Origin: a virus
Lineage: Duplodnaviria; Heunggongvirae; Uroviricota; Caudoviricetes
Direction: 5' to 3' (one strand)
Virus record (IMG/VR): IMGVR_UViG_2563366888_000002
Span: 1 to 17,312 of that record
DNA: 17,312 bases
This document shows, one piece after another, positions 1-17,312 of this stretch. Positions within the stretch are counted from its first letter, which is position 1; the number at the start of each line of letters is the position of its first letter. The translations under genes were made by a program, and so were the position numbers. Under the pieces are notes generated by a model. That model was not told the origin of the DNA and did not search any database. It was given only the letters and a program-made list of their open reading frames with translations.

Positions 1-93
1 GCAGAAAAAGCTTATTATGCTTCCATCGGAAACGATGATCTGGCAGCCTGAGTTCACAGATAAAACACTCTCCAGGAAACCCGGGGCGGTTCA
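1..93 (+). mobile_element. IS3-family insertion sequence, right-end fragment (last 16 codons of transposase OrfB plus terminal inverted repeat); IS629/IS1203-like
   Basis: Frame 1 of 1..51 translates [16 protein letters not shown]-stop, which I recognise as an IS3-family OrfB C-terminus. Bases 37..93 are the exact reverse complement of 17254..17312. The element ends ...CCCGGGGCGGTTCA at 93 (TG...CA-type terminus). Family assignment is from memory of IS ends, not a search. Confidence 0.7.
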
Positions 94-1223
94 CACAGCC
101 GGTGTTTATGGATCTCGCCAAAAAAGGTGTGGTAGCAGATTTGATTGGCGCAGGCGCAATCATCAGAACCGCGTTCTGCGGCCCATGCTTTGGCGCAGGC
201 GCAATCATCAGAACCGCGTTCTGCGGCCCATGCTTTGGCGCGGGCGATACGCCAATCAACAACGGTTTGAGTATTCGCCACACCACGCGTAACTTCCCGA
301 ACCGCGAAGGCTCTAAGCCAGCTAATGGGCAGATGTCAGCGGTGGCGTTGATGGACGCTCGTTCTATCGCTGCGACTGCGGCAAACGGTGGCTATTTAAC
401 CTCTGCCAGCGAACTTGATTGCTGGGACAACGTGCCGGAGTACGCCTTCGATGTAACGCCGTATAAAAACCGTGTTTATCAGGGCTTTGTGAAAGGGGCA
501 ACTCAGCAACCGCTGATTTACGGGCCGAACATTAAAGACTGGCCGGAATTGGGTGCGCTGACTGACAATATCGTCCTGAAAGTGTGCTCGAAGATCCTCG
601 ACGAAGTGACCACCACCGACGAACTGATTCCTTCCGGTGAAACCTCTTCTTATCGTTCAAATCCGATTGGTCTGGCGGAGTTTACCCTGTCTCGCCGCGA
701 TCCCGGTTATGTTAGCAGAAGTAAAGCGACTGCTGAGCTGGAAAATCAGCGTCTGGCGGGGAATGTCAGCGAGCTGACAGAGGTGTTTGCGCGCATTAAG
801 CAGATTGCTGGTCAGGAGCATATTGATCCGCTGCAAACTGAAATTGGCAGCATGGTCTATGCGGTGAAACCAGGCGATGGTTCTGCGCGTGAACAGGCGG
901 CGAGCTGCCAGCGTGTGATTGGCGGTCTGGCGAATATTGCCGAGGAGTACGCGACTAAACGCTATCGTTCTAACGTCATCAACTGGGGGATGTTACCGCT
1001 GCAAATGGCGGAAGTACCAACCTTTGAAGTGGGGGATTACATTTACATCCCTGGCATTAAAGCGGCGCTGGATAATCCGGGTACGACGTTTAAAGGTTAT
1101 GTGATCCATGAAGATGCGCCGGTAACGGAAATTACGCTCTATATGGAAAGTCTGACTGCTGAAGAGCGCGAGATTATCAAGGCGGGTAGTTTGATTAACT
1201 TCAATAAAAACCGTCAGATGTAA
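94..1223 (+). pseudogene. ybhJ: ybhJ-like aconitase-family hydratase, 3' portion only (5' end removed by the IS; carries an internal 45-bp duplication)
   Basis: Open frame continuous from 94 to TAA at 1221-1223. Translation contains the aconitase-type CGPC Fe-S ligand motif and a C-terminal swivel-domain-like segment (SAREQAA...[12 protein letters not shown]). Position upstream of ybhC and attB-lambda matches the K-12 order ybhJ-ybhC-att. The frame runs into IS sequence with an in-frame stop at 36-38. Confidence 0.7.
147..236. repeat. Perfect 45-bp direct tandem duplication (2 copies) inside ybhJ
   Basis: 147..191 and 192..236 are identical (GGCGCAGGCGCAATCATCAGAACCGCGTTCTGCGGCCCATGCTTT). 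The next bases, GGCGCGGGCG, resemble the repeat start (microhomology). In frame it duplicates [15 protein letters not shown]. Confidence 0.95.
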
Positions 1224-1238
1224 AAAGCGCCATGTGAA

Positions 1239-1347
<109 letters not shown>

Positions 1348-1363
1348 AAATAGTTAATTGCTC

Positions 1364-2647
1364 TTACTTCTTCGCCTCTGCAACCACTTTACTACCCACG
1401 CCGCGGTTATTGTATTCCCACATGCGGTTGTAGTTAGTGTCATTCAGATTGCGCTGTATTTCGTCGTTATCATCTACGCTGCCGGTATTACCCGCAAACG
1501 GACGATTAGAGATCACCGCATCGGCCCACGGTTTAGCCGTGTTAAAACCTTCGTTGATGGCGCTATCACGGATCACCACCTGACCGTTGGTATTGGCATC
1601 AACATCCAGCGAGCGGCCCAGTTGCGCCACACCATCACCGAAAGCATTGAAACGGCTGTTTACGGCGAGGAAACCGTAGTAAATGTTGGACAGCGTAGCC
1701 GGTGCAAACACATACGCTTCTTGCTGAGTACGTGAGTTCACCACGCGGAATTCGGTGTTATCGAACACCACTGCGCCGCGACCAGAAACGATATCCACAT
1801 CCCCTTCAATGTAGCTGTTGGTCACCAGCGTACGCGGCTGACGATTCGTTTCCAGACGGTTCTGCACACCGCTGTTGGTGACAAAGAAGGTGTTCTGACG
1901 ACCGAGAATGTTAACGTTGTTAATCTGTACCTGGTCACCATCAGTACGCAGTGCCACCGCCGGATGGTTACCTGCATCTACGCTATCGCCCAGCGTGTTT
2001 TCGATGGTCAGATTTTGCAGTTGCAGGCCATTGTTTTGTGACCAGAAGACCGCAGAGCAGAGAACACCGATACTGTCGCTGCGTTTGCTCTGGCAGCTAT
2101 CGTACATATACCACGCTGGTTTACCTGGCATATATTTGCCGCGCGGGTTGACGTCGTGACGCCAGTCGGCAGGGCTCATGCCACCATCAAGGGAAAGCCC
2201 AATCTTCACATCAATCGGTTTTTCACCTGTACCGTACAGAGTAATTCCACCCGGAGCGGCAGGGACATATACCGTTCCCTGATACTCACCAGGCATCACG
2301 GCAATATACTGGCGCTTGTTGGTACGCTTGATAATTGCCGCATCTACCGCCGCCTGAATCGTGGTATGCGTTACACCTTGAGTGCCCGCCGGGCCGACAA
2401 CAAAGTCAGGTTGCGCAGGCAGGGTAATCGGGGAAGGATTCCACGCTGCAGCACCTGGTGTCAGGGATGCAAAATAGTGTTGAGCATCGAAATTCTGCGC
2501 TTCTTTTGCCGACAGAATCGGGCGAGAAGAGGTACCAGGCGCGGTTTGATCAGAAGGACGTTGATCGGGCGGGGTTGAGCTACAGGCGGTCAGCGTCACG
2601 CCAAAAGCCAATGCCAGCGCCAGACGGGAAACTGAAAATGTGTTCAC
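1364..2647 (-). CDS. ybhC: YbhC-like outer-membrane lipoprotein, pectinesterase family
   Basis: 427-aa ORF. N-terminal signal peptide with lipobox (LTAC). Sequence recognised as YbhC. Lies immediately beside the lambda attachment core. Confidence 0.85.
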   Translation of the reverse strand: MNTFSVSRLALALAFGVTLTACSSTPPDQRPSDQTAPGTSSRPILSAKEAQNFDAQHYFASLTPGAAAWNPSPITLPAQPDFVVGPAGTQGVTHTTIQAAVDAAIIKRTNKRQYIAVMPGEYQGTVYVPAAPGGITLYGTGEKPIDVKIGLSLDGGMSPADWRHDVNPRGKYMPGKPAWYMYDSCQSKRSDSIGVLCSAVFWSQNNGLQLQNLTIENTLGDSVDAGNHPAVALRTDGDQVQINNVNILGRQNTFFVTNSGVQNRLETNRQPRTLVTNSYIEGDVDIVSGRGAVVFDNTEFRVVNSRTQQEAYVFAPATLSNIYYGFLAVNSRFNAFGDGVAQLGRSLDVDANTNGQVVIRDSAINEGFNTAKPWADAVISNRPFAGNTGSVDDNDEIQRNLNDTNYNRMWEYNNRGVGSKVVAEAKK

Positions 2648-2693
2648 AGGTTGCTCCGGGCTATGAAATAGAAAAATGAATCCGTTGAAGCCT

Positions 2694-2785
2694 GCTTTTT
2701 TATACTAAGTTGGCATTATAAAAAAGCATTGCTTATCAATTTGTTGCAACGAACAGGTCACTATCAGTCAAAATAAAATCATTAT
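2694..2785. other. Prophage attL: lambda 15-bp core GCTTTTTTATACTAA (2694..2708) plus P' arm with arm-type Int sites
   Basis: Exact lambda core sequence. Downstream arm contains AGGTCACTAT / CAGTCAAAAT / AAATCATTAT repeats (lambda P'1-P'3 pattern). Bacterial ybhC sequence on the left, int on the right. Confidence 0.9.
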
Positions 2786-3852
2786 TTGATTTCAATTTTG
2801 TCCCACTCCCTGCCTCTGTCATCACGATACTGTGATGCCATGGTGTCCGACTTATGCCCGAGAAGATGTTGAGCAAACTTATCGCTTATCTGCTTCTCAT
2901 AGAGTCTTGCAGACAAACTGCGCAACTCGTGAAAGGTAGGCGGATCCCCTTCGAAGGAAAGACCTGATGCTTTTCGTGCGCGCATAAAATACCTTGATAC
3001 TGTGCCGGATGAAAGCGGTTCGCGACGAGTAGATGCAATTATGGTTTCTCCGCCAAGAATCTCTTTGCATTTATCAAGTGTTTCCTTCATTGATATTCCG
3101 AGAGCATCAACATGCAATGCTGTTGGGATGGCAATTTTTACGCCTGTTTTGCTTTGCTCGACATAAAGATATCCATCTACGATATCAGACCACTTCATTT
3201 CGCATAAATCACCAACTCGTTGCCCGGTAACAACAGCCAGTTCCATTGCAAGTCTGAGCCAACATGGTGATGATTCTGCTGCTTGATAAATTTTCAGGTA
3301 TTCGTCAGCCGTAAGTCTTGATCTCCTTACCTCTGATTTTGCTGCGCGAGTGGCAGCGACAGGGTTTGTTGTTATATGGCCTTCAGCTATTGCCTCTCGG
3401 AATGCATCGCTCAGTGTTGATCTGATTAACTTGGCTGACGCCGCCTTGCCCTCGTCTATGTATCCATTGAGCATTGCCGCAATTTCTTTTGTGGTGATGT
3501 CTTCAAGTGGAGCATCAGGCAGACCCCTCCTTATTGCTTTAATTTTGCTCATGTAATTTATGAGTGTCTTCTGCTTGATTCCTCTGCTGGCCAGGATTTT
3601 TTCGTAGCGATCAAGCCATGAATGTAACGTAACGGAATTATCACTGTTGATTCTCGCTGTCAGAGGCTTGTGTTTGTGTCCTGAAAATAACTCAATGTTG
3701 GCCTGTATAGCTTCAGTGATTGCGATTCGCCTGTCTCGGCCTAATCCAAACTCTTTACCCGTCCTTGGGTCCCTGTAGCAGTAATATCCATTGTTTCTTA
3801 TATAAAGGTTAGGGGGTAAATCCCGGCGCTCATGACTTCGCCTTCTTCCCAT
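2782..3852 (-). CDS. int: Lambda-type integrase (tyrosine recombinase)
   Basis: 356-aa ORF. Translation recognised as lambda Int essentially end to end (MGRRRSHERRDLPPNLYIRNNGYY...HLLGHKSDTMASQYRDDRGREWDKIEIK). Confidence 0.95.
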   Translation of the reverse strand: MGRRRSHERRDLPPNLYIRNNGYYCYRDPRTGKEFGLGRDRRIAITEAIQANIELFSGHKHKPLTARINSDNSVTLHSWLDRYEKILASRGIKQKTLINYMSKIKAIRRGLPDAPLEDITTKEIAAMLNGYIDEGKAASAKLIRSTLSDAFREAIAEGHITTNPVAATRAAKSEVRRSRLTADEYLKIYQAAESSPCWLRLAMELAVVTGQRVGDLCEMKWSDIVDGYLYVEQSKTGVKIAIPTALHVDALGISMKETLDKCKEILGGETIIASTRREPLSSGTVSRYFMRARKASGLSFEGDPPTFHELRSLSARLYEKQISDKFAQHLLGHKSDTMASQYRDDRGREWDKIEIK

Positions 3853-4048
3853 TTCTGATCCTCTTCAAAAGGCTACCTGTTACTGGTCGATTTAAGTCAA
3901 CCTTTACCGCTGATTCGTGGAACAGATATTCTCTTCCATCCTTAACCGGAGGAGGGAATATCCTGCATTCGCGCACCCATCGACGAATTGTTTCAAGGCT
4001 TCTTGGGCGTCGCTGGCGAGCGTTCCACTCCTGAAGTGTCAAGTACAT
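3830..4048 (-). CDS. xis: Excisionase Xis
   Basis: 72-aa ORF (MYLTLQEWNARQRRPRSLETIRRWVRE...) recognised as lambda Xis. Overlaps the int start as in lambda. GGAG 8 nt upstream of ATG. Confidence 0.95.
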   Translation of the reverse strand: MYLTLQEWNARQRRPRSLETIRRWVRECRIFPPPVKDGREYLFHESAVKVDLNRPVTGSLLKRIRNGKKAKS

Positions 4049-4071
4049 CGCAAAGTCTCCGCAATTACACG

Positions 4072-4096
4072 CAAGAAAAAACCGCCATCAGGCGGC
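4072..4096 (-). terminator. Putative intrinsic terminator-like hairpin (CCGCC-ATCA-GGCGG followed by a U7 tract on the minus-strand RNA)
   Basis: GC stem at 4082-4086/4091-4095 with A-run 4075-4081 on the plus strand (U-run on the leftward transcript). Located about 25 nt upstream of the xis start; function unverified. Confidence 0.35.
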
Positions 4097-4292
4097 TTGG
4101 TGTTCTTTCAGTTCTTCAATTCGAATATTGGTTACGTCTGCATGTGCTATCTGCGCCCACAGCATCCAGTGGTTATAGCAGTCGCTGATGTTCTCGGCTT
4201 CGATAACTCTGTTGAATGGTTCTCCATTCCATTCACCTGTAACTCGGAAGTGCATTTATCATCGCCATAAAACAAAACTCGCCGTAGCGAGT

Positions 4293-4324
4293 TCAGATAA
4301 AAGAAAACCCGCACTCGGCGGGTT
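4293..4324 (-). terminator. Putative intrinsic terminator on the leftward transcript
   Basis: 7-bp stem AACCCGC/GCGGGTT (4306-4312/4318-4324) with 5-nt loop, followed on the minus strand by UUCUUUUAU. Sits where I judge the sequence to diverge from lambda. Confidence 0.4.
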
Positions 4325-4603
4325 CGCATTCGTTCAAATTGCGTTTACTTCTTGGCGTTCTGTTCATCCATATCGATATACCATGGGTTGCTTCCCTTGG
4401 GCATGTTTAACGACTGCTCGCGATAGTATCTGATGCGCTCCATGAAATACTCGCGTGAGTGCTCAGGTTGCTCTCATGATACCTGCTCAGTGATAACAGG
4501 TATGTTAAGGCGCTCTCTGTACTCCATGCCTGATGCTGCAAGGTCAACGTTTACCTTGTTCTGTTTTTCTTTCGATTTCTCGGCGATGTTATGCCTGACA
4601 TTG

Positions 4604-4888
4604 TCAACCCGCCTCCTTCTGAACATAACGGTTATAAATCAGTCCCTGAGGGCCATAAGGAAGCGGGATGTGCAACTCCTCTGGTTCAGAAACTATCCAT
4701 TCCCCGGCCATCTCCGCTGGAGAGGTAATGATAAGTTGTTTGCTAATAAAAGGACCACTCCTCTCAACAACAAGCTTACCATCTTCATTAATAAAAGCTT
4801 GGATGTCAGGTGTGCTTCCACACTTGGTGATGCAGCGTTTGAACATTTTGTGTCCCCCCATTTTATGGACGGGGTAATTATAACACAT
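4604..4888 (-). CDS. Hypothetical protein (94 aa; possibly about 80 aa from an internal ATG preceded by a G-rich SD-like run)
   Basis: ORF from track; occupies the ea8.5 position but is not recognisably Ea8.5. No SD before the first ATG; GGGGGG 7 nt before the third Met codon. The antisense plus-strand ORF 4433..4891 looks low-complexity. Confidence 0.45.
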   Translation of the reverse strand: MCYNYPVHKMGGHKMFKRCITKCGSTPDIQAFINEDGKLVVERSGPFISKQLIITSPAEMAGEWIVSEPEELHIPLPYGPQGLIYNRYVQKEAG

Positions 4889-4972
4889 TGAAATATAGTA
4901 ATATTTGACGTAGATTTCTTTTGATCTATAAGCGATTTTTTAATGCTTTTAAGTTATAAATACTTGTTTTCA

Positions 4973-5548
4973 TCACCCATCTTGCTGCGGTGCTACTATT
5001 GAAAAGTACTCACACCCTTTAGCCCAAATAGTTTTGATAGTTGTCCAACTGACTGGAACCTTGATTTCGATTCTTCCGCTGCCGTCACAAGTTTCGCAAT
5101 CATCATCACCAAAGCATTCCGGGCAGCTTATAAACGTAGTTTCTGAAAATTCACCGGATAGCACACCCTTAGCGCCGTTCTCAGCGGTTAGTTTCTTCGG
5201 CACTATAACCCAACCATCCGGAGTTACCGGAGAATTGCCATTTATATCGAAGTTTGGCTCTGCGTCCTGAACCAGGAGGATGTAACCATTCTTGGCAGTA
5301 TCAAGTTCTAACGCCTCGGTGACGGTACCGAAATAGCGATTACCTAAATCCGCATCACAAGTGCTTACATCAATGGAAACCTCCATGCCTTCGATTAATT
5401 CTGGCAAGTTGTAAGTTTGGCTTACAGGTTCTGCTCCCAGTGATGCCAGTGCAATTCGTGCCAGTTCCATTTGTTCGCCACGAGTAAGCCCGTTTTCAAG
5501 CGGATTTTTAATGAACAATTCAATACGTTCTTTGGTAATAGTGGTCAT
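4973..5548 (-). CDS. Hypothetical protein with C-terminal zinc-ribbon (CPEC...CETCDGSG, DnaJ-like CxxCxGxG motif)
   Basis: 191-aa ORF. AAGGA 7 nt upstream of ATG. Only 10 nt downstream of the preceding gene's stop (operon-like packing). Cys-pair motifs read directly from the translation. Confidence 0.6.
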   Translation of the reverse strand: MTTITKERIELFIKNPLENGLTRGEQMELARIALASLGAEPVSQTYNLPELIEGMEVSIDVSTCDADLGNRYFGTVTEALELDTAKNGYILLVQDAEPNFDINGNSPVTPDGWVIVPKKLTAENGAKGVLSGEFSETTFISCPECFGDDDCETCDGSGRIEIKVPVSWTTIKTIWAKGCEYFSIVAPQQDG

Positions 5549-5558
5549 TTGTTAGTCC

Positions 5559-6314
5559 TTAAACTGCTAGTTGCAATTGCATTTCAAAGCGGTCGCGTTG
5601 TTCACAATACGCAAGAGAACCAGGGCTATTGTGTGCCTCAATCCGTTCTACCATTAATGCTGCGCGTGTCTCTTTACTTGCAGGTGCATAAGCCCCAGAC
5701 CAGGCTTTATCAATACCGATGTTTCGAGCGACGTTCGTACTATCTGCGCTGGCTAAGGGTAATTTTGTGAATATCAGCGGATTTAACATGCGCAATCCAT
5801 GTAGTTTCGTAACCAGCTGACCATGCCCATCAACAATGTGACGAATCAGGTCTTTCATTCTGGCTACCGCAAGAGTTGGGCGCTTTACGTCATAGTCGCC
5901 ACAACTACCGATAGCCACTCGCGGAAACTCATTGCACAAATGAATAAATCGCTCGTCACTTTCATTCATGTGCCACACTGGAACGCCAGCTAGTTTTCCG
6001 TGAGGCCACTCATTCAGAAGCGCATCATTTTCCTCCTCTCCGCCATCAATAACATCCGGGATAATGGCAAAATCGAATCTTGGGTGATTCTTCCAGCGAG
6101 CAACAAACTCGTAGTAATCGCTCCAGTCGATTTTGTTTTTGCCAGCTGCTTTCCAGGCGGTGAATGCACCGTTGTCCAGCGCGAACGACTGACAGTATTC
6201 AGCCGCGAGATTGATCTGGCCTGAATGCGCAAAACTGATAAACGCATGTCGCCCTTTCCATGCTCTCATTGCGCACGTATCAGGAGTAATAGGCCCACCG
6301 TGGTAGTGAATCAT
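5559..6314 (-). CDS. TGT-fold protein; candidate DpdA-like 7-deazaguanine DNA transglycosylase (251 aa from the SD-supported ATG)
   Basis: Start chosen at 6314: AAGGAG 6 nt upstream, and ATG overlaps the Ea22-like stop (TGAGATG). The track ORF extends to 6356 but overlaps the upstream gene. Motifs align to tRNA-guanine transglycosylase by eye: FALDNGAF ~ TDSGGFQ, IIPDVID ~ MIFDEC, ASADSTNVARNIG ~ FDCVMPTRNARNG. No C-terminal zinc-binding CxCxxC...H subdomain. Confidence 0.55.
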   Translation of the reverse strand: MIHYHGGPITPDTCAMRAWKGRHAFISFAHSGQINLAAEYCQSFALDNGAFTAWKAAGKNKIDWSDYYEFVARWKNHPRFDFAIIPDVIDGGEEENDALLNEWPHGKLAGVPVWHMNESDERFIHLCNEFPRVAIGSCGDYDVKRPTLAVARMKDLIRHIVDGHGQLVTKLHGLRMLNPLIFTKLPLASADSTNVARNIGIDKAWSGAYAPASKETRAALMVERIEAHNSPGSLAYCEQRDRFEMQLQLAV

Positions 6315-6315
6315 C

Positions 6316-6723
6316 TCACTCTCCTTTGATGCGAATGCCAGTAGCGCGGATTGCATCGATGACTTCAGAAACTTTGTATGCCATTACCGTTTGGTAATCA
6401 TCGTGAAAATCTGTTCGATGAAGCATGCTGCTACGTTCCGGGAGCAGTATTTCCCGCGCTTCCAGTTCTGCAATGCGCTTTTTTGCTGCTTCCAGTTCAT
6501 CCAGTAATTCCAGCACGGTAGCCGGATTAGCCTTGGCAACAAAATCCCGGACTGGCTTACAATCAATCTCCGCAATGGGTTGATACGATGTGTAGCCATG
6601 CTGTCTTGTATAACTACCGTGACGAATAACGAAAAAATCACCATTTATTTTTTTAGCCTGCCACTTATCTTCACCGGCTTTCTCTGCCGCTTCACGCAGT
6701 GCCTGAGAGTTAATTTCGCTCAC
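6316..6723 (-). CDS. Ea22/Ead-family protein (chimeric: lambda-like N-terminus and last residues, divergent middle)
   Basis: 135-aa ORF. N-terminus MSEINSQALREAAEKA... and C-terminal ...GIRIKGE are characteristic of the Ea22 family. Shorter than lambda Ea22 (about 182 aa). Confidence 0.7.
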   Translation of the reverse strand: MSEINSQALREAAEKAGEDKWQAKKINGDFFVIRHGSYTRQHGYTSYQPIAEIDCKPVRDFVAKANPATVLELLDELEAAKKRIAELEAREILLPERSSMLHRTDFHDDYQTVMAYKVSEVIDAIRATGIRIKGE

Positions 6724-6941
6724 GTCGAACCTCTCTGTTTACTGATAAGCTCCAGATCTTGCTGGCAACTGGCACAAGTCCGACAACCCTGAACGGCCAG
6801 TCGTCTTCGTTCATCTATCGGATCGCCACACTCACAACAATGAGTGGCAGATATAGCCTGGTGGTTCAGGCGGCGCATTTTTATTGCTGTGTTGCGCTGT
6901 AATTCTTCAATTTCTGATGCTGAATCAATTATGTCTGCCAT
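6720..6941 (-). CDS. TraR/DksA-family C4 zinc-finger protein (lambda orf73-like)
   Basis: 73-aa ORF with CCECGDPIDERRR...CRTCASC (two Cys pairs, DksA/TraR pattern). Overlaps the Ea22-like start by 4 nt. Confidence 0.8.
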   Translation of the reverse strand: MADIIDSASEIEELQRNTAIKMRRLNHQAISATHCCECGDPIDERRRLAVQGCRTCASCQQDLELISKQRGST

Positions 6942-7039
6942 CTTTCATTAATCCCTGAATTGTTGGTTAATACGCTTGAGGGTGAATGCGAATAATAAAA
7001 AAGGAGCCTGTAGCTCCCTGATGATTTTGCTTTTCATGT

Positions 7040-7321
7040 TCACCGTTCCTTAAAGACGCCGTTCAACATGCCGATCGCCAGGCTTAAATGAGTCGGTGTG
7101 AATCCCATCAGCGTTACCGTTTCGCGGTGCTTCTTTAGTACGCTACGGCAAATGTCATCGACGTTTTTATCCGGAAACTGCTGTCTGGCTTTTTTGATTT
7201 CAGAATTAGCCTGACGGGCAATGCTGCGAAGGGCGTTTTCTTGCTGAGGTGTCATTGAACAAGCCCCATGTCGGCAAGCATAAGCACACAGAATATGAAG
7301 CCCGCTGCCAGAAAAATGCAT
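7040..7321 (-). CDS. Small early-left hypothetical protein (likely translated from the internal ATG at 7255, giving 71 aa)
   Basis: ORF from track. The internal ATG at 7255 overlaps (ATGA) the stop of an upstream 27-codon hydrophobic mini-ORF (7252..7335), suggesting translational coupling. Lambda-like by memory. Confidence 0.5.
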   Translation of the reverse strand: MHFSGSGLHILCAYACRHGACSMTPQQENALRSIARQANSEIKKARQQFPDKNVDDICRSVLKKHRETVTLMGFTPTHLSLAIGMLNGVFKER

Positions 7322-7331
7322 TCAGTGGTTG

Positions 7332-7523
7332 TCATACCTGGTCTCTCTCATCTGCTTCTGCTTTCGCCACCATCATTTCCAGCTTTTGTGAAAGGGATGC
7401 GGCTAACGTATGAAATTCTTCGTCTGTTTCTACTGATATTGGCACAAACCTGACTCCAATTTGAGCGAGGCTATGTGCCATCTCGATACTCGTTCTTAAC
7501 TCAACGGGAGATGCTTTGTGCAT
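7332..7523 (-). CDS. Lambda orf63-like small protein
   Basis: 63-aa ORF. Overlaps the next upstream ORF by 28 nt, exactly as the lambda orf63/orf60a pair does. Confidence 0.55.
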   Translation of the reverse strand: MHKASPVELRTSIEMAHSLAQIGVRFVPISVETDEEFHTLAASLSQKLEMMVAKAEADERDQV

Positions 7524-7678
7524 ACAGCTCCCCGTTTATTATTTATCTCCTCAGCCAGCCGCTGTGCTTTCAGGGGATTTCTGATAACAGAAAGGCCGGG
7601 AAATACCCAGCCTCGCTTTGTAATGGAGTAGACGAAAGTGATCGCGCCCACCCGGATATTATCGTGAGGATGCGTCAT
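7496..7678 (-). CDS. Lambda orf60a-like small protein (60 aa from the ATG that overlaps the exo stop)
   Basis: Track ORF 7496..7684. The start at 7678 gives 60 aa and a 4-nt ATGA overlap with the exo stop, matching lambda organisation. Confidence 0.5.
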
Positions 7679-8355
7679 CGCCATTGCTCCCCAAATACAA
7701 AACCAATTTCAGCCAGTGCCTCGTCCATTTTTTCGATGAACTCCGGCACCATCTCGTCAAAACTCGCCATGTACTTTTCATCCCGCTCAACCACGACATA
7801 ATGCAGGCCTTCACGCTTCATACGCGGGTCATAGTTGGCAAAGTACCAGGCATCTTTTCGCGTCACCCACATGCTGTACTGCACCTGGGCCATGTAAGCC
7901 GACTTTATGGCCTCGAAACCACCGAGCCGGAACTTCATGAAATCCCGGGAGGTAAACGGGCATTTCAGCTCAAGGCCATTGCCGTCACTGCATAAACCAT
8001 CGGGAGAGCAGGCGGTACGCATACTTTCGTCGCGATAGATGATCGGGGATTCAGTAACATTCACGCCGGAAGTGAATTCAAACAGAGTTCTGGCGTCGTT
8101 CTCGTACTGTTTTCCCCATGCCAGCGCCTTAGCATTAACTTCCGGAGCCACACCGGTGCAAACCTCAGCCAGCAGGGTGTGGAAGTAGGACATTTTCATG
8201 TCAGGCCACTTTTTTCCGGAGCGGGGTTTTGCTATCACATTGTGAACTTCTGAAGCGGTGATGACGCCGAGCCGTAATTTGTGCCACGCATCATCCCCCT
8301 GTTCGACAGCTCTCACGTCGATTCCGGTACGCTGCAGGATAATGTCCGGTGTCAT
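7675..8355 (-). CDS. exo: Exonuclease (Red-alpha)
   Basis: 226-aa ORF recognised as lambda Exo ([54 protein letters not shown]...). Confidence 0.95.
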
Positions 8356-9137
8356 GCAGCCACCTTCTGCTCAGTGGCTTTCTGTTTCAGGAATCCAAGA
8401 GCTTTCACTGCTTCGGCCTGTGTCAGTTCTGACGATGCGCGAATGTCGCGGCGAAATATCTGGGAACAGAGCGGCAATAAGTCGTCATCCCATGTTTTAT
8501 CCAGGGCAATCAGCAGAGTGTTAATCTCCTGCATGGTTTCATCGTTAACCGGAGTGATGTCGCGTTCCGGCTGACGTTCTGCAGTGTATGCGGTATTTTC
8601 GACAATGCGCTCGGCTTCATCCTTGTCATAGATACCCGCAAATCCGAAGGCCAGACGGGCACACTGAATCATGGCTTTATGCCGTAACATCCGTTTGGGA
8701 TGCGACTGCCACGGCCCCGTAATTTCTCTGCCTTCGCGGGTTTTGAATGGTTCGCGGCGGCATTCATCCATCCACTCGGTAACGCAGATCGGATGATTAC
8801 GGTCCTTGCGGTAAATCCGGCATGTACAGGATTCATTGTCCTGCTCAAAGTCCATGCCATCAAACTGCTGGTTTTCATTGATGATGCGGGACCAGCCATC
8901 AACGCCCACCACCGGAACGATGCCATTCTGCTTATCAGGAAAGGTGTAAATTTCTTTCGTCCACGGATTAAGGCCGTACTGGTTGGCAACGATCAGTAAT
9001 GCGATGAACTGCGCATCGCTGGCATCACCTTTAAATGCCGTCTGGCGAAGAGTGGTGATCAGTTCCTGTGGGTCGACAGAATCCATGCCGACACGTTCAG
9101 CCAGCTTCCCAGCCAGCGTTGCGAGTGCTGTACTCAT
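8352..9137 (-). CDS. bet: Recombination protein Bet (Red-beta single-strand annealing protein)
   Basis: 261-aa ORF recognised as lambda Bet ([59 protein letters not shown]...). Confidence 0.95.
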
Positions 9138-9142
9138 CCGTT

Positions 9143-9439
9143 TTATACCTCTGAATCAATATCAACCTGGTGGTGAGCAATGGTTTCAACCATGTACCGG
9201 ATGTGTTCTGCCATGCGCTCCTGAAACTCAACATCGTCATCAAACGCACGGGTAATGGCTTTTTTGCTGGCCCCGTGGCGTTGCAAATGATCGATGCATA
9301 GCGATTCAAACAGGTGCTGGGGCAGGCCTTTTTCCATGTCGTCTGCCAGTTCTGCCTCTTTCTCTTCACGGGCGATCTGCTGGTAGTGACGCGCCCAGCT
9401 CTGAGCCTCAAGACGATCCTGAATGTAATAAGCGTTCAT
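9143..9439 (-). CDS. gam: Gam, RecBCD inhibitor (98-aa short form; the longer N-terminal extension is not in frame here)
   Basis: Translation [21 protein letters not shown]...[10 protein letters not shown] recognised as lambda GamS. In-frame stop at 9494-9496 upstream; the lambda-like extension peptide [15 protein letters not shown] is encoded in the +1 frame. Confidence 0.9.
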
Positions 9440-9514
9440 GGCTGAACTCCTGAAAATGGCTGTGAAAATATCGCCCGCGAAATGCCAGGCTGATTAGGAA
9501 AACAGGAAAGGGGA

Positions 9515-9721
9515 TTAGCGATTCAGGCCGTTACCGCGTCCGTCGAGAAAAACTTCCACGAGCAAATCACGGGTATAAGTGCGCTCGATGCCGCGATGCA
9601 GATAAAGCCGTCCGCGTAAATTAGCTGATGCAGTCCAGGTACCATCTTTGTGTTTGACCAGCATTCCTGGCATGACCGCACCTCGATTAACGGTCTGCGT
9701 TCCGTAATGTTGATGAACCAT
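9515..9721 (-). CDS. Small hypothetical protein in the kil position (68 aa from the SD-supported ATG); frame stays open upstream to a TTG at 9925
   Basis: AGGAG 5 nt before the ATG at 9721. The 136-codon track ORF starts on TTG with no SD. Non-lambda sequence. Confidence 0.45.
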
Positions 9722-9943
9722 AAAAACTCCTGCCCGTAAGCTGGGCTGCTGAACATATAGAGACTTCTGCGCGTATTCAGGCGGTGGATGGCCGCCGGTT
9801 GTCATAACTAAGTCGCCTCGTTGAAGCGACTGAGGTATGAAGTGTTGAGTTGATTTCAGCTGGTCACACCGACGTTCACGCGTCCGCTTCACCCCTCGCA
9901 CTCCCCGAAGCCTGCTGAAATTCAAACTGCGGATCTAAGCGGT

Positions 9944-10072
9944 CATCGCAACGGTGAAACAGGTGGTTACCGTATCGTTGTGTCGTTGCGATGAATTTAT
10001 TTAAAACTATAGTTGTTTTATCGTCAACAACAAAAGTTGTTTTGTCGGTTGTTTTAAATATAACTGGTTGTA
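9944..10072 (-). promoter_or_regulatory. Candidate OL/pL region and early leftward leader: 10-bp inverted repeat with 30-bp spacer plus GTTGTT/AACAAC operator-like half-sites
   Basis: CATCGCAACG (9944-9953) pairs with CGTTGCGATG (9984-9993). Half-sites AGTTGTTTT (10011-10019), CAACAAC (10025-10031), AGTTGTTTT (10035-10043), GGTTGTTTT (10048-10056), CTGGTTGTA (10064-10072). The same half-site recurs in the cI-cro intergenic region. No promoter hexamers confidently placed. Confidence 0.4.
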
Positions 10073-10161
10073 TTTAGGATGGATTTATTTTGTGACTTGC
10101 ATCGCATAGCGATAACTGAAGTGAGGTGTGGTGGTTTTTTGGACGGTATGAGTTATGAGGG

Positions 10162-10193
10162 GGAGGAAAAGAAAACCCGGCGCGGTTGCCGGG
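10162..10193 (-). terminator. Intrinsic terminator downstream of the lipoprotein gene (end of the cI-side operon)
   Basis: Stem CCCGGC/GCCGGG (10176-10181/10188-10193) with 6-nt loop, followed on the minus-strand RNA by UUUUCUUUUCC. 9 nt after the lipoprotein stop. Confidence 0.6.
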
Positions 10194-10201
10194 TATGATT
10201 A

Positions 10202-10582
10202 TCAGTCAGCCCAACCTGATTTCGAGTTTATTTGGGTTTCTGACATTGTGTATTTCTTAATCGTGTCATCGTTAAAAAGAATAGTAAGTTCTTTTTTCGT
10301 ACCGTTCGTTCCATTATGGAATAATCCATAGAATGGAATAAAAGTGGTGCCATTAACTTTTACTTTTGCAAAGGCGTACTTCCAGATCTCGTTTCCACTG
10401 TCAGTATATGAAACAGCATCAGGAGAACCAAAGTAAGATTTAACCTCATTCTTGGTTGTTTTACCTTCCTGAAGTTTAGACTGGACACTAATTTCAGTTT
10501 CATTTTTGAGTTGCTGGTTGCCTGAAGAAGCACACCCAGCCAATACAGATGCCATCATGGCAGCGATTAGGATTTTTCTCAT
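10202..10582 (-). CDS. BamE/SmpA-OmlA-like small lipoprotein; moron in the rex position downstream of cI
   Basis: 126-aa ORF. Signal peptide with lipobox LAGC. The EGKTTKNEVKSYFGSPD...WKY pattern resembles the BamE fold motif. Same strand as cI and followed by a terminator. Confidence 0.7.
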   Translation of the reverse strand: MRKILIAAMMASVLAGCASSGNQQLKNETEISVQSKLQEGKTTKNEVKSYFGSPDAVSYTDSGNEIWKYAFAKVKVNGTTFIPFYGLFHNGTNGTKKELTILFNDDTIKKYTMSETQINSKSGWAD

Positions 10583-10811
10583 TTTATGTTTCCATTCATT
10601 ATAATCAGAAACATCTTAACATAATGATTCGAAATAAAAACCGCTACGAGATAGGGGGACATTTTGCTGACAGTAGCAACAAATCTCAGCTAACAACGAG
10701 AATATTTACTGAAATATGCAAACAGATTTGGCGTTCTTATAGAGAATTTAGTGCAATATCTAATCCGAGTGGTATAAACCTTAACCTTCGCTCCCTTAAG
10801 TCGTAGATAAA

Positions 10812-11501
10812 TTAACCATGCTTCCTGTACGTCTGCGGCATGCTTCCAATGACCTTACCGAATATGAACACCCGGTTCATCTCGTCTTTCTCGATCGGGT
10901 CCCACGGCGAGTAGCTCTTGTTATCAGAGATAACCAGCAGCTTATCCTTCATCATTTGAAGACGTTTTACATGGGCAGTGTCGTCGTACAGAAACGCATA
11001 GATGCCATCACCGTCGAAAGATTTAACAGTGATATCAACGAACAGCAGGTCACCTGGTTCGATCGTCCCTGACATGCTGTCACCTCGCACGTTAATGATG
11101 CGGATATTTTCCGCCTTCCTGCCATCGAACATGTGACGAGCATCGTCAAACGAGTACTCAACCGAGCGTAGAACTTCTACAAACTCACGGTTGATTACAC
11201 CTGGCCCGGCACTGACTTCTATATCAAGAACGTCAATTTTGAAGTATTTGGAATGGCTGACAGTTGATTGTATTGGTTGCACTGTACTGTCTGACATATT
11301 TCCAACGCCAGAAGATAACCATTCTGCGCGCACACCCAAAGCGTTCGCGATCTCCACGATTTTAGTTGTTTGGTTAGCTTTCCCTGTTTCGATTTTCTGA
11401 ATAGCAGCCTGGCTAACCCCGACCAAATCCCCAAGCGCCTTTTGTGTAAGGCCTCGCGCTAATCTGGCTTCTTTAAGTCTTTCTGAGAGTGTTGTTTTCA
11501 T
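10812..11501 (-). CDS. cI: CI-type prophage repressor (N-terminal HTH_XRE, C-terminal S24 LexA-like peptidase domain)
   Basis: 229-aa ORF. HTH segment LTQKALGDLVGVSQAAIQKIETGK. Candidate Ala-Gly autocleavage site (VSAGPG). Ser/Lys dyad motifs GDSM and HVKRL. No SD before the ATG, consistent with a leaderless pRM-type transcript. Not lambda immunity. Confidence 0.85.
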   Translation of the reverse strand: MKTTLSERLKEARLARGLTQKALGDLVGVSQAAIQKIETGKANQTTKIVEIANALGVRAEWLSSGVGNMSDSTVQPIQSTVSHSKYFKIDVLDIEVSAGPGVINREFVEVLRSVEYSFDDARHMFDGRKAENIRIINVRGDSMSGTIEPGDLLFVDITVKSFDGDGIYAFLYDDTAHVKRLQMMKDKLLVISDNKSYSPWDPIEKDEMNRVFIFGKVIGSMPQTYRKHG

Positions 11502-11605
11502 AGATCAAATGTACAACCAAGGTTTTATTTCATCAAACGAAAATGGTTGTTGACTAAAAACAACCATAGTTTTAATCTTGATTCGGATTAACCACGGAGG
11601 TTGTT
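11502..11605. promoter_or_regulatory. Divergent promoter/operator region (OR; pR-like promoter for cro, leaderless pRM-like start for cI)
   Basis: Rightward TTGACT (11550-11555), 17-bp spacer, TAATCT (11573-11578), then GGAGG before the cro ATG. Inverted repeat ATGGTTGTT (11542-11550) / AACAACCAT (11559-11567) overlaps the -35. Confidence 0.6.
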
Positions 11606-11836
11606 ATGAACCCAGCAATCAAAACAGCGATCAATATCGTTGGTTCACAAAAGAAACTAGGCGATGCCTGCGAAGTTTCACAGCAGGCCGTCTATAAGTG
11701 GCTTCACAACAAAGCAAAGGTATCCCCTGAACATGTCGGCAGCATTGTTACGGCTACTGGTGGAGTTGTGAAGGCATACCAGATTCGCCCGGATCTTCCG
11801 AAGTTGTTTCCACACACCGAAAAGAACGCAGCTTAA
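11606..11836 (+). CDS. Cro-like HTH regulator (YdaS-like)
   Basis: 76-aa ORF divergent from cI with a strong SD. HTH-like segment KKLGDACEVSQQAVYKWLHN. Family call from memory. Confidence 0.7.
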   Translation: MNPAIKTAINIVGSQKKLGDACEVSQQAVYKWLHNKAKVSPEHVGSIVTATGGVVKAYQIRPDLPKLFPHTEKNAA

Positions 11837-11905
11837 ATTTCCATTTCACGCTCTTTAACAATAAGCAATCAACTTAACAGTCAATTCAAACTAAAGGAGT
11901 CAATT

Positions 11906-12445
11906 ATGCAACCACTTACATACCAACAGACTAGCGGATTTATTCCGACTGCGGTGATAAATCGTTCTCAAACAAAACAAGCTCCAGGCCACGAAAAAAT
12001 CCGTGATGCCGTCCGCGCCTGGTCGGCTGTAGATAATCAGGATGTCGTTGCCGCACTCATTGTGAATGAGTATCGGGAGCAGGGCGACGGCACCATCGAT
12101 TTCCCTGATGATGTCAGCCGTGCACGCCAGAAGCTGTTCCGCTTCCTCGATAACAAATTCGATTCTGAAAAATACCGAAATAACGTGCGTGAACTGACCC
12201 CGGCAATTCTGGCGGTACTACCGCTGGAATATCGCGGTTACCTGGTTGAGCAGGATAGCTTCATGACTCGGTTGGCTGAAATGGAAAAGGAACTCAGTGA
12301 GGCAAAACAGGCTGTCATTCTCAACGCACCACGCCACCAGAAACTGAAGGAAATGAGTGAAGGTATTGTGTCGATGTTTCGTGTGGACCCGGATCTGGCT
12401 GGTCCATTAATGGCGATGGTGACCACCATGCTGGGGGCAATATGA
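11906..12445 (+). CDS. CII-position regulatory protein (YdaT/CII-like), 179 aa
   Basis: AAGGAG SD. Located between cro-like and O with an ATGA overlap at the 3' end. Assignment is by position, not recognised sequence. Confidence 0.45.
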   Translation: MQPLTYQQTSGFIPTAVINRSQTKQAPGHEKIRDAVRAWSAVDNQDVVAALIVNEYREQGDGTIDFPDDVSRARQKLFRFLDNKFDSEKYRNNVRELTPAILAVLPLEYRGYLVEQDSFMTRLAEMEKELSEAKQAVILNAPRHQKLKEMSEGIVSMFRVDPDLAGPLMAMVTTMLGAI

Positions 12446-12531
12446 CAGGTTCAGAAATGGCGAAAGTCGGTCTGCGGGAACAGAACCGACTTTCAGGTGC
12501 AAATCGTAACACACTCATTGCGGGAGGAATT

Positions 12532-13461
12532 ATGGCAAACACTGCTGAGATATTCAATTTTCCAGTGCCGGATGCGGCACAAAAGGAGCCGCGCGTGGCA
12601 GATCTCGATGATGGTTATACGCGCATTGCAAATGAGTTGCTGGAAGCTGTGATGCTGGCCGGATTAACACAGCACCAGCTTCTGGTCTTCCTGGCTGTCA
12701 TGCGCAAAACATATGGCTTTAATAAAAAACTGGATTGGGTGAGCAACGAGCAACTTTCCGAGTTGACCGGGATATTGCCGCACAAGTGTTCTGCTGCAAA
12801 AAGCGTTCTGGTAAAGCGTGGGATTCTTATTCAGAGCGGGCGGAATATCGGCATTAATAATGTGGTCAGTGAATGGTCAACATTACCCGAATCAGGTAAG
12901 AAAAATAAAGTTTACCTGAAAGAGGTAAATTTACCTGAATCAGGTAAGAAAAGTTTACCCAAATCAGGTAAAGGCGTTTACCCGAATCAGGTAAACACAA
13001 AAGACAAACTAACAAAAGACAATATAAAACCTTTTTCGTCCGAGAATTCTGGCGAATCCTCTGACCAACCAGAAAACGATCTTCCTGTGGAGAAACCAGA
13101 TGCTGCAATTCAGAGCGGCAGCAGGTGGGGGACAGCAGAAGACCTGACCGCCGCAGAGTGGATGTTTGACATGGTGAAGACCATCGCGCCATCAGCCAGA
13201 AAACCGAATTTTGCAGGGTGGGCTAACGATATCCGCCTGATGCGTGAACGTGACGGACGTAACCACCGCGACATGTGCGTGCTGTTCCGCTGGGCATGCC
13301 AGGACAACTTCTGGTCCGGTAACGTGCTAAGTCCGGCCAAACTCCGCGACAAGTGGACCCAACTCGAAATCAACCGTAACAAGCAACAGGCTGGCGTGAC
13401 AGCCGGAAAATCAAAACTCGACCTGACAAACACTGACTGGATTTATGGGGTGGATTTATGA
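12532..13461 (+). CDS. O: Replication initiator O (non-lambda N-terminal iteron-binding domain, lambda-like C-terminal P-interaction domain)
   Basis: Conserved O motif ADLDDGY...LLEA...RKTYGFNK...SNEQLSELTG and lambda-like C-terminus (...WIYGVDL). Start set at 12532 (GGGAGG 5 nt upstream; aligns with the lambda O N-terminus). The track ORF begins at 12442. Confidence 0.85.
   Translation: MANTAEIFNFPVPDAAQKEPRVADLDDGYTRIANELLEAVMLAGLTQHQLLVFLAVMRKTYGFNKKLDWVSNEQLSELTGILPHKCSAAKSVLVKRGILIQSGRNIGINNVVSEWSTLPESGKKNKVYLKEVNLPESGKKSLPKSGKGVYPNQVNTKDKLTKDNIKPFSSENSGESSDQPENDLPVEKPDAAIQSGSRWGTAEDLTAAEWMFDMVKTIAPSARKPNFAGWANDIRLMRERDGRNHRDMCVLFRWACQDNFWSGNVLSPAKLRDKWTQLEINRNKQQAGVTAGKSKLDLTNTDWIYGVDL
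12883..12995. repeat. Replication origin iterons inside O (five about 18-bp direct repeats), followed by an A/T-rich segment to about 13040
   Basis: TTACCCGAATCAGGTAAG (12883), TTTACCTGAAAGAGGTAAA (12911), TTACCTGAATCAGGTAAG (12931), TTACCCAAATCAGGTAAA (12954), TTACCCGAATCAGGTAAA (12978), then ACAAAAGACAAACTAACAAAAGACAATATAAAA. Classic lambdoid ori architecture. Confidence 0.8.
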
Positions 13462-14159
13462 AAAACATCGCCGCACAGATGGTTAACTTTGACCGTGAGC
13501 AGATGCGCCGGATCGCCAACAACATGCCGGAACAGTACGACGAAAAGCCGCAGGTACAGCAGGTAGCGCGGATCATCAACGGTGTGTTCAGCCAGTTACT
13601 GGCAACTTTCCCGGCGAGCCTGGCTAACCGGGACCAGAACGAACTGAACGAAATCCGCCGCCAGTGGGTTCTGGCTTTCCGGGAAAACGGGATCACCACA
13701 ATGGAACAGGTTAACGCAGGAATGCGCGTAGCCCGTCGGCAGAATCGACCATTCCTGCCATCACCCGGGCAGTTTGTCGCCTGGTGCCGGGAAGAAGCAT
13801 CCGTTACCGCCGGACTGCCAAACGCCAGCGAGCTGGTTGATATGGTTTACGAGTATTGCCGGAAGCGTGGCCTGTATCCGGACGCAGAGTCTTATCCATG
13901 GAAATCAAACGCGCACTACTGGTTGGTTACCAACCTGTACCAGAACATGCGGGCCAATGCGCTGACTGACGCGGAATTACGGCGTAAAGCTGCCGATGAG
14001 CTGACCTGTATGACCGCGCGAATTAACCGTGGTGAGGCGATACCTGAACCAGTAAAACAACTTCCTGTCATGGGCGGTAGGCCTCTAAATCGTGCACAGG
14101 CTCTGGCGAAGATCGCAGAAATCAAAGCGAAGTTCGGACTGAAAGGAGCAACTGTATGA
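13458..14159 (+). CDS. P: Replication protein P (DnaB helicase loader)
   Basis: 233-aa ORF recognised as lambda P almost residue for residue (MKNIAAQMVNFDREQMRRIANNMPEQYDEKPQVQQVA...). Confidence 0.95.
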   Translation: MKNIAAQMVNFDREQMRRIANNMPEQYDEKPQVQQVARIINGVFSQLLATFPASLANRDQNELNEIRRQWVLAFRENGITTMEQVNAGMRVARRQNRPFLPSPGQFVAWCREEASVTAGLPNASELVDMVYEYCRKRGLYPDAESYPWKSNAHYWLVTNLYQNMRANALTDAELRRKAADELTCMTARINRGEAIPEPVKQLPVMGGRPLNRAQALAKIAEIKAKFGLKGATV

Positions 14160-14329
14160 CGGGCAAAGAGGCAATTATTCATTATCTGGAGACGCACAAG
14201 AGCTTCTGTGCGCCGGACGTTGCTGCGACAACAGGTGTGACATTAACCAGCATAAATCAGGCTGCGGCAAAAATGGCGCGGGCAGGAATCCTGGTCATTG
14301 ATGGTAAGGTCTGGCGAACGTTTGTTTAA
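14156..14329 (+). pseudogene. ren: ren N-terminal fragment (57 codons; lambda-like for about 50 residues, then divergent and terminated)
   Basis: ATG overlaps the P stop. Translation MTGKEAIIHYLETHKSFCAPDVAATTGVTLTSINQAAAKMARAGILVIDGKVWRTFV-stop matches lambda Ren (96 aa) only in its N-terminal part. Not in the ORF track because under 60 aa. Confidence 0.6.
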
Positions 14330-14475
14330 CGGTTAGCTACTCAGGATGATAGGGCGGGGCAAGTGAGTATGAAGCGGATTTTCAGGAATGCCATCAGAGT
14401 TTGGAAATAAAGTGGGTTTTCTAGTGGCAAGAGACTTGATAATATTTAGTTCTTTAAATCCAAGGAGATAGGGTT

Positions 14476-14970
14476 ATGAGAAAATTTATTATAGCCTTTG
14501 TCATAAGTGCCTCGTTTACTGCAAATGCTGGTGTAGAGAAGTTAGGGTCGTGGATAACAAAGTCTGAGATAAATAAAATGACTGACCAGACTGACTTTGT
14601 GGCTCTTAATTTATCACCAGATTCATATAACAAAGCAGGTACTGATCGTGCAACTTCACTGGTGTTGCGTTGTAGTGATAACAAAACAGATGCCTATTTA
14701 TCATTCAATGATTATATGGGTTCGGACAACCCAAGAATTACAGTGCGGTTAGATGGCGGAAAGCCGGTCAAGAGTGCTTGGGGAGGTGGGGAAGGCGGTG
14801 ATTCTGCATTTGCTCCACAACCAATACAATTTATAAAGACCTTGGCTAAGCATAAAAAAGCTATTTTTGGGTTTGAACCTTATGGATCAACTATGCAAGT
14901 AGTTGAGTTTGACTTGTCTGAGATTGATAAGGTTGTGGAAAAAATTTCACAGTCTTGCAATTGGAAATGA
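14476..14970 (+). CDS. Secreted hypothetical protein (signal peptide, two Cys), low-GC moron
   Basis: 164-aa ORF. N-terminal MRKFIIAFVISASFTANA signal-peptide pattern. GGAG-type SD. Visibly AT-rich relative to neighbours. Followed by a terminator. Confidence 0.65.
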   Translation: MRKFIIAFVISASFTANAGVEKLGSWITKSEINKMTDQTDFVALNLSPDSYNKAGTDRATSLVLRCSDNKTDAYLSFNDYMGSDNPRITVRLDGGKPVKSAWGGGEGGDSAFAPQPIQFIKTLAKHKKAIFGFEPYGSTMQVVEFDLSEIDKVVEKISQSCNWK

Positions 14971-14987
14971 CAAAAAAATTTCATATG

Positions 14988-15012
14988 AACCCAGTTGGCG
15001 CTGGGTTTTTTA
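14988..15012 (+). terminator. Intrinsic terminator after the secreted-protein gene
   Basis: Stem AACCCAG/CTGGGTT (14988-14994/15001-15007) with loop TTGGCG, followed by TTTTTAT. Confidence 0.65.
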
Positions 15013-15607
15013 TTTCAGTAGCCAATAATGCATTCAAAATCTCTTACTTGAGAAACGGCCTATTTGAGATTTCAGTCGTGGCAGGATGATCAGTTGATTC
15101 GAGTATTGACGCATTTGCGTTCGGAGCGATTACAGTAGATTGTAAATAATAATGAGAAACACATAGCCACATAGCCACCCCGTGGTATTGAAACCATATA
15201 ATGTTGGATTTGAAAACAGATCTTTTCCCATGTATTAATAACTACATCCCCGCGAGTGATTCAAAAAGGAGGGCCCAATTTTGTCCGAGTTTTTGTATTC
15301 CCCCGCATGCCGCTGCGGAGCACTACATCTGAGTGTCTGACTAGGGGATAAAATTAGACTGGATAGTGAGAAGAAAGTGGCGCGCTAGGCTGTGCCGAGT
15401 GCTACCAGTACACCTTGGGGGTGTGCAGCTTTCGCCGAGACTGTAGTGGGTATCGGTTAATGCACGAAAAACCGAGAGGTCAGACAACCAATTTGCCGTA
15501 GGATTGTTTCCGGTGCGATACCGGTCTACTAACTGAAAGCAATGCGAAAAAGCATAAACTCGGTCCTTCAGTCGCCCTACACACTATTTACTAAGAAGGG
15601 CTGAAGC

Positions 15608-15808
15608 ATGGATACAATTATTACATGGATGGGAGATCGTCTGTTGGGGGGGACACAAAAATCCGATCTGCAGCAGATGGCGATCACTGGATTAACTTCC
15701 GCGATTTGTTCAACAATTTTGTACACTGAAAAATTAAAACATGGTGAGCCTATTAACCCAAACGAAGAAGAAAAACTTTATAGGCTTTGGTATGAAGGAA
15801 ACGCTTGA
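15608..15808 (+). CDS. Hypothetical small protein (66 aa)
   Basis: ORF from track. AAGGG 9 nt upstream of ATG. No recognisable motif. Confidence 0.4.
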   Translation: MDTIITWMGDRLLGGTQKSDLQQMAITGLTSAICSTILYTEKLKHGEPINPNEEEKLYRLWYEGNA

Positions 15809-15916
15809 AAGAATAAAGCACAATTAAAACCTTTGATTTGCGATAATCAACTTGCCATAATTAAGTAATCGGAGCCTGAACAACTCCGGTGACTTCTGCG
15901 CTAAACGGGGACGTTT

Positions 15917-16018
15917 ATGCGCACATACAATCCAAACTATCTTCTCCTTTCACAGATGCAGAAATGCACCTGCAATTCTTTGCATCTAGCGTTTGACCTC
16001 TGTGGAGGTGAAGCGTGA
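15917..16018 (+). CDS. ylcH: YlcH-like small protein (33 aa)
   Basis: ATG at 15917; translation [33 protein letters not shown]-stop. Stop overlaps the GTG start of the ybcN-like gene, as in DLP12. Recognised from memory. Confidence 0.5.
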
Positions 16019-16470
16019 ACCTCCCACAAGATGGCATCAAATTGCATCGCGGTAACTTCACCGCTATCGGTCAGCAGATCCAGCCTTATCTGGAAGACGG
16101 CAAATGCTTTCGCATGGTGCTTAAACCGTGGCGAGAGAGACGCAGTCTTTCCCAGAATGCACTCAGCCACATGTGGTACAGCGAAATCAGTGAATACCTC
16201 ATCAGCAGGGGGAAATCGTTCGCTACCGCAGCATGGGTAAAAGATGCTCTCAAACACACATACCTCGGTTATGAAACCAAGGACCTGGTTGATGTCGTAA
16301 CCGGCGAAATCACTACTATCCAGTCGTTACGCCATACCTCCGATCTTGATACCGGAGAGATGTATGTCTTCCTGTGTAAGGTTGAAGCCTGGGCGATGAA
16401 TATTGGCTGCCACCTGACTATTCCGCAGAGCTGCGAGTTCCAGCTGCTGCGCGACAAGCAGGAGGCGTAA
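16015..16470 (+). CDS. ybcN: YbcN-like protein (NinB-family; DLP12 YbcN is described as a DNA base-flipping protein)
   Basis: 151-aa ORF with GTG start. Translation recognised as near-identical to K-12 DLP12 YbcN ([19 protein letters not shown]...). Contains the [12 protein letters not shown] motif. Confidence 0.85.
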
Positions 16471-16640
16471 TGGCTACACCGCTTATTCGTGTCATGAACG
16501 GACACATCTACAAAGTACCAAATCGTCGTAAGCGTAAACCTGAGCTGAAGCCATCCGAAATACCAACACTGCTCGGATATACCGCTAGCCTGGTTGATAA
16601 AAAATGGTTGCGACTGGCAGCAAGGAGGAATCATGGCTGA
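16470..16640 (+). CDS. ninE: NinE
   Basis: 56-aa ORF ([56 protein letters not shown]) recognised as NinE. Start overlaps the ybcN stop. Under 60 aa, so absent from the track. Confidence 0.8.
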   Translation: MATPLIRVMNGHIYKVPNRRKRKPELKPSEIPTLLGYTASLVDKKWLRLAARRNHG

Positions 16641-16923
16641 TTTGAGAAAAGCAGCGCGTGGTCGGGAATGCCAGGTAAGAATCCCTGGCGTATGTAATGG
16701 CAACCCTGAAACGTCTGTACTGGCACATATCCGGCTGACTGGATTGTGCGGCACCGGTACGAAACCGCCAGACCTGATTGCCACCATTGCATGTTCTGCC
16801 TGCCACGACGAAATCGACCGCCGCACGCATTTTGTTGACGCTGGATATGCAAAAGAATGCGCGCTGGAAGGTATGGCGAGAACGCAGGTTATCTGGCTGA
16901 AAGAGGGGGTAATTAAGGCGTGA
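16633..16923 (+). CDS. ybcO: YbcO-like DUF1364 protein (Cys-rich, putative nuclease)
   Basis: 96 aa from MADLRK...; recognised as YbcO-like. Overlaps ninE stop. Multiple Cys (CQVRIPGVC...CSACHDE). The track ORF starts at an upstream ATG (16594). Confidence 0.8.
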
Positions 16924-17253
16924 ATACTTACCACATCACACTACCCTGGCCGCCGAGCAATAACCGCTACTACCGCCATAATCGAGGGCGCACGCACATC
17001 AGCGCAGAAGGGCAGGCATACCGCGATAACGTCGCCCGAATCATTAAAGGCTCAATGCTGGATATCGGTCTGGCTATGCCTGTGAAAATCCGCATTGAGT
17101 GCCACATGCCGGATCGCCGTCGCCGTGACCTGGATAATCTACAAAAAGCCTCTTTTGACGCACTCACCAAAGCAGGTTTCTGGCTGGATGATGCTCAGGT
17201 CGTTGATTACCGCGTTGTGAAGATGCCTGTTACCAAAGGTGGGAGGCTGGAAC
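16920..17253 (+). pseudogene. rusA: rusA (Holliday-junction resolvase), 3'-truncated by IS insertion after about 111 codons
   Basis: GTG start preceded by GAGGGGG. Translation [26 protein letters not shown]...[14 protein letters not shown] matches RusA, then reads into the IS inverted repeat instead of the native C-terminus. Confidence 0.8.
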
Positions 17254-17312
17254 TGAACCGCCCCGGGTTTCCTGGAGAGTGTTTTATCTGTGAACTCAGG
17301 CTGCCAGATCAT
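17254..17312 (-). mobile_element. IS3-family insertion sequence end (same element type as at 1..93, opposite orientation, truncated by window edge)
   Basis: Starts TGAACCGCCCCGGG...; 17254..17312 is the exact reverse complement of 37..95. Interrupts rusA. Confidence 0.7.

Follow-up and report, generated by a model that had tools for sequence, protein, structure and literature searches.

Microhomology-mediated tandem duplications are a described class of mutation in which microhomologies of 5-8 bp are involved, long GC-rich pairs are favoured and the products are readily reversible (PMC8639346). The perfect 45-bp duplication analyzed here lies in a 3' fragment of the ybhJ gene, near the start of a stretch of 17,312 nucleotides recorded as viral DNA (IMG/VR record IMGVR_UViG_2563366888_000002, positions 1 to 17,312), which we refer to as the window. 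It resembles the events described by Dan et al. (2021, PNAS; PMC8639346), and in earlier work on slippage in Escherichia coli, in that head-to-tail copies of a short segment, of 45 bp in ybhJ and of 55-92 bp in the 2021 study, arise between direct repeats, that a longer, GC-rich microhomology favours the event, and that both a reciprocal deletion and recurrence at the same site are found. It differs from them in that a natural clone is fixed for the allele, whereas the alleles of the 2021 study are subclonal, and in that the duplication is in frame within a gene that appears to have been inactivated already, so that no phenotype would be expected from it. A second described group consists of the IS629 insertional pseudogenes of Escherichia coli, with which ybhJ of the window shares the 1,310-bp element of the IS3 family, the 3-bp target duplication and the interruption of a chromosomal gene; no unusual difference from this group was found. 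The insertion and the duplication are separate events at a distance of 54 bp, with no indication that either caused the other. The third point of comparison is aconitase, in which Cys358, Cys421 and Cys424 are the three ligands of the [4Fe-4S] cluster. For YbhJ itself, no established function was found in the literature searched, and the protein is labelled as a 'putative hydrolase' (PMC9068703).

The initial annotation assigned the interrupted gene to ybhJ, and the assignment is borne out by a match of the window ORF to the NCBIfam family NF008503 ('hydratase') of 702 bits over profile positions 412-753 (curated equivalog cut-off, 641 bits); intact YbhJ of strain REL606 scores 1,538 bits against the same profile. 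The 3' part of ybhJ in the window is identical to that of single-copy REL606 except for the 45-bp insert, and positions 1-7223 of the window show 100% identity to scaffold KE136920.1 of assembly GCA_000408145.1. The 371-amino-acid product of the ATG-start ORF (108-1223) is on record for E. coli KTE120 (ELI44159.1 / EOV28524.1), and no record was found for the product of the GTG-start ORF (102-1223). When intact YbhJ is aligned to the mitochondrial aconitase of pig (PDB 5acn), its C360 is matched to C358 and its C421-G-P-C424 to C421-G-P-C424, so that all three cysteines align. The CGPC motif, which is carried by the duplicated unit, would correspond to two of the three iron-sulfur ligands, in agreement with what the initial annotation stated for this enzyme family. 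The difference from aconitase is that Cys360 of the window gene lies upstream of the IS629 insertion and is cut off from the CGPC pair; the window ORF contains only this pair, twice, and the three ligands are not present in one polypeptide. The ybhJ gene of the window is best regarded as a pseudogene in which the cluster site would be unable to form and, because IS629 separates C360 from CGPC, it was non-functional before the duplication is even taken into account. The coordinates of the features are listed in Table 1.

Table 1. Features of the ybhJ region and of its surroundings in the window.
Feature	Position	Strand	Remarks
Right end of IS629 copy (IS3 family)	1..93	+	Window begins inside the element; terminal ...CCAGGAAACCCGGGGCGGTTCA ends at 93
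Right copy of the 3-bp target-site duplication CAC	94..96	+	IS629 insertion after nt 1180 of ybhJ
3' fragment of ybhJ (aconitase-family hydratase) with duplication	94..1223	+	Gene callers: ORF 108-1223, 371 aa
Microhomology repeat 1, TTGGCGCAGGCG	145..156	+	Upstream, ancestral
Copy 1 of the 45-bp unit	147..191	+	Register of the initial annotation; 15 residues; CGPC at 177-188
Microhomology repeat 2, TTGGCGCAGGCG	190..201	+	Novel junction; A-type base places the crossover inside TTGGCGC
Copy 2 of the 45-bp unit	192..236	+	CGPC at 222-233
Microhomology repeat 3, TTGGCGCGGGCG	235..246	+	Downstream, ancestral, G-type
ybhC (pectinesterase-family putative acyl-CoA thioesterase)	1364..2647	-	Context gene
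Integrase of lambdoid prophage at lambda attachment site	2782..3852	-	Context
Right end of second IS629 copy, inverted	17254..17312	-	Window bounded by IS629 ends on both sides

The two copies of the 45-bp unit, already recognized in the initial annotation as a perfect in-frame duplication at 147-236, are 100% identical and follow each other head to tail without spacer and without any divergence. Tandem Repeats Finder reported the repeat at 145-246 with a period of 45, 2.3 copies, 98% matches and no indels. Identity at period 45 extends over 52 nt (145-196 against 190-241), and the 45-bp unit is trailed by a third, partial copy, TTGGCGC. The reading frame of the ORF (102/108-1223) is kept and a stretch of 15 amino acids is encoded twice. 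In 17 kb, the number of perfect tandem matches of 45 bp expected by chance is about 1e-23, and a chance origin is excluded. The microhomology GGCGC(A/G)GGCG that had been noted at the endpoints is in fact longer: the unit is bounded by an imperfect 12-bp direct repeat, TTGGCGC(A/G)GGCG. The duplicated allele contains three copies of this repeat (starting at 145, 190 and 235), that is, one extra copy at the junction, and since the middle repeat is of the A-type and the last one of the G-type, the exchange that gave the duplication maps to the TTGGCGC block.

The state of the locus before the duplication can be read from other genomes. The best full-length matches to positions 91-1300 of the window were obtained in two pieces, with the matched record spanning 44 bases less than the query; after allowing for the overlap of the two pieces across the repeat, this shortfall corresponds to one 45-bp unit. 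REL606 and other single-copy genomes contain exactly two repeats, TTGGCGCAGGCG and TTGGCGCGGGCG, the starts of which are 45 bp apart, and the single-copy sequence was seen directly in thousands of genomes. The duplication junction was found in only one of 5,426 complete E. coli genomes, and exact scans for it in the GTDB species representative genomes and in the JGI metagenome contigs returned no match. More than 99.9% of the genomes are single-copy, as had been expected for related ybhJ genes, and a two-copy arrangement common to all homologues, which would have made the feature ancestral, is ruled out by these counts. Judged from these comparisons, a single copy is the ancestral state.

The IS element ends at position 93 of the window, 54 bp ahead of position 147, as the initial annotation stated. 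The window itself contains only the terminal 93 bp of the element, and its identification as IS629 makes use of related loci. A complete element is present at the same site in L010; it is 1,310 bp long, contains two overlapping transposase ORFs, orfA (HTH_Tnp_1) and orfB (rve), and is 99.5% identical over 1,310 bp to elements annotated as 'IS3 family IS629'. The sequence at the insertion reads ...GTCATCAC-IS-CACAGCCGG in L003, L008 and L010, and GTCATCACAGCCGG in intact REL606, showing the 3-bp target duplication. The insertion is located at codon 393/394 of ybhJ, between C360 and the CGPC motif.

The same IS629 junction was found together with the duplication in three assemblies, L003, L004 (an ENA metagenome contig) and L005. 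An identical 1,310-bp IS629 at the same site, in the same orientation and with the same CAC target duplication, yet with a single copy of the 45-bp unit, is present in L008, L010 and L013, the flanks of which differ from the window by only 1-2 SNPs per approximately 2.9 kb. Besides these three, up to three further places are similar. The IS-truncated single-copy product (356 aa) was found on 60 contigs in an exact-protein look-up. An intact K-12-type YbhJ with the duplication, which is the haplotype of the window, was absent from approximately 15 billion proteins searched by exact look-up, and exact look-ups of the duplication on REL606 and on four further YbhJ haplotypes were all negative. 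Because assemblies with IS629 at the same site and with nearly identical flanks are single-copy, parsimony indicates that the duplication most likely arose after the IS629 insertion, which agrees with the earlier suggestion that the gene had been disrupted first. Under the opposite order, the duplication would have arisen in an intact ybhJ, IS629 would have inserted later, and the single-copy IS-bearing relatives would be revertants. The same duplication is indeed known from an intact gene (N1454 and L016, see below), and in the system of PMC8639346 the reversion of short tandem duplications is approximately 100-fold faster than their formation. However, this order needs three events instead of two, the intermediate which it requires is the duplicated but otherwise intact K-12-type protein that is missing from the protein collection, and it has to accommodate L008, L010 and L013, in addition to the up to three similar places, as IS-bearing single-copy loci against three duplicated ones. 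We therefore consider this order unlikely.

The duplication is not confined to the IS-bearing clone. An intact ybhJ without an IS, encoding 768 amino acids, has the same duplication in strain N1454, for which a complete genome is available, and in a second assembly, L016; at the duplication junction the window, L001 and L016 do not differ in sequence. Between the N1454/L016 haplotype and that of the window there are 20 differing sites across the complete gene, 11 of them in its 3' part, and the closest one is located 25 bp upstream of the repeat. The N1454/L016 haplotype is 100% identical to many single-copy genomes, for example 042 and YD786. Since the haplotype is a different one and equals that of single-copy genomes, the duplication appears to have arisen independently at least twice. 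Shared descent of the window duplication with that of N1454 was considered and rejected on the basis of the 11 and 20 differing sites and the identity of each haplotype to single-copy genomes. Transfer between the lineages on a recombination patch of less than approximately 400 bp is formally possible.

The reciprocal event has also taken place. A 45-bp deletion allele on the K-12 haplotype (P0046) encodes a product of 738 amino acids that lacks exactly the 15 residues. At least 14 contigs carry this allele, as do two of the 5,426 complete genomes, UTAK-1 (NZ_CP157165.1) and OkiPb01711 (NZ_AP042673.1). At the DNA level the deletion junction consists of TTGGCGCAGGCG followed directly by ATACG, with the retained repeat being of the A-type; a G-type junction was searched for in the genomes as well and gave nothing. 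The exchange leading to the deletion would lie in or after the GGCG block, whereas the duplication exchanges would lie in the TTGGCGC block. The 738-aa allele is circulating (L017-L025, UTAK-1 and OkiPb01711), with both CGPC cysteines gone, the ORF otherwise intact and the product annotated as 'hydratase'. Both complete genomes with this allele are from bovine isolates.

Gain on two occasions and loss on at least one of the same 45 bp in natural isolates raise the question of whether ybhJ is a contingency (phase-variable) locus, in which the unit expands and contracts frequently and thereby switches YbhJ activity or expression. The initial annotation had left room for such a repeat, and since the unit contains two iron-sulfur ligands, the enzyme should be altered when the copy number changes. 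However, the unit lies within the coding sequence and, at 45 bp, amounts to exactly 15 codons, so that no frame switch results from its gain or loss. Exact look-ups of a three-copy allele on the window-fragment, K-12 and N1454 haplotypes found none in approximately 15 billion proteins. Typical contingency loci consist of long repeat arrays, whereas only two units are present here. Copy number is stable among close relatives, neither several repeat states among them nor a switch in frame or promoter spacing was found, the vast majority of genomes has one copy (see above), and the gene in the window is already dead. Taken together, phase variation is extremely unlikely. A related scenario is that the GC-rich repeats make the 45-bp segment a reversible hotspot of gain and loss that is used as an on/off or modulating switch of YbhJ, with the alleles in intact genes (N1454, UTAK-1 and OkiPb01711) being under selection; we regard this as very unlikely.

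It was also considered whether the duplication could be an assembly or sequencing artefact, being either spurious or a collapsed form of a longer array, the second of which had been mentioned in the initial annotation. The window does resemble a short-read contig bounded by IS copies. However, exactly two copies are present in five assemblies obtained by different routes in different projects, namely the NCBI drafts L003 and L005, the metagenome contig k141_1942 (L004), the complete genome of N1454, and L016, and the repeated tract of 97 bp is below typical read length. An artefact is scarcely credible in view of these assemblies.

The duplication in the window is, very probably, a microhomology-mediated tandem duplication that was formed by slippage after the IS629 insertion and that is neutral in the resulting pseudogene. 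Perfect copies, repeats at both ends that were already present in the ancestor, an additional repeat at the junction, a reciprocal deletion and recurrence, as expected for a tandem duplication of this type, were all observed. The slipped-strand event proposed in the initial annotation is supported by the identity of the copies, the microhomology at the endpoints and the single-copy ancestor, and slippage as the physical mechanism is what this anatomy suggests. In ancestral ybhJ, the GC-rich imperfect direct repeats, the upstream TTGGCGCAGGCG and the downstream TTGGCGCGGGCG, would have provided the substrate. The nascent strand, after copying the downstream repeat, would re-pair with the upstream repeat and copy the same 45 bp again, giving rise to the tandem duplication. 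In the lineage of KTE120 and its close relatives, IS629 would have split ybhJ between Cys360 and Cys421/424 beforehand, and the duplication in the split gene would bring no functional change and persist as a neutral mutation; it would be functionally silent because the gene had already been split. The proposal that the duplication reflects relaxed selection on a pseudogene holds in so far as the duplication would be harmless in the window, but such relaxation is not needed for alleles of this kind to occur, since the duplication in intact ybhJ of N1454 and L016 and the deletion alleles exist as well.

The repeats themselves have a coding background. Both 12-bp repeats encode Gly-Ala-Gly, flanking a beta-strand and the loop with the cysteine ligands, and the GC-rich pair exists because of this shared coding. 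In the whole single-copy ybhJ gene there are two pairs of 12-mers with at most one mismatch within 100 bp, compared to 0.48 expected from shuffled sequences, and the pair that bounds the 45-bp unit is one of them. Slippage promoted by a hairpin was considered as well, as the unit contains a 6-bp stem (CAGAAC-CGC-GTTCTG), and was rejected, with folding being no better than that of shuffled sequence. For each strand, and for the one-copy as well as the two-copy sequence, DNA folding gave z values between -0.07 and -0.98, which indicates no structure beyond chance. Because no hairpin was found, the recurrence at this site is explained by nothing beyond the direct repeats.

Several further observations were made on the surroundings of the locus. 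The right end of IS629 occurs at either edge of the window, directly oriented at 1-93 and inverted at 17254-17312, and the window probably represents a short-read contig that was interrupted at IS copies. Downstream of ybhC lies a lambdoid prophage with int, exo, bet, CI, CII-like, O and P genes, and the IS629 ends on both sides imply that this prophage is interrupted or truncated by the second IS629. In the spacer between ybhJ and ybhC, a 93-bp REP-like palindromic element is absent at 1251/1252 of the window, as it is in L003 and REL606, and present in L004, L005, L008, L010, L013 and L001, which are the closest relatives and N1454. With this element, a second small indel distinguishes members of the IS629-bearing clone. 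Within the O-like replication initiator gene of the prophage (12442-13461), an array of repeats of approximately 19-23 bp (TTTACCC.AA.CAGGTAA-like) is located at 12883-12995 and represents the expected origin iterons of a lambdoid phage. An ORF in the early region of the prophage (5559-6356, minus strand, 265 aa) matches PHROG 887, 'queuine tRNA-ribosyltransferase', with E = 7e-104 and may be a DpdA/Tgt-like gene for 7-deazaguanine modification of DNA. Close to the end at which the IS truncates the prophage, an ORF of 221 aa (16269-16934, minus strand) had no PHROG match at E <= 0.001.

The ybhJ gene is disrupted in other strains as well (L006, L007, L009, L011, L012, L014 and L015; protein P0018), and the disruptions are of many independent kinds. 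These include frameshifts (405 + 356 aa), other truncations, an IS1 beside a GFP/TetR construct, a different element of the IS3 family, and a ybhI-ybhJ fusion of 769 amino acids. Because the gene is broken in many ways across E. coli, this suggests that selection on ybhJ is weak and that the gene is widely dispensable in this species. As a mutational footprint, the duplication is ordinary and of a known type, with no evident function; being a secondary, neutral change in a gene that an IS element had already destroyed, it carries little weight for biology at large. Annotated entries for the 371-aa 'hypothetical protein' and for the 'hydratase' proteins of 768 and 738 aa are to be read as mutant or pseudogene forms. 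The modest value of the locus is that it provides a clean natural case in which one pair of microhomologies has given rise to a duplication twice and to the reciprocal deletion, and in which the order of events is recoverable from public assemblies.

Follow-up and report, generated by a model that had tools for sequence, protein, structure and literature searches.

The DpdA1 enzymes of phages CAjan, 9g and Iggy are validated preQ0-DNA transglycosylases, whose genes adjoin folE/queD/queE/queC and which modify 16-32% of G. Deletion of dpdA in CAjan abolishes dPreQ0, and with the phage 9g DpdA alone in E. coli, dPreQ0 is inserted from host preQ0 (PMC6884629). Other phages carry DpdA as a singleton. 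Two of them, the virulent siphoviruses Pantoea phage MED16 and Salmonella phage 7-11, lack que genes, and their DNA contains dADG (0.13% of G in MED16 and 0.02% in 7-11); MED16 DNA was cut in vitro by the G-containing restriction enzymes tried, showing no protection (PMC6884629, PMC8306585). Mycobacteriophage Orion, also a singleton carrier, has no modification (PMC6884629). The singleton DpdA proteins of gamma-proteobacterial temperate phages form group 3 of Hutinet et al. 2019 (BTP1, SPN3UB, SfI, HK106, SEN1 and Vibrio phage Athena1), and the BTP1, SPN3UB, SfI and Athena1 homologues are entered as singleton DpdA in Supplementary Data 1 of that study. Rapid divergence of the singleton clades, possibly in function, was noted there (Hutinet 2019). 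This family and its occurrence in lambdoid phages are already published; a search of the literature on deazaguanine and "lambdoid" retrieved no functional study.

Here, we analyzed a stretch of 17,312 nts (hereafter, the window) from a prophage located at the lambda attachment site, with ybhC adjoining. The first-pass annotation, made from the sequence alone, had proposed a foreign interior between lambda-like flanks. This was confirmed when the window was compared with lambda (NC_001416) by blastn and the matches were placed on the lambda annotation: positions 2694-4310 correspond to lambda 27724-29340 (98.5% identical) and positions 6682-9521 to lambda 30354-33193 (97.6% identical). The non-lambda substitution between them (4311..6681, no strand assigned) stands in for lambda 29341-30353, which comprises ea8.5 and ea22 minus its ~14 N-terminal codons. 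Its borders, 4310/4311 and 6681/6682, agree with the junctions placed earlier at ~4300 and at the Ea22 N-terminus, and the suggestion of a horizontally exchanged accessory region within the early-left operon was likewise upheld. The left junction falls within the T-tail of the first of two tandem terminator-like hairpins (4275..4325, minus strand).

The insert contains the three leftward ORFs already listed, at 4604-4888 (94 aa), 4973-5548 (191 aa) and 5559-6314 (251 aa). It also contains a DNA polymerase III theta (HolE/P1 Hot-like) pseudogene (4345..4626, minus strand) interrupted in frame by a TGA at codon 51 (...PVITEQVS*EQPEH...), which in identical prophages PGAP labels "DNA polymerase III subunit theta, internal stop"; this fourth gene was absent from the earlier three-gene list. 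The reported gene spacing was only partly reproduced: 10 nt separate the 251-aa and 191-aa genes, but no 4-nt gap exists within the trio, the distance from the 191-aa stop to the 94-aa ATG being 84 nt. Similarly, the strong Shine-Dalgarno sequences described for these ORFs were found upstream of the 191-aa gene (AAGGA) and the 251-aa gene (AAAGGAG), but not at the ATG at 4888. The likely product of the small ORF has 80 aa and starts at ATG 4846 (126 nt from the 191-aa stop), with the Shine-Dalgarno sequence GGGGGGA; this shorter form is preferred by both PGAP (CDS call) and PHROG.

At its right border, the substitution interrupts lambda homology within a chimeric Ead/Ea22-like gene of 135 aa (6316..6723, minus strand; Pfam PF13935, 2.6e-17). 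Consistent with its earlier description as a chimera, blastn matches to lambda are confined to the first ~14 and last ~8 codons, and the middle is foreign. The match at the last codons is a 29-nt island (6313..6341, blastn, no strand assigned) that agrees in full with the lambda ea22 3' end and supplies the AAAGGAG of the 251-aa gene, 7 nt upstream of its ATG. The 251-aa gene had been thought to overlap the Ea22 stop; in fact, it starts 1 nt past this stop (TGA-G-ATG).

The 251-aa protein (5559..6314, minus strand; maximal ORF 265 aa, reaching 6356) is a singleton DpdA-like protein, homologous to DNA guanine transglycosylases of the TGT superfamily. The TGT-type fold previously assigned to it, a (beta/alpha)8 barrel, was upheld. 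Homology to an experimentally validated DpdA is significant: the profile of its family aligned with CAjan DpdA over 174 columns (hhalign, 98.9% probability, E 1.6e-17). In addition, BLASTP matched the protein to Iggy DpdA (3e-13) and MED16 gp38 (1e-42, 38% identity), and phrog_887 was matched at 6.7e-104. Among the group 3 proteins, identity is 92% to BTP1 and SPN3UB, 68% to SfI and Athena1, and 36-38% to HK106 and SEN1. As in BTP1, the gene directly follows an Ea22-like gene in the early ea/recombination region, and the group 3 phages likewise lack preQ0 genes; unlike in these relatives, the backbone here is 97-98% lambda, resides at the lambda attachment site and provides another downstream partner. 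MED16 gp38 and 7-11 DpdA (36% identical) are close in size (~250-260 aa), although both come from virulent phages and not from a temperate prophage, and no candidate for an enzyme converting preQ0 to ADG is evident in this window, though MED16 and 7-11 DNA carries dADG.

Compared with these proteins, the DpdA1 enzymes are more distant (22-26% identity only). They share with the 251-aa protein the barrel core and the LD(N/S)GAFS and (A/C)DS(T/S) motifs, but extend ~30 residues further at the N-terminus and are also longer at the C-terminus. Bacterial DpdA (PDB 7UI4) and the tRNA-guanine transglycosylases are only 8-14% identical to it and contain a large zinc-binding Ins8 subdomain that is absent here; at the HMM level, its sequence matched none of the PDB chains. 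Bacterial DpdA also requires the DpdB ATPase, and no DpdB-like partner is evident at this locus. The genes annotated in the identical prophage stretch include no que or other preQ0 synthesis genes. Therefore, the 251-aa protein falls in the singleton group and would depend on host preQ0, since any 7-deazaguanine substrate would need to be supplied by the host.

We further examined the conservation of the active site in 55 diverse homologues of the 251-aa protein. D47, H172, S189, D191 and S192 are invariant, D87 and H115 are nearly invariant, and the conserved residues lie at the C-terminal ends of strands 3, 4, 5, 7 and 8. D47 and D191 align with the aspartates of the LDSGAFS and CDSS motifs of CAjan and Iggy DpdA. 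Mapped via strand position, the conserved positions correspond to Asp95, Asp130, His181 and Asp256 of bacterial (S. Montevideo) DpdA. In that enzyme, Asp95 is the general acid/base, Asp256 the nucleophile, and Asp130/His181 are the residues for base recognition. The structural Zn2+ site expected past strand 8 (a Cys cluster plus His) is missing: the 251-aa protein contains no CxCxxC and has a single Cys beyond residue 191. The cluster is also absent from the aligned phage DpdA1 sequences, and the Zn2+ site is thus a mark of TGT and bacterial DpdA, not of phage DpdA. The 251-aa protein is a minimal TGT-type barrel without the zinc subdomain, in which the catalytic and base-recognition Asp/His residues are kept.

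Neither the 251-aa protein nor any of the 55 homologues matched Pfam TGT (PF01702) at E<=1; the validated CAjan and Iggy DpdAs were also unmatched, whereas E. coli Tgt scored 2.8e-168. Scans of all ORFs with Pfam, NCBIfam and PADLOC returned nothing for the trio of genes, and the 55 homologues were unmatched by any Pfam model. A PDB sequence search with either the single protein or the 55-sequence profile gave no meaningful match, and hhalign gave none against E. coli Tgt, which says little because the template was one sequence. Foldseek recovered generic TIM barrels only, including with a first AF2 model of the 251-aa protein (shallow alignment, pLDDT 69).

The 191-aa gene (4973..5548, minus strand) encodes a mosaic EaA/Ea22-type protein matching phrog_60 and, partially, several other PHROGs. 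An SPVTPDGW linker joins its shared N-terminal head to a zinc-ribbon module at the C-terminus; the zinc ribbon recognized earlier is indeed present as CPECFGDDDCETCDGSGR, a CxxCxGxxxCxxCxGxG motif. In homologues, the same pieces are joined to Ea22, DUF550 or DUF551 modules. The left edge of the DpdA module is marked by the conserved head MTTITKERIELFIKNPLENGLTRGEQMELARIALASL, encoded by the first ~40 codons (5429..5548, minus strand), which accompanies the DpdA gene: matches in other phages begin at window positions 5428-5434, and in O121, P1-like and BTP1 contexts the DpdA gene is followed by this 40-codon head. The NCBI name of the 191-aa protein, "molecular chaperone DnaJ", is a motif-level artefact. 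No Pfam DnaJ or DnaJ_CXXCXGXG match was found at E<=0.1, the DnaJ Cys-rich domain 1exk gave E 7.3, and the protein has one CxxCxG pair only, compared with the J domain and four CxxCxGxG repeats of DnaJ. The small ORF (4604..4888, minus strand) matches phrog_9613 of unknown function (3e-51), is unmatched in Pfam, NCBIfam, PADLOC and PDB, and belongs to a tiny orphan family with just 9 clusters in 5.8 billion proteins.

The first-pass annotation had regarded the 94-aa, 191-aa zinc-ribbon and 251-aa genes as a single 7-deazaguanine DNA-modification/anti-restriction module. The genes are adjacent, close and on the same strand, with only 10 nt between the latter two, and a DpdA-like protein without the TGT zinc subdomain has a zinc-ribbon protein as its neighbour. 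This proposal failed when co-occurrence was counted in 5426 E. coli genomes: 201 have the DpdA gene and 87 have the block of small ORF and zinc ribbon, but only 30 have the entire arrangement, all in prophages 99.7-99.9% identical, so that no co-inherited cassette is seen across independent genomes or phage lineages. Elsewhere, DUF550, DUF551, NinX or other genes come after the DpdA gene, and the theta pseudogene, the 80-aa ORF and the zinc-ribbon block are found together without DpdA. Moreover, the families differ greatly in size (9 clusters for the small ORF vs >7800 for the DpdA-like family), the 191-aa ORF is itself a chimera joined at the shared head, and the alignment shows that validated DpdA1 enzymes also do without the Cys cluster. 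Because the genes assort independently, they do not constitute one module; the counts largely rule it out, and we consider it very unlikely. What accompanies DpdA here (the 191-aa zinc-ribbon protein, the 80-aa ORF, the theta pseudogene) is unrelated mosaic cargo. On the same counts, we rejected the idea that the zinc ribbon of the 191-aa protein stands in, in trans, for the TGT zinc subdomain that the DpdA-like protein lacks.

We favor with moderate confidence a joint reading, in which recombination has built up the segment as a patchwork, not as a single cassette, within the early-left (pL) operon of a prophage resembling lambda, and in which the segment carries an orphan DpdA that would sparsely insert host-made preQ0 into phage DNA. 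The orphan DpdA, the only gene of the segment with a recognisable activity, would be expressed in the delayed-early phase, once the phage infects or is induced. Most likely, it would swap a small number of phage-DNA guanines for preQ0 supplied by the host FolE/QueD/QueE/QueC pathway, so that phage DNA would be sparsely marked with dPreQ0 or dADG. Any protective effect is putative, and an anti-restriction benefit would be an unproven extrapolation from high-level modifiers. Several points weigh against this reading: the very low modification of the 7-11 and MED16 DNA and its absence in Orion, the cutting of MED16 DNA by restriction enzymes, the DpdB requirement of bacterial DpdA, the possible functional divergence of the singleton clades (Hutinet 2019), and the lack of Pfam, NCBIfam, PADLOC or more than generic Foldseek matches. 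Alternatively, the singleton clade may have left DNA modification for another substrate (tRNA guanine exchange or Cap10-like protein attachment) or for counter-defence; possible targets of the latter include 7-deazaguanine-dependent immunity, e.g., Dpd restriction-modification or type IV CBASS. The rapid divergence of these clades (Hutinet 2019) is in keeping with such a shift, as are the very low modification of 7-11 and MED16 DNA, hard to square with bulk protection, and the bacterial dpd clusters present in some E. coli strains. We nevertheless judge it unlikely, given that the closest sequence similarity is clearly to phage DNA-acting DpdAs, the guanine-pocket Asp/His residues are kept, the protein matches no PADLOC defence-system model, and two phages that encode a singleton do have dADG in their DNA. 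The least probable reading, to which we give hardly any credence, is that the segment is inert, decaying cargo without current function. The nonsense codon in the theta gene points in that direction, together with the IS66 or IS2 elements that sit in this region of sister prophages and the extensive deletion in the L002 sister prophage; the DpdA-like gene, by contrast, is full length with all invariant family residues, shows an identity of at least 99% across 188 genomes, and retains its Shine-Dalgarno sequence and translational coupling to ea22.

Carriers of the ~250-aa singleton DpdA clade include lambdoid, P22-like, P2-like and P1-like elements as well as Vibrio phages, and in the first four the gene is located in early/DNA-metabolism regions. 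A more general and rather doubtful proposal is that DpdA proteins of this clade serve not for bulk anti-restriction but for self-marking with a few site-specific dPreQ0/dADG marks, or have been repurposed like Cap10. If self-marking occurs, marks made from host preQ0 might mimic or evade 7-deazaguanine-dependent immunity such as Dpd restriction-modification; if the protein has been repurposed like Cap10, its substrate would be something other than DNA. Since the family is already published and the three-gene module fails, the finding is of modest interest. A lambda-like prophage in E. coli would be the most tractable system for studying the role of a stand-alone DpdA in temperate phages dependent on host preQ0. 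The finding also exposes an annotation gap: although the family has thousands of members, the 251-aa protein matches none of the Pfam or NCBIfam models, and PGAP labels it "hypothetical" in ~200 complete E. coli genomes.

Comparison of the window with the lambda genome (NC_001416) by blastn revealed four matching blocks. Positions 1-2693 are E. coli chromosome (ybhJ, ybhC), and a lambda-like prophage runs from 2694 on, its first element being the attP core. The block at 2694-4310 carries int, xis and orf55 (lambda 27724-29340, 98.5% identity), a 29-nt island at 6313-6341 matches lambda 29844-29872, the block at 6682-9521 takes in exo, bet and gam as well as the ea22 N-terminus (lambda 30354-33193, 97.6%), and the fourth lies at 12995-14400 (lambda 39119-40525, 92%). 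Window 4311-6681 (2371 bp) has thus replaced lambda 29341-30353, which in the lambda annotation comprises ea8.5 and ea22 minus ~14 N-terminal codons. The two junctions that the first-pass annotation had proposed, beyond xis and at the Ea22 N-terminus, are thus correct and were set by the alignment at 4310/4311 and 6681/6682. The island is identical to the lambda ea22 3' end, and the rest of the Ea22 body is non-lambda. It also contains AAAGGAG, the Shine-Dalgarno sequence of the DpdA-like gene discussed below, and looks like a conserved boundary sequence serving module exchange. The immunity and replication DNA (9521-12995 and 14400-17312) is non-lambda as well, and encodes a BamE-like lipoprotein (10202-10582), a TagO-like protein (14476-14970), an S24 repressor, a YdaT-domain protein and a frameshifted ren pseudogene; the DNA base-flipping protein YbcN is encoded in the nin region.

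All genes of the insert are on the minus strand. Two tandem terminator-like hairpins, similar to each other, were observed on that strand, one in the foreign insert (4325-4305) and one in lambda-homologous DNA (4294-4275), and junction 4310/4311 falls in the T-tail of the former. The genes are a DNA polymerase III theta (HolE/P1 Hot-like) pseudogene (4345-4626), which is absent from the first-pass list, a small ORF (4604-4888), a 191-aa ORF (4973-5548), a 251-aa ORF (5559-6314; maximal ORF 265 aa) and a 135-aa chimeric Ead/Ea22-like gene (6316-6723; Pfam PF13935). The reported gap of 10 nt was measured between the 251-aa and 191-aa genes, but the supposed 4-nt spacing was not confirmed, the 191-aa gene and small ORF being 84 or 126 nt apart, and the Ea22 stop, thought to be overlapped, is separated by 1 nt from the 251-aa ATG, 7 nt upstream of which lies AAAGGAG. 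Sister prophages have an insertion in or beside this segment, either an IS66-family element (ISCro1) or IS2 (L002, the NZ_CP051001.1 locus, 3287-5902; H44, NZ_CP120568.1); the former prophage also shows extensive deletion, and its bet is joined to ninG.

The theta pseudogene is interrupted by an in-frame TGA at codon 51 (…PVITEQVS*EQPEH…), and PGAP flags an 'internal stop' in 4/4 other prophage contexts inspected, among them P22-like prophages integrated elsewhere in the chromosome. This nonsense codon, conserved across lineages, could be an old shared lesion, leave a functional N-terminal fragment or be read through. For the small ORF, no Shine-Dalgarno sequence precedes the start codon of the 94-aa reading; the ATG at 4846, preceded by GGGGGGA, gives the 80-aa product called by PGAP and covered by phrog_9613. 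Its family comprises only 9 clusters in a collection of 5.8 billion proteins.

The 191-aa ORF is a chimera. The first ~40 residues, MTTITKERIELFIKNPLENGLTRGEQMELARIALASL, form a head common to the genes following DpdA in other prophages, and are followed by an SPVTPDGW linker and a swappable C-terminal module, here a zinc ribbon. In other phages, similarity to the DpdA module at the DNA level stops within this head, at 5428-5434. The chimeric structure accounts for inconsistent PGAP annotation: in two compared loci with identical DNA (L002 and L015), one call is a 137-aa 'molecular chaperone DnaJ' together with a 46-codon fragment, the other the fragment alone. The NCBI name 'molecular chaperone DnaJ' is a motif-level misnomer based solely on CxxCxGxxxCxxCxGxG; the protein has no Pfam DnaJ match, and in the PDB the DnaJ Cys-rich domain is matched without significance.

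The start of the 251-aa protein was placed at MIHYHGGP, with which all homologues begin. Pfam, NCBIfam and PADLOC scans and a PDB sequence search gave no match, and members of its very large family (>7800 clusters at 90% identity with E<=1e-3 among 8000 candidates scored; 793 representatives at 50% identity) are almost throughout named 'hypothetical'. It was matched by phrog_887, 'queuine tRNA-ribosyltransferase', at 6.7e-104. Searches of phage genomes with tblastn identified homologues in BTP1 and SPN3UB (92% identity), SfI (68%), and SEN1, HK106, 7-11 and MED16 (36-38%), as well as the protein annotated as DpdA in Pseudomonas phage Iggy (~26%); P0087 of Vibrio phage Athena1 is 68% identical. 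Pairwise BLASTP values were 1e-42 for MED16 gp38 and 3e-13 for Iggy DpdA, and a 55-sequence family profile matched phage CAjan DpdA over 174 columns (98.9% probability, E 1.6e-17). In a control scan, Pfam TGT likewise matched neither of the validated enzymes, those of CAjan and Iggy, while E. coli Tgt scored 2.8e-168.

The AlphaFold2 model from the 55-sequence alignment is an eight-fold beta/alpha barrel of high confidence (pLDDT 92), for which Foldseek returned generic barrels only. The best structural neighbour is Cap10. D47, H172, S189, D191 and S192 are invariant in the family and D87 and H115 nearly so; the conserved residues lie at the ends of model strands 3, 4, 5, 7 and 8. In the alignment with the CAjan and Iggy enzymes, D47 (LDNGAF) falls on LDSGAFS and D191 (ADST) on CDSS. 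In S. Montevideo DpdA, Asp95 is the acid/base, Asp130 and His181 recognize the base and Asp256 is the nucleophile (PMC10164549), an order that corresponds to the strand order in our model. Unlike TGT and bacterial DpdA, the 251-aa protein lacks the zinc-binding insertion. Based on this sequence, structural and active-site evidence and the Pfam control, we conclude that it is a member of the DpdA family whose active site is intact, in agreement with the earlier TGT-fold call.

The proposal that the three genes form one anti-restriction cassette was unsupported. Among 5426 complete E. coli genomes, the DpdA gene (query 5559-6314) was present at >=80% query coverage in 201, the small ORF plus the 191-aa gene's C-terminal half (4604-5200) in 87, and the whole stretch (4300-6400) in only 30, each of them 99.7-99.9% identical; the phage collection contains no record with the entire stretch. 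The genes are separable, each block occurring without the other, and the neighbours vary. After DpdA come a 40-codon fragment, a gene with a dATP/dGTP pyrophosphohydrolase domain and an ea8.5-like gene in an O121:H19 prophage, a DUF551 gene and NinX in IAI39, DUF551 remnants in a P1-like plasmid, and eaA/DUF550 in BTP1; in SfI the gene is flanked by a DUF1317 gene and small ORFs. Conversely, the block of theta pseudogene, 80-aa ORF and zinc-ribbon module is present in P22-like prophages without DpdA, where the zinc-ribbon part is fused to DUF550 or DUF551 heads. In the P2-like Salmonella phage SEN1 (L014, 2980-3810), the DpdA-like gene is immediately upstream of the replication nickase, a slot frequently occupied by an orphan Dam methyltransferase in P2/186-like relatives, which would fit a DNA-marking role. 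In a metagenomic phage-like contig (L016, 416-1993 and 7222-8445), a 47%-identical DpdA-like gene comes three genes after the one for a 525-aa radical SAM protein, and a UDG/PolA-exonuclease fusion is close by; this setting may be another type of 7-deazaguanine or DNA-modification locus.

The earlier observation is therefore largely confirmed, with corrections, and the gene is of an already described kind, a new instance on a near-lambda backbone. It occupies the interval from exo/bet to xis/int in the pL operon; this position, together with translational coupling to ea22, suggests by analogy with lambda biology that the protein would be made early after infection or induction. The E. coli host has a preQ0 pathway, and the tgt/queA locus was seen in K-12. 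Because the TGT-type active site is intact and no que genes are among the annotated genes of the prophage stretch, the protein most likely swaps a small fraction of guanines in replicating phage DNA for host-made preQ0; the reliance on host precursors proposed earlier is reasonable. Singleton DpdAs, which have no preQ0 synthesis genes alongside, were listed for HK106, SfI, BTP1, SPN3UB, SEN1, 7-11, PEAT2 and Athena1 (Hutinet et al. 2019, PMC6884629), and when 9g DpdA is the only phage protein expressed in E. coli, dPreQ0 made from host preQ0 is incorporated at 0.03-0.3% of G (PMC6884629). No work on the function of a lambdoid member turned up in our literature search.

Data on these relatives argue against protection from restriction as a bulk effect. 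dADG amounts to ~0.02% of G in phage 7-11 DNA (PMC6884629) and ~0.13% in MED16 DNA, which the G-containing restriction enzymes used nevertheless digested (PMC8306585), and the DNA of mycobacteriophage Orion, also a singleton, has no modification (PMC6884629). The gamma-proteobacterial singletons form their own cluster, whose function may have diverged (Hutinet et al. 2019, PMC6884629). Hosts also possess glycosylases that attack 7-deazaguanine-modified phage DNA (bioRxiv 10.1101/2025.10.29.685425), and 7-deazaguanine marks can thus carry a cost. Less likely alternatives are that the 251-aa protein writes a sparse, site-specific 'self' mark aimed at 7-deazaguanine-dependent immunity, or that its substrate has diverged.

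Follow-up and report, generated by a model that had tools for sequence, protein, structure and literature searches.

Region 9722 to 9996 of the window, i.e., of the whole 17,312-nt stretch of DNA that we analysed, is likely to be an untranslated 5' leader of ca. 270 nt, belonging to the early-left transcript that an N-less lambdoid prophage makes from pL, if our best explanation is taken as a whole. The comparison of sequences shows that this leader is non-coding, and that it is neither an N gene nor a put RNA. It also shows the mosaic build of the leader, which combines three modules: a 5' stem-loop, a G-rich segment that is specific to this family of Escherichia coli phages, and a module made of two hairpins (A and B). 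We infer functional roles for these hairpins. The initial annotation of the region had put forward an arginine-rich open frame lying next to an inverted repeat and, framed in this way, the finding is ordinary: a chance ORF within a leader. Two points of interest are left. One is the existence of a prophage family lacking both N and put; 2210 of 5426 complete E. coli genomes carry its mid-leader. The other is a covarying hairpin of ca. 40 nt that precedes the toxic kil module and is absent from the RNA family databases.

Results

A predicted early-left leader in a prophage without N

The window is an E. coli lambdoid prophage adjoining ybhC, which is where phage lambda's own attachment site lies (Table 1). 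The 851 bases around 9722-9996 recur unchanged (100% identity) in several complete E. coli chromosomes; phage PhiR26_1 matches them at 99% identity, and phage 4A7 and its relatives do so at ca. 91%. The leader of the window recurs in these two sequenced phages, known from phage-collection records, and PhiR26_1 is an intact phage with a complete genome of 48.2 kb. The comparison of 80 IMG/VR loci, each with an identical Kil, revealed three mosaic breakpoints: at 10193, in the terminator of the cI-moron unit, where the homology of many relatives stops; at 9958, within the loop of the 5' hairpin; and at 9777.

The minus strand carries a predicted pL promoter composed of a -35 box TTGACG (10027-10022), a 17-nt spacer, and a -10 box TTAAAT (10004-9999). 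The layout of pR (TTGACT-17-TAATCT, at ca. 11550-11578) matches that of pL, and both promoters are embedded among AACAAC/GTTGTT operator repeats. The patch is swapped in relatives of other immunity types and the DNA on either side of it is conserved, as expected if it is indeed OL/pL. The start of transcription is predicted at ca. 9992 (±3). The gene kil starts at ATG 9721, behind a GGAG Shine-Dalgarno sequence, and its product matches phrog_294 with an E-value of 1.8e-38 (profile positions 4-79 of 83). RefSeq annotates exactly this CDS of 207 nt. The gene order is kil-gam-bet-exo, the substitutions in kil show a coding pattern (2/5/19 at the three codon positions), and the homologues of Kil in other genera share the start MV(H/N)QHYGT.

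No N ORF was found between pL and kil, none of the ten further early ORFs of the window matched an antiterminator PHROG, and Q is the sole antiterminator annotated in the complete genome of PhiR26_1, which has no N. The initial claim that there is no recognisable N gene is thus borne out in the pL-kil interval, in the early ORFs, and in the genome of the related phage. We defined a nut site on the early transcript by two elements, a YGCTCTTTA-like boxA and, after it, a short hairpin whose pentaloop is of the GNRNA type. With the nutL of lambda detected as positive control, neither boxA nor boxB was found in 9700-10000. Hence, the statement that boxA/boxB-like elements are missing is true of the leader, but not of the window, since a perfect rrn-type boxA is present after cro. 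This boxA, beside which no boxB stands, hints at the involvement of Nus factors on the right arm; in 4A7-type relatives, however, just ca. 30 nt separate cro from the CII-like gene.

Table 1. Coordinates of the features in and around the pL leader (positions in the window).
Feature	Position	Strand	Evidence	Remarks
int	2782-3852			early-left side
xis				early-left side, after int
Strong intrinsic terminators before xis/int	7019-7001, 4325-4305, 4294-4275, 4098-4079	(-)	terminator scan	
exo	7675-8355			early-left side
bet				early-left side, between exo and gam
gam	9143-9439			early-left side
kil	9515-9721	(-)	phrog_294, RefSeq CDS	68 aa; first real gene of the early-left operon
Open frame before kil	9722-9925	(-)	chance ORF, codon-position test	68 codons; Arg-rich motif at 9913-9869
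Hairpin B	9780-9796	(-)	comparison	GC hairpin, GGCGG-CCAUCCA-CCGCC; followed by conserved block GCGCAGAAGUCU (9773-9762)
Hairpin A	9803-9839	(-)	covariation, folding	conserved
G-rich mid-leader	9853-9921	(-)		family-specific; predicted closing helix 9911-9921 with 9853-9863, two small hairpins
5'-terminal stem-loop of the pL transcript	9943-9994	(-)	folding, variants	the inverted repeat of the initial annotation
Predicted pL promoter	9999-10027	(-)	read from the sequence	
Intrinsic terminator	10175-10194	(-)	terminator scan	end of the cI-moron (lipoprotein) transcription unit, upstream of OL/pL
Lipoprotein moron	10202-10582			right of the leader
CI-like repressor	10812-11501			right of the leader
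YdaS-type Cro	11606-11836			right of the leader
Perfect rrn-type boxA, CGCTCTTTAACAA	11849-11861	(+)		nutR position, 13 nt after cro, pR side
YdaT/CII-like gene, then O and P				past Cro
Strong terminator in the pR operon	14987-15008	(+)	terminator scan	

The arginine-rich frame evolves like non-coding DNA

As the initial annotation described, the minus strand is open for 68 further codons upstream of kil, starting from a TTG at 9925. The whole frame (9925..9515) comprises 136 codons, is in frame with kil, and includes the arginine-rich stretch ...RLRGVRGVKRTRERR... (9913-9869). It had also been described as lacking an ATG start. The start is indeed a TTG, but an in-frame ATG at 9805-9803, located 28 codons before that of kil, had been overlooked.

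We compared 33 distinct sequences, retrieved by the RNA motif and not selected on Kil, for the distribution of variable sites among codon positions. These fall 10/7/10 in the 204-nt extension, versus 2/5/19 in kil (a tally that excludes two non-homologous rows), at the same density of sites. A second, independent set of sequences gave 11/6/9 for the extension. In 17 of the 32 distinct leaders, a stop or a frameshift interrupts the frame after the motif and before kil; the cause is an in-frame TAG (C9832>T) in 12 of them, a 5-nt insertion in three, and another change in two. The base that gives this TAG when mutated to T, C9832, is a bulged base of hairpin A. The motif itself, KRTRERR, mutates to KRTCERR and KWTRERR in relatives, i.e., R>C and R>W. 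It lies near the start of the frame, inside a G-rich stretch where arginine codons are expected (the C/G ratio is ca. 0.45 in 9951-9890, with 0.44-0.55 reported for the G-rich leader), and it is thus the composition of the G-rich mid-leader that supplies the arginine codons of the frame.

Searches for homologues pointed in the same direction. Pfam and PHROG gave no family at E ≤ 1 for the 68-aa extension, except for a sub-threshold match to YajC (E = 0.14). When the extension was compared by tblastn with 50,697 phage records (E ≤ 10), no N was returned, and the only matches were to the phage's own family and, for residues 29-66, to the hairpin element. The homology check proposed for the entire 136-codon frame thus ended with Pfam and PHROG matches to the Kil half only and with no match to N. 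There is no Shine-Dalgarno at usable spacing before the TTG and GTG starts of the long frame, and RefSeq annotates no CDS over the mid-leader among the 30 genome rows listed. Taken together, these comparisons show that the arginine-rich frame is a chance ORF evolving as non-coding DNA. The "Kil" annotations of 125-136 aa (e.g., in the record of PhiR26_1) are over-extensions.

A leader made of three modules

The inverted repeat had been described as two arms of 10 bp around a spacer of 30 bp. The repeat is present and the spacer is 30 nt long, but the perfectly complementary arms (TCATCGCAACG / CGTTGCGATGA, at 9943-9953 and 9984-9994) measure 11 nt each, not 10. One expects by chance 0.3 perfect 11-nt inverted repeats with a spacer of up to 60 nt per 17.3-kb window, and at least one such repeat occurs in 21% of first-order Markov simulations. 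By itself, the repeat is only mildly unusual; it is notable through its position, spanning the first ca. 50 nt of the predicted pL transcript. The prediction of RNA structure, which the initial annotation had suggested as a check, shows that it folds (-19.2 kcal/mol, z = -4.4). The stem could reach 11 bp, or ca. 9 bp with a start of transcription at 9992; the loop of 30 nt includes a small internal hairpin. Among 52 distinct relatives, the variants 9993 C>U and 9992 A>G keep the pairing through G-U, the variant 9984 G>A (47 of the 52) loses the apical pair of the stem, and no fully compensatory change was seen. The hairpin is weaker in most relatives, with stabilities of -9 to -13 kcal/mol. 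In a third immunity class, with its breakpoint at 9958, the 5' end differs (AUUGCA) and can still pair with the unchanged 3' arm (UGCGAU). The hairpin is therefore retained across three immunity classes with wobble-preserving changes, a pattern that argues weakly for selection on the pairing. The first ca. 25 nt of the leader (CATCGCAACGACACAACGA) are related to the pL starts of phi80, HK225, KO-TP1, and HK639 (CATCGAAACGAAACATCGA).

The second module (9958-9845) includes the G-rich mid-leader. Its presence at 90% identity or more in ca. 40% of the complete E. coli genomes is compatible both with a function and with recent spread. No copies below 90% identity, of the kind needed for a covariation analysis, were found in E. 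coli genomes, and neither nhmmer nor blastn-short revealed a second copy of the 5' or mid-leader in the window or in the genome of PhiR26_1. The mid-leader is predicted to form a three-way junction that is barely more stable than expected from shuffled sequence (z = -2.1), and there is almost no variation across its copies.

The third module (9839-9780, ca. 60 nt) recurs across genera, in every case on the 5' side of the kil module. Hairpin A (z = -5.1) consists of a basal helix CAUA (9839-9836)/UAUG (9806-9803), a CU/AG helix, and a 9-bp core (9831-9823 with 9819-9811) closed by the loop AAC. We aligned 27 distinct variants from phi80, HK225, HK639-type phages, Enterobacter ENT1, Klebsiella KO-TP1, and loci of IMG/VR and of genomes. 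The alignment has 15 pairs, 96% of the cells are paired, and compensatory changes occur at 7 pairs. The covariation score of 0.338, versus 0.128 in shuffles, was reached by 0 of 500 shuffles and dropped to at most 0.07 when the partners were slid. At least seven different stem sequences adopt one architecture, and the covariation spans phages of Escherichia, Enterobacter, Klebsiella, Citrobacter, and Siccibacter. On these comparative grounds, the hairpin A module is the sole part of the leader with clear evolutionary support. We know of no described function for hairpin A, and a search of Rfam 15 over 9000-12500 (E ≤ 10) gave four chance-level matches, none of them on the sense strand in 9722-9996. 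The stem of hairpin B does not vary within the sampled set, in part as a result of ascertainment, since the variants of both hairpins were gathered through an exact-match search pattern; in the variant of one locus (L106), a GCGG/CCGC stem and a loop of similar kind are retained.

The distribution of hairpin A suggests what it is not. A covariance model built on it (R2) found exactly one copy per locus, and matched loci bearing N (phi80, HK225; L085, L086), loci bearing put (HK639, CobraSix, S9-5; L116, L117, L118), and loci without N (the window, PhiR26_1; L114). Since hairpin A accompanies N in some phages, put in others, and neither of them in a third group, we assign it to the kil module and do not regard it as an antiterminator. 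A blastn search of the leader against 25 kil loci of other genera gave the hairpin A module as the only shared part, and local alignments with the pL-N regions of phi80 and HK225 are credible only for the first ca. 25 nt and for the hairpin A module, the rest being gap-ridden. In phi80, HK225, KO-TP1, ENT1, and HK639, the third module lies directly 3' of a tL1-type intrinsic terminator, which in phi80 comes after the annotated N gene. In HK639, hairpin B and the U-run that follows (AGCAUAUUUUU) were annotated by the depositors as a terminator. Both the tL1-type terminator before hairpin A and the U-run after hairpin B are absent in the window. There, hairpin A is followed by UUAGUUAUGA, which is not conserved as a U-run across variants, hairpin B is followed by UGAAUACG, and the terminator scan reported neither hairpin. 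We therefore rejected the two hairpins as intrinsic terminators in the window, for want of a U-tract.

Neither put RNA nor proximal terminators

The put RNAs allow read-through of terminators in cis, and this is blocked by mutations in the zinc-binding domain of rpoC. We built a covariance model (R1) from six puts, namely putL and putR of HK022 and the putL homologues of phiEt88, CobraSix, S9-5, and HK639, found by BLAST and through GenBank annotations of putL. The placement of the 5' hairpin and of the mid-leader, just downstream of the predicted pL in a phage without N, is put-like. The model gave 53.7-93.6 bits to the true puts and, with filters off, a best score of 4.7 bits in 9400-12600. 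It found no match in PhiR26_1, in 4A7, or in the third immunity class (L005), and the conserved put core CGAACGG...GGCGGGUUCAGG..GGCAAU is absent from the leader. The suggestion of an HK022 put-like RNA thus does not hold as regards membership in the family (at most 4.7 bits versus 54-94 for real puts), which we rejected on the basis of this negative search with its positive controls. HK022 putL, whose numbering here agrees with PMC9378689, sits right after pL (PMC9378689), and the put-like element of HK639 is annotated downstream of pL only.

No credible intrinsic terminator was found on the minus strand between pL (9995) and exo; the proximal early-left genes therefore need no antitermination. 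The last proposal of the initial annotation, i.e., that early leftward transcription is not antiterminated, is accordingly the best fit for the proximal genes, but leaves the strong distal terminators unaccounted for. One of those preceding xis/int (7019-7001) is conserved in PhiR26_1, which has a further strong terminator upstream of Q. These terminators imply that some read-through mechanism or extra promoters must exist: the distal genes have either promoters in addition to pL or an antitermination mechanism that went unrecognised. No known module accounts for the passage of terminators by the delayed-early genes (xis/int, Q).

Discussion

Several other readings of the region deserve consideration. 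The arginine-rich frame would be an N-like antiterminator if it were translated from TTG 9925 or GTG 9892, alone or as an extension of Kil, and bound an RNA hairpin. The arginine-rich motif of lambda N is TRRRERR, which KRTRERR resembles; about half of the relatives, like the window itself, have an uninterrupted frame; and one phage record annotates a 125-aa "Kil" starting at GTG. We nevertheless regard this reading as extremely unlikely, because there is no coding signature of the kind seen in kil, the frame is broken in the other half of the relatives, and arginines that G-rich composition explains are replaced by cysteine or tryptophan within the motif. Such a frame would have no ATG to start from and no usable Shine-Dalgarno, nothing is annotated there by RefSeq in the genome rows listed, N is not matched in Pfam, in PHROG, or by tblastn in the phage records, and the leader offers neither a boxA nor a boxB hairpin with a GNRNA loop as partner. 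It is also very unlikely that the inverted repeat acts as DNA, be it as an extra operator or as the site of some other protein overlapping the start of transcription. The repeat abuts OL/pL, and the majority variant of its 5' arm includes AACAAC, the operator half-site of this immunity type; but the arm has the same sequence in 4A7-type phages despite their different operators, its spacer of 30 nt compares with 4-7 nt between the half-sites of the operators here, and its 3' arm, given the breakpoint at 9958, is part of the module on the kil side and not of the immunity module. We rejected it as an operator because it is not immunity-specific.

A phage with neither N nor put that nonetheless has strong intrinsic terminators on the way from pL to xis/int, among them one that PhiR26_1 conserves, might use its leader RNA to pass them: the 5' hairpin, the G-rich junction 9853-9921, or both would then form a processive antiterminator that works without a protein, put-like in function and unrelated in sequence. 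The element lies directly after pL, like putL (PMC9378689), its mid-leader is highly conserved and was kept with three different immunity regions, and the case of HK639 means that a single copy is not disqualifying. Such a function is unlikely given that the put model finds no match, that the mid-leader barely beats its shuffles (z = -1.35 for the whole leader), and that no covariation backs any structure of this element. Furthermore, no second copy serves the pR operon, which itself holds a strong terminator, and the distal genes may have promoters of their own. The joint proposition that the pL leader (5' hairpin plus 9853-9921) is a new termination-resistance RNA unrelated to put, and that hairpin A is an undescribed cis-regulatory RNA of the kil module, seems improbable to us. 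As for the third module, AUG 9805-9803 could start a translated uORF (MTTGGHPPP...), here in frame with kil, resulting in a 96-aa Kil or in the coupling of kil to a proline-stalling leader peptide, with hairpin A as translational operator. The AUG is invariant in all 27 variants, many relatives have short ORFs reading MTTGGHPPP...EVLY-stop with middles of differing length, gp49 of CobraSix is annotated from the same AUG, PPP is a known EF-P-dependent stalling motif, and the alignment to PHROG 294 begins at residue 60 of the long frame, nine residues before the annotated Met. Yet this AUG is paired within the basal helix of hairpin A, and the CAUA/UAUG pairing accounts for its invariance and for its flanks. 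No Shine-Dalgarno is conserved (the 3' arm has GAGG, GAGC, or GAGU, 10 nt from the AUG), and the sequence diverges straight after CCACCGCC. The block GCGCAGAAGTCTTGTAT is read in all three frames across phages (..EVLY-stop, ..KSLYV.., ..RSLV-stop), the ORFs starting at this AUG range from 15 to 200 aa, L106 keeps the hairpins with an unrelated peptide, and the three codon positions have 7/7/6 of the variable sites in 9804-9722. We find the uORF rather unlikely: its appearance and the in-frame fusion with kil would be better explained by conservation at the level of RNA plus indels.

We thus favour an untranslated leader, in which the following events and functions can be proposed. The family would be what remains once a block nutL-N-tL1, which followed a phi80-like pL start (CATCG.AACGA.ACA.CGA) and preceded the kil module, was replaced by ca. 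130 nt of terminator-free RNA. As a result of this replacement, kil, gam, bet, and exo would be transcribed directly from pL upon derepression, without antitermination. The 5'-terminal stem-loop is most likely a protector of the 5' end against RppH/RNase E-dependent decay, an idea that weakens if the true start lies more than ca. 5 nt to either side of the predicted 9992. Hairpin A, which would sequester AUG 9805-9803, probably has a role at the level of RNA for the kil module, most likely on its processing, its stability, or the entry of translation.

The comparison with known systems places the leader within the lambdoid phages. In lambda, the position held here by the lipoprotein gene and its terminator is that of rex, and N/nutL occupy the same place as the leader, between OL/pL and the kil-gam-bet-exo genes; the leader of the window differs from them in having no N ORF, no boxA, and no boxB. 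The pL leaders of the phi80 type share the related first ca. 25 nt, but carry a boxA and an N gene, and in phi80 a block with N and tL1 precedes hairpin A, a block that is absent in the window. HK022 and HK639 are, like this prophage, N-less lambdoid phages with a structured RNA straight after pL (PMC9378689; annotation of HK639), from which the present leader differs by the lack of a match to the covariance model and of the put core. The 5' end invites a parallel with cellular transcripts. In ompA-type mRNAs, 5' hairpins protect the 5' end from decay, and the leader, long and untranslated, resembles these stabilisers in that a stable stem begins at its predicted 5' end or no more than a few nucleotides away; it is unlike them in that the stem is weaker in most relatives and that the 5' end here is a predicted one. 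The closest counterpart of the leader's third module is the region that follows tL1 in phi80, HK225, and HK639. A strong terminator precedes it in these phages (with the U-run as well in HK639), and neither is found in the window, but the two hairpins, A and B, and the GCGCAGAAGTCT block have homologues there, placed in the same order relative to kil.

Terminators and boxA in the early operons

Strong intrinsic terminators lie in both early operons of the window, from pL to xis/int and from pR to the nin/Q region, and the prophage family that bears them has neither N nor put. Phage PhiR26_1 (L114) retains one of the window's strong terminators. The window, from a phage devoid of N, also has a perfect boxA 13 nt after the cro stop, with no boxB hairpin accompanying it. 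Its presence after cro is not universal in the family, because the gap between cro and the CII-like gene spans only ~30 nt in the 4A7-type relatives.

Coordinates of terminators, boxA and the repeated hairpin motif
Feature	Locus	Position	Strand
Strong intrinsic terminators, pL to xis/int	window	7019-7001, 4325-4305, 4294-4275, 4098-4079	-
Strong intrinsic terminator, pR to nin/Q region	window	14987-15008	+
Strong intrinsic terminator	PhiR26_1 (L114)	2000-1986	-
Strong intrinsic terminator	PhiR26_1 (L114)	11828-11842	+
boxA, perfect, 13-nt, rrn-type (CGCTCTTTAACAA), nutR position	window	11849-11861	+
AAAGCATTTCTCCCGCATCAGCGGGTAAC motif	phi80 (L085)	~790-760	-
AAAGCATTTCTCCCGCATCAGCGGGTAAC motif	HK225 (L086)	~3270-3295, ~3493-3515	
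AAAGCATTTCTCCCGCATCAGCGGGTAAC motif	L113	~2236-2262	
AAAGCATTTCTCCCGCATCAGCGGGTAAC motif	L112	~2270-2300	

The leader upstream of kil

The mid-leader, the G-rich, family-specific segment of the untranslated pL leader (window 9843-9960), occurs in 2210 of the 5426 complete E. coli genomes, every copy with at least 90% identity, and none of the 30 matches listed has an annotated CDS across it. The 125-aa 'Kil' deposited for PhiR26_1 (L114 4498-4875) starts at the GTG within the Arg-rich frame; on the present evidence, this annotation extends the 68-aa Kil too far at its N-terminal end. Downstream, the gap between kil and gam (window 9473-9490, minus strand) holds a weak hairpin that resembles a terminator, with GCCTGGCATTTCGCGGGC as its sequence and GATATTTTCA directly after it.

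At the window ends, positions 35-93 are the exact reverse complement of the final 59 nt (17254-17312), and a ybhJ-like ORF (102-1223) contains a tandem duplication (two copies of a 15-letter protein stretch); a rearrangement might account for this, or else an artefact of the assembly.

Comparison with other early-left regions

The motif AAAGCATTTCTCCCGCATCAGCGGGTAAC, with the hairpin CCCGC-AUCA-GCGGG, recurs immediately 5' of successive early-left genes in phi80, HK225, L113 and L112, phi80 N among them, and may be a recurring signal for translation or processing.

The kil-first prophages of other Enterobacteriaceae carry different structured leaders (loci L088, L091, L093, L095, L096 and L107, upstream of kil; L089, L096, L108 and L111), none of which was matched by the covariance model of put RNAs. 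In one type, a long hairpin, GUGAGCUUCGCGGUGGUG...CACCACCAGCGAAGUUCAC, adjoins the kil Shine-Dalgarno, and in a second, a CCACC...GGUGG element of ~100 nt directly follows a pL-like promoter.

What the first reader, a model, noticed from the sequence alone, without database searches (positions are those of the whole stretch)
10202..10582. BamE-like lipoprotein occupies the rexAB position downstream of cI: candidate lysogen-expressed exclusion or defence factor
Seen in sequence: lipobox signal peptide (LAGC) and BamE/SmpA-OmlA-like motif, on the same strand as cI and directly followed by an intrinsic terminator, with no rex-like genes present. Established knowledge: the cI-proximal slot in lambdoid prophages (rexAB in lambda) typically holds lysogen-expressed superinfection-exclusion or abortive-infection genes, and small lipoproteins such as T5 Llp or phi80 Cor block phage receptors. 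Inference: this lipoprotein may protect the lysogen by masking or perturbing an outer-membrane receptor or the Bam machinery.
Basis: partly seen in the sequence, partly recalled or inferred. Interest (0 to 1): 0.6.

Follow-up and report, generated by a model that had tools for sequence, protein, structure and literature searches.

The report
Prophage lipoprotein cassette beside the repressor
A lambda-like E. coli prophage carries, just after its repressor gene, a small mobile gene for an outer-membrane lipoprotein that databases wrongly call BamE; it sits where phages usually keep genes that protect the host from other phages, but what it does has not been tested.

Summary
Window 10202-10582 (-) encodes a 126-aa lipoprotein with lipobox LAGC and Cys17. 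It lies on the cI strand, with an intrinsic terminator 7 nt after the stop. cI and this gene sit between OL/PL and OR/PR, which is the rexAB position.

Sister phages share both flanks exactly but carry nothing, HipA/HipD or GevT/GevA in the slot.

Among the 80 closest viral contigs, 53 have the gene just downstream of a cI-like repressor. Another 21 have it just upstream of the tape-measure gene, the slot of the HK97 gp15 exclusion gene. The gene brings a conserved extended -10-like element and is under strong purifying selection (dN/dS about 0.04).

Best reading: a lysogen-expressed moron whose lipoprotein binds a conserved envelope component from the periplasmic side, most likely to exclude incoming phage. 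This rests on position and fold only. Rival readings are an envelope or OMP helper and an orphan toxin-immunity protein.

The parts
10202..10582 (-). Coding sequence of the 126-aa lipoprotein. The mature part, residues 17-126, has a BamE-type helix-helix-strand fold. It also has a family-specific insertion (about residues 78-90, FIPFYGLF...) and an extra C-terminal strand.
10532..10582 (-). Signal peptide with lipobox L14-A15-G16-C17. Cys17 is the lipidated first residue of the mature protein. Residue +2 is Ala, which predicts outer-membrane sorting.
   Evidence: Sequence. Cys17 invariant in 80 of 80 relatives. No Asp at +2 in the 72 relatives with a recognised lipobox.
10583..10632 (-). Conserved upstream block that travels with the gene: an extended -10-like element TGTTAAGAT (10621..10613) followed by the leader with GGA about 8 nt before the ATG. 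This is the putative promoter of the cassette itself.
   Evidence: Eight-genus alignment with invariant TGTTA..AT. In Citrobacter the scan calls TTGACC-16-TAAGAT with TG. 52 of 80 viral loci keep TGTTAAGAT within 1 mismatch, and tape-measure-slot copies keep TGTTAGGAT. The promoter role is inferred, not measured.
10195..10811 (-). Variable cargo cassette: the 229-bp spacer, the lipoprotein gene and 7 nt. Its GC content is 36-37%, against about 46-52% in the adjacent cI and red/kil regions.
   Evidence: Homology to six sister phages breaks at 10193/10194 and at 10812/10813. Composition.
10165..10194 (-). Intrinsic terminator: a 7-bp stem with 6 GC pairs, then TTTCTTTTCC. It belongs to the conserved backbone (the counterpart of the lambda immunity-region terminator) and ends the cI-plus-cargo transcript.
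   Evidence: Scan. It lies inside the left homology block shared by all sister phages.
10812..11501 (-). cI repressor (HTH plus S24 peptidase). It lies upstream in the same transcription direction.
   Evidence: Pfam. PHROG. GenBank annotation.
9999..10047 (-). OL/PL region: operator repeats and a leftward promoter (TTGACG-17-TTAAAT). It is homologous to the PR region.
   Evidence: Direct repeat D2 and inverted repeats I1-I3 with 11535-11575. Sequence.
11502..11605 (.). OR/PR/PRM region between cI and cro.
   Evidence: Inverted repeats. cro (YdaS/Cro-like) at 11606-11836.

Best explanation
The gene is a self-contained mobile cassette, a 'moron' (an extra gene unit with its own expression signals, inserted into a phage backbone). 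It sits in the cargo slot right after the repressor of a lambda-like prophage integrated at att-lambda.

**Expression.** In the lysogen it is probably transcribed by read-through from the repressor promoter PRM and from its own extended -10 promoter. Transcription ends at the backbone terminator.

**Product.** After signal peptidase II cleavage and lipidation at Cys17, the product is sorted to the inner leaflet of the outer membrane and faces the periplasm. Its domain has the BamE/BLIP fold, which other proteins use to dock onto the periplasmic face of outer-membrane beta-barrels (BamA, AtaA) or to inhibit periplasmic proteins.

**Proposed action.** The most likely action is binding to a conserved host envelope component, most plausibly an outer-membrane beta-barrel used as a phage receptor or entry route. 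Incoming phage, and possibly colicins, would then fail to adsorb or to deliver DNA. This would be superinfection exclusion at the envelope, functionally like Cor or Llp, or like HK97 gp15, but built from an unrelated fold.

**Shown versus inferred.**
- Shown: the ORF, the lipobox, the fold class, the cassette boundaries, the slot usage and purifying selection.
- Inferred: expression in the lysogen, outer-membrane location, the binding partner and the exclusion phenotype.
For: **Architecture.**
- The cassette is bounded exactly by the cI stop codon and the backbone terminator. In sister phages it is replaced by nothing, by HipA/HipD or by GevT/GevA.
- It is AT-rich relative to its flanks.
- No terminator lies between cI and the gene.
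- The conserved TGTTA(A/G)GAT element follows a terminator in Citrobacter, Salmonella and Cronobacter copies.

**Position across phages.**
- 53 of the 80 closest IMG/VR loci have the gene 51-1517 bp downstream of a co-oriented cI-like gene. Sixteen of these have only a 51-52 bp gap.
- It is always the last gene of the slot, with varying co-cargo such as BstA, an NYN-domain protein or phrog_4506.
- 21 of the 80 lie within 1.2 kb upstream of a co-oriented tape-measure gene. This is the slot of the HK97 gp15 moron, a proven superinfection-exclusion gene that also has chromosomal homologues (PMC3594210).
- rexAB and bstA occupy the cI slot (PMC8585504).

**Fold.**
- The BamE-like domain of TpgA is reported as likely to bind the AtaA barrel directly (bioRxiv 10.64898/2026.01.22.700529).

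**Constraint.**
- dN/dS is 0.043 over 384 pairs.
- The lipoprotein stays 79-85% identical while neighbouring tape-measure proteins range from 825 to 1263 aa and repressors differ.
- This pattern fits a conserved host target rather than a variable phage target.

**Standalone action.** The gene also occurs alone next to an integrase, on plasmids, and in a chromosome between yedD and fliE. It therefore appears to work as a single gene.
Against: - No experiment or expression data bears on the gene. PADLOC has no match and PHROGs lists the family as unknown function.
- It has no similarity to Cor or Llp beyond the signal peptide.
- It is not linked to the receptor-binding genes (J, stf) of this phage, unlike cor and llp.
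- Nearly the same protein rides in phages with very different tails. This argues against masking each phage's own receptor.
- The cI-adjacent and tape-measure-adjacent slots also hold non-defence cargo in general, so position is only suggestive.
- The promoter in this window has a poor -35, and the consensus scan did not call it.
- The model's family-specific loop has low confidence (residues 78-90, pLDDT below 50).
- The authors who sequenced PhiR26_1 annotated PD-lambda-1 as a defence gene but left this gene as hypothetical.
Confidence: 0.4

Rival explanations
1. An envelope-fitness or OMP-helper factor rather than anti-phage defence. The lipoprotein would dock on an outer-membrane barrel to help its assembly or anchoring, as the BamE-like helper TpgA does for a trimeric autotransporter. 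Alternatively it would toughen the envelope (serum or stress resistance), as lambda Bor and Lom do. Possible clients include the prophage's own outer-membrane proteins.
For: - The BamE-type fold is top-ranked, and OsmE, an osmotically induced lipoprotein, is also a hit.
- PhiR26_1 carries several envelope morons: an OmpD-like porin, Bor, Lom and an omptin.
- Strong purifying selection and chromosomal copies in Kluyvera and others fit a housekeeping-like envelope role.
- The Burkholderia plasmid copy lies five genes upstream of a YadA-like adhesin.
Against: - The recurrent placement in the two slots best known for exclusion or abortive-infection genes is not explained by this reading.
- The gene occurs in many prophages with no evident linked OMP gene within 5-7 kb.
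Confidence: 0.25
2. An orphan periplasmic immunity protein. The lipoprotein would neutralise a periplasm-acting toxin delivered by competitors, such as a T6SS effector, a colicin M-like or lipid-targeting toxin, or a CDI toxin. The lysogen would gain protection in bacterial warfare.
For: - Membrane-anchored BamE-like proteins are described as the most widespread immunity proteins for Lipocone and colicin M-like toxins (PMC12419801).
- A VasI-like (T6SS-associated) ORF sits elsewhere in the same prophage.
Against: - No toxin gene is adjacent in any of the contexts examined.
- The paper describes those immunity proteins as rapidly evolving, whereas this clade has dN/dS about 0.04 and 79-100% identity across genera.
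Confidence: 0.15
3. A genuine extra copy of BamE, as NCBI's pipeline names it. It would join the BAM complex through BamD and BamA and take part in general outer-membrane protein assembly.
For: - PGAP names it 'outer membrane protein assembly factor BamE' in the listed rows of the 78 matching E. coli genomes.
- The fold matches BamE best.
- Family-level homology is supported by hhalign.
Against: - The score is below Pfam's gathering threshold, and a profile search of PDB finds BamE only at E about 0.03.
- BamE's N-terminal RVVYRPDINQGNY segment is a gap in the family. From my memory of the BamE literature, this segment carries residues important for BamD and lipid binding.
- The family has its own 11-residue insertion and C-terminal extension.
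- It is AT-rich cargo on prophages and plasmids.
- By established knowledge, the host already has bamE.
Confidence: 0.04

Closest known systems
BamE (SmpA/OmlA, PF04355), lipoprotein of the beta-barrel assembly machine
   Different: - It scores below the Pfam threshold.
- It lacks BamE's N-terminal conserved segment, and it has an 11-residue FIPxxxLF insertion and an extra C-terminal strand.
- It is carried by prophages, phage-plasmids and conjugative plasmids as AT-rich cargo.
- Any link to BAM is untested.
Cor (phi80/N15/HK022) and Llp (T5) receptor-blocking lipoproteins
   Same: All are small phage-encoded outer-membrane lipoproteins. The proposed mode of action, inactivating an outer-membrane receptor from the periplasmic side, is the same.
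   Different: - There is no sequence or fold similarity. The Cor PHROG hit is E 0.066 over the signal peptide only, and neither appears in the PDB or BFVD fold searches.
- The gene is not next to receptor-binding genes.
- No phenotype is known.
HK97 gp15 moron (superinfection exclusion at DNA entry)
   Same: - About a quarter of close relatives occupy the same slot, between the tail chaperone and the tape-measure gene.
- Both have a moron architecture, act as single genes, and have homologues in bacterial chromosomes.
   Different: gp15 is a small inner-membrane protein of the YebO family, unrelated in sequence and location to this outer-membrane lipoprotein.
lambda RexAB and Salmonella BTP1 BstA (cI-proximal abortive infection systems)
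   Same: They sit in the same genomic slot, downstream of cI and upstream of PL. They are presumed to be co-transcribed with the repressor. BstA and this lipoprotein sit side by side in Salmonella phage S107.
   Different: RexAB and BstA act in the cytoplasm or inner membrane and cause abortive infection. This protein is exported and lipid-anchored, and it shares no homology with them.
BamE-fold binding modules: TpgA (AtaA helper), BtiO and Lipocone-toxin immunity proteins, BLIP
   Same: They share the fold and a periplasmic location, and they act by protein-protein binding.
   Different: Their partners are encoded next to them (adhesin or toxin). Here no partner gene is linked, and sequence evolution is slow.
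lambda Bor (lysogen-expressed lipoprotein, serum resistance)
   Same: Both are small prophage lipoprotein morons. A bor gene is present in the same phage.
   Different: The family and the genomic position (lysis region) are unrelated.

Membership tests
BamE orthologue (PF04355; BAM complex subunit) | Lipobox signal peptide, outer-membrane sorting | tested here: met
   LAGC with Cys17 and Ala at +2. Cys invariant in 80 of 80 relatives, and no Asp at +2 in the 72 with a recognised lipobox. Localisation itself is predicted, not measured.
BamE orthologue (PF04355; BAM complex subunit) | Helix-helix-strand-strand-strand fold | tested here: met
BamE orthologue (PF04355; BAM complex subunit) | Scores above Pfam's curated gathering threshold | tested here: not met
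   21.8 bits against a cutoff of 23.2. At family level, 67 of 80 relatives hit at E<0.01, so this is a related domain and not a curated member.
BamE orthologue (PF04355; BAM complex subunit) | Conserved N-terminal segment before helix 1 (E. coli RVVYRPDINQGNY) | tested here: not met
   hhalign places a 7-column gap here. The family instead has C-A-S-S-G-N directly after the lipid Cys. The functional importance of this segment is from my memory of the BamE literature.
BamE orthologue (PF04355; BAM complex subunit) | Housekeeping chromosomal gene, one per genome | tested here: not met
   It lies in a prophage cargo slot, is AT-rich, and is found in 78 of 5426 complete E. coli genomes. It also occurs on plasmids.
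BamE orthologue (PF04355; BAM complex subunit) | Binds BamD/BamA and supports OMP assembly | not testable with these tools
   This needs co-purification or complementation of a bamE deletion.
Moron (Hendrix/Juhala sense) | Extra DNA between genes that are adjacent in related phages | tested here: met
   The break-points are at 10193/4 and 10812/3. PhiR34_1 has the slot empty.
Moron (Hendrix/Juhala sense) | Base composition differs from neighbours | tested here: met
   GC is 0.36-0.37, against about 0.46-0.52 in the adjacent cI and red/kil regions.
Moron (Hendrix/Juhala sense) | Own promoter and terminator | tested here: inconclusive
   - A conserved TGTTA(A/G)GAT element, preceded by a terminator, is seen in other genera.
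- In this window the -35 is poor, the upstream terminator is degenerate, and the downstream terminator belongs to the backbone.
- No transcript data are available.
Moron (Hendrix/Juhala sense) | Expressed from the repressed prophage | not testable with these tools
   This needs RNA-seq or 5'-RACE of a lysogen.
Cor/Llp-type receptor-blocking lipoproteins | Homology to Cor or Llp | tested here: not met
Cor/Llp-type receptor-blocking lipoproteins | Gene linked to the receptor-binding protein gene | tested here: not met
   In PhiR26_1 the gene is about 30 kb from J and stf. Elsewhere it lies next to cI or the tape-measure gene.
Cor/Llp-type receptor-blocking lipoproteins | Blocks adsorption or infection through a specific receptor | not testable with these tools
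   This needs plating and adsorption assays.
RexAB-type abortive infection system | Two genes: RexA-like sensor plus RexB-like multi-pass membrane protein | tested here: not met
   The slot holds a single 126-aa exported lipoprotein and no other ORF. There is no PADLOC match.

The most novel reading that the evidence does not exclude
The lipoprotein is a phage-borne mimic derived from BamE. It would dock on the BAM complex, or on another conserved outer-membrane barrel, from the periplasm. By remodelling that barrel it would close an entry route used by other phages, colicins or CDI toxins. This would be an exclusion mechanism built on a fold not known to be used this way, spread as a single-gene cassette through the two classical exclusion slots of temperate phages and onto plasmids.
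Probability: 0.12. Interest if true: 0.75.

Novelty: new variant of a known kind. Interest (0 to 1): 0.45.

Why it matters
The family is large: 1332 clusters at 50% identity. It is strongly conserved and rides on prophages, phage-plasmids and conjugative plasmids across Proteobacteria. Yet it is uncharacterised, and genome pipelines label it BamE. That label would mislead anyone counting BAM components or annotating prophage cargo.

The gene sits in two slots already known to hold exclusion and abortive-infection genes, and it acts as a single gene. This makes it an easy candidate to clone and test for envelope-level phage exclusion or another lysogenic-conversion trait. A positive result would add a new fold to the short list of receptor- or entry-blocking lipoproteins and would identify its conserved envelope target.

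Tried and rejected
- **Source paper not available.** The near-identical phage PhiR26_1 comes from Brenes & Laub 2025 (Cell Host Microbe 33:1004). It is not in the library by DOI or PMID, so I could not check whether the gene or the lysogen was tested. Searches for the cargo names and phage names found nothing useful.\n- **No literature on this kind of protein.** Searches for a prophage BamE-like or OmlA lipoprotein in exclusion found nothing relevant. One search was rejected for syntax.\n- **No defence-family match.** PADLOC returned nothing. The NCBIfam hits were all signal-peptide matches far below cutoff.\n- **Fold search partly unavailable.** The afdb50 library was not on the machine.\n- **Locus search needed a narrower query.** The search for related loci failed with the diverse alignment A1. 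The closer alignment A2 worked.\n- **No RNA features.** Rfam and tRNA scans of the window were empty.\n- **Promoter not called by the scan.** The consensus scan of the window found no minus-strand promoter in the spacer. A perfect TATAAT at 10603-10598 was rejected as the main promoter because its start site would fall on or after the ribosome-binding region. The conserved TGTTAAGAT element further upstream is preferred.\n- **Spacer origin unexplained.** I tested whether the 229-bp spacer is a remnant of co-cargo genes seen elsewhere (BstA, phrog_4506 and others). There was no significant tblastn match.\n- **BamE interface residues not verified.** The paper was not held and another paper did not list them. 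That point rests on memory.\n- **Genuine BamE rejected.** See the membership test.

Full report
**1. What is in the sequence**

Window 10202..10582 on the minus strand is a 126-codon ORF starting MRKILIAAMMASVLAGC. It has a textbook lipoprotein signal: two basic residues, a hydrophobic core, and lipobox L-A-G-C with Cys17. Alanine at +2 predicts Lol-dependent sorting to the outer membrane under the E. coli +2 rule (established knowledge).

Seven nucleotides after the stop codon lies an intrinsic terminator, ACCCGGCAACCGCGCCGGGT followed by TTTCTTTTCC, at 10194..10175. Upstream on the same strand is cI at 10812..11501, with HTH_3 plus Peptidase_S24 domains. cro (11606..11836) is divergent from it.

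Operator and promoter repeats at 10001-10047 and 11535-11575 are inverted copies of each other. cI and the lipoprotein gene are therefore enclosed by OL/PL and OR/PR. That is the place occupied by rexAB in lambda. No other ORF of meaningful size lies in the slot.

**2. Where the window comes from**

- The 2.6 kb around the gene is 99.7% identical to Escherichia phage PhiR26_1, accession PV340555.1. There the gene is annotated 'hypothetical protein / putative lipoprotein'.
- That phage belongs to the ECOR-derived temperate panel of Brenes & Laub 2025 (identified through reference 25 of PMC13190303). I could not read that paper.
- The left end of the window carries an aconitase-family fragment, a pectinesterase-family ORF, and a lambda-type integrase at 2782-3852. 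These fit E. coli ybhJ, ybhC and a prophage at att-lambda; the gene names and the site are my inference from the known E. coli map.
- The exact cassette occurs in 78 of 5426 complete E. coli genomes, always on the chromosome. In the rows listed, NCBI's pipeline names it 'outer membrane protein assembly factor BamE'.

**3. The gene is swappable cargo**

I compared the window by BLAST with six sister phages. Homology of 91-97% stops at 10193/10194 on the left, which still includes the terminator stem. It resumes at 10812/10813, the cI stop codon.

Between those points the sister phages carry different content:

| Phage | Content of the slot |
|---|---|
| PhiR34_1 | nothing annotated |
| PhiR5_1 | HipA/HipD |
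| PhiR47_2 | GevT/GevA |
| IdasGreatGrand, 4A7 | unnamed two-gene pairs of similar size |
| Perceval | a 340-aa protein plus a membrane protein |

The cassette (10195-10811) has 36-37% GC, against about 46-52% in the adjacent cI and red/kil regions. The terminator belongs to the backbone and serves whichever cargo is present.

**4. Family and fold**

- PHROGs places the protein in phrog_3135, function unknown (E 2.9e-48). PADLOC has no match.
- An exhaustive HMMER scan finds 1332 clusters at 50% identity with E of 1e-3 or better. Most are about 130-aa lipoproteins.
- In an 80-member alignment, Cys17 and Gly52 are invariant. G21, N22, P54, W67, Y69, P83, F103, V108 and G123 are nearly so.
- This protein alone misses Pfam's BamE threshold (21.8 vs 23.2 bits). 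However, 67 of 80 relatives hit PF04355 at E<0.01. hhalign of the family against E. coli BamE gives 91.7% probability and E 7.9e-7.
- An AF2 model (mean pLDDT 74, core above 90) shows two helices followed by a sheet of long strands.

The fold claim is therefore sound, but orthology to BamE is not:
- BamE's N-terminal RVVYRPDINQGNY segment is absent.
- The family has its own 11-residue insertion with a conserved FIPxxxLF motif, which is a low-confidence loop in the model. It also has an extra C-terminal strand.
- A profile search of PDB sequences reaches BamE only at E about 0.03.
- The genomic context is mobile cargo.

The database name 'BamE' is an over-annotation.

**5. Where relatives sit**

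Close relatives (71-100% identity) occur in prophages of several genera:

| Host or phage | Arrangement |
|---|---|
| Citrobacter | cI, then a phrog_4506 protein or two small ORFs, then the lipoprotein, then kilR |
| Salmonella phage S107 | cI, then split BstA, then the lipoprotein, then N |
| Cronobacter | cI, then an NYN-domain protein, then the lipoprotein, then N |
| Enterobacter | cI, then the lipoprotein, with or without a 135-aa ORF between them |

In these it is always the last gene of the slot. The repressors are of different types.

A scan of IMG/VR found 168 relatives. For the best 80 loci:
- 53 have a cI-like gene upstream on the same strand, at 51-1517 bp.
- 22 of those 53 are the E. 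coli cassette.
- 16 of those 53 have only a 51-52 bp gap, which implies plain operon membership.
- 21 of the 80 instead lie within 1.2 kb upstream of a co-oriented tape-measure gene of 825-1263 aa. The same arrangement is seen in Klebsiella phage RAH1, in Serratia prophages and in an E. coli phage-plasmid. In a Buttiauxella prophage the gene lies just after the tape-measure gene.

The position between the tail chaperone and the tape-measure gene is exactly where the first described moron, HK97 gene 15, lies. gp15 is a prophage-expressed superinfection-exclusion protein with chromosomal homologues (PMC3594210).

More distant or scattered copies occur in other settings:
- next to the integrase of Pseudomonas phage Lodos;
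- in the head-tail region of an Alteromonas phage;
- on a ParAB plasmid;
- on 135 PLSDB plasmids, 100 of them typed as conjugative and 111 from Burkholderia, the best-matching ones being B. glumae;
- in the Kluyvera chromosome between yedD and fliE;
- in other chromosomal-looking contexts.

The gene therefore functions on its own and moves as a unit.

**6. Expression signals**

- About 45 nt upstream of the ATG are conserved across eight contexts in six genera. The Kluyvera chromosomal copy is among them. The core is TGTTA(A/G)GAT.
- In Citrobacter the consensus scan calls TTGACC-16-TAAGAT with an upstream TG.
- In Citrobacter, Salmonella and Cronobacter a terminator for the preceding gene sits immediately before this element. 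The gene must then be transcribed from its own start.
- Tape-measure-slot copies keep TGTTAGGAT after a terminator.
- In this window the element is at 10621..10613. The -35 is poor, the upstream terminator is degenerate, and no terminator separates the gene from cI. Read-through from PRM plus a weak own promoter is the likely regime.

All of this is inference from sequence. No transcript data were available.

**7. Selection**

Across 59 distinct coding sequences, 384 informative pairs give a median dN/dS of 0.043, with a 95th percentile of 0.09. Almost all variation falls in the signal peptide.

The protein stays 79-85% identical while the neighbouring repressors and tape-measure proteins differ widely. 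This is not the signature of an arms race with a variable phage or toxin protein. It fits a conserved host target.

**8. Most likely mechanism**

The gene is probably a lysogen-expressed, outer-membrane-anchored, periplasm-facing lipoprotein with a BamE-fold domain. Other proteins use this fold to dock on the periplasmic face of beta-barrels. Examples are BamA for BamE itself and, by report, AtaA for TpgA. Others use it to inhibit periplasmic proteins, as BLIP, BtiO and the Lipocone-toxin immunity proteins do.

The gene occupies two slots that hold exclusion or abortive-infection genes. I therefore favour envelope-level exclusion by binding a conserved outer-membrane protein (confidence 0.4). 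In function this would be like Cor or Llp, but structurally it is unrelated to them.

Points against this reading:
- No phenotype is known.
- The gene is not linked to receptor-binding genes.
- The same protein occurs in phages with unlike tails.
- The depositors who annotated PD-lambda-1 as a defence gene left this one unnamed.

The rival readings are:
- an envelope-fitness or OMP-helper role (0.25);
- an orphan immunity protein against periplasmic toxins (0.15), weakened by slow evolution and the absence of a linked toxin gene;
- a true BamE copy (0.04).

**9. Novelty and verdict**

The kind of element is familiar: a prophage moron encoding a small lipoprotein in the repressor-proximal slot. 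The family, however, is uncharacterised and mis-named, and its dual-slot distribution does not seem to have been described in the literature I could search.

The positional interpretation is supported. The functional interpretation remains a reasonable, directly testable hypothesis. Interest is moderate.

Noticed in passing
window 9944-9993 (transcribed leftward from PL, about 9999-10047): This phage group has no N gene between PL and kil. Immediately downstream of PL lies a unique hairpin with a perfect 10-bp stem (CATCGCAACG...CGTTGCGATG), followed after one base by a second stem-loop. This could be a nut- or put-like antitermination RNA, or some other leader element. Rfam has no match.
   Followed up: partly
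window 14476-14970 (+): A 164-aa ORF after the replication gene P matches the type VI secretion-associated VasI family (PF11319, 27.5 bits, just above the cutoff). It looks like another piece of cargo in the ren/nin region of the prophage.
   Followed up: no
window 102-3852: An aconitase-family fragment, a pectinesterase-family ORF and a lambda-type integrase (2782-3852, -) occupy the left end. They fit ybhJ, ybhC and the left junction of a prophage at the att-lambda site; that identification is my inference.
   Followed up: partly
E. coli RefSeq genomes (for example NZ_CP098192.1 3567221-3567901): NCBI's pipeline names this prophage gene 'outer membrane protein assembly factor BamE' in the listed rows of the 78 matching complete E. 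coli genomes. The same name appears on plasmids. BamE-defining features were not met, so this looks like a systematic over-annotation.
   Followed up: yes
L032 5001-5381 (Kluyvera intermedia CP045845.1): A 77%-identical copy sits alone in the chromosome between yedD and fliE, inside the flagellar region. It keeps the conserved upstream element. It could be the ancestral home of the gene or a landing site for the cassette.
   Followed up: partly
L009 6413-6619 (-), L028 5420-5611 (-), L030 5423-5632 (-), L004 3923-4150 (-): In the Citrobacter, Cronobacter, Enterobacter and Salmonella prophages, a small ORF of 63-75 aa on the opposite strand follows the lipoprotein gene directly. It is absent from the E. 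coli cassette. Its function is unknown.
   Followed up: no
L034 (Burkholderia glumae plasmid NZ_CP100135.1 7831-22202): On F-type conjugative plasmids of B. glumae, a 46%-identical family member lies between a zeta-toxin family gene and a cluster that ends in a 4.7-kb YadA-like adhesin gene. This may be relevant to the idea that BamE-like domains help trimeric autotransporters.
   Followed up: no
L004 2489-3411 (Salmonella phage S107): The bstA homologue next to the lipoprotein gene is split into two ORFs of 255 and 62 aa that together cover the BstA profile. This is either a frameshift or a sequencing error.
   Followed up: no
window 9515-9925 (-): The kil region is called inconsistently. Here the longest ORF is 136 aa with a TTG start. 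GenBank gives 125 aa for PhiR26_1. Other records call a 68-aa KilR. Only the C-terminal 76 residues or so match the Kil PHROG.
   Followed up: no

Follow-up and report, generated by a model that had tools for sequence, protein, structure and literature searches.

Candidate left and right operators of a common lambda-like prophage with a 434-resembling repressor

Which repressor would this prophage obey, and where would that repressor bind? The question arises from a 17,312-nucleotide stretch of tailed-phage DNA (the window, meaning the whole stretch analysed), in which a cI gene is flanked on both sides by GTTGT/ACAAC repeats. The original prediction took these repeats for the OR and OL operators of a non-lambda immunity, and placed the cI-cro region at 11502-11605. 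That region proves exact: the intergenic DNA is 104 bp, bounded by cI (10812-11501, minus strand) and cro (11606-11836, plus strand).

These repeats most likely serve as OL and OR in a common lambda-like prophage of E. coli, one with a repressor similar to the 434 protein. The window very probably holds a lambda-like E. coli prophage immunity region that combines a lambda-type layout, 434-type DNA recognition and operators of the form ACAAC-N4-GTTGT. Across the compared 2.1-kb immunity segment it is 99.9% identical to phage PhiR26_1. The searchable literature yielded no study of this cI repressor by binding assay, footprinting, mapping of transcription starts or immunity test, and the literature on PhiR phages, GevT/GevA, Bievrevirus, HK639, RdgA and the operator motif does not describe this specificity.

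Repressor genes and the operator unit

The two genes and the inverted repeat between them are as follows (the repeat has no strand):

10812 to 11501, minus strand: cI repressor gene, 229 aa, from open reading frame and translation.
11606 to 11836, plus strand: cro-type lytic repressor gene, 76 aa, YdaS / P22-Cro family.
11543 to 11567: 25-bp inverted repeat, running from the right half of OR2 through the pR -35 into the left half of OR1.

The cI protein contains an N-terminal HTH_3 domain (residues 9-62; Pfam E 5.4e-13) and a C-terminal Peptidase_S24 domain (Pfam E 1.2e-18), which UmuD matches too. A weak match to Phage_CI_repr (16.7 bits) falls under the 22-bit cut-off. Among solved structures, the N-terminal domain of the 434 repressor is the nearest relative (phmmer E 4.5e-9 over 64 residues, 1PER/2OR1 chains), and the predicted recognition helix is S30-QAAIQKIE. 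At the 434 contact positions Gln28, Gln29, Ser30 and Gln33, cI has Q, A, A and K; Gln28 alone is kept. Identity with lambda cI is 23% (BLASTP E 0.003); cI residues Ala98-Gly99, Ser142 (in GDSM) and Lys179 (in VKRL) align with lambda Ala111-Gly112, Ser149 and Lys192. By sequence, then, the marks of a CI-type repressor are all present: a helix-turn-helix; an S24 domain with Ala-Gly and the Ser/Lys dyad; divergent cI and cro; and OR and OL operators. The protein is predicted to be a lambdoid CI-type, SOS-cleavable repressor, in which a 434-like helix-turn-helix is joined to a LexA-like self-cleaving domain and the dimer would bind 14-bp ACAAC-N4-GTTGT dyads. DNA damage would stimulate cleavage at Ala98-Gly99 through RecA, and thereby prophage induction.

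The lytic arm is of the YdaS/YdaT type known from Rac, CP-933P and phi80-like phages, with a YdaS Cro followed by a YdaT protein in the cII position (PF06254, E 4.3e-30). Cro matches YdaS_toxin (PF15943, E 6.6e-17), P22_Cro (E 7e-5) and the PDB Cro proteins 3BD1 and 5W8Y. Its predicted recognition helix, SQQAVYKW, is similar to the SQAAIQKI of cI, and Cro is expected to occupy the same sites.

Copies of GTTGT/ACAAC are concentrated around cI. Counted per 100-bp stretch over the whole 17.3-kb window, OL (six) and OR (four) are the richest two, and no stretch elsewhere has more than two (Poisson P 7e-6 for OL and 2e-4 for OR). The motif ACAACNNNNGTTGT, with at most one mismatch, has five matches in the 17.3 kb, all in OL or OR; 0.57 would be expected, and none of 200 shuffles reaches five. 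The half-site is thus common to both cI-flanking regions, and in each it lies on an outward TTGAC(T/G) promoter (pR, pL), which supports the proposal of non-lambda OR and OL operators.

What, however, is the binding unit? The original prediction had singled out an inverted repeat at 11542-11567 on the pR -35. The repeat, ATGGTTGTT-N7-AACAACCAT, is indeed perfect, with 9-bp arms (11543-11551 and 11559-11567) and a 7-bp spacer, and it brackets TTGACT at 11550-11555; its start lies one base further on, at 11543. Shuffling the 104 bp 20,000 times gave a perfect repeat of 9 bp or more in 187 cases (0.9%), and an analogous pair, GTTGTT-N8-AACAAC, is present at OL. The whole repeat might therefore be read as the operator, one long palindrome, and the outer bases of its arms are complementary above chance in relatives (mean 2.0 of 3). 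Relatives are defined here as 28 distinct loci, from many Enterobacterales genera, whose cI helix is [ST]QA[ASN]IQK[IL]; because these loci are phylogenetically related, all conservation counts among them are of non-independent events. The arms are 7 bp apart in 22 of these loci and 8 bp apart in the other 6, and in the window the distance is 7 bp at OR and 8 bp at OL, whereas the 5-4-5 gap within the dyad is fixed: a gap of 4 gives a mean best mismatch of 0.39, against at least 2.1 for gaps of 2, 3, 5 or 6. Moreover, a long palindrome leaves OR3 and the perfect dyad OL2 without explanation, a 434-type helix-turn-helix dimer covers 14 bp, and the outer complementarity is expected automatically, since both dyads have TATA-like centres. 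We regard the long palindrome as very unlikely. The 25-bp repeat is probably not itself an operator; the 14-bp dyad ACAAC-N4-GTTGT also accounts for OR3 and OL2. The prediction of OR and OL operators thus stands, with a different binding unit from the one proposed.

A second reading makes the repeat a nucleic-acid hairpin and not a protein site: a weak terminator or attenuator of leftward pRE-type transcripts, or a cruciform. A terminator scan does flag 11543-11567 on both strands, with a 9-pair stem containing three G-C pairs and a T-rich tail. The stem is AT-rich, however, and the repeat is upstream of both inferred starts (pR near 11585, pRM at 11501), so it would be transcribed by neither main promoter. 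Stopping pRE transcripts ahead of cI would defeat the purpose of pRE, and the same bases are accounted for by conserved operators whose sequence changes together with the repressor helix. We give the hairpin next to no credence. A search of the whole window against Rfam returned no match.

Right and left operators

With the 14-bp dyad as the unit, the cI-cro region is read as follows (operator sites here and below have no strand):

11513 to 11526: OR3 (predicted), ACAACCAAGGTTTT, one mismatch to ACAAC-N4-GTTGT.
11537 to 11550: OR2 (predicted), ACGAAAATGGTTGT, two mismatches, left half weak and right half perfect.
11560 to 11573: OR1 (predicted), ACAACCATAGTTTT, one mismatch.
11591 to 11604: OR4 (candidate), ACCACGGAGGTTGT, one mismatch, over the cro ribosome-binding site.
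11550 to 11578, plus strand: pR (predicted), -35 TTGACT at 11550-55, 17-bp spacer, -10 TAATCT at 11573-78.
11508 to 11536, minus strand: pRM (predicted), -35 TTGATG at 11536-31, 17-bp spacer, -10 TACATT at 11513-08.

A generic promoter scan called none of pR, pL and pRM, so these promoters are placed by position and conservation. The pR and pL -10 hexamers are weak, and pR was missed because its -10 matches at only three of six positions. In the 28 relatives, the pR-equivalent positions have a -35 of TTGnnn or TGACnn, a -10 of TAnnnT and a spacer of 17-18 bp. The pRM -10 reads TAnnTT in 27 and TAnnnT in all 28, its -35 is TTGnnn in every locus, and in 21 the -10 is followed after 6 nt by the cI ATG, as in the window. 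With this arrangement (-10, 6 nt, ATG) the cI mRNA would be leaderless, beginning at the A of the ATG or immediately beside it. The 15 nt before the ATG (GTACATTTGATCT) are free of any Shine-Dalgarno-like purine run, as originally noted, and the conserved -10-to-ATG geometry, the same as in lambda, favours the leaderless pRM-type transcript that had been suggested. The start of pR would lie near 11585.

The centre of OR3 is 18.5 bp upstream of the cI ATG, and the site overlaps the pRM spacer and the first -10 base; it would therefore be the site of cI self-repression. In the relatives its positions A1, A3, A4, C5, G10, T11 and T14 are invariant and C2 is kept in 27 of 28, while the central four bases vary. 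OR2, centred at -42.5 from the cI ATG, adjoins two -35 hexamers, that of pRM and that of pR. Its distances to OR3 (24 bp) and OR1 (23 bp) match those in the relatives, all 28 of which keep its G10, T11 and T14. OR1 occupies the pR spacer and ends on the base with which the pR -10 begins; it is kept across the 28 relatives as ACAAC-N4-GTTTT, the same sequence type as OL1.

This suggests a lambdoid switch of the usual kind. With OR1 lying over the pR spacer and touching its -10, and OR2 touching its -35, repressor at both would silence pR. Repressor on OR2 would also stimulate pRM, and at high concentration it would bind OR3 and turn pRM off; the cI mRNA from pRM would be leaderless. Within this operator model we infer binding, occupancy order, activation, transcription starts and immunity phenotypes.

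The fourth dyad is a candidate site. It lies 31 bp from OR1, at about positions +6 to +19 of the transcript expected from pR, and its central four bases are the cro Shine-Dalgarno GGAG. In about 22 of the 28 relatives AC(N)AC stands beside GGAGG, with varying sequence upstream of it, and one heteroimmune group places its own kind of dyad at this position. Lambda also has GGAGGTTGT before cro, so part of OR4 could be ribosome-binding-site context. The dyad may nonetheless wrap the cro Shine-Dalgarno as an uncontacted centre (ACNAC-GGAG-GTTGT), three helical turns from OR1. A 31-bp step also separates OL2 from OL3, in the window and in phage 434. If the four-site OR is real, repressor or Cro at OR4 would halt early transcripts from pR, or the expression of cro, which goes beyond three-site logic.

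On the far side of cI, the left operator is laid out in the same way:

10003 to 10016: OL1 (predicted), AAAACTATAGTTGT, pL strand ACAACTATAGTTTT, one mismatch.
10027 to 10040: OL2 (predicted), ACAACAAAAGTTGT, no mismatch, the sole perfect dyad in the window.
10047 to 10055: orphan half-site, GGTTGTTTT, between OL2 and candidate OL3.
10058 to 10071: OL3 (candidate, weak), ATATAACTGGTTGT, three mismatches, only the right half good, 31 bp from OL2.
9998 to 10027, minus strand: pL (predicted by analogy with pR), -35 TTGACG at 10027-22.

The repeat units that had been claimed at 10011-10072 are there: GTTGT at 10012, 10036, 10048 and 10067, and ACAAC at 10027. The pL -10 may be TAAATA at 10003-9998 (18-bp spacer) or TTAAAT at 10004-9999 (17-bp spacer); the promoter would be directed leftward to kil, gam, bet and exo, and falls in a block that differs among heteroimmune relatives. 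OL1 overlaps the pL spacer and -10, and is almost identical to OR1 in the context GTTGTTGAC-N-A-N-AAACAAC-Y-ATAGTTTTAA. The first base of OL2 overlaps the pL -35. OL1 and OL2 are 24 bp apart, a distance kept in relatives, and would cover pL as OR covers pR; weak OL3 may sit 31 bp beyond. OL2 is the same in phage PhiR47_2 although the flanking bases differ, and the candidate OL3 has the same offset in the closest relatives (Kosakonia, Klebsiella, Enterobacter). One half-site is poor in each of OR2, OL3 and OR4, and their status accordingly depends on position and conservation.

To the right of OL2, one to three GGTTGTTTT-like units recur in many genera. Orphan half-sites of this kind, lying upstream of pL, may represent a comparable extension that relies on cooperative binding; the one in the window is probably dispensable, because PhiR47_2 has GGTTTTTTT there. 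Tentatively, and with rather less than even confidence, the evidence can be read jointly as a repressor family with a four-site OR, a half-site extension at OL and a helix-operator code.

A further site downstream of pL, 31 bp left of OL1, was considered and set aside: it is a lone GTTGT at 9977, in sequence common to heteroimmune phages. Because the window has no N gene, a put-type antiterminator RNA was also sought in the pL leader; similarity to HK639 putL is weak, and the leader folds no better than shuffles (z = -0.29).

Conservation and co-variation among relatives

The demonstrated part of the operator model consists of sequence, statistics, homology, and cross-genus conservation and co-variation. 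The original prediction had proposed a motif search in related prophages; when run, it showed that dyads, spacing and promoter geometry are all retained in the 28 loci. In OR3, OR2 and OR1 the half-site bases are invariant and the central four vary, with spacings of 24-25 and 23-24 bp. An OL1-type site (AAAAC-N4-GTTGT) is present to the left of cI/OR in 26 loci, with an OL2-type site exactly 24 bp off in 23; these pairs lie 0.8-3.3 kb from OR. In all, 211 kb of relatives contain 137 dyad matches: 76 in OR, about 50 in OL and about 11 elsewhere, against about 6 predicted by chance.

Two blocks, which have no strand, are read as immunity-specific:

11369 to 11904: right immunity-specific block, with the cI HTH-coding part, OR, cro and the following spacer.
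9992 to 10088: left immunity-specific block, with OL and pL; boundaries approximate, from comparison by eye with 4A7, Perceval and PhiR30_1.

In place of the right block, phage 4A7 has unrelated sequence between flanks that are 87-96% identical (blastn of the window); the left block is bounded by sequence common to heteroimmune relatives. The cI C-terminal domain and the flanks recur in phages 4A7, Perceval and PhiR30_1, together with another HTH and another cro. Their repeats are of the GCTATTG/CAATAGC type, and lie in exactly the proposed OL and OR blocks.

Other helices accompany other operators. Helix SQPAIQK pairs with ATAAC-N4-GTTAT (HK639, PA28 and others), AQSSVWKL with ATCGC-N4-GCGAT, and the 4A7 helix with ATAGC-N4-GCTAT; in HK639 the dyads coincide with pL and pR of the GenBank annotation and lie nowhere else. 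The pairings suggest a natural recognition code, in which helix Ala or Pro goes with C or T at operator position 2, and helix Lys may go with C5. The Cro helix also co-varies with the cI helix and operator type across relatives.

Cro and cI share one swapped block, so operator co-variation alone does not tell the two proteins apart. It could be that the dyads serve Cro alone, or some other factor from host or phage, while cI binds something else in OL and OR. The helix itself speaks against this: the changes between the cI and 434 helices parallel the operator changes, Gln28 being kept along with A1, and Ala-to-Pro at the 434 Gln29 position accompanies C2 to T2. OL and OR, moreover, have no other repeated motif in common. 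To our knowledge, every studied lambdoid switch, including 434 by its annotation, has operators common to cI and Cro, which also counts against a Cro-only role. We judge that role highly improbable, and take the dyads as predicted cI operators.

Known immunity systems and occurrence

The layout is that of lambda: divergent cI and cro, with three operators at nearly equal distances from the cI start. Measured from the cI ATG, the window operators have their centres at -18.5, -42.5 and -65.5; the lambda values are -19, -42 and -66 (OR2 centre relative to the pRM start), and those of 434, counted from the pRM start, -20.5, -43.5 and -65.5. Lambda also shares the leaderless geometry (pRM -10 TAGATT, 6 nt, ATG), the S24 self-cleaving C-terminal domain of the repressor, and pL/OL past a cargo slot, which holds rexAB in lambda and a lipoprotein gene in the window. 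It differs in its 17-bp operators of TATCACCGC... / TATCACCGCCAGTGGTA type, in a cro and cII from families unrelated to the YdaS and YdaT of the window, and in that a four-site OR is probable in the window only. Lambda operators sought in the window OR and OL match at best with 5-6 mismatches, no better than in the window background. The claim of non-lambda immunity agrees with this lack of any lambda-type operator within OR or OL. That lambda cI would not repress the prophage is likewise supported, by the low identity of the two repressors and the 434-like DNA-binding domain; with a 434-like repressor, the phage is therefore expected to be insensitive to lambda repressor.

The question of cross-immunity instead concerns 434, because OL2 fits the 434 consensus ACAA-N6-TTGT. 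The cI N-terminal domains are homologous, and the operator architecture is of 434 type: 14-bp dyads with the outer five bases conserved and the central four free, about 22-24 bp apart. Annotated 434 operators are 14-bp ACAA-N6-TTGT sites 22-23 bp apart, with 31 bp between OL2 and OL3; the two systems share neighbouring sites at 22-24 bp and the 31-bp step to OL3. Half-site positions 1-4 (ACAA) are shared, as are similar recognition helices in repressor and Cro. The helices themselves differ (QQSIEQL in 434, QAAIQKI in the window, with the first Gln alone in common), and half-site position 5 is G, T or A in 434 but an invariant C in the window type. OL2 (10027) alone fits ACAA-N6-TTGT; OR1, OR2, OR3 and OL1 do not, and the GTTTT half of OR1, OR3 and OL1 breaks the 434 rule of TTGT. 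None of the window dyads is present in the 434 immunity region. Of what a shared specificity would entail, then, the homologous domain is found, and the contact residues and the operator fit are not. The 434 cI also has a leader and ribosome-binding site, whereas that of the window appears leaderless, and the window differs further in its YdaS / P22-Cro family Cro and in having no N gene.

The closest named phages of a sister specificity are HK639 and the Stx1 phage PA28, whose cI N-terminal domains are 49-58% and Cro proteins 63-66% identical to those of the window. They share 5-4-5 dyads at equal positions, the leaderless geometry and a YdaT-type cII. Their predicted operators, ATAAC-N4-GTTAT, have T for C at position 2 and A for G at position 13, and both cI and Cro helices have Pro where the window has Ala, along with the half-site change. 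No cross-matching sites were found between HK639/PA28 and window operators in either direction, and HK639/PA28 are without a clear fourth site before cro. The window prophage should be heteroimmune to lambda, HK639, 4A7 and 434, because the half-site differs (from that of 434, in part).

The PaaR2 system of CP-933P shares the YdaS-type Cro and YdaT-type cII (PMC8630535, PMC9986795). Its repressor mRNA has been shown to be leaderless, its intergenic region contains four palindromes at regular spacing, and an OL-like set lies at a pL (PMC8630535, PMC9986795). The PaaR2 repressor is not of the S24 type and not SOS-cleavable; it is linked to a toxin-antitoxin system, and its 18-bp palindromes have the half-site GTTTAGTAA (PMC8630535, PMC9986795). 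The 933W repressor was considered as the closest studied relative, the PA28 Cro being annotated as 933W-like, and rejected: the published account of 933W gives it another helix (S41, K42, K46) and sites of odd length.

None of this challenges the established picture of the lambdoid switch. The operator ACAAC-N4-GTTGT allows prediction of superinfection immunity and of cross-talk among co-resident lambdoid prophages, and helps the annotation of pR, pRM and pL across thousands of genomes. The cI/operator pair offers an orthogonal repressor and operator for synthetic circuits, and the co-variation of helix and half-site a data set on the evolution of 434-type specificity. Only six sequenced phages have the window immunity module. 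A 541-bp probe (cI HTH-coding part, OR and cro) finds it in 1,524 of 5,426 complete E. coli genomes, at 95% identity or more in all but two; the matches include a DLP12-type prophage of O157.

Proposed operator unit of the immunity region

The window is an E. coli lambdoid prophage. Its immunity segment (9900-12000, 2.1 kb) is 99.9% identical to phage PhiR26_1, and several E. coli chromosomes match it at 100%. The interval under study matches exactly the gap between divergent repressor and cro-type genes:

10812-11501, minus strand: cI-type repressor gene (229 aa; HTH_3 domain and S24 self-cleaving peptidase domain)
11502-11605: cI-cro intergenic gap, 104 bp
11606-11836, plus strand: cro-type gene (76 aa; YdaS / P22-Cro family)
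11906-12445: YdaT-type cII analogue, the next gene after cro

The original prediction placed operators on both sides of cI, citing an inverted repeat near pR and shared half-sites on the other side of cI, and noted a cI gene without a Shine-Dalgarno sequence. All three observations hold. The repeat is perfect (ATGGTTGTT/AACAACCAT, arms 11543-11551/11559-11567) and flanks TTGACT at 11550-55; shuffling the intergenic region yields such a repeat in 0.9% of trials. GTTGT/ACAAC pentamers are dense at only two places in 17.3 kb: six in 100 bp at ~9977-10076, and four at ~11513-11612, with at most two in any remaining 100-bp stretch. The 15 nt upstream of cI contain no Shine-Dalgarno sequence.

The operator interpretation is supported, but the proposed unit is a different one, the 14-bp dyad ACAAC-N4-GTTGT. 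Scanning the whole window with up to one mismatch gives five matches, all in the two regions flanking cI (starts 10003, 10027, 11513, 11560, and 11591; that at 10027 is perfect), where 0.57 are expected; none of 200 shuffles reaches five. A two-mismatch dyad at 11537 fills the regular series 11513, 11537, 11560, in which the sites are 24 and 23 bp apart. Therefore, the arms of the long inverted repeat are two predicted half-operators, with OR2 supplying its right half and OR1 its left half. The surroundings of pR and pL are nearly alike (GTTGTTGAC-N-A-N-AAACAAC-Y-ATAGTTTTAA).

A further OR2-like site with two dyad mismatches, ACGATTTTAGTTGT (opposite strand ACAACTAAAATCGT), lies at 11356-11369 within the immunity-specific part of cI, in the codons for QTTKIV. 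It may be due to chance or may be an intragenic operator.

Conservation and co-variation with the recognition helix

A seven-Cro protein alignment was used to fetch 80 loci from one-genome-per-species bacterial contigs. Together with earlier phage loci and the window, these yielded 28 distinct loci with the cI helix [ST]QA[ASN]IQK[IL], from Klebsiella, Kosakonia, Enterobacter, Erwinia, Pantoea, Brenneria, Providencia, Morganella, Xenorhabdus, Photorhabdus, and other genera. A motif search in related loci, proposed with the original prediction, found three dyads at the same positions in 28/28. In OR3 and OR1, bases A1, A3, A4, C5, G10, T11, and T14 are invariant, and C2 is present in 27/28 and 25/28 loci, respectively; the four central positions differ among loci. 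Consecutive sites are 24-25 and 23-24 bp apart, and a within-dyad gap of four is greatly favoured over 2, 3, 5, or 6. Left of cI, 26/28 loci contain an OL1-type site, AAAAC-N4-GTTGT, and 23 of the 28 have an OL2-type partner exactly 24 bp from it. The OR-OL distance ranges from 0.8 to 3.3 kb, set by the cargo between cI and pL. Over 211 kb, the 137 dyad matches fall in OR (76), OL (~50), and elsewhere (~11), against ~6 expected by chance.

The dyad type varies with the cI recognition helix:

SQAAIQK: ACAAC-N4-GTTGT (window and 27 relatives)
SQPAIQK: ATAAC-N4-GTTAT (HK639, PA28, several genera)
AQSSVWKL: ATCGC-N4-GCGAT (Xenorhabdus loci)
AQPTIWRL: ATAGC-N4-GCTAT (4A7)

The Cro helix shifts in parallel (SQQAVYKW or SQAAVQKW versus SQPAVHKW). 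In HK639, the ATAAC dyads are confined to pL and pR, both independently annotated in its GenBank record. Among the compared phages, each motif is absent from the operator regions of the others, and these mutually exclusive motifs are the sequence basis of the predicted heteroimmunity. The Ala/Pro switch falls at the position aligned with Gln29 of 434 repressor, a residue that in the published 434 repressor-operator structures contacts operator position 2.

Phages 4A7, Perceval, and PhiR30_1 present a natural swap. They share with the window the cI C-terminal domain, cII, and flanks; only two blocks differ:

11369-11904: right block, comprising the cI HTH-coding part, OR, and cro
9992-10088 (approximate): left block, comprising OL and pL

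Within these blocks the three phages have another HTH, another cro, and the repeat GCTATTG/CAATAGC. Thus, the proposed operators are exchanged together with the DNA-binding portions of cI and Cro, the behaviour expected of an immunity module.

Promoters and comparison with known switches

Three promoters are inferred, none of which was called by a generic promoter scan:

pR: -35 TTGACT 11550-55; 17-bp spacer; -10 TAATCT 11573-78
pRM, minus strand: -35 TTGATG 11536-31; 17-bp spacer; -10 TACATT 11513-08
pL, minus strand: -35 TTGACG 10027-22; 18- or 17-bp spacer; -10 TAAATA or TTAAAT

At the equivalent positions, all 28 relatives have TTGnnn as the pRM -35 and TAnnnT as both -10 hexamers; the pR -35 is TTGnnn or TGACnn. 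The pRM -10 lies 6 nt from the cI ATG in the window and in 21/28 relatives, and lambda likewise has TAGATT, 6 nt, then ATG. Operator centres lie at -18.5, -42.5, and -65.5 from the cI ATG, compared with -19, -42, and -66 from the pRM start in lambda and -20.5, -43.5, and -65.5 in 434. By these distances, OR2 occupies the position from which lambda cI touches RNA polymerase at pRM.

Among solved structures, 434 repressor is closest to the cI N-terminal domain (E 4.5e-9). The annotated 434 genome shows the same operator architecture: 14-bp ACAA-N6-TTGT sites, 22-23 bp spacing, and an OL2-OL3 step of 31 bp. However, the predicted immunity is not that of 434, because three of four contact residues differ (Gln28 is retained; Ala, Ala, and Lys replace Gln29, Ser30, and Gln33) and OL2 alone fits the 434 consensus. 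Nor is it that of lambda, because neither OR nor OL contains lambda operators. Lambda cI is 23% identical to the window cI, and its Ala-Gly site, Ser, and Lys residues align. The Stx-phage 933W repressor was considered as a relative and ruled out; helix and site type differ. The PaaR2/YdaS/YdaT switch of CP-933P (PMC8630535, PMC9986795) shares YdaS and YdaT proteins with the window; its leaderless repressor mRNA and its four palindromes resemble the predicted leaderless cI and the probable four-site OR here, but its repressor is of another sort and non-cleavable.

The predicted switch therefore has the standard lambdoid layout with 434-type recognition. A literature search found no paper describing the ACAAC-N4-GTTGT specificity, and unknown specificities in new lambdoid phages are a routine matter to workers in the field; this is a new, putative member of a well-known kind.

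A gene for an N-like antiterminator is absent from the window. Between pL and kil (9515-9925), the pL leader (9860-9998, minus strand) stays conserved even among heteroimmune relatives; it opens with a 9-10 bp stem (CAUCGCAACG...CGUUGCGAUG). A putL-like antiterminator RNA is annotated at the matching place in HK639, a relative. The leader's similarity to this RNA is weak, its fold is no better than that of shuffled sequence (z = -0.29), and Rfam gives no match.

Additional sites, distribution, and cargo

Each operator region has one extra candidate site:

11591-604: candidate OR4, ACCACGGAGGTTGT, 31 bp from OR1, centred on the cro Shine-Dalgarno GGAG
10058-71: weak OL3 candidate, 31 bp from OL2, a step as in 434

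Lambda also has GGAGGTTGT before cro, initially a reason to discount the fourth dyad. A fourth operator site is nevertheless probable, because AC(N)AC is kept immediately 5' of GGAGG in ~22/28 relatives (the 15 nt before it vary freely), and because heteroimmune loci with helix SQP[AS]IW[RK]L have a dyad of their own type at this position; in L047 this dyad is exactly reverse-complementary to OR3 of the same locus.

The 31-bp (three-turn) start-to-start step of 434 OL2-OL3 (locus L093, 2582-2649) occurs twice in the window, from OL2 to the OL3 candidate (10027-10071) and from OR1 to the OR4 candidate (11560-11604). This suggests that repressors of this family permit a second spacing when binding cooperatively.

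Orphan GGTTGTTTT half-sites lie right of OL2 in many genera; that at 10047-55 is altered in PhiR47_2. Upstream of pL in many genera, partnerless GGTTGT(T/A)TT half-sites number one to three, at variable positions (window 10047-10074; L013-L035). They could represent a weak OL3, half-sites for cooperative binding, or an A-tract acting on pL.

Of 5,426 complete E. coli genomes, 1,524 contain a 541-bp core made up of the cI HTH-coding part, OR, and cro; identity is >=95% in all but two of those matching. The cI N-terminal domain occurs in only six of 50,697 phage records. One O157 strain (AR-0427; L094, locus 10227-14541) carries the core in a prophage with emrE, ylcJ, ybcK, ybcL, ybcM, and ybcN. 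This is the gene set of DLP12, the cryptic prophage of K-12; therefore, the module is probably the immunity region that K-12 DLP12 has lost.

The slot between cI and pL (10175-10582) holds two features:

10202-10582, minus strand: BamE/SEN1984-like lipoprotein gene
10175-10194: strong terminator after the lipoprotein gene

Lambda has rexAB in this slot, and relatives have GevA/GevT toxin-antitoxin, ASCH-domain plus hypothetical genes, or RexAB. The slot appears to be a hot spot for accessory and defence genes.

Finally, the YdaT box TTGATT-N6-AATCAA is matched perfectly at 15833-15850 (TTGATTTGCGATAATCAA), an intergenic position ~3.4 kb downstream of the ydaT-type gene; ~0.001 perfect matches per window are expected by chance. 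By analogy with lambda paQ, this box could mark a YdaT-activated promoter.

Follow-up and report, generated by a model that had tools for sequence, protein, structure and literature searches.

A probable mosaic of decaying cargo, a moron and a 331-nt structured RNA gene between ren and ybcN of a lambda-like prophage

What is carried by the interval between ren and ybcN in the nin region of a lambda-like E. coli prophage (positions 14330-16014 of the 17,312-nt stretch of viral DNA analysed here, hereafter the window), and which of its parts are likely to function? The first-pass annotation described five features in this island, namely a truncated ren, an AT-rich gene for a secreted protein with its own terminator, a 600-bp stretch without ORFs, a 66-aa ORF and a ylcH-like mini-gene, all of which are present where it had placed them. 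It also proposed that the interval is a hotspot for cargo insertion, and this is supported by the distribution of the island. Of 5426 complete E. coli genomes, 59 contain the full version with 98-100% identity, as does the phage IdasGreatGrand, and this recurrence indicates that the island is not a chance assembly. In the same set of genomes, the moron occurs in 85, the RNA in 159 and the ybcN leader in about 2800 (these three modules are presented below); the counts for the island, the RNA and the moron contradict the possibility that the interval is a backbone conserved in most relatives. Relatives that share the backbone carry other contents in this place: emrE-ylcJ-ybcK and an antirepressor remnant in L002, two other orphan ORFs in L003 and an additional 1.84 kb of cargo in L005 (IdasGreatGrand). 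Among the relatives compared, the breakpoints recur at around 14400, at 15048/15120 and at 15828. The interval seems likely to be a mosaic slot for cargo, now decaying and built from independent modules, only two of which look functional: a moron cassette and a 331-nt structured RNA gene with its own putative promoter. The rest would be wreckage (the ren pseudogene, an antirepressor stub and a frameshifted 118-aa gene) or backbone (the ybcN leader with its ylcH-like upstream ORF).

The two borders of the slot are the simplest to interpret. On the left, ren is reduced to an ORF of 57 aa (14156-14329). The stop at codon 57 had been correctly recognized, but the divergence from lambda that was placed after about 50 residues does not hold, since the similarity to lambda Ren continues in frame past the TAA to around codon 77 (RLATQDDRAGQVSMKRIFR versus RFATREEREGKMSTNLVFK). 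At the DNA level, the ren genes of about 150 phages are homologous to the window up to position 14400, where the island starts, and PGAP annotates ren as a pseudogene. Because of the in-frame TAA, the similarity beyond it, the end of the homology and the PGAP annotation, ren (14156..14400, + strand) is, on sequence grounds, a nonsense-mutated and 3'-truncated gene. On the right, the backbone flank is the NinB-like gene ybcN (16015..16470, + strand, GTG start), preceded by a leader of 183 bp (15832..16014, + strand) that about 2800 E. coli genomes, including K-12, share at 82-94% identity. The ylcH-like mini-ORF (33 aa, 15917-16018, + strand), the stop codon of which overlaps the start of ybcN (GTGA), does exist, but it is part of the backbone and not of the cargo, as this block is found in those same genomes.

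Two other modules are remnants. With respect to IdasGreatGrand, the window lacks 1.84 kb (L005:1568-3406) at a deletion junction located at 15048..15050. The absent segment contains an ORF of 140 aa that resembles a membrane protein, the ybcN leader in a second copy and the larger part of a gene coding for a 202-aa Bro-N/P22AR_C antirepressor, from which the last ~26 codons persist in the window (15050..15128, + strand, TAG at 15126-15128; 87% identical to L002). The 66-aa ORF (15608..15808, + strand) is present as described, but it does not correspond to an intact gene: it is the deletion remnant of a 118-aa gene (PHROG 12412) in which the loss of 134 nt between two copies of TGGTATGAAG (joint at 15788-15797) shifted the frame and eliminated the conserved C-terminal half. 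The 118-aa ORF itself has no match in Pfam or NCBIfam.

The sequence between the moron and this remnant had been described as a 600-bp stretch free of ORFs. No ORF longer than 48 aa can indeed be found on either strand of 15011-15607, but the stretch is not empty: in addition to the antirepressor remnant, it contains a structured non-coding RNA (15246..15576, + strand). This element is 331 nt long, with 83 proposed pairs in 16 helices, 7 branch points and two closed domains, which are respectively closed by P1 (1-6/99-104) and by a long-range helix (112-117/323-328). No other element of the island is as conserved (99.1% identity to L002, versus 87-92% for its flanks), and several long unpaired segments are invariant (GAGAGGUCAGACAACCAA, GAAAGCAAUGCGAAAAAGCAUAAACUCGG, UGGAUAGUG and the SD-like AAGGAGG). 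It is preceded by a putative sigma-70 promoter (15210..15239, + strand; -35 TTGAAA at 15210-15215, TG at 15231-15232 and -10 ATTAAT at 15234-15239), the hexamers and spacing of which are kept, as compared by eye across lineages, where the surrounding sequence can no longer be aligned; a consensus scanner made no call at this position.

The proposed structure is backed by covariation. In 31 sequences, 96.8% of the cells are paired, versus 33-49% when the partners are slid, 17 pairs present double (compensatory) changes, versus at most 6 when slid, and the covariation score was reached by none of 500 shuffles; these values come from the same sequences from which the structure was derived, which represent about 10 independent lineages, all from Enterobacterales and at least 78% identical, and recombination between the RNA variants complicates the counting of covariation events. 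The helix 189-197/204-212 exists in at least five sequence versions, and L215, which was left out of the derivation of the structure, has a further version that is compatible by eye. In the helix 259-269/275-284, pairing falls to 84%, and the E. coli lineage fits it only after a register shift. Two invariant G-U pairs (133/183 and 189/212) indicate that the RNA corresponds to the + strand. A covariance model gives 291-393 bits on the members of the family and no match on 80 unrelated control loci, which had been picked up as chance matches to a 16-nt motif in unrelated phyla. The minimum free energy is not unusual (z = -1.1). A coding function was rejected, as no frame is open in all lineages and every frame is interrupted by stops in some of them; the variable columns are distributed without bias among codon positions (49/48/55). 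Among the individual candidates, a 61-aa frame and an open frame on the reverse strand each exist in some lineages only, and a 19-codon frame preceded by a SD is broken in three variants.

The RNA is 78-83% identical across these ~10 lineages, with sharp edges of conservation at the predicted start and terminator. It is present but unannotated in the 159 E. coli genomes mentioned above (~3% of the complete genomes), where the copies are at least 99% identical, and also in the cultured phages IdasGreatGrand, Turner and Klebsiella Kp4856-1. The contribution of pattern scans of viral contigs and metagenomes was limited to 5 new variants and a single decayed copy; no relative below ~76% identity was recovered, and plasmids provided no match. 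Rfam release 15 (4227 models) has no match at E <= 1 in the window, at E <= 10 in a 461-nt slice, or at the position of the RNA in four other lineages, and no tRNA or tmRNA was detected by ARAGORN. A literature search with two 16-nt strings of the RNA retrieved a single unrelated match, and the non-coding RNAs found in the literature on the nin region and lambdoid phages are all small sRNAs (Pas, AgvB, IsrK and others), none of which matches. Within the window, no base-pairing target stands out, the 11-mer complementarities to the RNA occurring at the chance rate.

The RNA would be transcribed rightward from its own promoter, starting at around A15246. In most lineages outside E. coli, a rho-independent terminator stands 6-10 nt past the last conserved base (in L050, it was called 6 nt after it), where the transcript would end; beyond it would come either the cargo of that particular phage or ninB directly. 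The window offers no such terminator for the RNA, which in the phages of E. coli, Enterobacter and Obesumbacterium would run straight into the 118-aa ORF. Two scenarios may account for this arrangement. One possibility, which we regard as the less probable although it deserves attention, is that the element is a cis-acting 5' leader (a riboswitch, an attenuator or a processive-antitermination element similar to put from HK022) that would control the transcription or translation of the downstream gene of the slot, and perhaps of the ybcN-Q operon. The RNA is always found directly upstream, and in the same orientation, of a gene without an obvious promoter of its own; yet these downstream genes are unrelated to each other and, in L011, the downstream gene is ninB. 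Likewise, the terminator that separates the RNA from the gene in most lineages resembles the layout of an expression platform, but no conserved alternative pairing between the 5' arm of the terminator and the conserved core was seen by eye, and the helix 112-117/323-328 closes the 3' domain ahead of the terminator. The location is also suggestive, as lambdoid phages keep terminators in the nin region, and the junction is conserved where the RNA abuts the 118-aa ORF (E. coli, L024, L037, L215 and L217); nevertheless, the known put and EAR elements are much smaller than this RNA, with its 331 nt and 7 branch points.

The layout of L011, where the RNA lies directly upstream of NinB without any cargo in between, implies that the RNA is a unit of its own. 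We lean instead, if only slightly beyond an even judgement, towards a second scenario, in which the element would be the first representative of a class of structured phage RNAs that has not been described, with two domains and its own promoter, installed in the cargo hotspot of lambdoid phages of Escherichia, Klebsiella, Enterobacter and Obesumbacterium. It could serve as a scaffold for a ribonucleoprotein, as a decoy or as a ribozyme in phage-host or phage-phage conflict, or else regulate the cargo slot in a new way. In the explanation that we favour for the island as a whole, the RNA is taken to be a discrete, folded and probably protein-binding or catalytic molecule that works as its own unit; it may additionally act as a leader for the gene that follows. 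As for its neighbours, an obligate pair formed by the RNA and the 118-aa protein is ruled out, since a 51%-identical homologue of the 118-aa ORF was found without the RNA. In Klebsiella, one neighbour of the RNA is a 183-aa protein with a Rx4H motif recognized by eye and no HEPN match.

The second module that looks functional is the cassette located at 14401..15016 (+ strand), which consists of a possible promoter, a SD, a CDS and a terminator with its T-run. The CDS (14476-14970, + strand) codes for 164 aa. It is preceded by the SD AAGGAG (14462-14467, + strand) and, by eye, by what may be an extended -10 promoter (TGaTAATAT, 14437-14445, + strand); the consensus scanner made no + strand call upstream of the gene. 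An intrinsic terminator with a 9-bp stem and a T-run follows (14987-15008, + strand). The GC content of 14401-15010 is 38.4%, versus 51% in O-P-ren and 52% in ybcN-rusA, and the gene is restricted to 85 of the 5426 genomes, whereas the flanking backbone exists in thousands. Moreover, in four Klebsiella prophages, a 54%-identical homologue bracketed by terminators occupies the space that separates the tail chaperone from the tape measure gene. Given the low GC, the terminator, the rarity and the other slot occupied in Klebsiella, the conclusion that the 164-aa gene behaves as a classic moron is supported. Its own terminator, its atypical composition and its presence or absence among otherwise similar phages are also the characters by which Hendrix and colleagues reportedly recognized morons.

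The first-pass annotation had rightly pointed to an AT-rich gene with a terminator and two cysteines, but saw no recognizable fold in its product. The 164-aa protein matches PHROG 1848 over its full length (E 1e-70), and its homologues, 54-81% identical, are found in Salmonella, Klebsiella, Enterobacter, Citrobacter, Pantoea and Serratia. Its N-terminus reads by eye as a Sec signal peptide (MRKFIIAFVISASFTANA, then G), and the pLDDT of the predicted structure is low at residues 1-17; C66 and C161 are invariant in 24 homologues. The sequence and structure comparisons proposed at the time reveal homology to VasI and a predicted beta-sandwich akin to IalB. The model superposes on the solved structure of IalB (PDB 3DTD), with 9% sequence identity to this protein (PF06776); neither a PDB sequence search nor Foldseek against the PDB produced a match, and PADLOC found no defence system. 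No specific support emerged for a role as an immunity or lysozyme-inhibitor protein or in lysogenic conversion. IalB (invasion-associated locus B) is an alphaproteobacterial chromosomal protein that has been linked to erythrocyte invasion and whose molecular activity is unknown (bioRxiv 10.64898/2026.01.22.700529). The protein would thus be made in the lysogen, exported through its Sec signal peptide to the periplasm and folded there as a VasI/IalB-type beta-sandwich with one probable C66-C161 disulfide; it may bind an envelope structure or an envelope-spanning machine, possibly in superinfection exclusion or competition.

The RefSeq/PGAP name of this protein, 'type VI secretion system-associated protein TagO', suggests another role, namely that of a genuine T6SS accessory component (TagO/VasI) lent by the prophage to the T6SS of its host. 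The function of TagO is listed as unknown in the T6SS literature (PMC13584744). The likeness to VasI/TagO, which are periplasmic proteins associated with the T6SS, comprises a homologous domain, an N-terminal signal peptide and the shared RefSeq name: a profile of the 164-aa family reaches VasI-domain proteins (E 1e-20 to 1e-27), and the Pfam VasI model (PF11319) scores 27.5 bits, a marginal pass over its gathering threshold of 26.5 that concerns the C-terminal 108 residues only. Nevertheless, the protein scores far below the threshold of the NCBIfam VasI equivalog (TIGR03360; 14.9 versus 124.2 bits), falls ~35 residues short of the ~200 aa of the VasI-domain matches examined and belongs to a phage family of its own. 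All the neighbourhoods examined (the E. coli nin region and the tail-gene slot of four Klebsiella loci) are prophage cargo slots, and none contains a T6SS cluster. In addition, the predicted fold is common to IalB and to a flagellar ring protein, which argues for a general periplasmic module. A role in the T6SS appears improbable, and the RefSeq name is spreading to a prophage family that was never found in T6SS loci among the neighbourhoods examined.

If the moron is accepted, is the RNA required to explain the island? In the initial picture, the secreted protein was the sole functional cargo, dedicated to lysogenic conversion or periplasmic immunity, and the rest was spacer and small hypothetical genes. 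The 164-aa gene does show the features of a moron, and the 66-aa ORF and ren are indeed non-functional; but the supposed spacer is the best-conserved sequence of the island, it shows compensatory base-pair changes across genera, and 100 of the 159 RNA-bearing E. coli genomes lack the 164-aa gene, without which the RNA is also found in Klebsiella phages. The spacer part of this picture is already contradicted, and the picture as a whole is unlikely. Least credible of all is that 15246-15576 owes its conservation to a role of the DNA itself (as a recombination handle or a protein-binding region) or to a recent horizontal spread, as could be thought from the near-identity of the E. coli copies, the mosaicism of the RNA variants, the swapping of slot modules by recombination and the unremarkable MFE z-score. 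Against this, lineages that have diverged by 17-22% keep 97% of the proposed pairs, with double changes at 17 of them and many replacements of G-C by G-U; on the opposite strand, the invariant G-U pairs would become A-C mismatches; and conservation begins ~7 nt past the conserved -10 and ends just before the terminator.

Neither the moron nor the hotspot departs from textbook lambdoid biology, and their examination is mainly corrective: two annotated 'hypothetical proteins' turn out to be a gene remnant (the 66-aa ORF) and an ORF of the backbone leader. The interest of the RNA is different, as few large, conserved and covarying RNAs remain outside Rfam in E. coli, which is the bacterium with the best annotation. 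Its presence in cultured phages and in ~3% of the complete E. coli genomes makes it immediately testable. Its fixed site ahead of changing orphan genes suggests a link to the expression or the protection of cargo in lambdoid phages, and the identification of a partner or an activity could open a new RNA-based mechanism of phage-host conflict.

The characteristics of the island can finally be compared with those of known systems. The prophage DLP12 also carries cargo between ren and ybcN (emrE, ybcK...), and L002 holds emrE-ylcJ-ybcK in the same slot; the content of the window is different and, in comparison with DLP12 and the moron slots of lambdoid phages, it is marked by decay, with the 1.84-kb deletion, the 134-nt deletion and the nonsense codon in ren. 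For the RNA, the HK022 put RNA and IsrK/IsrJ from Gifsy-1 offer a first parallel, as RNAs that are transcribed rightward in lambdoid phages and precede terminators and the Q region. An antirepressor gene adjoins the RNA in the more complete version of the island, just as anrP lies near isrK in Gifsy-1. Yet, the RNA matches no Rfam family, IsrK and IsrJ included, and its 331 nt and 16 helices contrast with the ~70 nt of put or IsrK. In most lineages, the succession of a promoter, an RNA, a terminator and an orphan ORF with a RBS but no obvious promoter recalls the type III toxin-antitoxin systems (ToxIN-like). That assignment was rejected, as no tandem repeats are visible by eye in the RNA alignments, the downstream ORFs, unrelated to each other and to ToxN/AbiQ, are recognized neither by PADLOC nor by Pfam, and the RNA of L011 is followed by no cargo. 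The last comparison is with ROOL and GOLLD: although this RNA is smaller, restricted to Enterobacterales, without a Rfam match and without an adjoining tRNA gene, it resembles them in being a multi-helix RNA of several hundred nt, carried by temperate phages and with highly conserved unpaired segments.

The most interesting object between ren and ybcN is an unannotated structured RNA, situated in a stretch of about 600 bp that the first-pass annotation had described as ORF-free and taken for empty. The first point holds, as no ORF longer than 48 aa exists in 15011-15607; the second does not, as a candidate conserved structured RNA lies at 15246-15576 (RNA positions 1-331). This element is 99.1% identical between the window and strain 806883-9-2019, against 87-92% for the antirepressor stub, the downstream ORF and the ybcN leader, and the same 331 nt recur at 78% identity in Klebsiella phage Kp4856-1, where all the surroundings are unrelated. 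Pattern scans recovered it in 64 IMG/VR contigs, 14 metagenome contigs, Obesumbacterium proteus and Enterobacter bugandensis, and the set comprises 30 distinct intact sequences from roughly ten lineages and a single decayed copy. The latter (L196:4025-4355, minus strand; 76% identity, 1-nt deletion) has mutations in helix P1, the Shine-Dalgarno-like box and the GGUCAGACAACC hairpin and still scores 291 bits with the covariance model. Among complete E. coli genomes, 159 of 5426 carry the element, each in single copy and none with an annotated feature there. Neither Rfam 15 (the window at E <= 1, a 461-nt slice at E <= 10, and four other lineages) nor a literature search provided a match. The 5' conservation edge is abrupt, at ATCCCCGCGAG, and follows a -10-like hexamer (ATTAAT, TTTAAT or TTAAAT) by 6-7 nt; a spacing of 17-18 nt separates this hexamer from a box reading TTGAAA, TTGAAT or TTGTAT; these two hexamers, a putative promoter, are almost the only conserved upstream positions. 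The 3' edge is at CAGUCGCC, and a canonical terminator (CCGCC..GGCGGUAUUUUUUU) follows 6-10 nt further in most non-E. coli lineages.

The structure model, made with RNAalifold and one helix placed by hand, has 83 pairs in 16 helices and two closed domains (RNA 1-104 and 112-328). Scored on the same alignment from which it was derived (31 sequences), it shows standard pairs in 96.8% of cells, a share that falls to 33-49% once partners are displaced by 1-3 columns, and both sides have changed in 17 pairs, compared with no more than 6 after displacement; none of 500 shuffles reached the observed covariation score. Helix 189-197/204-212 exists in at least five sequence versions, and the locus L215, found once the structure was fixed, added one more compatible version. 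Since the G-U pairs 133/183 and 189/212 are invariant in all sequences, the RNA is on the plus strand. Variable columns are distributed 49/48/55 over the codon positions, without codon periodicity, and no reading frame is open across all lineages. The covariance model gives members 291-393 bits and no match on 80 unrelated control loci; the MFE is not exceptional and the divergence between lineages is modest. The L215 copy (L215:3638-3966, alignment A7) joins a 5' domain of the type of loci L008 and L011 to a 259-284 helix of the Kp4856-1 type; the variants are mosaic, which implies recombination within the RNA gene, both strands of each helix being co-inherited. An invariant perfect Shine-Dalgarno-like AAGGAGG (RNA 21-27, window 15266-15272) precedes a 19-codon UUG frame (RNA 36-95, window 15281-15340). 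This frame was rejected as coding, because three E. coli variants interrupt it with a stop and its third positions show no bias, and the box is therefore more likely an RNA/ribosome-binding feature than a start signal. A complementarity of 11 nt between the invariant GACUGGAUAGU (RNA 112-122) and the ybcN mRNA at 16315-16325 was also discarded, three such 11-mers in the window being the chance number.

The gene 3' of the RNA varies with the lineage: it may encode a protein of 191 aa whose N-terminus has a hydrophobic segment, an orphan of 183 aa (PHROG 27260), a pair of 95 and 162 aa, or NinB/DUF1367 directly. None of these proteins except NinB has a Pfam or PADLOC assignment. The 183-aa orphan of Kp4856-1 (L004:3885-4436), whose sole match is PHROG 27260, with none in Pfam or PADLOC, contains by eye RHNLLH, an Rx4H motif resembling the one in HEPN RNases. 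In E. coli, Obesumbacterium, Enterobacter and the loci L024 and L037, the RNA has no terminator and directly abuts a 118-aa ORF (PHROG 12412). This family is also found without the RNA (L214), and the RNA without this ORF, so neither requires the other. The window copy has undergone a 134-nt deletion bounded by two copies of TGGTATGAAG, causing a frameshift and the loss of the C-terminal half, the portion that the family conserves. The 66-aa ORF (15608-15808), formerly listed among the features of the island, is a remnant of the 118-aa ORF. The layout of promoter, RNA, terminator and gene might suggest a cis-regulatory leader, a possible but less likely explanation: a discrete RNA is favored over a pure leader because the ends are closed by helices, the neighbors are interchangeable and the RNA can precede ninB on its own. 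Such a discrete folded RNA would work as a unit, via a protein partner or catalysis. The island may be pictured as two working units amid wreckage, this structured RNA gene and a putatively exported moron of VasI/IalB fold. The ylcH-like mini-ORF (15917-16018), previously counted as cargo, is instead part of the conserved ybcN leader and belongs to the backbone. It is open in the E. coli and Klebsiella lineages (window; L004, L068, L201, L210), where its GTGA/ATGA end overlaps the ybcN start codon, its C-terminus is conserved (..AFxLCGGEA), and it is possibly a translational-coupling ORF rather than a free-standing gene.

The window corresponds to the left half of a lambdoid E. coli prophage, and several complete E. 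coli genomes hold identical DNA. The integration site adjoins ybhC, so the prophage is located in the lambda attB neighborhood; REP-like palindromes with weak, sub-threshold naRNA4 matches occur in this chromosomal flank (1243-1361). The gene order is integrase, recombination genes, S24 repressor, cro-like gene, YdaT-domain gene, O, P, ren, the interval and ybcN-ninE-ybcO-rusA. The YdaT-toxin-domain protein (11906-12445, plus strand), between the cro-like gene and O, occupies the position expected of cII. A gene of 126 aa (10202-10582, minus strand) lies between the S24 repressor and the recombination genes; named "outer membrane protein assembly factor BamE" in the annotation of an identical prophage, it resembles a further moron of lipoprotein type within the immunity region.

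All the features listed by the first-pass annotation are present, and its view of the slot as a cargo hotspot is borne out, as the same backbone bears different cargo in other strains and phages and the full island is rare: of 5426 complete E. coli genomes, just 59 contain at least 80% of 14330-16014 (its last 183 bp are in about 2800). On this O-P-ren...ybcN backbone, strain 806883-9-2019 has emrE, ylcJ, ybcK and an antirepressor stub, strain X14-3 retains the 164-aa gene with 15121-15827 swapped for two other orphan ORFs, and in phage IdasGreatGrand the island is longer by 1.84 kb, located between window positions 15048 and 15050. This extra segment, which contains a 140-aa membrane-like ORF, a second ybcN leader copy and the antirepressor gene in full (202 aa, Bro-N/P22AR_C), makes the window island a deletion derivative; 15050-15128 are the final ~26 codons of the antirepressor gene. 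The leader copies (L005:2340-2468 in this phage vs window 15858-15985, 83% identity) flank the cargo module, and the duplication may be a homology handle for cargo exchange. Insertion sequences are drawn to the island and its flanks: IS3 in the island in four genomes (NZ_CP103974, NZ_CM129861, NZ_AP045810 and NZ_CP185789; H1-H4), IS21 in ninE in strain 582 (L001:11552-13521) and IS1 in the 164-aa gene in strain X14-3 (L003:3225-3922). On the left side, the reported truncation of ren stands (TAA after 57 codons) and the reported divergence point from lambda does not, as in-frame similarity to lambda Ren reaches past the TAA as far as approximately codon 77. At the DNA level, homology with ren of about 150 phages extends no further than 14400; ren is therefore a nonsense-mutated, 3'-truncated pseudogene, and PGAP also annotates it as such. 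The left edge of the island lies at about 14400, not 14330.

The cassette that follows (14401-15010; GC 38.4% vs 51-52% in the backbone) encodes the 164-aa protein (14476-14970), with a 9-bp-stem terminator 17 nt past the ORF. Homologues with 54-81% identity occur in Salmonella, Klebsiella, Enterobacter, Citrobacter, Pantoea and Serratia, C66 and C161 being invariant. Four prophages have the Klebsiella homologue (54%) placed between the genes for the tail chaperone and the tape measure, and its gene has a conserved upstream region and terminators on both sides regardless of the neighboring genes. The gene therefore travels as a self-contained cassette between prophage slots, which is moron behavior and, with the low GC and the terminator, sustains the earlier moron reading. 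The N-terminus resembles, by eye, a Sec-type signal peptide (MRKFIIAFVISASFTANA/G), and the most that can be inferred is that the protein, presumably expressed in the lysogen from its own putative promoter, would be exported to the periplasm and bind an envelope structure. It matches PHROG 1848 (unknown function) over its full length and nothing in PADLOC. The previous statement that it had no recognisable fold is superseded by a match to Pfam VasI (PF11319; 27.5 bits, cutoff 26.5), and the fold is of VasI/IalB type; a profile built on the homologues matches 3830 cluster representatives, and eight of nine rescanned have a clear VasI domain. The RefSeq name "T6SS-associated protein TagO" was given because this score exceeds the cutoff. 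The NCBIfam VasI equivalog model leaves the protein far under its cutoff (14.9 vs 124.2 bits), and the family shows no T6SS-cluster location among the neighborhoods examined. The function of TagO/VasI itself is given as unknown in a 2026 review (PMC13584744). The RefSeq name is misleading, and the protein belongs to a fold family that is known but uncharacterised.

Follow-up and report, generated by a model that had tools for sequence, protein, structure and literature searches.

The analysed window is a stretch of 17,312 nt from a lambda-like prophage of E. coli. Between a TagO-like gene and a gene for a 66-aa protein it contains a gap of about 600 bp, most of which is occupied by the gene for an RNA of 331 nt (Table 1). 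The gap is composed of three parts, namely the 3′ remnant of an antirepressor gene, a predicted sigma-70-like promoter and the structured RNA. As the initial annotation had stated, no ORF of 60 aa or more was found on either strand (positions 14971–15607), and the longest one measured 49 aa. The elevated GC content remarked on there was confirmed, with 0.465–0.54 over positions 15200–15599 as compared with 0.345–0.445 in the TagO-like gene and 0.36–0.405 in the 66-aa gene. A tRNA/tmRNA scan gave no hits, and the only tandem repeat reported by TRF was a trivial one (8 bp × 2.4, positions 15160–15178) outside the RNA; the initial annotation had noted neither a tRNA-like T-arm nor tandem repeats.

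Table 1. Features of the gap between the TagO-like gene and the 66-aa ORF and of its flanks
Feature	Position	Strand	Details
TagO/VasI-like cargo gene, inserted	14476–14970		Pfam VasI match; TagO in RefSeq
ORF ≥40 aa	14955–15089	+	44 aa
Intrinsic terminator	14987–15008	+	Terminator scan; belongs to the TagO/VasI-like gene; left edge of the gap, outside the RNA module
ORF ≥40 aa	15044–15178	-	44 aa
Antirepressor pseudogene fragment	15052–15138	+	Last 28 codons and stop, Bro-N/P22AR-C (Roi-like)
RNA promoter region, predicted	15190–15245	+	-35 TTGAAA 15210–15215; TG 15231–15232; -10 ATTAAT 15234–15239
ORF ≥40 aa	15201–15332	+	43 aa
Structured non-coding RNA core	15246–15576	+	331 nt; covariance model R1, covariation, G-U bias
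SD-like AAGGAGGG (15266–15273) and TTG micro-ORF (15281–15340), MSEFLYSPACRCGALHLSV followed by a stop	15266–15340	+	19 codons and stop, inside the RNA
P1 5′ strand, long-range closing helix	15283–15292	+	Pairs with 15556–15565; RNAalifold
P2 5′ strand CGCAUGC	15304–15310	+	Pairs with 15539–15546; helix 3
Hairpin, 8-nt loop with CACUAC (15321–15326)	15312–15334	+	Helices 4, 5
P4 5′ strand GUCUGACU	15335–15342	+	Pairs with 15478–15485; helix 6
ORF ≥40 aa	15341–15487	-	48 aa
Junction segment GACUGG	15357–15362	+	Proposed partner: 3′ tail UCAGUC, 15568–15573; helix scan, motif table
Three-way domain	15373–15433	+	Stem 15373–15378 with 15428–15433; hairpins 15379–15406 and 15408–15426; helices 8–12
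Hairpin, loop GUAGUG (15443–15448)	15434–15457	+	Kisses CACUAC 15321–15326, 6 bp; helices 5, 13
Variable peripheral hairpin CCGGU-GCGAU-ACCGG	15504–15529	+	Helix 14
P1 3′ strand	15556–15565	+	RNAalifold, pair table helix 2
Conserved 3′ tail UCAGUCGCC	15568–15576	+	3′ module boundary, point of flank recombination
Linker, 31 nt, with SD AAGAAGGG (15594–15601)	15577–15607	+	Links the RNA to the 66-aa ORF
ORF ≥40 aa	15577–15726	-	49 aa
66-aa ORF	15608–15808	+	C-terminally truncated form of a 118-aa phage protein; phrog_8527, phrog_12412

The antirepressor gene was truncated by the inserted TagO cassette, and only its decayed 3′ end is left. Based on blastn, positions 15050–15128 align with the 3′ ends of genes annotated as 'P22AR C-terminal domain' in about 370 E. 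coli genomes, and the similarity to relatives without the TagO cassette begins at about position 15050. The translation of the remnant is ETAYLRFQSWQDDQLIRVLTHLRSERLQ followed by a stop, with in-frame stops upstream, and over the last 28 residues it shares 64% identity with the C-terminal end encoded by the intact gene in strain AH62 (E = 1e-12). An intact antirepressor gene was found at positions 3266–3589 of the related locus L004. Because of the in-frame stops and the missing body of the gene, positions 15052–15138 were assigned to a remnant, and an intact Bro-N/P22AR antirepressor gene at this place was rejected. The proposal that the gap holds decayed cargo therefore stands for this segment, its source being a Roi-like antirepressor gene and not an equivalent of ybcL/ybcM. 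Both short hairpins cited in the initial annotation are present: ACGCATTTGCGT (15109–15120) lies inside the gene remnant and outside the RNA, whereas CCGGTGCGATACCGG (15510–15524) is the covarying helix 14 of the RNA.

Homologues of the RNA were found in 181 of 5426 E. coli genomes, in four sequenced phages, in about 70 IMG/VR viral contigs and in metagenomes, as well as in Enterobacter pasteurii, Escherichia sp. ESNIH1 and Klebsiella prophages; the genome and metagenome collections were scanned by exact patterns, so these counts may miss remote homologues. No homologue was present in the plasmid collection, and a search of the related loci with the covariance model R1 gave no relatives more distant. 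The identity among homologues ranges from 59 to 100% (mostly 90–100% for the E. coli copies), and the length is steady at 329–345 nt even at 59–62% identity. The location is also constant, with the replication genes on one side and ninB on the other, and the strand is that of the PR operon. These comparisons establish a family with sharp 5′ and 3′ boundaries, at which the flanks have been repeatedly replaced while the core was retained. The model R1 matched the window over its full length, on the + strand only, with 370 bits (E ~1e-112), and since it was built from 27 rows that include the window sequence, this score fixes the boundaries and the strand and is not independent evidence. The retention of the RNA as a unit in hundreds of genomes with differing flanking genes indicates more than chance.

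The initial annotation had proposed a covariance-model scan as a check. With Rfam 15 (4227 covariance models), no match at the gathering score was obtained in the whole window; at E ≤ 10, positions 14900–16050 gave only chance-level matches (E 0.8–8), none of them overlapping positions 15246–15576, and at E ≤ 1 nothing was found over the element in four divergent relatives. It should be noted that STnc100 and isrJ were detected elsewhere in the related loci, and hence the scan does pick up such RNAs. A literature search by exact sequence strings and by topic yielded no description of this RNA family, the paper on Pas sRNAs treating other RNAs, and the RNA is unannotated in all the records examined, including the E. 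coli genomes.

The alignment of the relatives revealed a common fold. RNAalifold gave 73 pairs, 22 of them compensatory, and the curated model of 84 pairs was paired in 94.2% of the cells as compared with 32–42% for shifted partners. Two-sided changes occurred at 32 pairs (4–12 in the shifted controls), and the covariation score was 0.279 as against 0.04–0.08 and was reached by none of 500 shuffles. The fold includes at least 13 helices, among them a kissing pseudoknot. The cells with G-U or U-G (228) greatly outnumber those with A-C or C-A (11), which places the RNA on the + strand. Single-sequence folding was unremarkable (z = -1.1), and the energy of the consensus fold, with pseudoknots not counted, exceeds the MFE by about 17 kcal/mol. 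The earlier suggestion of a structured non-coding RNA is strongly supported for positions 15246–15576, and for these alone.

The kissing helix occurs in four versions (CACUAC/GUAGUG, CGCAAC/GUUGCG, CACCAC/GUGGUG and CAUCAC/GUGAUG) and is paired in 98.8% of the cells; this contact could form within one molecule or between molecules. P4 is paired in 99.5% of the cells, with compensatory changes at three pairs. In the three-way domain, the pair 135:191 is G-C 14 times and A-U 13 times, 143:161 is C-G 13 times and A-U 12 times, and 144:160 is C-G (12), G-C (10) or G-U (5). The peripheral hairpin varies likewise, with A-U 14, C-G 6 and U-A 5 at 275:291 and C-G 12 and G-C 8 at 269:297, and is about 10 nt longer in L085 and L104, the most divergent relatives. 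P1, P2 and the pairing of the 5′ end are nearly invariant, and covariation therefore gives no test of these helices: P1 is paired in 97% of the cells with a single compensatory change (G-C to C-G in L085), and P2 in 97% with changes only from G-C to G-U. The mostly invariant P1 is accordingly proposed with moderate confidence, and a local hairpin (15542–15545 with 15552–15555) would be an alternative to P2. The 5′ end AUCCCC can pair equally well with GGAGGG (15268–15273) or GGGGAU (15344–15349). The nucleotides of the junctions are invariant among the relatives. A long-range pseudoknot between the junction segment and the 3′ tail may also be suggested with moderate confidence: its third pair is U-G in most relatives, C-G in E. 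coli and, independently, U-A in L040 and L085, and never C-A, so the changes are consistent with pairing, yet are one-step only.

The region upstream of the RNA contains a conserved block, ACCATATAATGTTGGA, shared with the relatives. In 26 upstream contexts, TTGAAA or TTGTAT is located 17–18 nt from a T/A-rich hexamer (TTTAAT, TTAAAT, TTATAT or ATTAAT), which ends exactly 6 nt ahead of the first conserved base of the RNA. This arrangement points to a promoter of the sigma-70 type with a predicted start at A15246. The site at 15210–15239 was not called in a scan with a strict promoter consensus; many relatives have a -10 hexamer without A at position 2 (TTTAAT). Most relatives carry an intrinsic terminator 8–15 nt past the conserved 3′ end (17 of the 21 downstream contexts, confirmed by the scan tool in L083). 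No terminator follows the RNA in this window or in L025 and L039, and no terminator-like sites were detected at positions 15009–15900. From these patterns we infer the promoter and the 5′ and 3′ ends of the RNA. In the terminator-bearing relatives, the product would be a discrete RNA of about 350–360 nt whose synthesis does not depend on PR and which is therefore probably made in lysogens too. The E. coli lineage of the window appears to have had its terminator replaced, and here the RNA would be the 5′ part of the transcript of the 66-aa ORF.

The genes following the RNA come from seven or more families that are unrelated to one another, namely proteins of 118/66, 183, 95, 177 and 69 aa, a membrane protein of 178 aa and DUF1367; the upstream genes are likewise of many unrelated families. 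The region of the 66-aa ORF stands where most relatives have the terminator after the RNA. RNAs that are 97% identical occur with different downstream cassettes, and RNAs that are only 76% identical occur with the same one. Since the cassettes are swapped irrespective of the identity of the RNA, the flanks reassort freely. A functional coupling between the RNA and the downstream gene received no support, given this reassortment, the lack of Pfam and PADLOC matches, and hits only to PHROGs of unknown function. Small cargo genes are exchanged among phages in a hot spot of which the RNA forms the left border.

Could the transcript have a coding or dual function? The SD-like motif and the TTG frame of 19 codons described in the initial annotation are both present, and translation would give a micropeptide (M-S/T-E/Q-F-L-Y/N/D-S-P-A-C...) or a regulatory leader peptide, the translation of which would remodel P1. 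GGAGG precedes the TTG by 5–8 nt even in L085 and L104, the most divergent relatives, and codons 1–10 are conserved, three of the changes in them being apparently synonymous (CAG/CAA, TAT/TAC and GAC/GAT), which leaves room for translation. However, only these 10 codons are conserved, the frame ending after 11 codons (L085 and L104), 12 (L008 and L017), 16 (L074 and L076, which are frameshifted and have a degenerate SD) or 19. The four-fold degenerate sites of TCC CCC GCA (codons 7–9) are invariant among sequences only 59% identical overall, the variation of codons 14–15 is matched by the distant kissing partner, indicating a constraint at the RNA level, and the same nucleotides form P1 and P2. 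Variable columns are distributed over the codon phases as 55/50/64 (p = 0.41), so there is no periodicity, and the relatives differ by 1- and 2-nt indels. The TTG micro-ORF is probably not the functional product, and we regard a coding or dual-function transcript as very unlikely. Coding on the minus strand was rejected as well, because the stop-free runs seen in some relatives, the longest of 109 codons, fall out of register across 1-nt indels and lack periodicity; in the gap itself, all the ORFs are shorter than 50 aa. Decay of the whole gap from cargo genes, with no function and retention by recent common descent, fits the antirepressor remnant and the 90–100% identity of most E. coli copies. 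For positions 15246–15576, it is already contradicted by the covariation (compensatory changes at 32 pairs) and the mosaic flanks with sharp ends between them, by a core length that holds constant in phages of Escherichia, Klebsiella and Enterobacter even where the identity is as low as 59%, and by the absence of any frame, gene remnant or periodicity on both strands of the core; we find it barely credible. A site acting at the DNA level, such as a recombination, replication or protein-binding region, deserves equally little credence: the element adjoins the replication module, and both its ends fall on junctions where mosaic modules have recombined, but the tolerance of G-U and not of A-C is a trait of one RNA strand and not of duplex DNA, and promoter- and terminator-like signals bracket the element precisely.

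The main rival to a trans-acting RNA is a cis-acting leader, either riboswitch- or attenuator-like or working by processive antitermination, in which the RNA would sense a ligand, a protein or the ribosome and control terminator read-through to the cargo and nin genes. The order of promoter, conserved 331-nt RNA, terminator and gene resembles a riboswitch with a terminator as the expression platform, the invariance of the junction nucleotides would be in keeping with a ligand pocket, and in many relatives the next gene begins 25–70 nt past the terminator without a recognizable promoter. The element also occupies what we take to be the place of the tR2 terminator in lambda, which is consistent with such a role, and in the window, L025 and L039 the RNA itself makes up the 5′ UTR of the 66/118-aa gene. 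The missing terminator in these three and the closely spaced next genes of other relatives suit a cis-acting leader just as well as a trans-acting RNA. The suggestion of a leader for the downstream gene fits the layout in this E. coli lineage, where 31 nt and no terminator separate the RNA from the ATG, but does not hold as a general rule in view of the strong terminator in most relatives and the at least seven downstream families, which share no common function; riboswitches normally go with one functional class of genes. Thus, the three alternatives of the initial annotation are partly supported, each fitting a different part of the gap. Against the leader, it should also be noted that the terminator arms differ (CCGCC.., CCACC..) without compensation in near-identical RNAs (L009 and L012), that the helix scan revealed no alternative, covarying pairing of the RNA with the terminator, that the 3′ tail pairs better with a segment of the RNA itself, and that the RNA is fully conserved in lineages without the terminator. 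Pairing of the tail GUCGCC with GGCGGU is conceivable, but the GUCGAC variants break it with no compensation. On balance, we consider a cis-acting leader unlikely, although it retains some weight.

Large phage RNAs are among the closest known systems. ROOL and GOLLD are about 580 and 800 nt long, and the RNA described here is smaller (331 nt). As in those families, it is (pro)phage-borne, several hundred nt in length and not tied to one neighbour gene, and has many helices, conserved junctions, long-range loop–loop contacts and no assigned function. ROOL and GOLLD are large ornate prophage-associated RNAs of unknown function that have been studied by cryo-EM (PMC12286853). Their covariance models gave no sequence or structure match in the window and four divergent relatives. 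They also differ in being found in Firmicutes and in rumen or lake samples, whereas this RNA belongs to lambdoid phages of Enterobacteriaceae and keeps a fixed place in the early operon. The base-pairing sRNAs of enterobacterial prophages (DicF, IpeX, AgvB/AsxR, the Pas sRNAs, STnc100 and IsrK/IsrJ) resemble it in that it, too, seems to be an independently transcribed moron with an intrinsic terminator in most relatives; they are RNAs of 50–250 nt with simple hairpins and a single-stranded seed, in contrast to the nested multi-way junctions and pseudoknots of this 331-nt RNA, whose size and fold would be atypical of an Hfq-type sRNA. Within the window, its complementarity to other parts of the phage was limited to 10–11 nt, at chance level and with none conserved, and an antisense target in ybcN/ninB was rejected because the best match (11 nt) was at chance level and absent in the relatives.

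Riboswitch and attenuator leaders share the order promoter, structured RNA, terminator and ORF as well as invariant junctions, but here the downstream genes are unrelated, no antiterminator pairing was found, and the element persists without the terminator. Type III toxin–antitoxin systems of the ToxI type also combine an RNA gene, a terminator and a small protein gene on a mobile element, and the 183-aa downstream family (L003, 4385–4936) has an R-x4-H motif reminiscent of HEPN RNases. In contrast to them, the RNA has a single complex fold and interchangeable downstream genes with no PADLOC model match, and TRF found no tandem repeats of about 34–36 nt typical of type III antitoxins. The put RNAs of HK022 are two-hairpin elements of about 70 nt located directly downstream of PL and PR. 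They are likewise structured and lie in a lambdoid early operon upstream of terminators, acting as antiterminators in cis; going by this general description, the 331-nt RNA is set apart from put by its length, its own predicted promoter and its position before ninB. A type I toxin mRNA (hok/ibs/ldr-like) was rejected since the micro-ORF is not hydrophobic and varies in length from 11 to 19 codons, as was a retron msr-msd or another RT-associated ncRNA, because no reverse-transcriptase ORF or annotation was found in the window or the related loci.

Based on the above results, we propose, with a probability of about 0.6, that positions 15246–15576 (+) are the gene for a compactly folded non-coding RNA of an undescribed family, which stands as an autonomous module within the early-right operon of the lambdoid phages and prophages of Enterobacteriaceae. 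As to its action, we tentatively favour, at slightly less than even odds, an autonomous, trans-acting RNA moron that would work through its tertiary structure. A protein or a small ligand could be bound at a surface or pocket made up of the invariant junction nucleotides, and the RNA may serve as an accessory moron in conflicts between phage and host or between phages, acting neither by coding nor by simple antisense pairing. An RNA with this number of conserved helices, together with invariant junctions and tertiary pairings, usually serves a defined biochemical purpose, for instance in catalysis, in self-assembly or in the binding of a ligand or protein. It seems quite unlikely that the RNA is itself the functional core (a ribozyme, a self-assembling RNA-only particle or an RNA sensor) working together with an interchangeable downstream effector (HEPN-like, a membrane protein or others).

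Few genetic systems have been studied as intensively as the lambda-like phages of E. coli, and despite this a conserved ornate RNA gene in them has been left unannotated in the records examined and outside all 4227 Rfam families. Most orphan structured RNAs are known mainly from metagenomes; the presence of this one in cultivable E. coli and Klebsiella phages with tractable hosts makes it far easier to study than most of them. If the RNA did work with interchangeable effectors, it would represent a modular conflict system of lambdoid phages, with a logic like that of retrons and type III toxin–antitoxin systems and with no known protein partner. Its place at the border of a hot spot of cargo exchange makes it relevant to studies of the defence and exclusion functions encoded by prophages.

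The gap between the TagO/VasI-like cargo gene and the 66-aa ORF, a stretch of about 600 bp without a convincing ORF (15013-15607), is a composite of a gene remnant, a promoter-like region and a conserved RNA block. The window represents a lambda-like prophage of Escherichia coli whose integration site adjoins ybhC, with the gene order int, xis, exo/bet/gam, repressor, cro-like gene, O, P, ren pseudogene, TagO/VasI-like cargo gene, gap, 66-aa ORF, ybcN/ninB and ninE. Several RefSeq chromosomes are 100% identical to the gap and leave it unannotated. Annotation of identical genomes places in the immunity region a BamE-like lipoprotein gene beside the repressor (10202-10582, minus strand) and a YdaT-domain gene where lambda has cII (11906-12445, plus strand), and marks ren, just before the cargo gene, as a frameshifted pseudogene.

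What the initial annotation had read from the gap by eye was recovered. The longest frames between 14971 and 15607 are 43-49 aa, so no ORF reaches 60 aa; the reported terminator lies on the left at 14987-15008; the SD-like motif AAGGAGGG (15266-15273) precedes the 19-codon TTG frame (15281-15340); short hairpins were located at 15510-15524 and 15109-15120; and positions 15200-15599 have a GC content of 0.47-0.54, above the 0.35-0.45 of the flanking genes. The gap contains no tRNA, and the sole repeat is a trivial 8-bp tandem duplication (CACATAGC, 2.4 copies, 15160-15178) between the remnant and the promoter, missing from the AH62 and IdasGreatGrand versions. Three readings had been offered for the gap, and each applies to a part of it: structured RNA to 15246-15576, decay to 15052-15138, and a leader by position in the window.

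The sequence at 15050-15128 matches the 3′ ends of genes annotated as 'P22AR C-terminal domain' in about 370 E. coli genomes. The frame closing at TAG 15136-15138 (ETAYLRFQSWQDDQLIRVLTHLRSERLQ, then the stop) is preceded by in-frame stops and shares 64% identity with the C-terminal end of the gene that strain AH62 carries intact. Therefore, this segment, including the palindrome at 15109-15120, is a leftover of an antirepressor gene. The TagO cassette, which carries a terminator of its own, has replaced the remainder of that gene. The type VI secretion-associated cargo gene and this terminator span 14476-15008.

Coordinates of features in and around the gap, and versions of the kissing helix
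Feature	Position	Paired with	Remark
TagO/VasI-like cargo gene	14476-14970		
Remnant of Bro-N/P22AR (Roi-like) antirepressor gene	15052-15138		last 28 codons
Promoter-like region	15190-15245		conserved
Predicted -35, TTGAAA	15210-15215		
Predicted -10, ATTAAT	15234-15239		
First conserved base of the RNA	A15246		
Closing helix P1	15283-15292	15556-15565	
Closing helix P2	15304-15310	15539-15546	
Kissing helix (loop-loop pairing)	15321-15326	15443-15448	best supported
Helix P4	15335-15342	15478-15485	best supported
Helix	15373-15378	15428-15433	best supported
Hairpins	15379-15406, 15408-15426, 15434-15457, 15504-15529		best supported
66-aa ORF	15608-15808		
ybcN/ninB	16015-16470		
Kissing version CACUAC/GUAGUG			E. 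coli
Kissing version CGCAAC/GUUGCG			Klebsiella
Kissing version CACCAC/GUGGUG			L009
Kissing version CAUCAC/GUGAUG			L076, L083

The block 15246-15576 recurs with 94% identity in the Escherichia phages IdasGreatGrand and Turner and with 78% identity in the Klebsiella phage Kp4856-1, in each case with different upstream and downstream genes. Exact-pattern scans with three different conserved anchors found it in about 70 IMG/VR contigs, in the genomes of Enterobacter pasteurii and Escherichia sp. ESNIH1 and in more metagenome contigs; it was absent from the plasmid collection searched. Among 5426 complete E. coli genomes, 181 carry the RNA, mostly as one copy per genome. Every locus examined has it between the replication genes and ninB, oriented like the early-right operon. 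In total, 33 distinct full-length versions (329-345 nt) were collected and 27-28 of them aligned, the lowest identities to the window being 62% (L085) and 59% (L104; such labels denote related loci, with coordinates local to each). Against a covariance model made from 27 versions, the window sequence reaches 370 bits across all 331 positions of the plus strand; this score confirms boundaries and strand and is not independent evidence, since the window sequence is one of the 27 rows. The model found no match on the other strand of the window and no second copy. Two copies are probably degenerate, one (L074, 4025-4355) with mismatches in the kissing helix and P4 and no terminator, the other (L065, 3066-3395) with its 3′ tail replaced.

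The fold of the RNA is conserved, strand-specific, multi-helix and pseudoknotted, with invariant junctions. RNAalifold on 21 sequences gave 73 pairs, 22 with compensatory changes, and an exhaustive column-pair scan added the 6-bp pairing between two hairpin loops. The curated model (84 pairs, 14 helices) was tested on a 27-sequence alignment, with partners shifted by 1-3 columns as controls. Standard pairs filled 94.2% of its cells, a cell being one sequence's base combination at one proposed pair, versus 32-42% in the controls; two-sided changes occurred in 32 pairs versus 4-12, the covariation score was 0.279 versus 0.04-0.08, and none of 500 shuffles matched the observed values. P1 and P2 are almost invariant and thus weakly tested, with one compensatory change in P1 (L085). 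The 3′ tail UCAGUC (15568-15573) is complementary to the invariant junction segment GACUGG (15357-15362), the third pair being U-G, C-G or U-A by lineage and never C-A; this proposed pairing would account for the module ending exactly at the tail. Because folding of the single sequence gives an ordinary energy (z = -1.1) and the computed MFE is about 17 kcal/mol below that of the consensus fold, pseudoknots ignored, the case for the fold rests on comparative evidence.

The boundaries of the module are sharp. When 26 different upstream contexts are lined up on the first conserved base, they have one order in common: TTGAAA or TTGTAT, 17-18 nt, a T/A-rich hexamer (TTTAAT, TTAAAT or TTATAT; ATTAAT in the window), often with TG just before it, then exactly 6 nt up to the conserved A that opens AUCCCC. 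This geometry fits a predicted sigma-70 promoter with its +1 at that base. A strict consensus promoter scan did not call the site at 15210-15239; many relatives have no A at position 2 of the -10. In many relatives, an inverted repeat, AACCATA-N5-TATGGTT, with an A-tract in front of it, lies just upstream of the -35 and overlaps it (L039 at about 690-715, L104 at about 4362-4385, and L012; 15190-15209 is the homologous stretch in the window), and could be an operator for some regulator or an UP-like element. Downstream, 17 of the 21 distinct contexts carry a G+C-rich hairpin followed by 6-8 T, beginning 8-15 nt past the conserved tail CAGUCGCC. A terminator scan verified this element in L083 and missed its equivalent in L003, yet the hairpin and T-run are plain there. 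The E. coli lineage, window included, and the L025/L039 lineage have no terminator after the RNA; here, a 118-aa gene, which the window has in a form truncated to 66 aa, follows with its SD and ATG within 31-33 nt.

The RNA is also independent of its neighbouring genes, which belong to many unrelated families. Upstream, they include antirepressor-like proteins, proteins that look DUF550-like by eye, a putative methyltransferase and others; downstream, there are the 118/66-aa protein, a 183-aa protein with an RHNLLH motif, a 178-aa membrane protein, DUF1367 and proteins of 95, 177 and 69 aa. Pfam and PADLOC searches of these genes gave no assignment hinting at a function. L025 and L037 have RNAs 97% identical and different downstream cassettes, whereas the RNAs of L037 and L076 are just 76% identical and precede one and the same terminator-plus-gene cassette. 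In E. coli M15 (L005, 2245-3500), an IS3-family element has inserted a few bases before the -35, at about 15205-15207 of the window, and spares the promoter hexamers and the RNA. Such reassortment, unrelated neighbours and spared module indicate that RNA and promoter, usually with the terminator, behave as an independent mosaic module. In the strain VR50, another IS3 copy deleted the prophage left of ren.

A hot spot for cargo genes has its left border at the 3′ end of the RNA; the slot there resembles a hot spot for cargo or defence. The 66-aa ORF (phrog_8527) is a C-terminally truncated form of the 118-aa phage protein (phrog_12412), and the two part after ...LYRLWYE; a further change, at the N-terminus, is present in some E. 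coli copies, which have 60 aa. In Klebsiella/Enterobacter phages, the terminator is followed by a 176-183-aa protein (L003, 4385-4936; L083, about 653-1183) with a conserved RLRHNLLH motif (R-x4-H, HEPN-like), which was assigned to phrog_27260 and had no Pfam or PADLOC match. In other lineages, the 178-aa membrane protein occupies this slot.

Transcription would start at A15246 from the RNA's own predicted promoter and, in most relatives, would terminate just past the tail, which may yield a discrete RNA of about 350 nt without PR activity, i.e., in lysogens. As the most likely mode of action we tentatively suggest, with a probability of about 0.45, a trans-acting folded RNA that would bind a protein or a small molecule and play an accessory role in conflict between phage and host or between phages. 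Its main rival, a cis-acting leader controlling read-through into the cargo and nin genes that follow, seems rather unlikely: the promoter-RNA-terminator-ORF layout fits it, as do cargo genes apparently without separate promoters, but the downstream genes are unrelated to each other, no covarying antiterminator pairing was found, and the RNA is fully conserved even without a terminator. By position, the RNA in the window also makes up the 5′ portion of the mRNA encoding the truncated 66-aa ORF.

Translation of the TTG frame into a short leader peptide is still less probable. Its conservation is limited to the first ten codons, its length is 11, 12, 16 or 19 codons, and L074 and L076 carry a frameshift. 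The four-fold degenerate sites are invariant, and its variable codons, 14-15, coincide exactly with the nucleotides of the kissing loop that covary with a partner 120 nt away; therefore, the constraint acts on the RNA. Across the element, variable columns are evenly spread by codon phase (55/50/64, p = 0.41), and 1- and 2-nt indels separate the relatives. A minus-strand gene was considered, as stop-free runs reach 109 codons in some relatives (the whole of about 330 nt in, e.g., L009, L054 and L053), and was rejected on frames out of register across indels and the lack of codon periodicity; such frames could mislead gene callers. The proposed pairs include 228 G-U/U-G cells versus 11 A-C/C-A cells, which indicates that the folded molecule is the plus-strand transcript. 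A site acting at the DNA level is highly improbable beside this excess, and functionless decay, apparent in the antirepressor remnant, is just as improbable for the covarying RNA block.

The Rfam covariance scan proposed in the initial annotation gave no match to the gap, and no Rfam 15 family matched anything in the window or the RNA in four divergent relatives. The same Rfam 15 search recovered STnc100 (88 bits), isrJ (52 bits) and two tRNA genes elsewhere in the relatives' loci, farther downstream near the Q/late region (L003, 7979-8174; L083, 4281-4357; L104, 7778-7930). Full-text literature searches with exact sequence strings and by topic found no description of the RNA. It is far more complex than known prophage sRNAs and has neither the repeats of type III antitoxins, nor the reverse transcriptase of retrons, nor the hydrophobic ORF of type I toxins. 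Closest in kind are ROOL and GOLLD, the orphan 'ornate' phage-associated RNAs; compared with these, the RNA is smaller, has no sequence relationship to them, and occurs at a fixed genomic position in lambdoid phages of enterobacteria. We regard the RNA as a new family in a class of elements that is already known; it is of interest because its hosts and phages are experimentally tractable.
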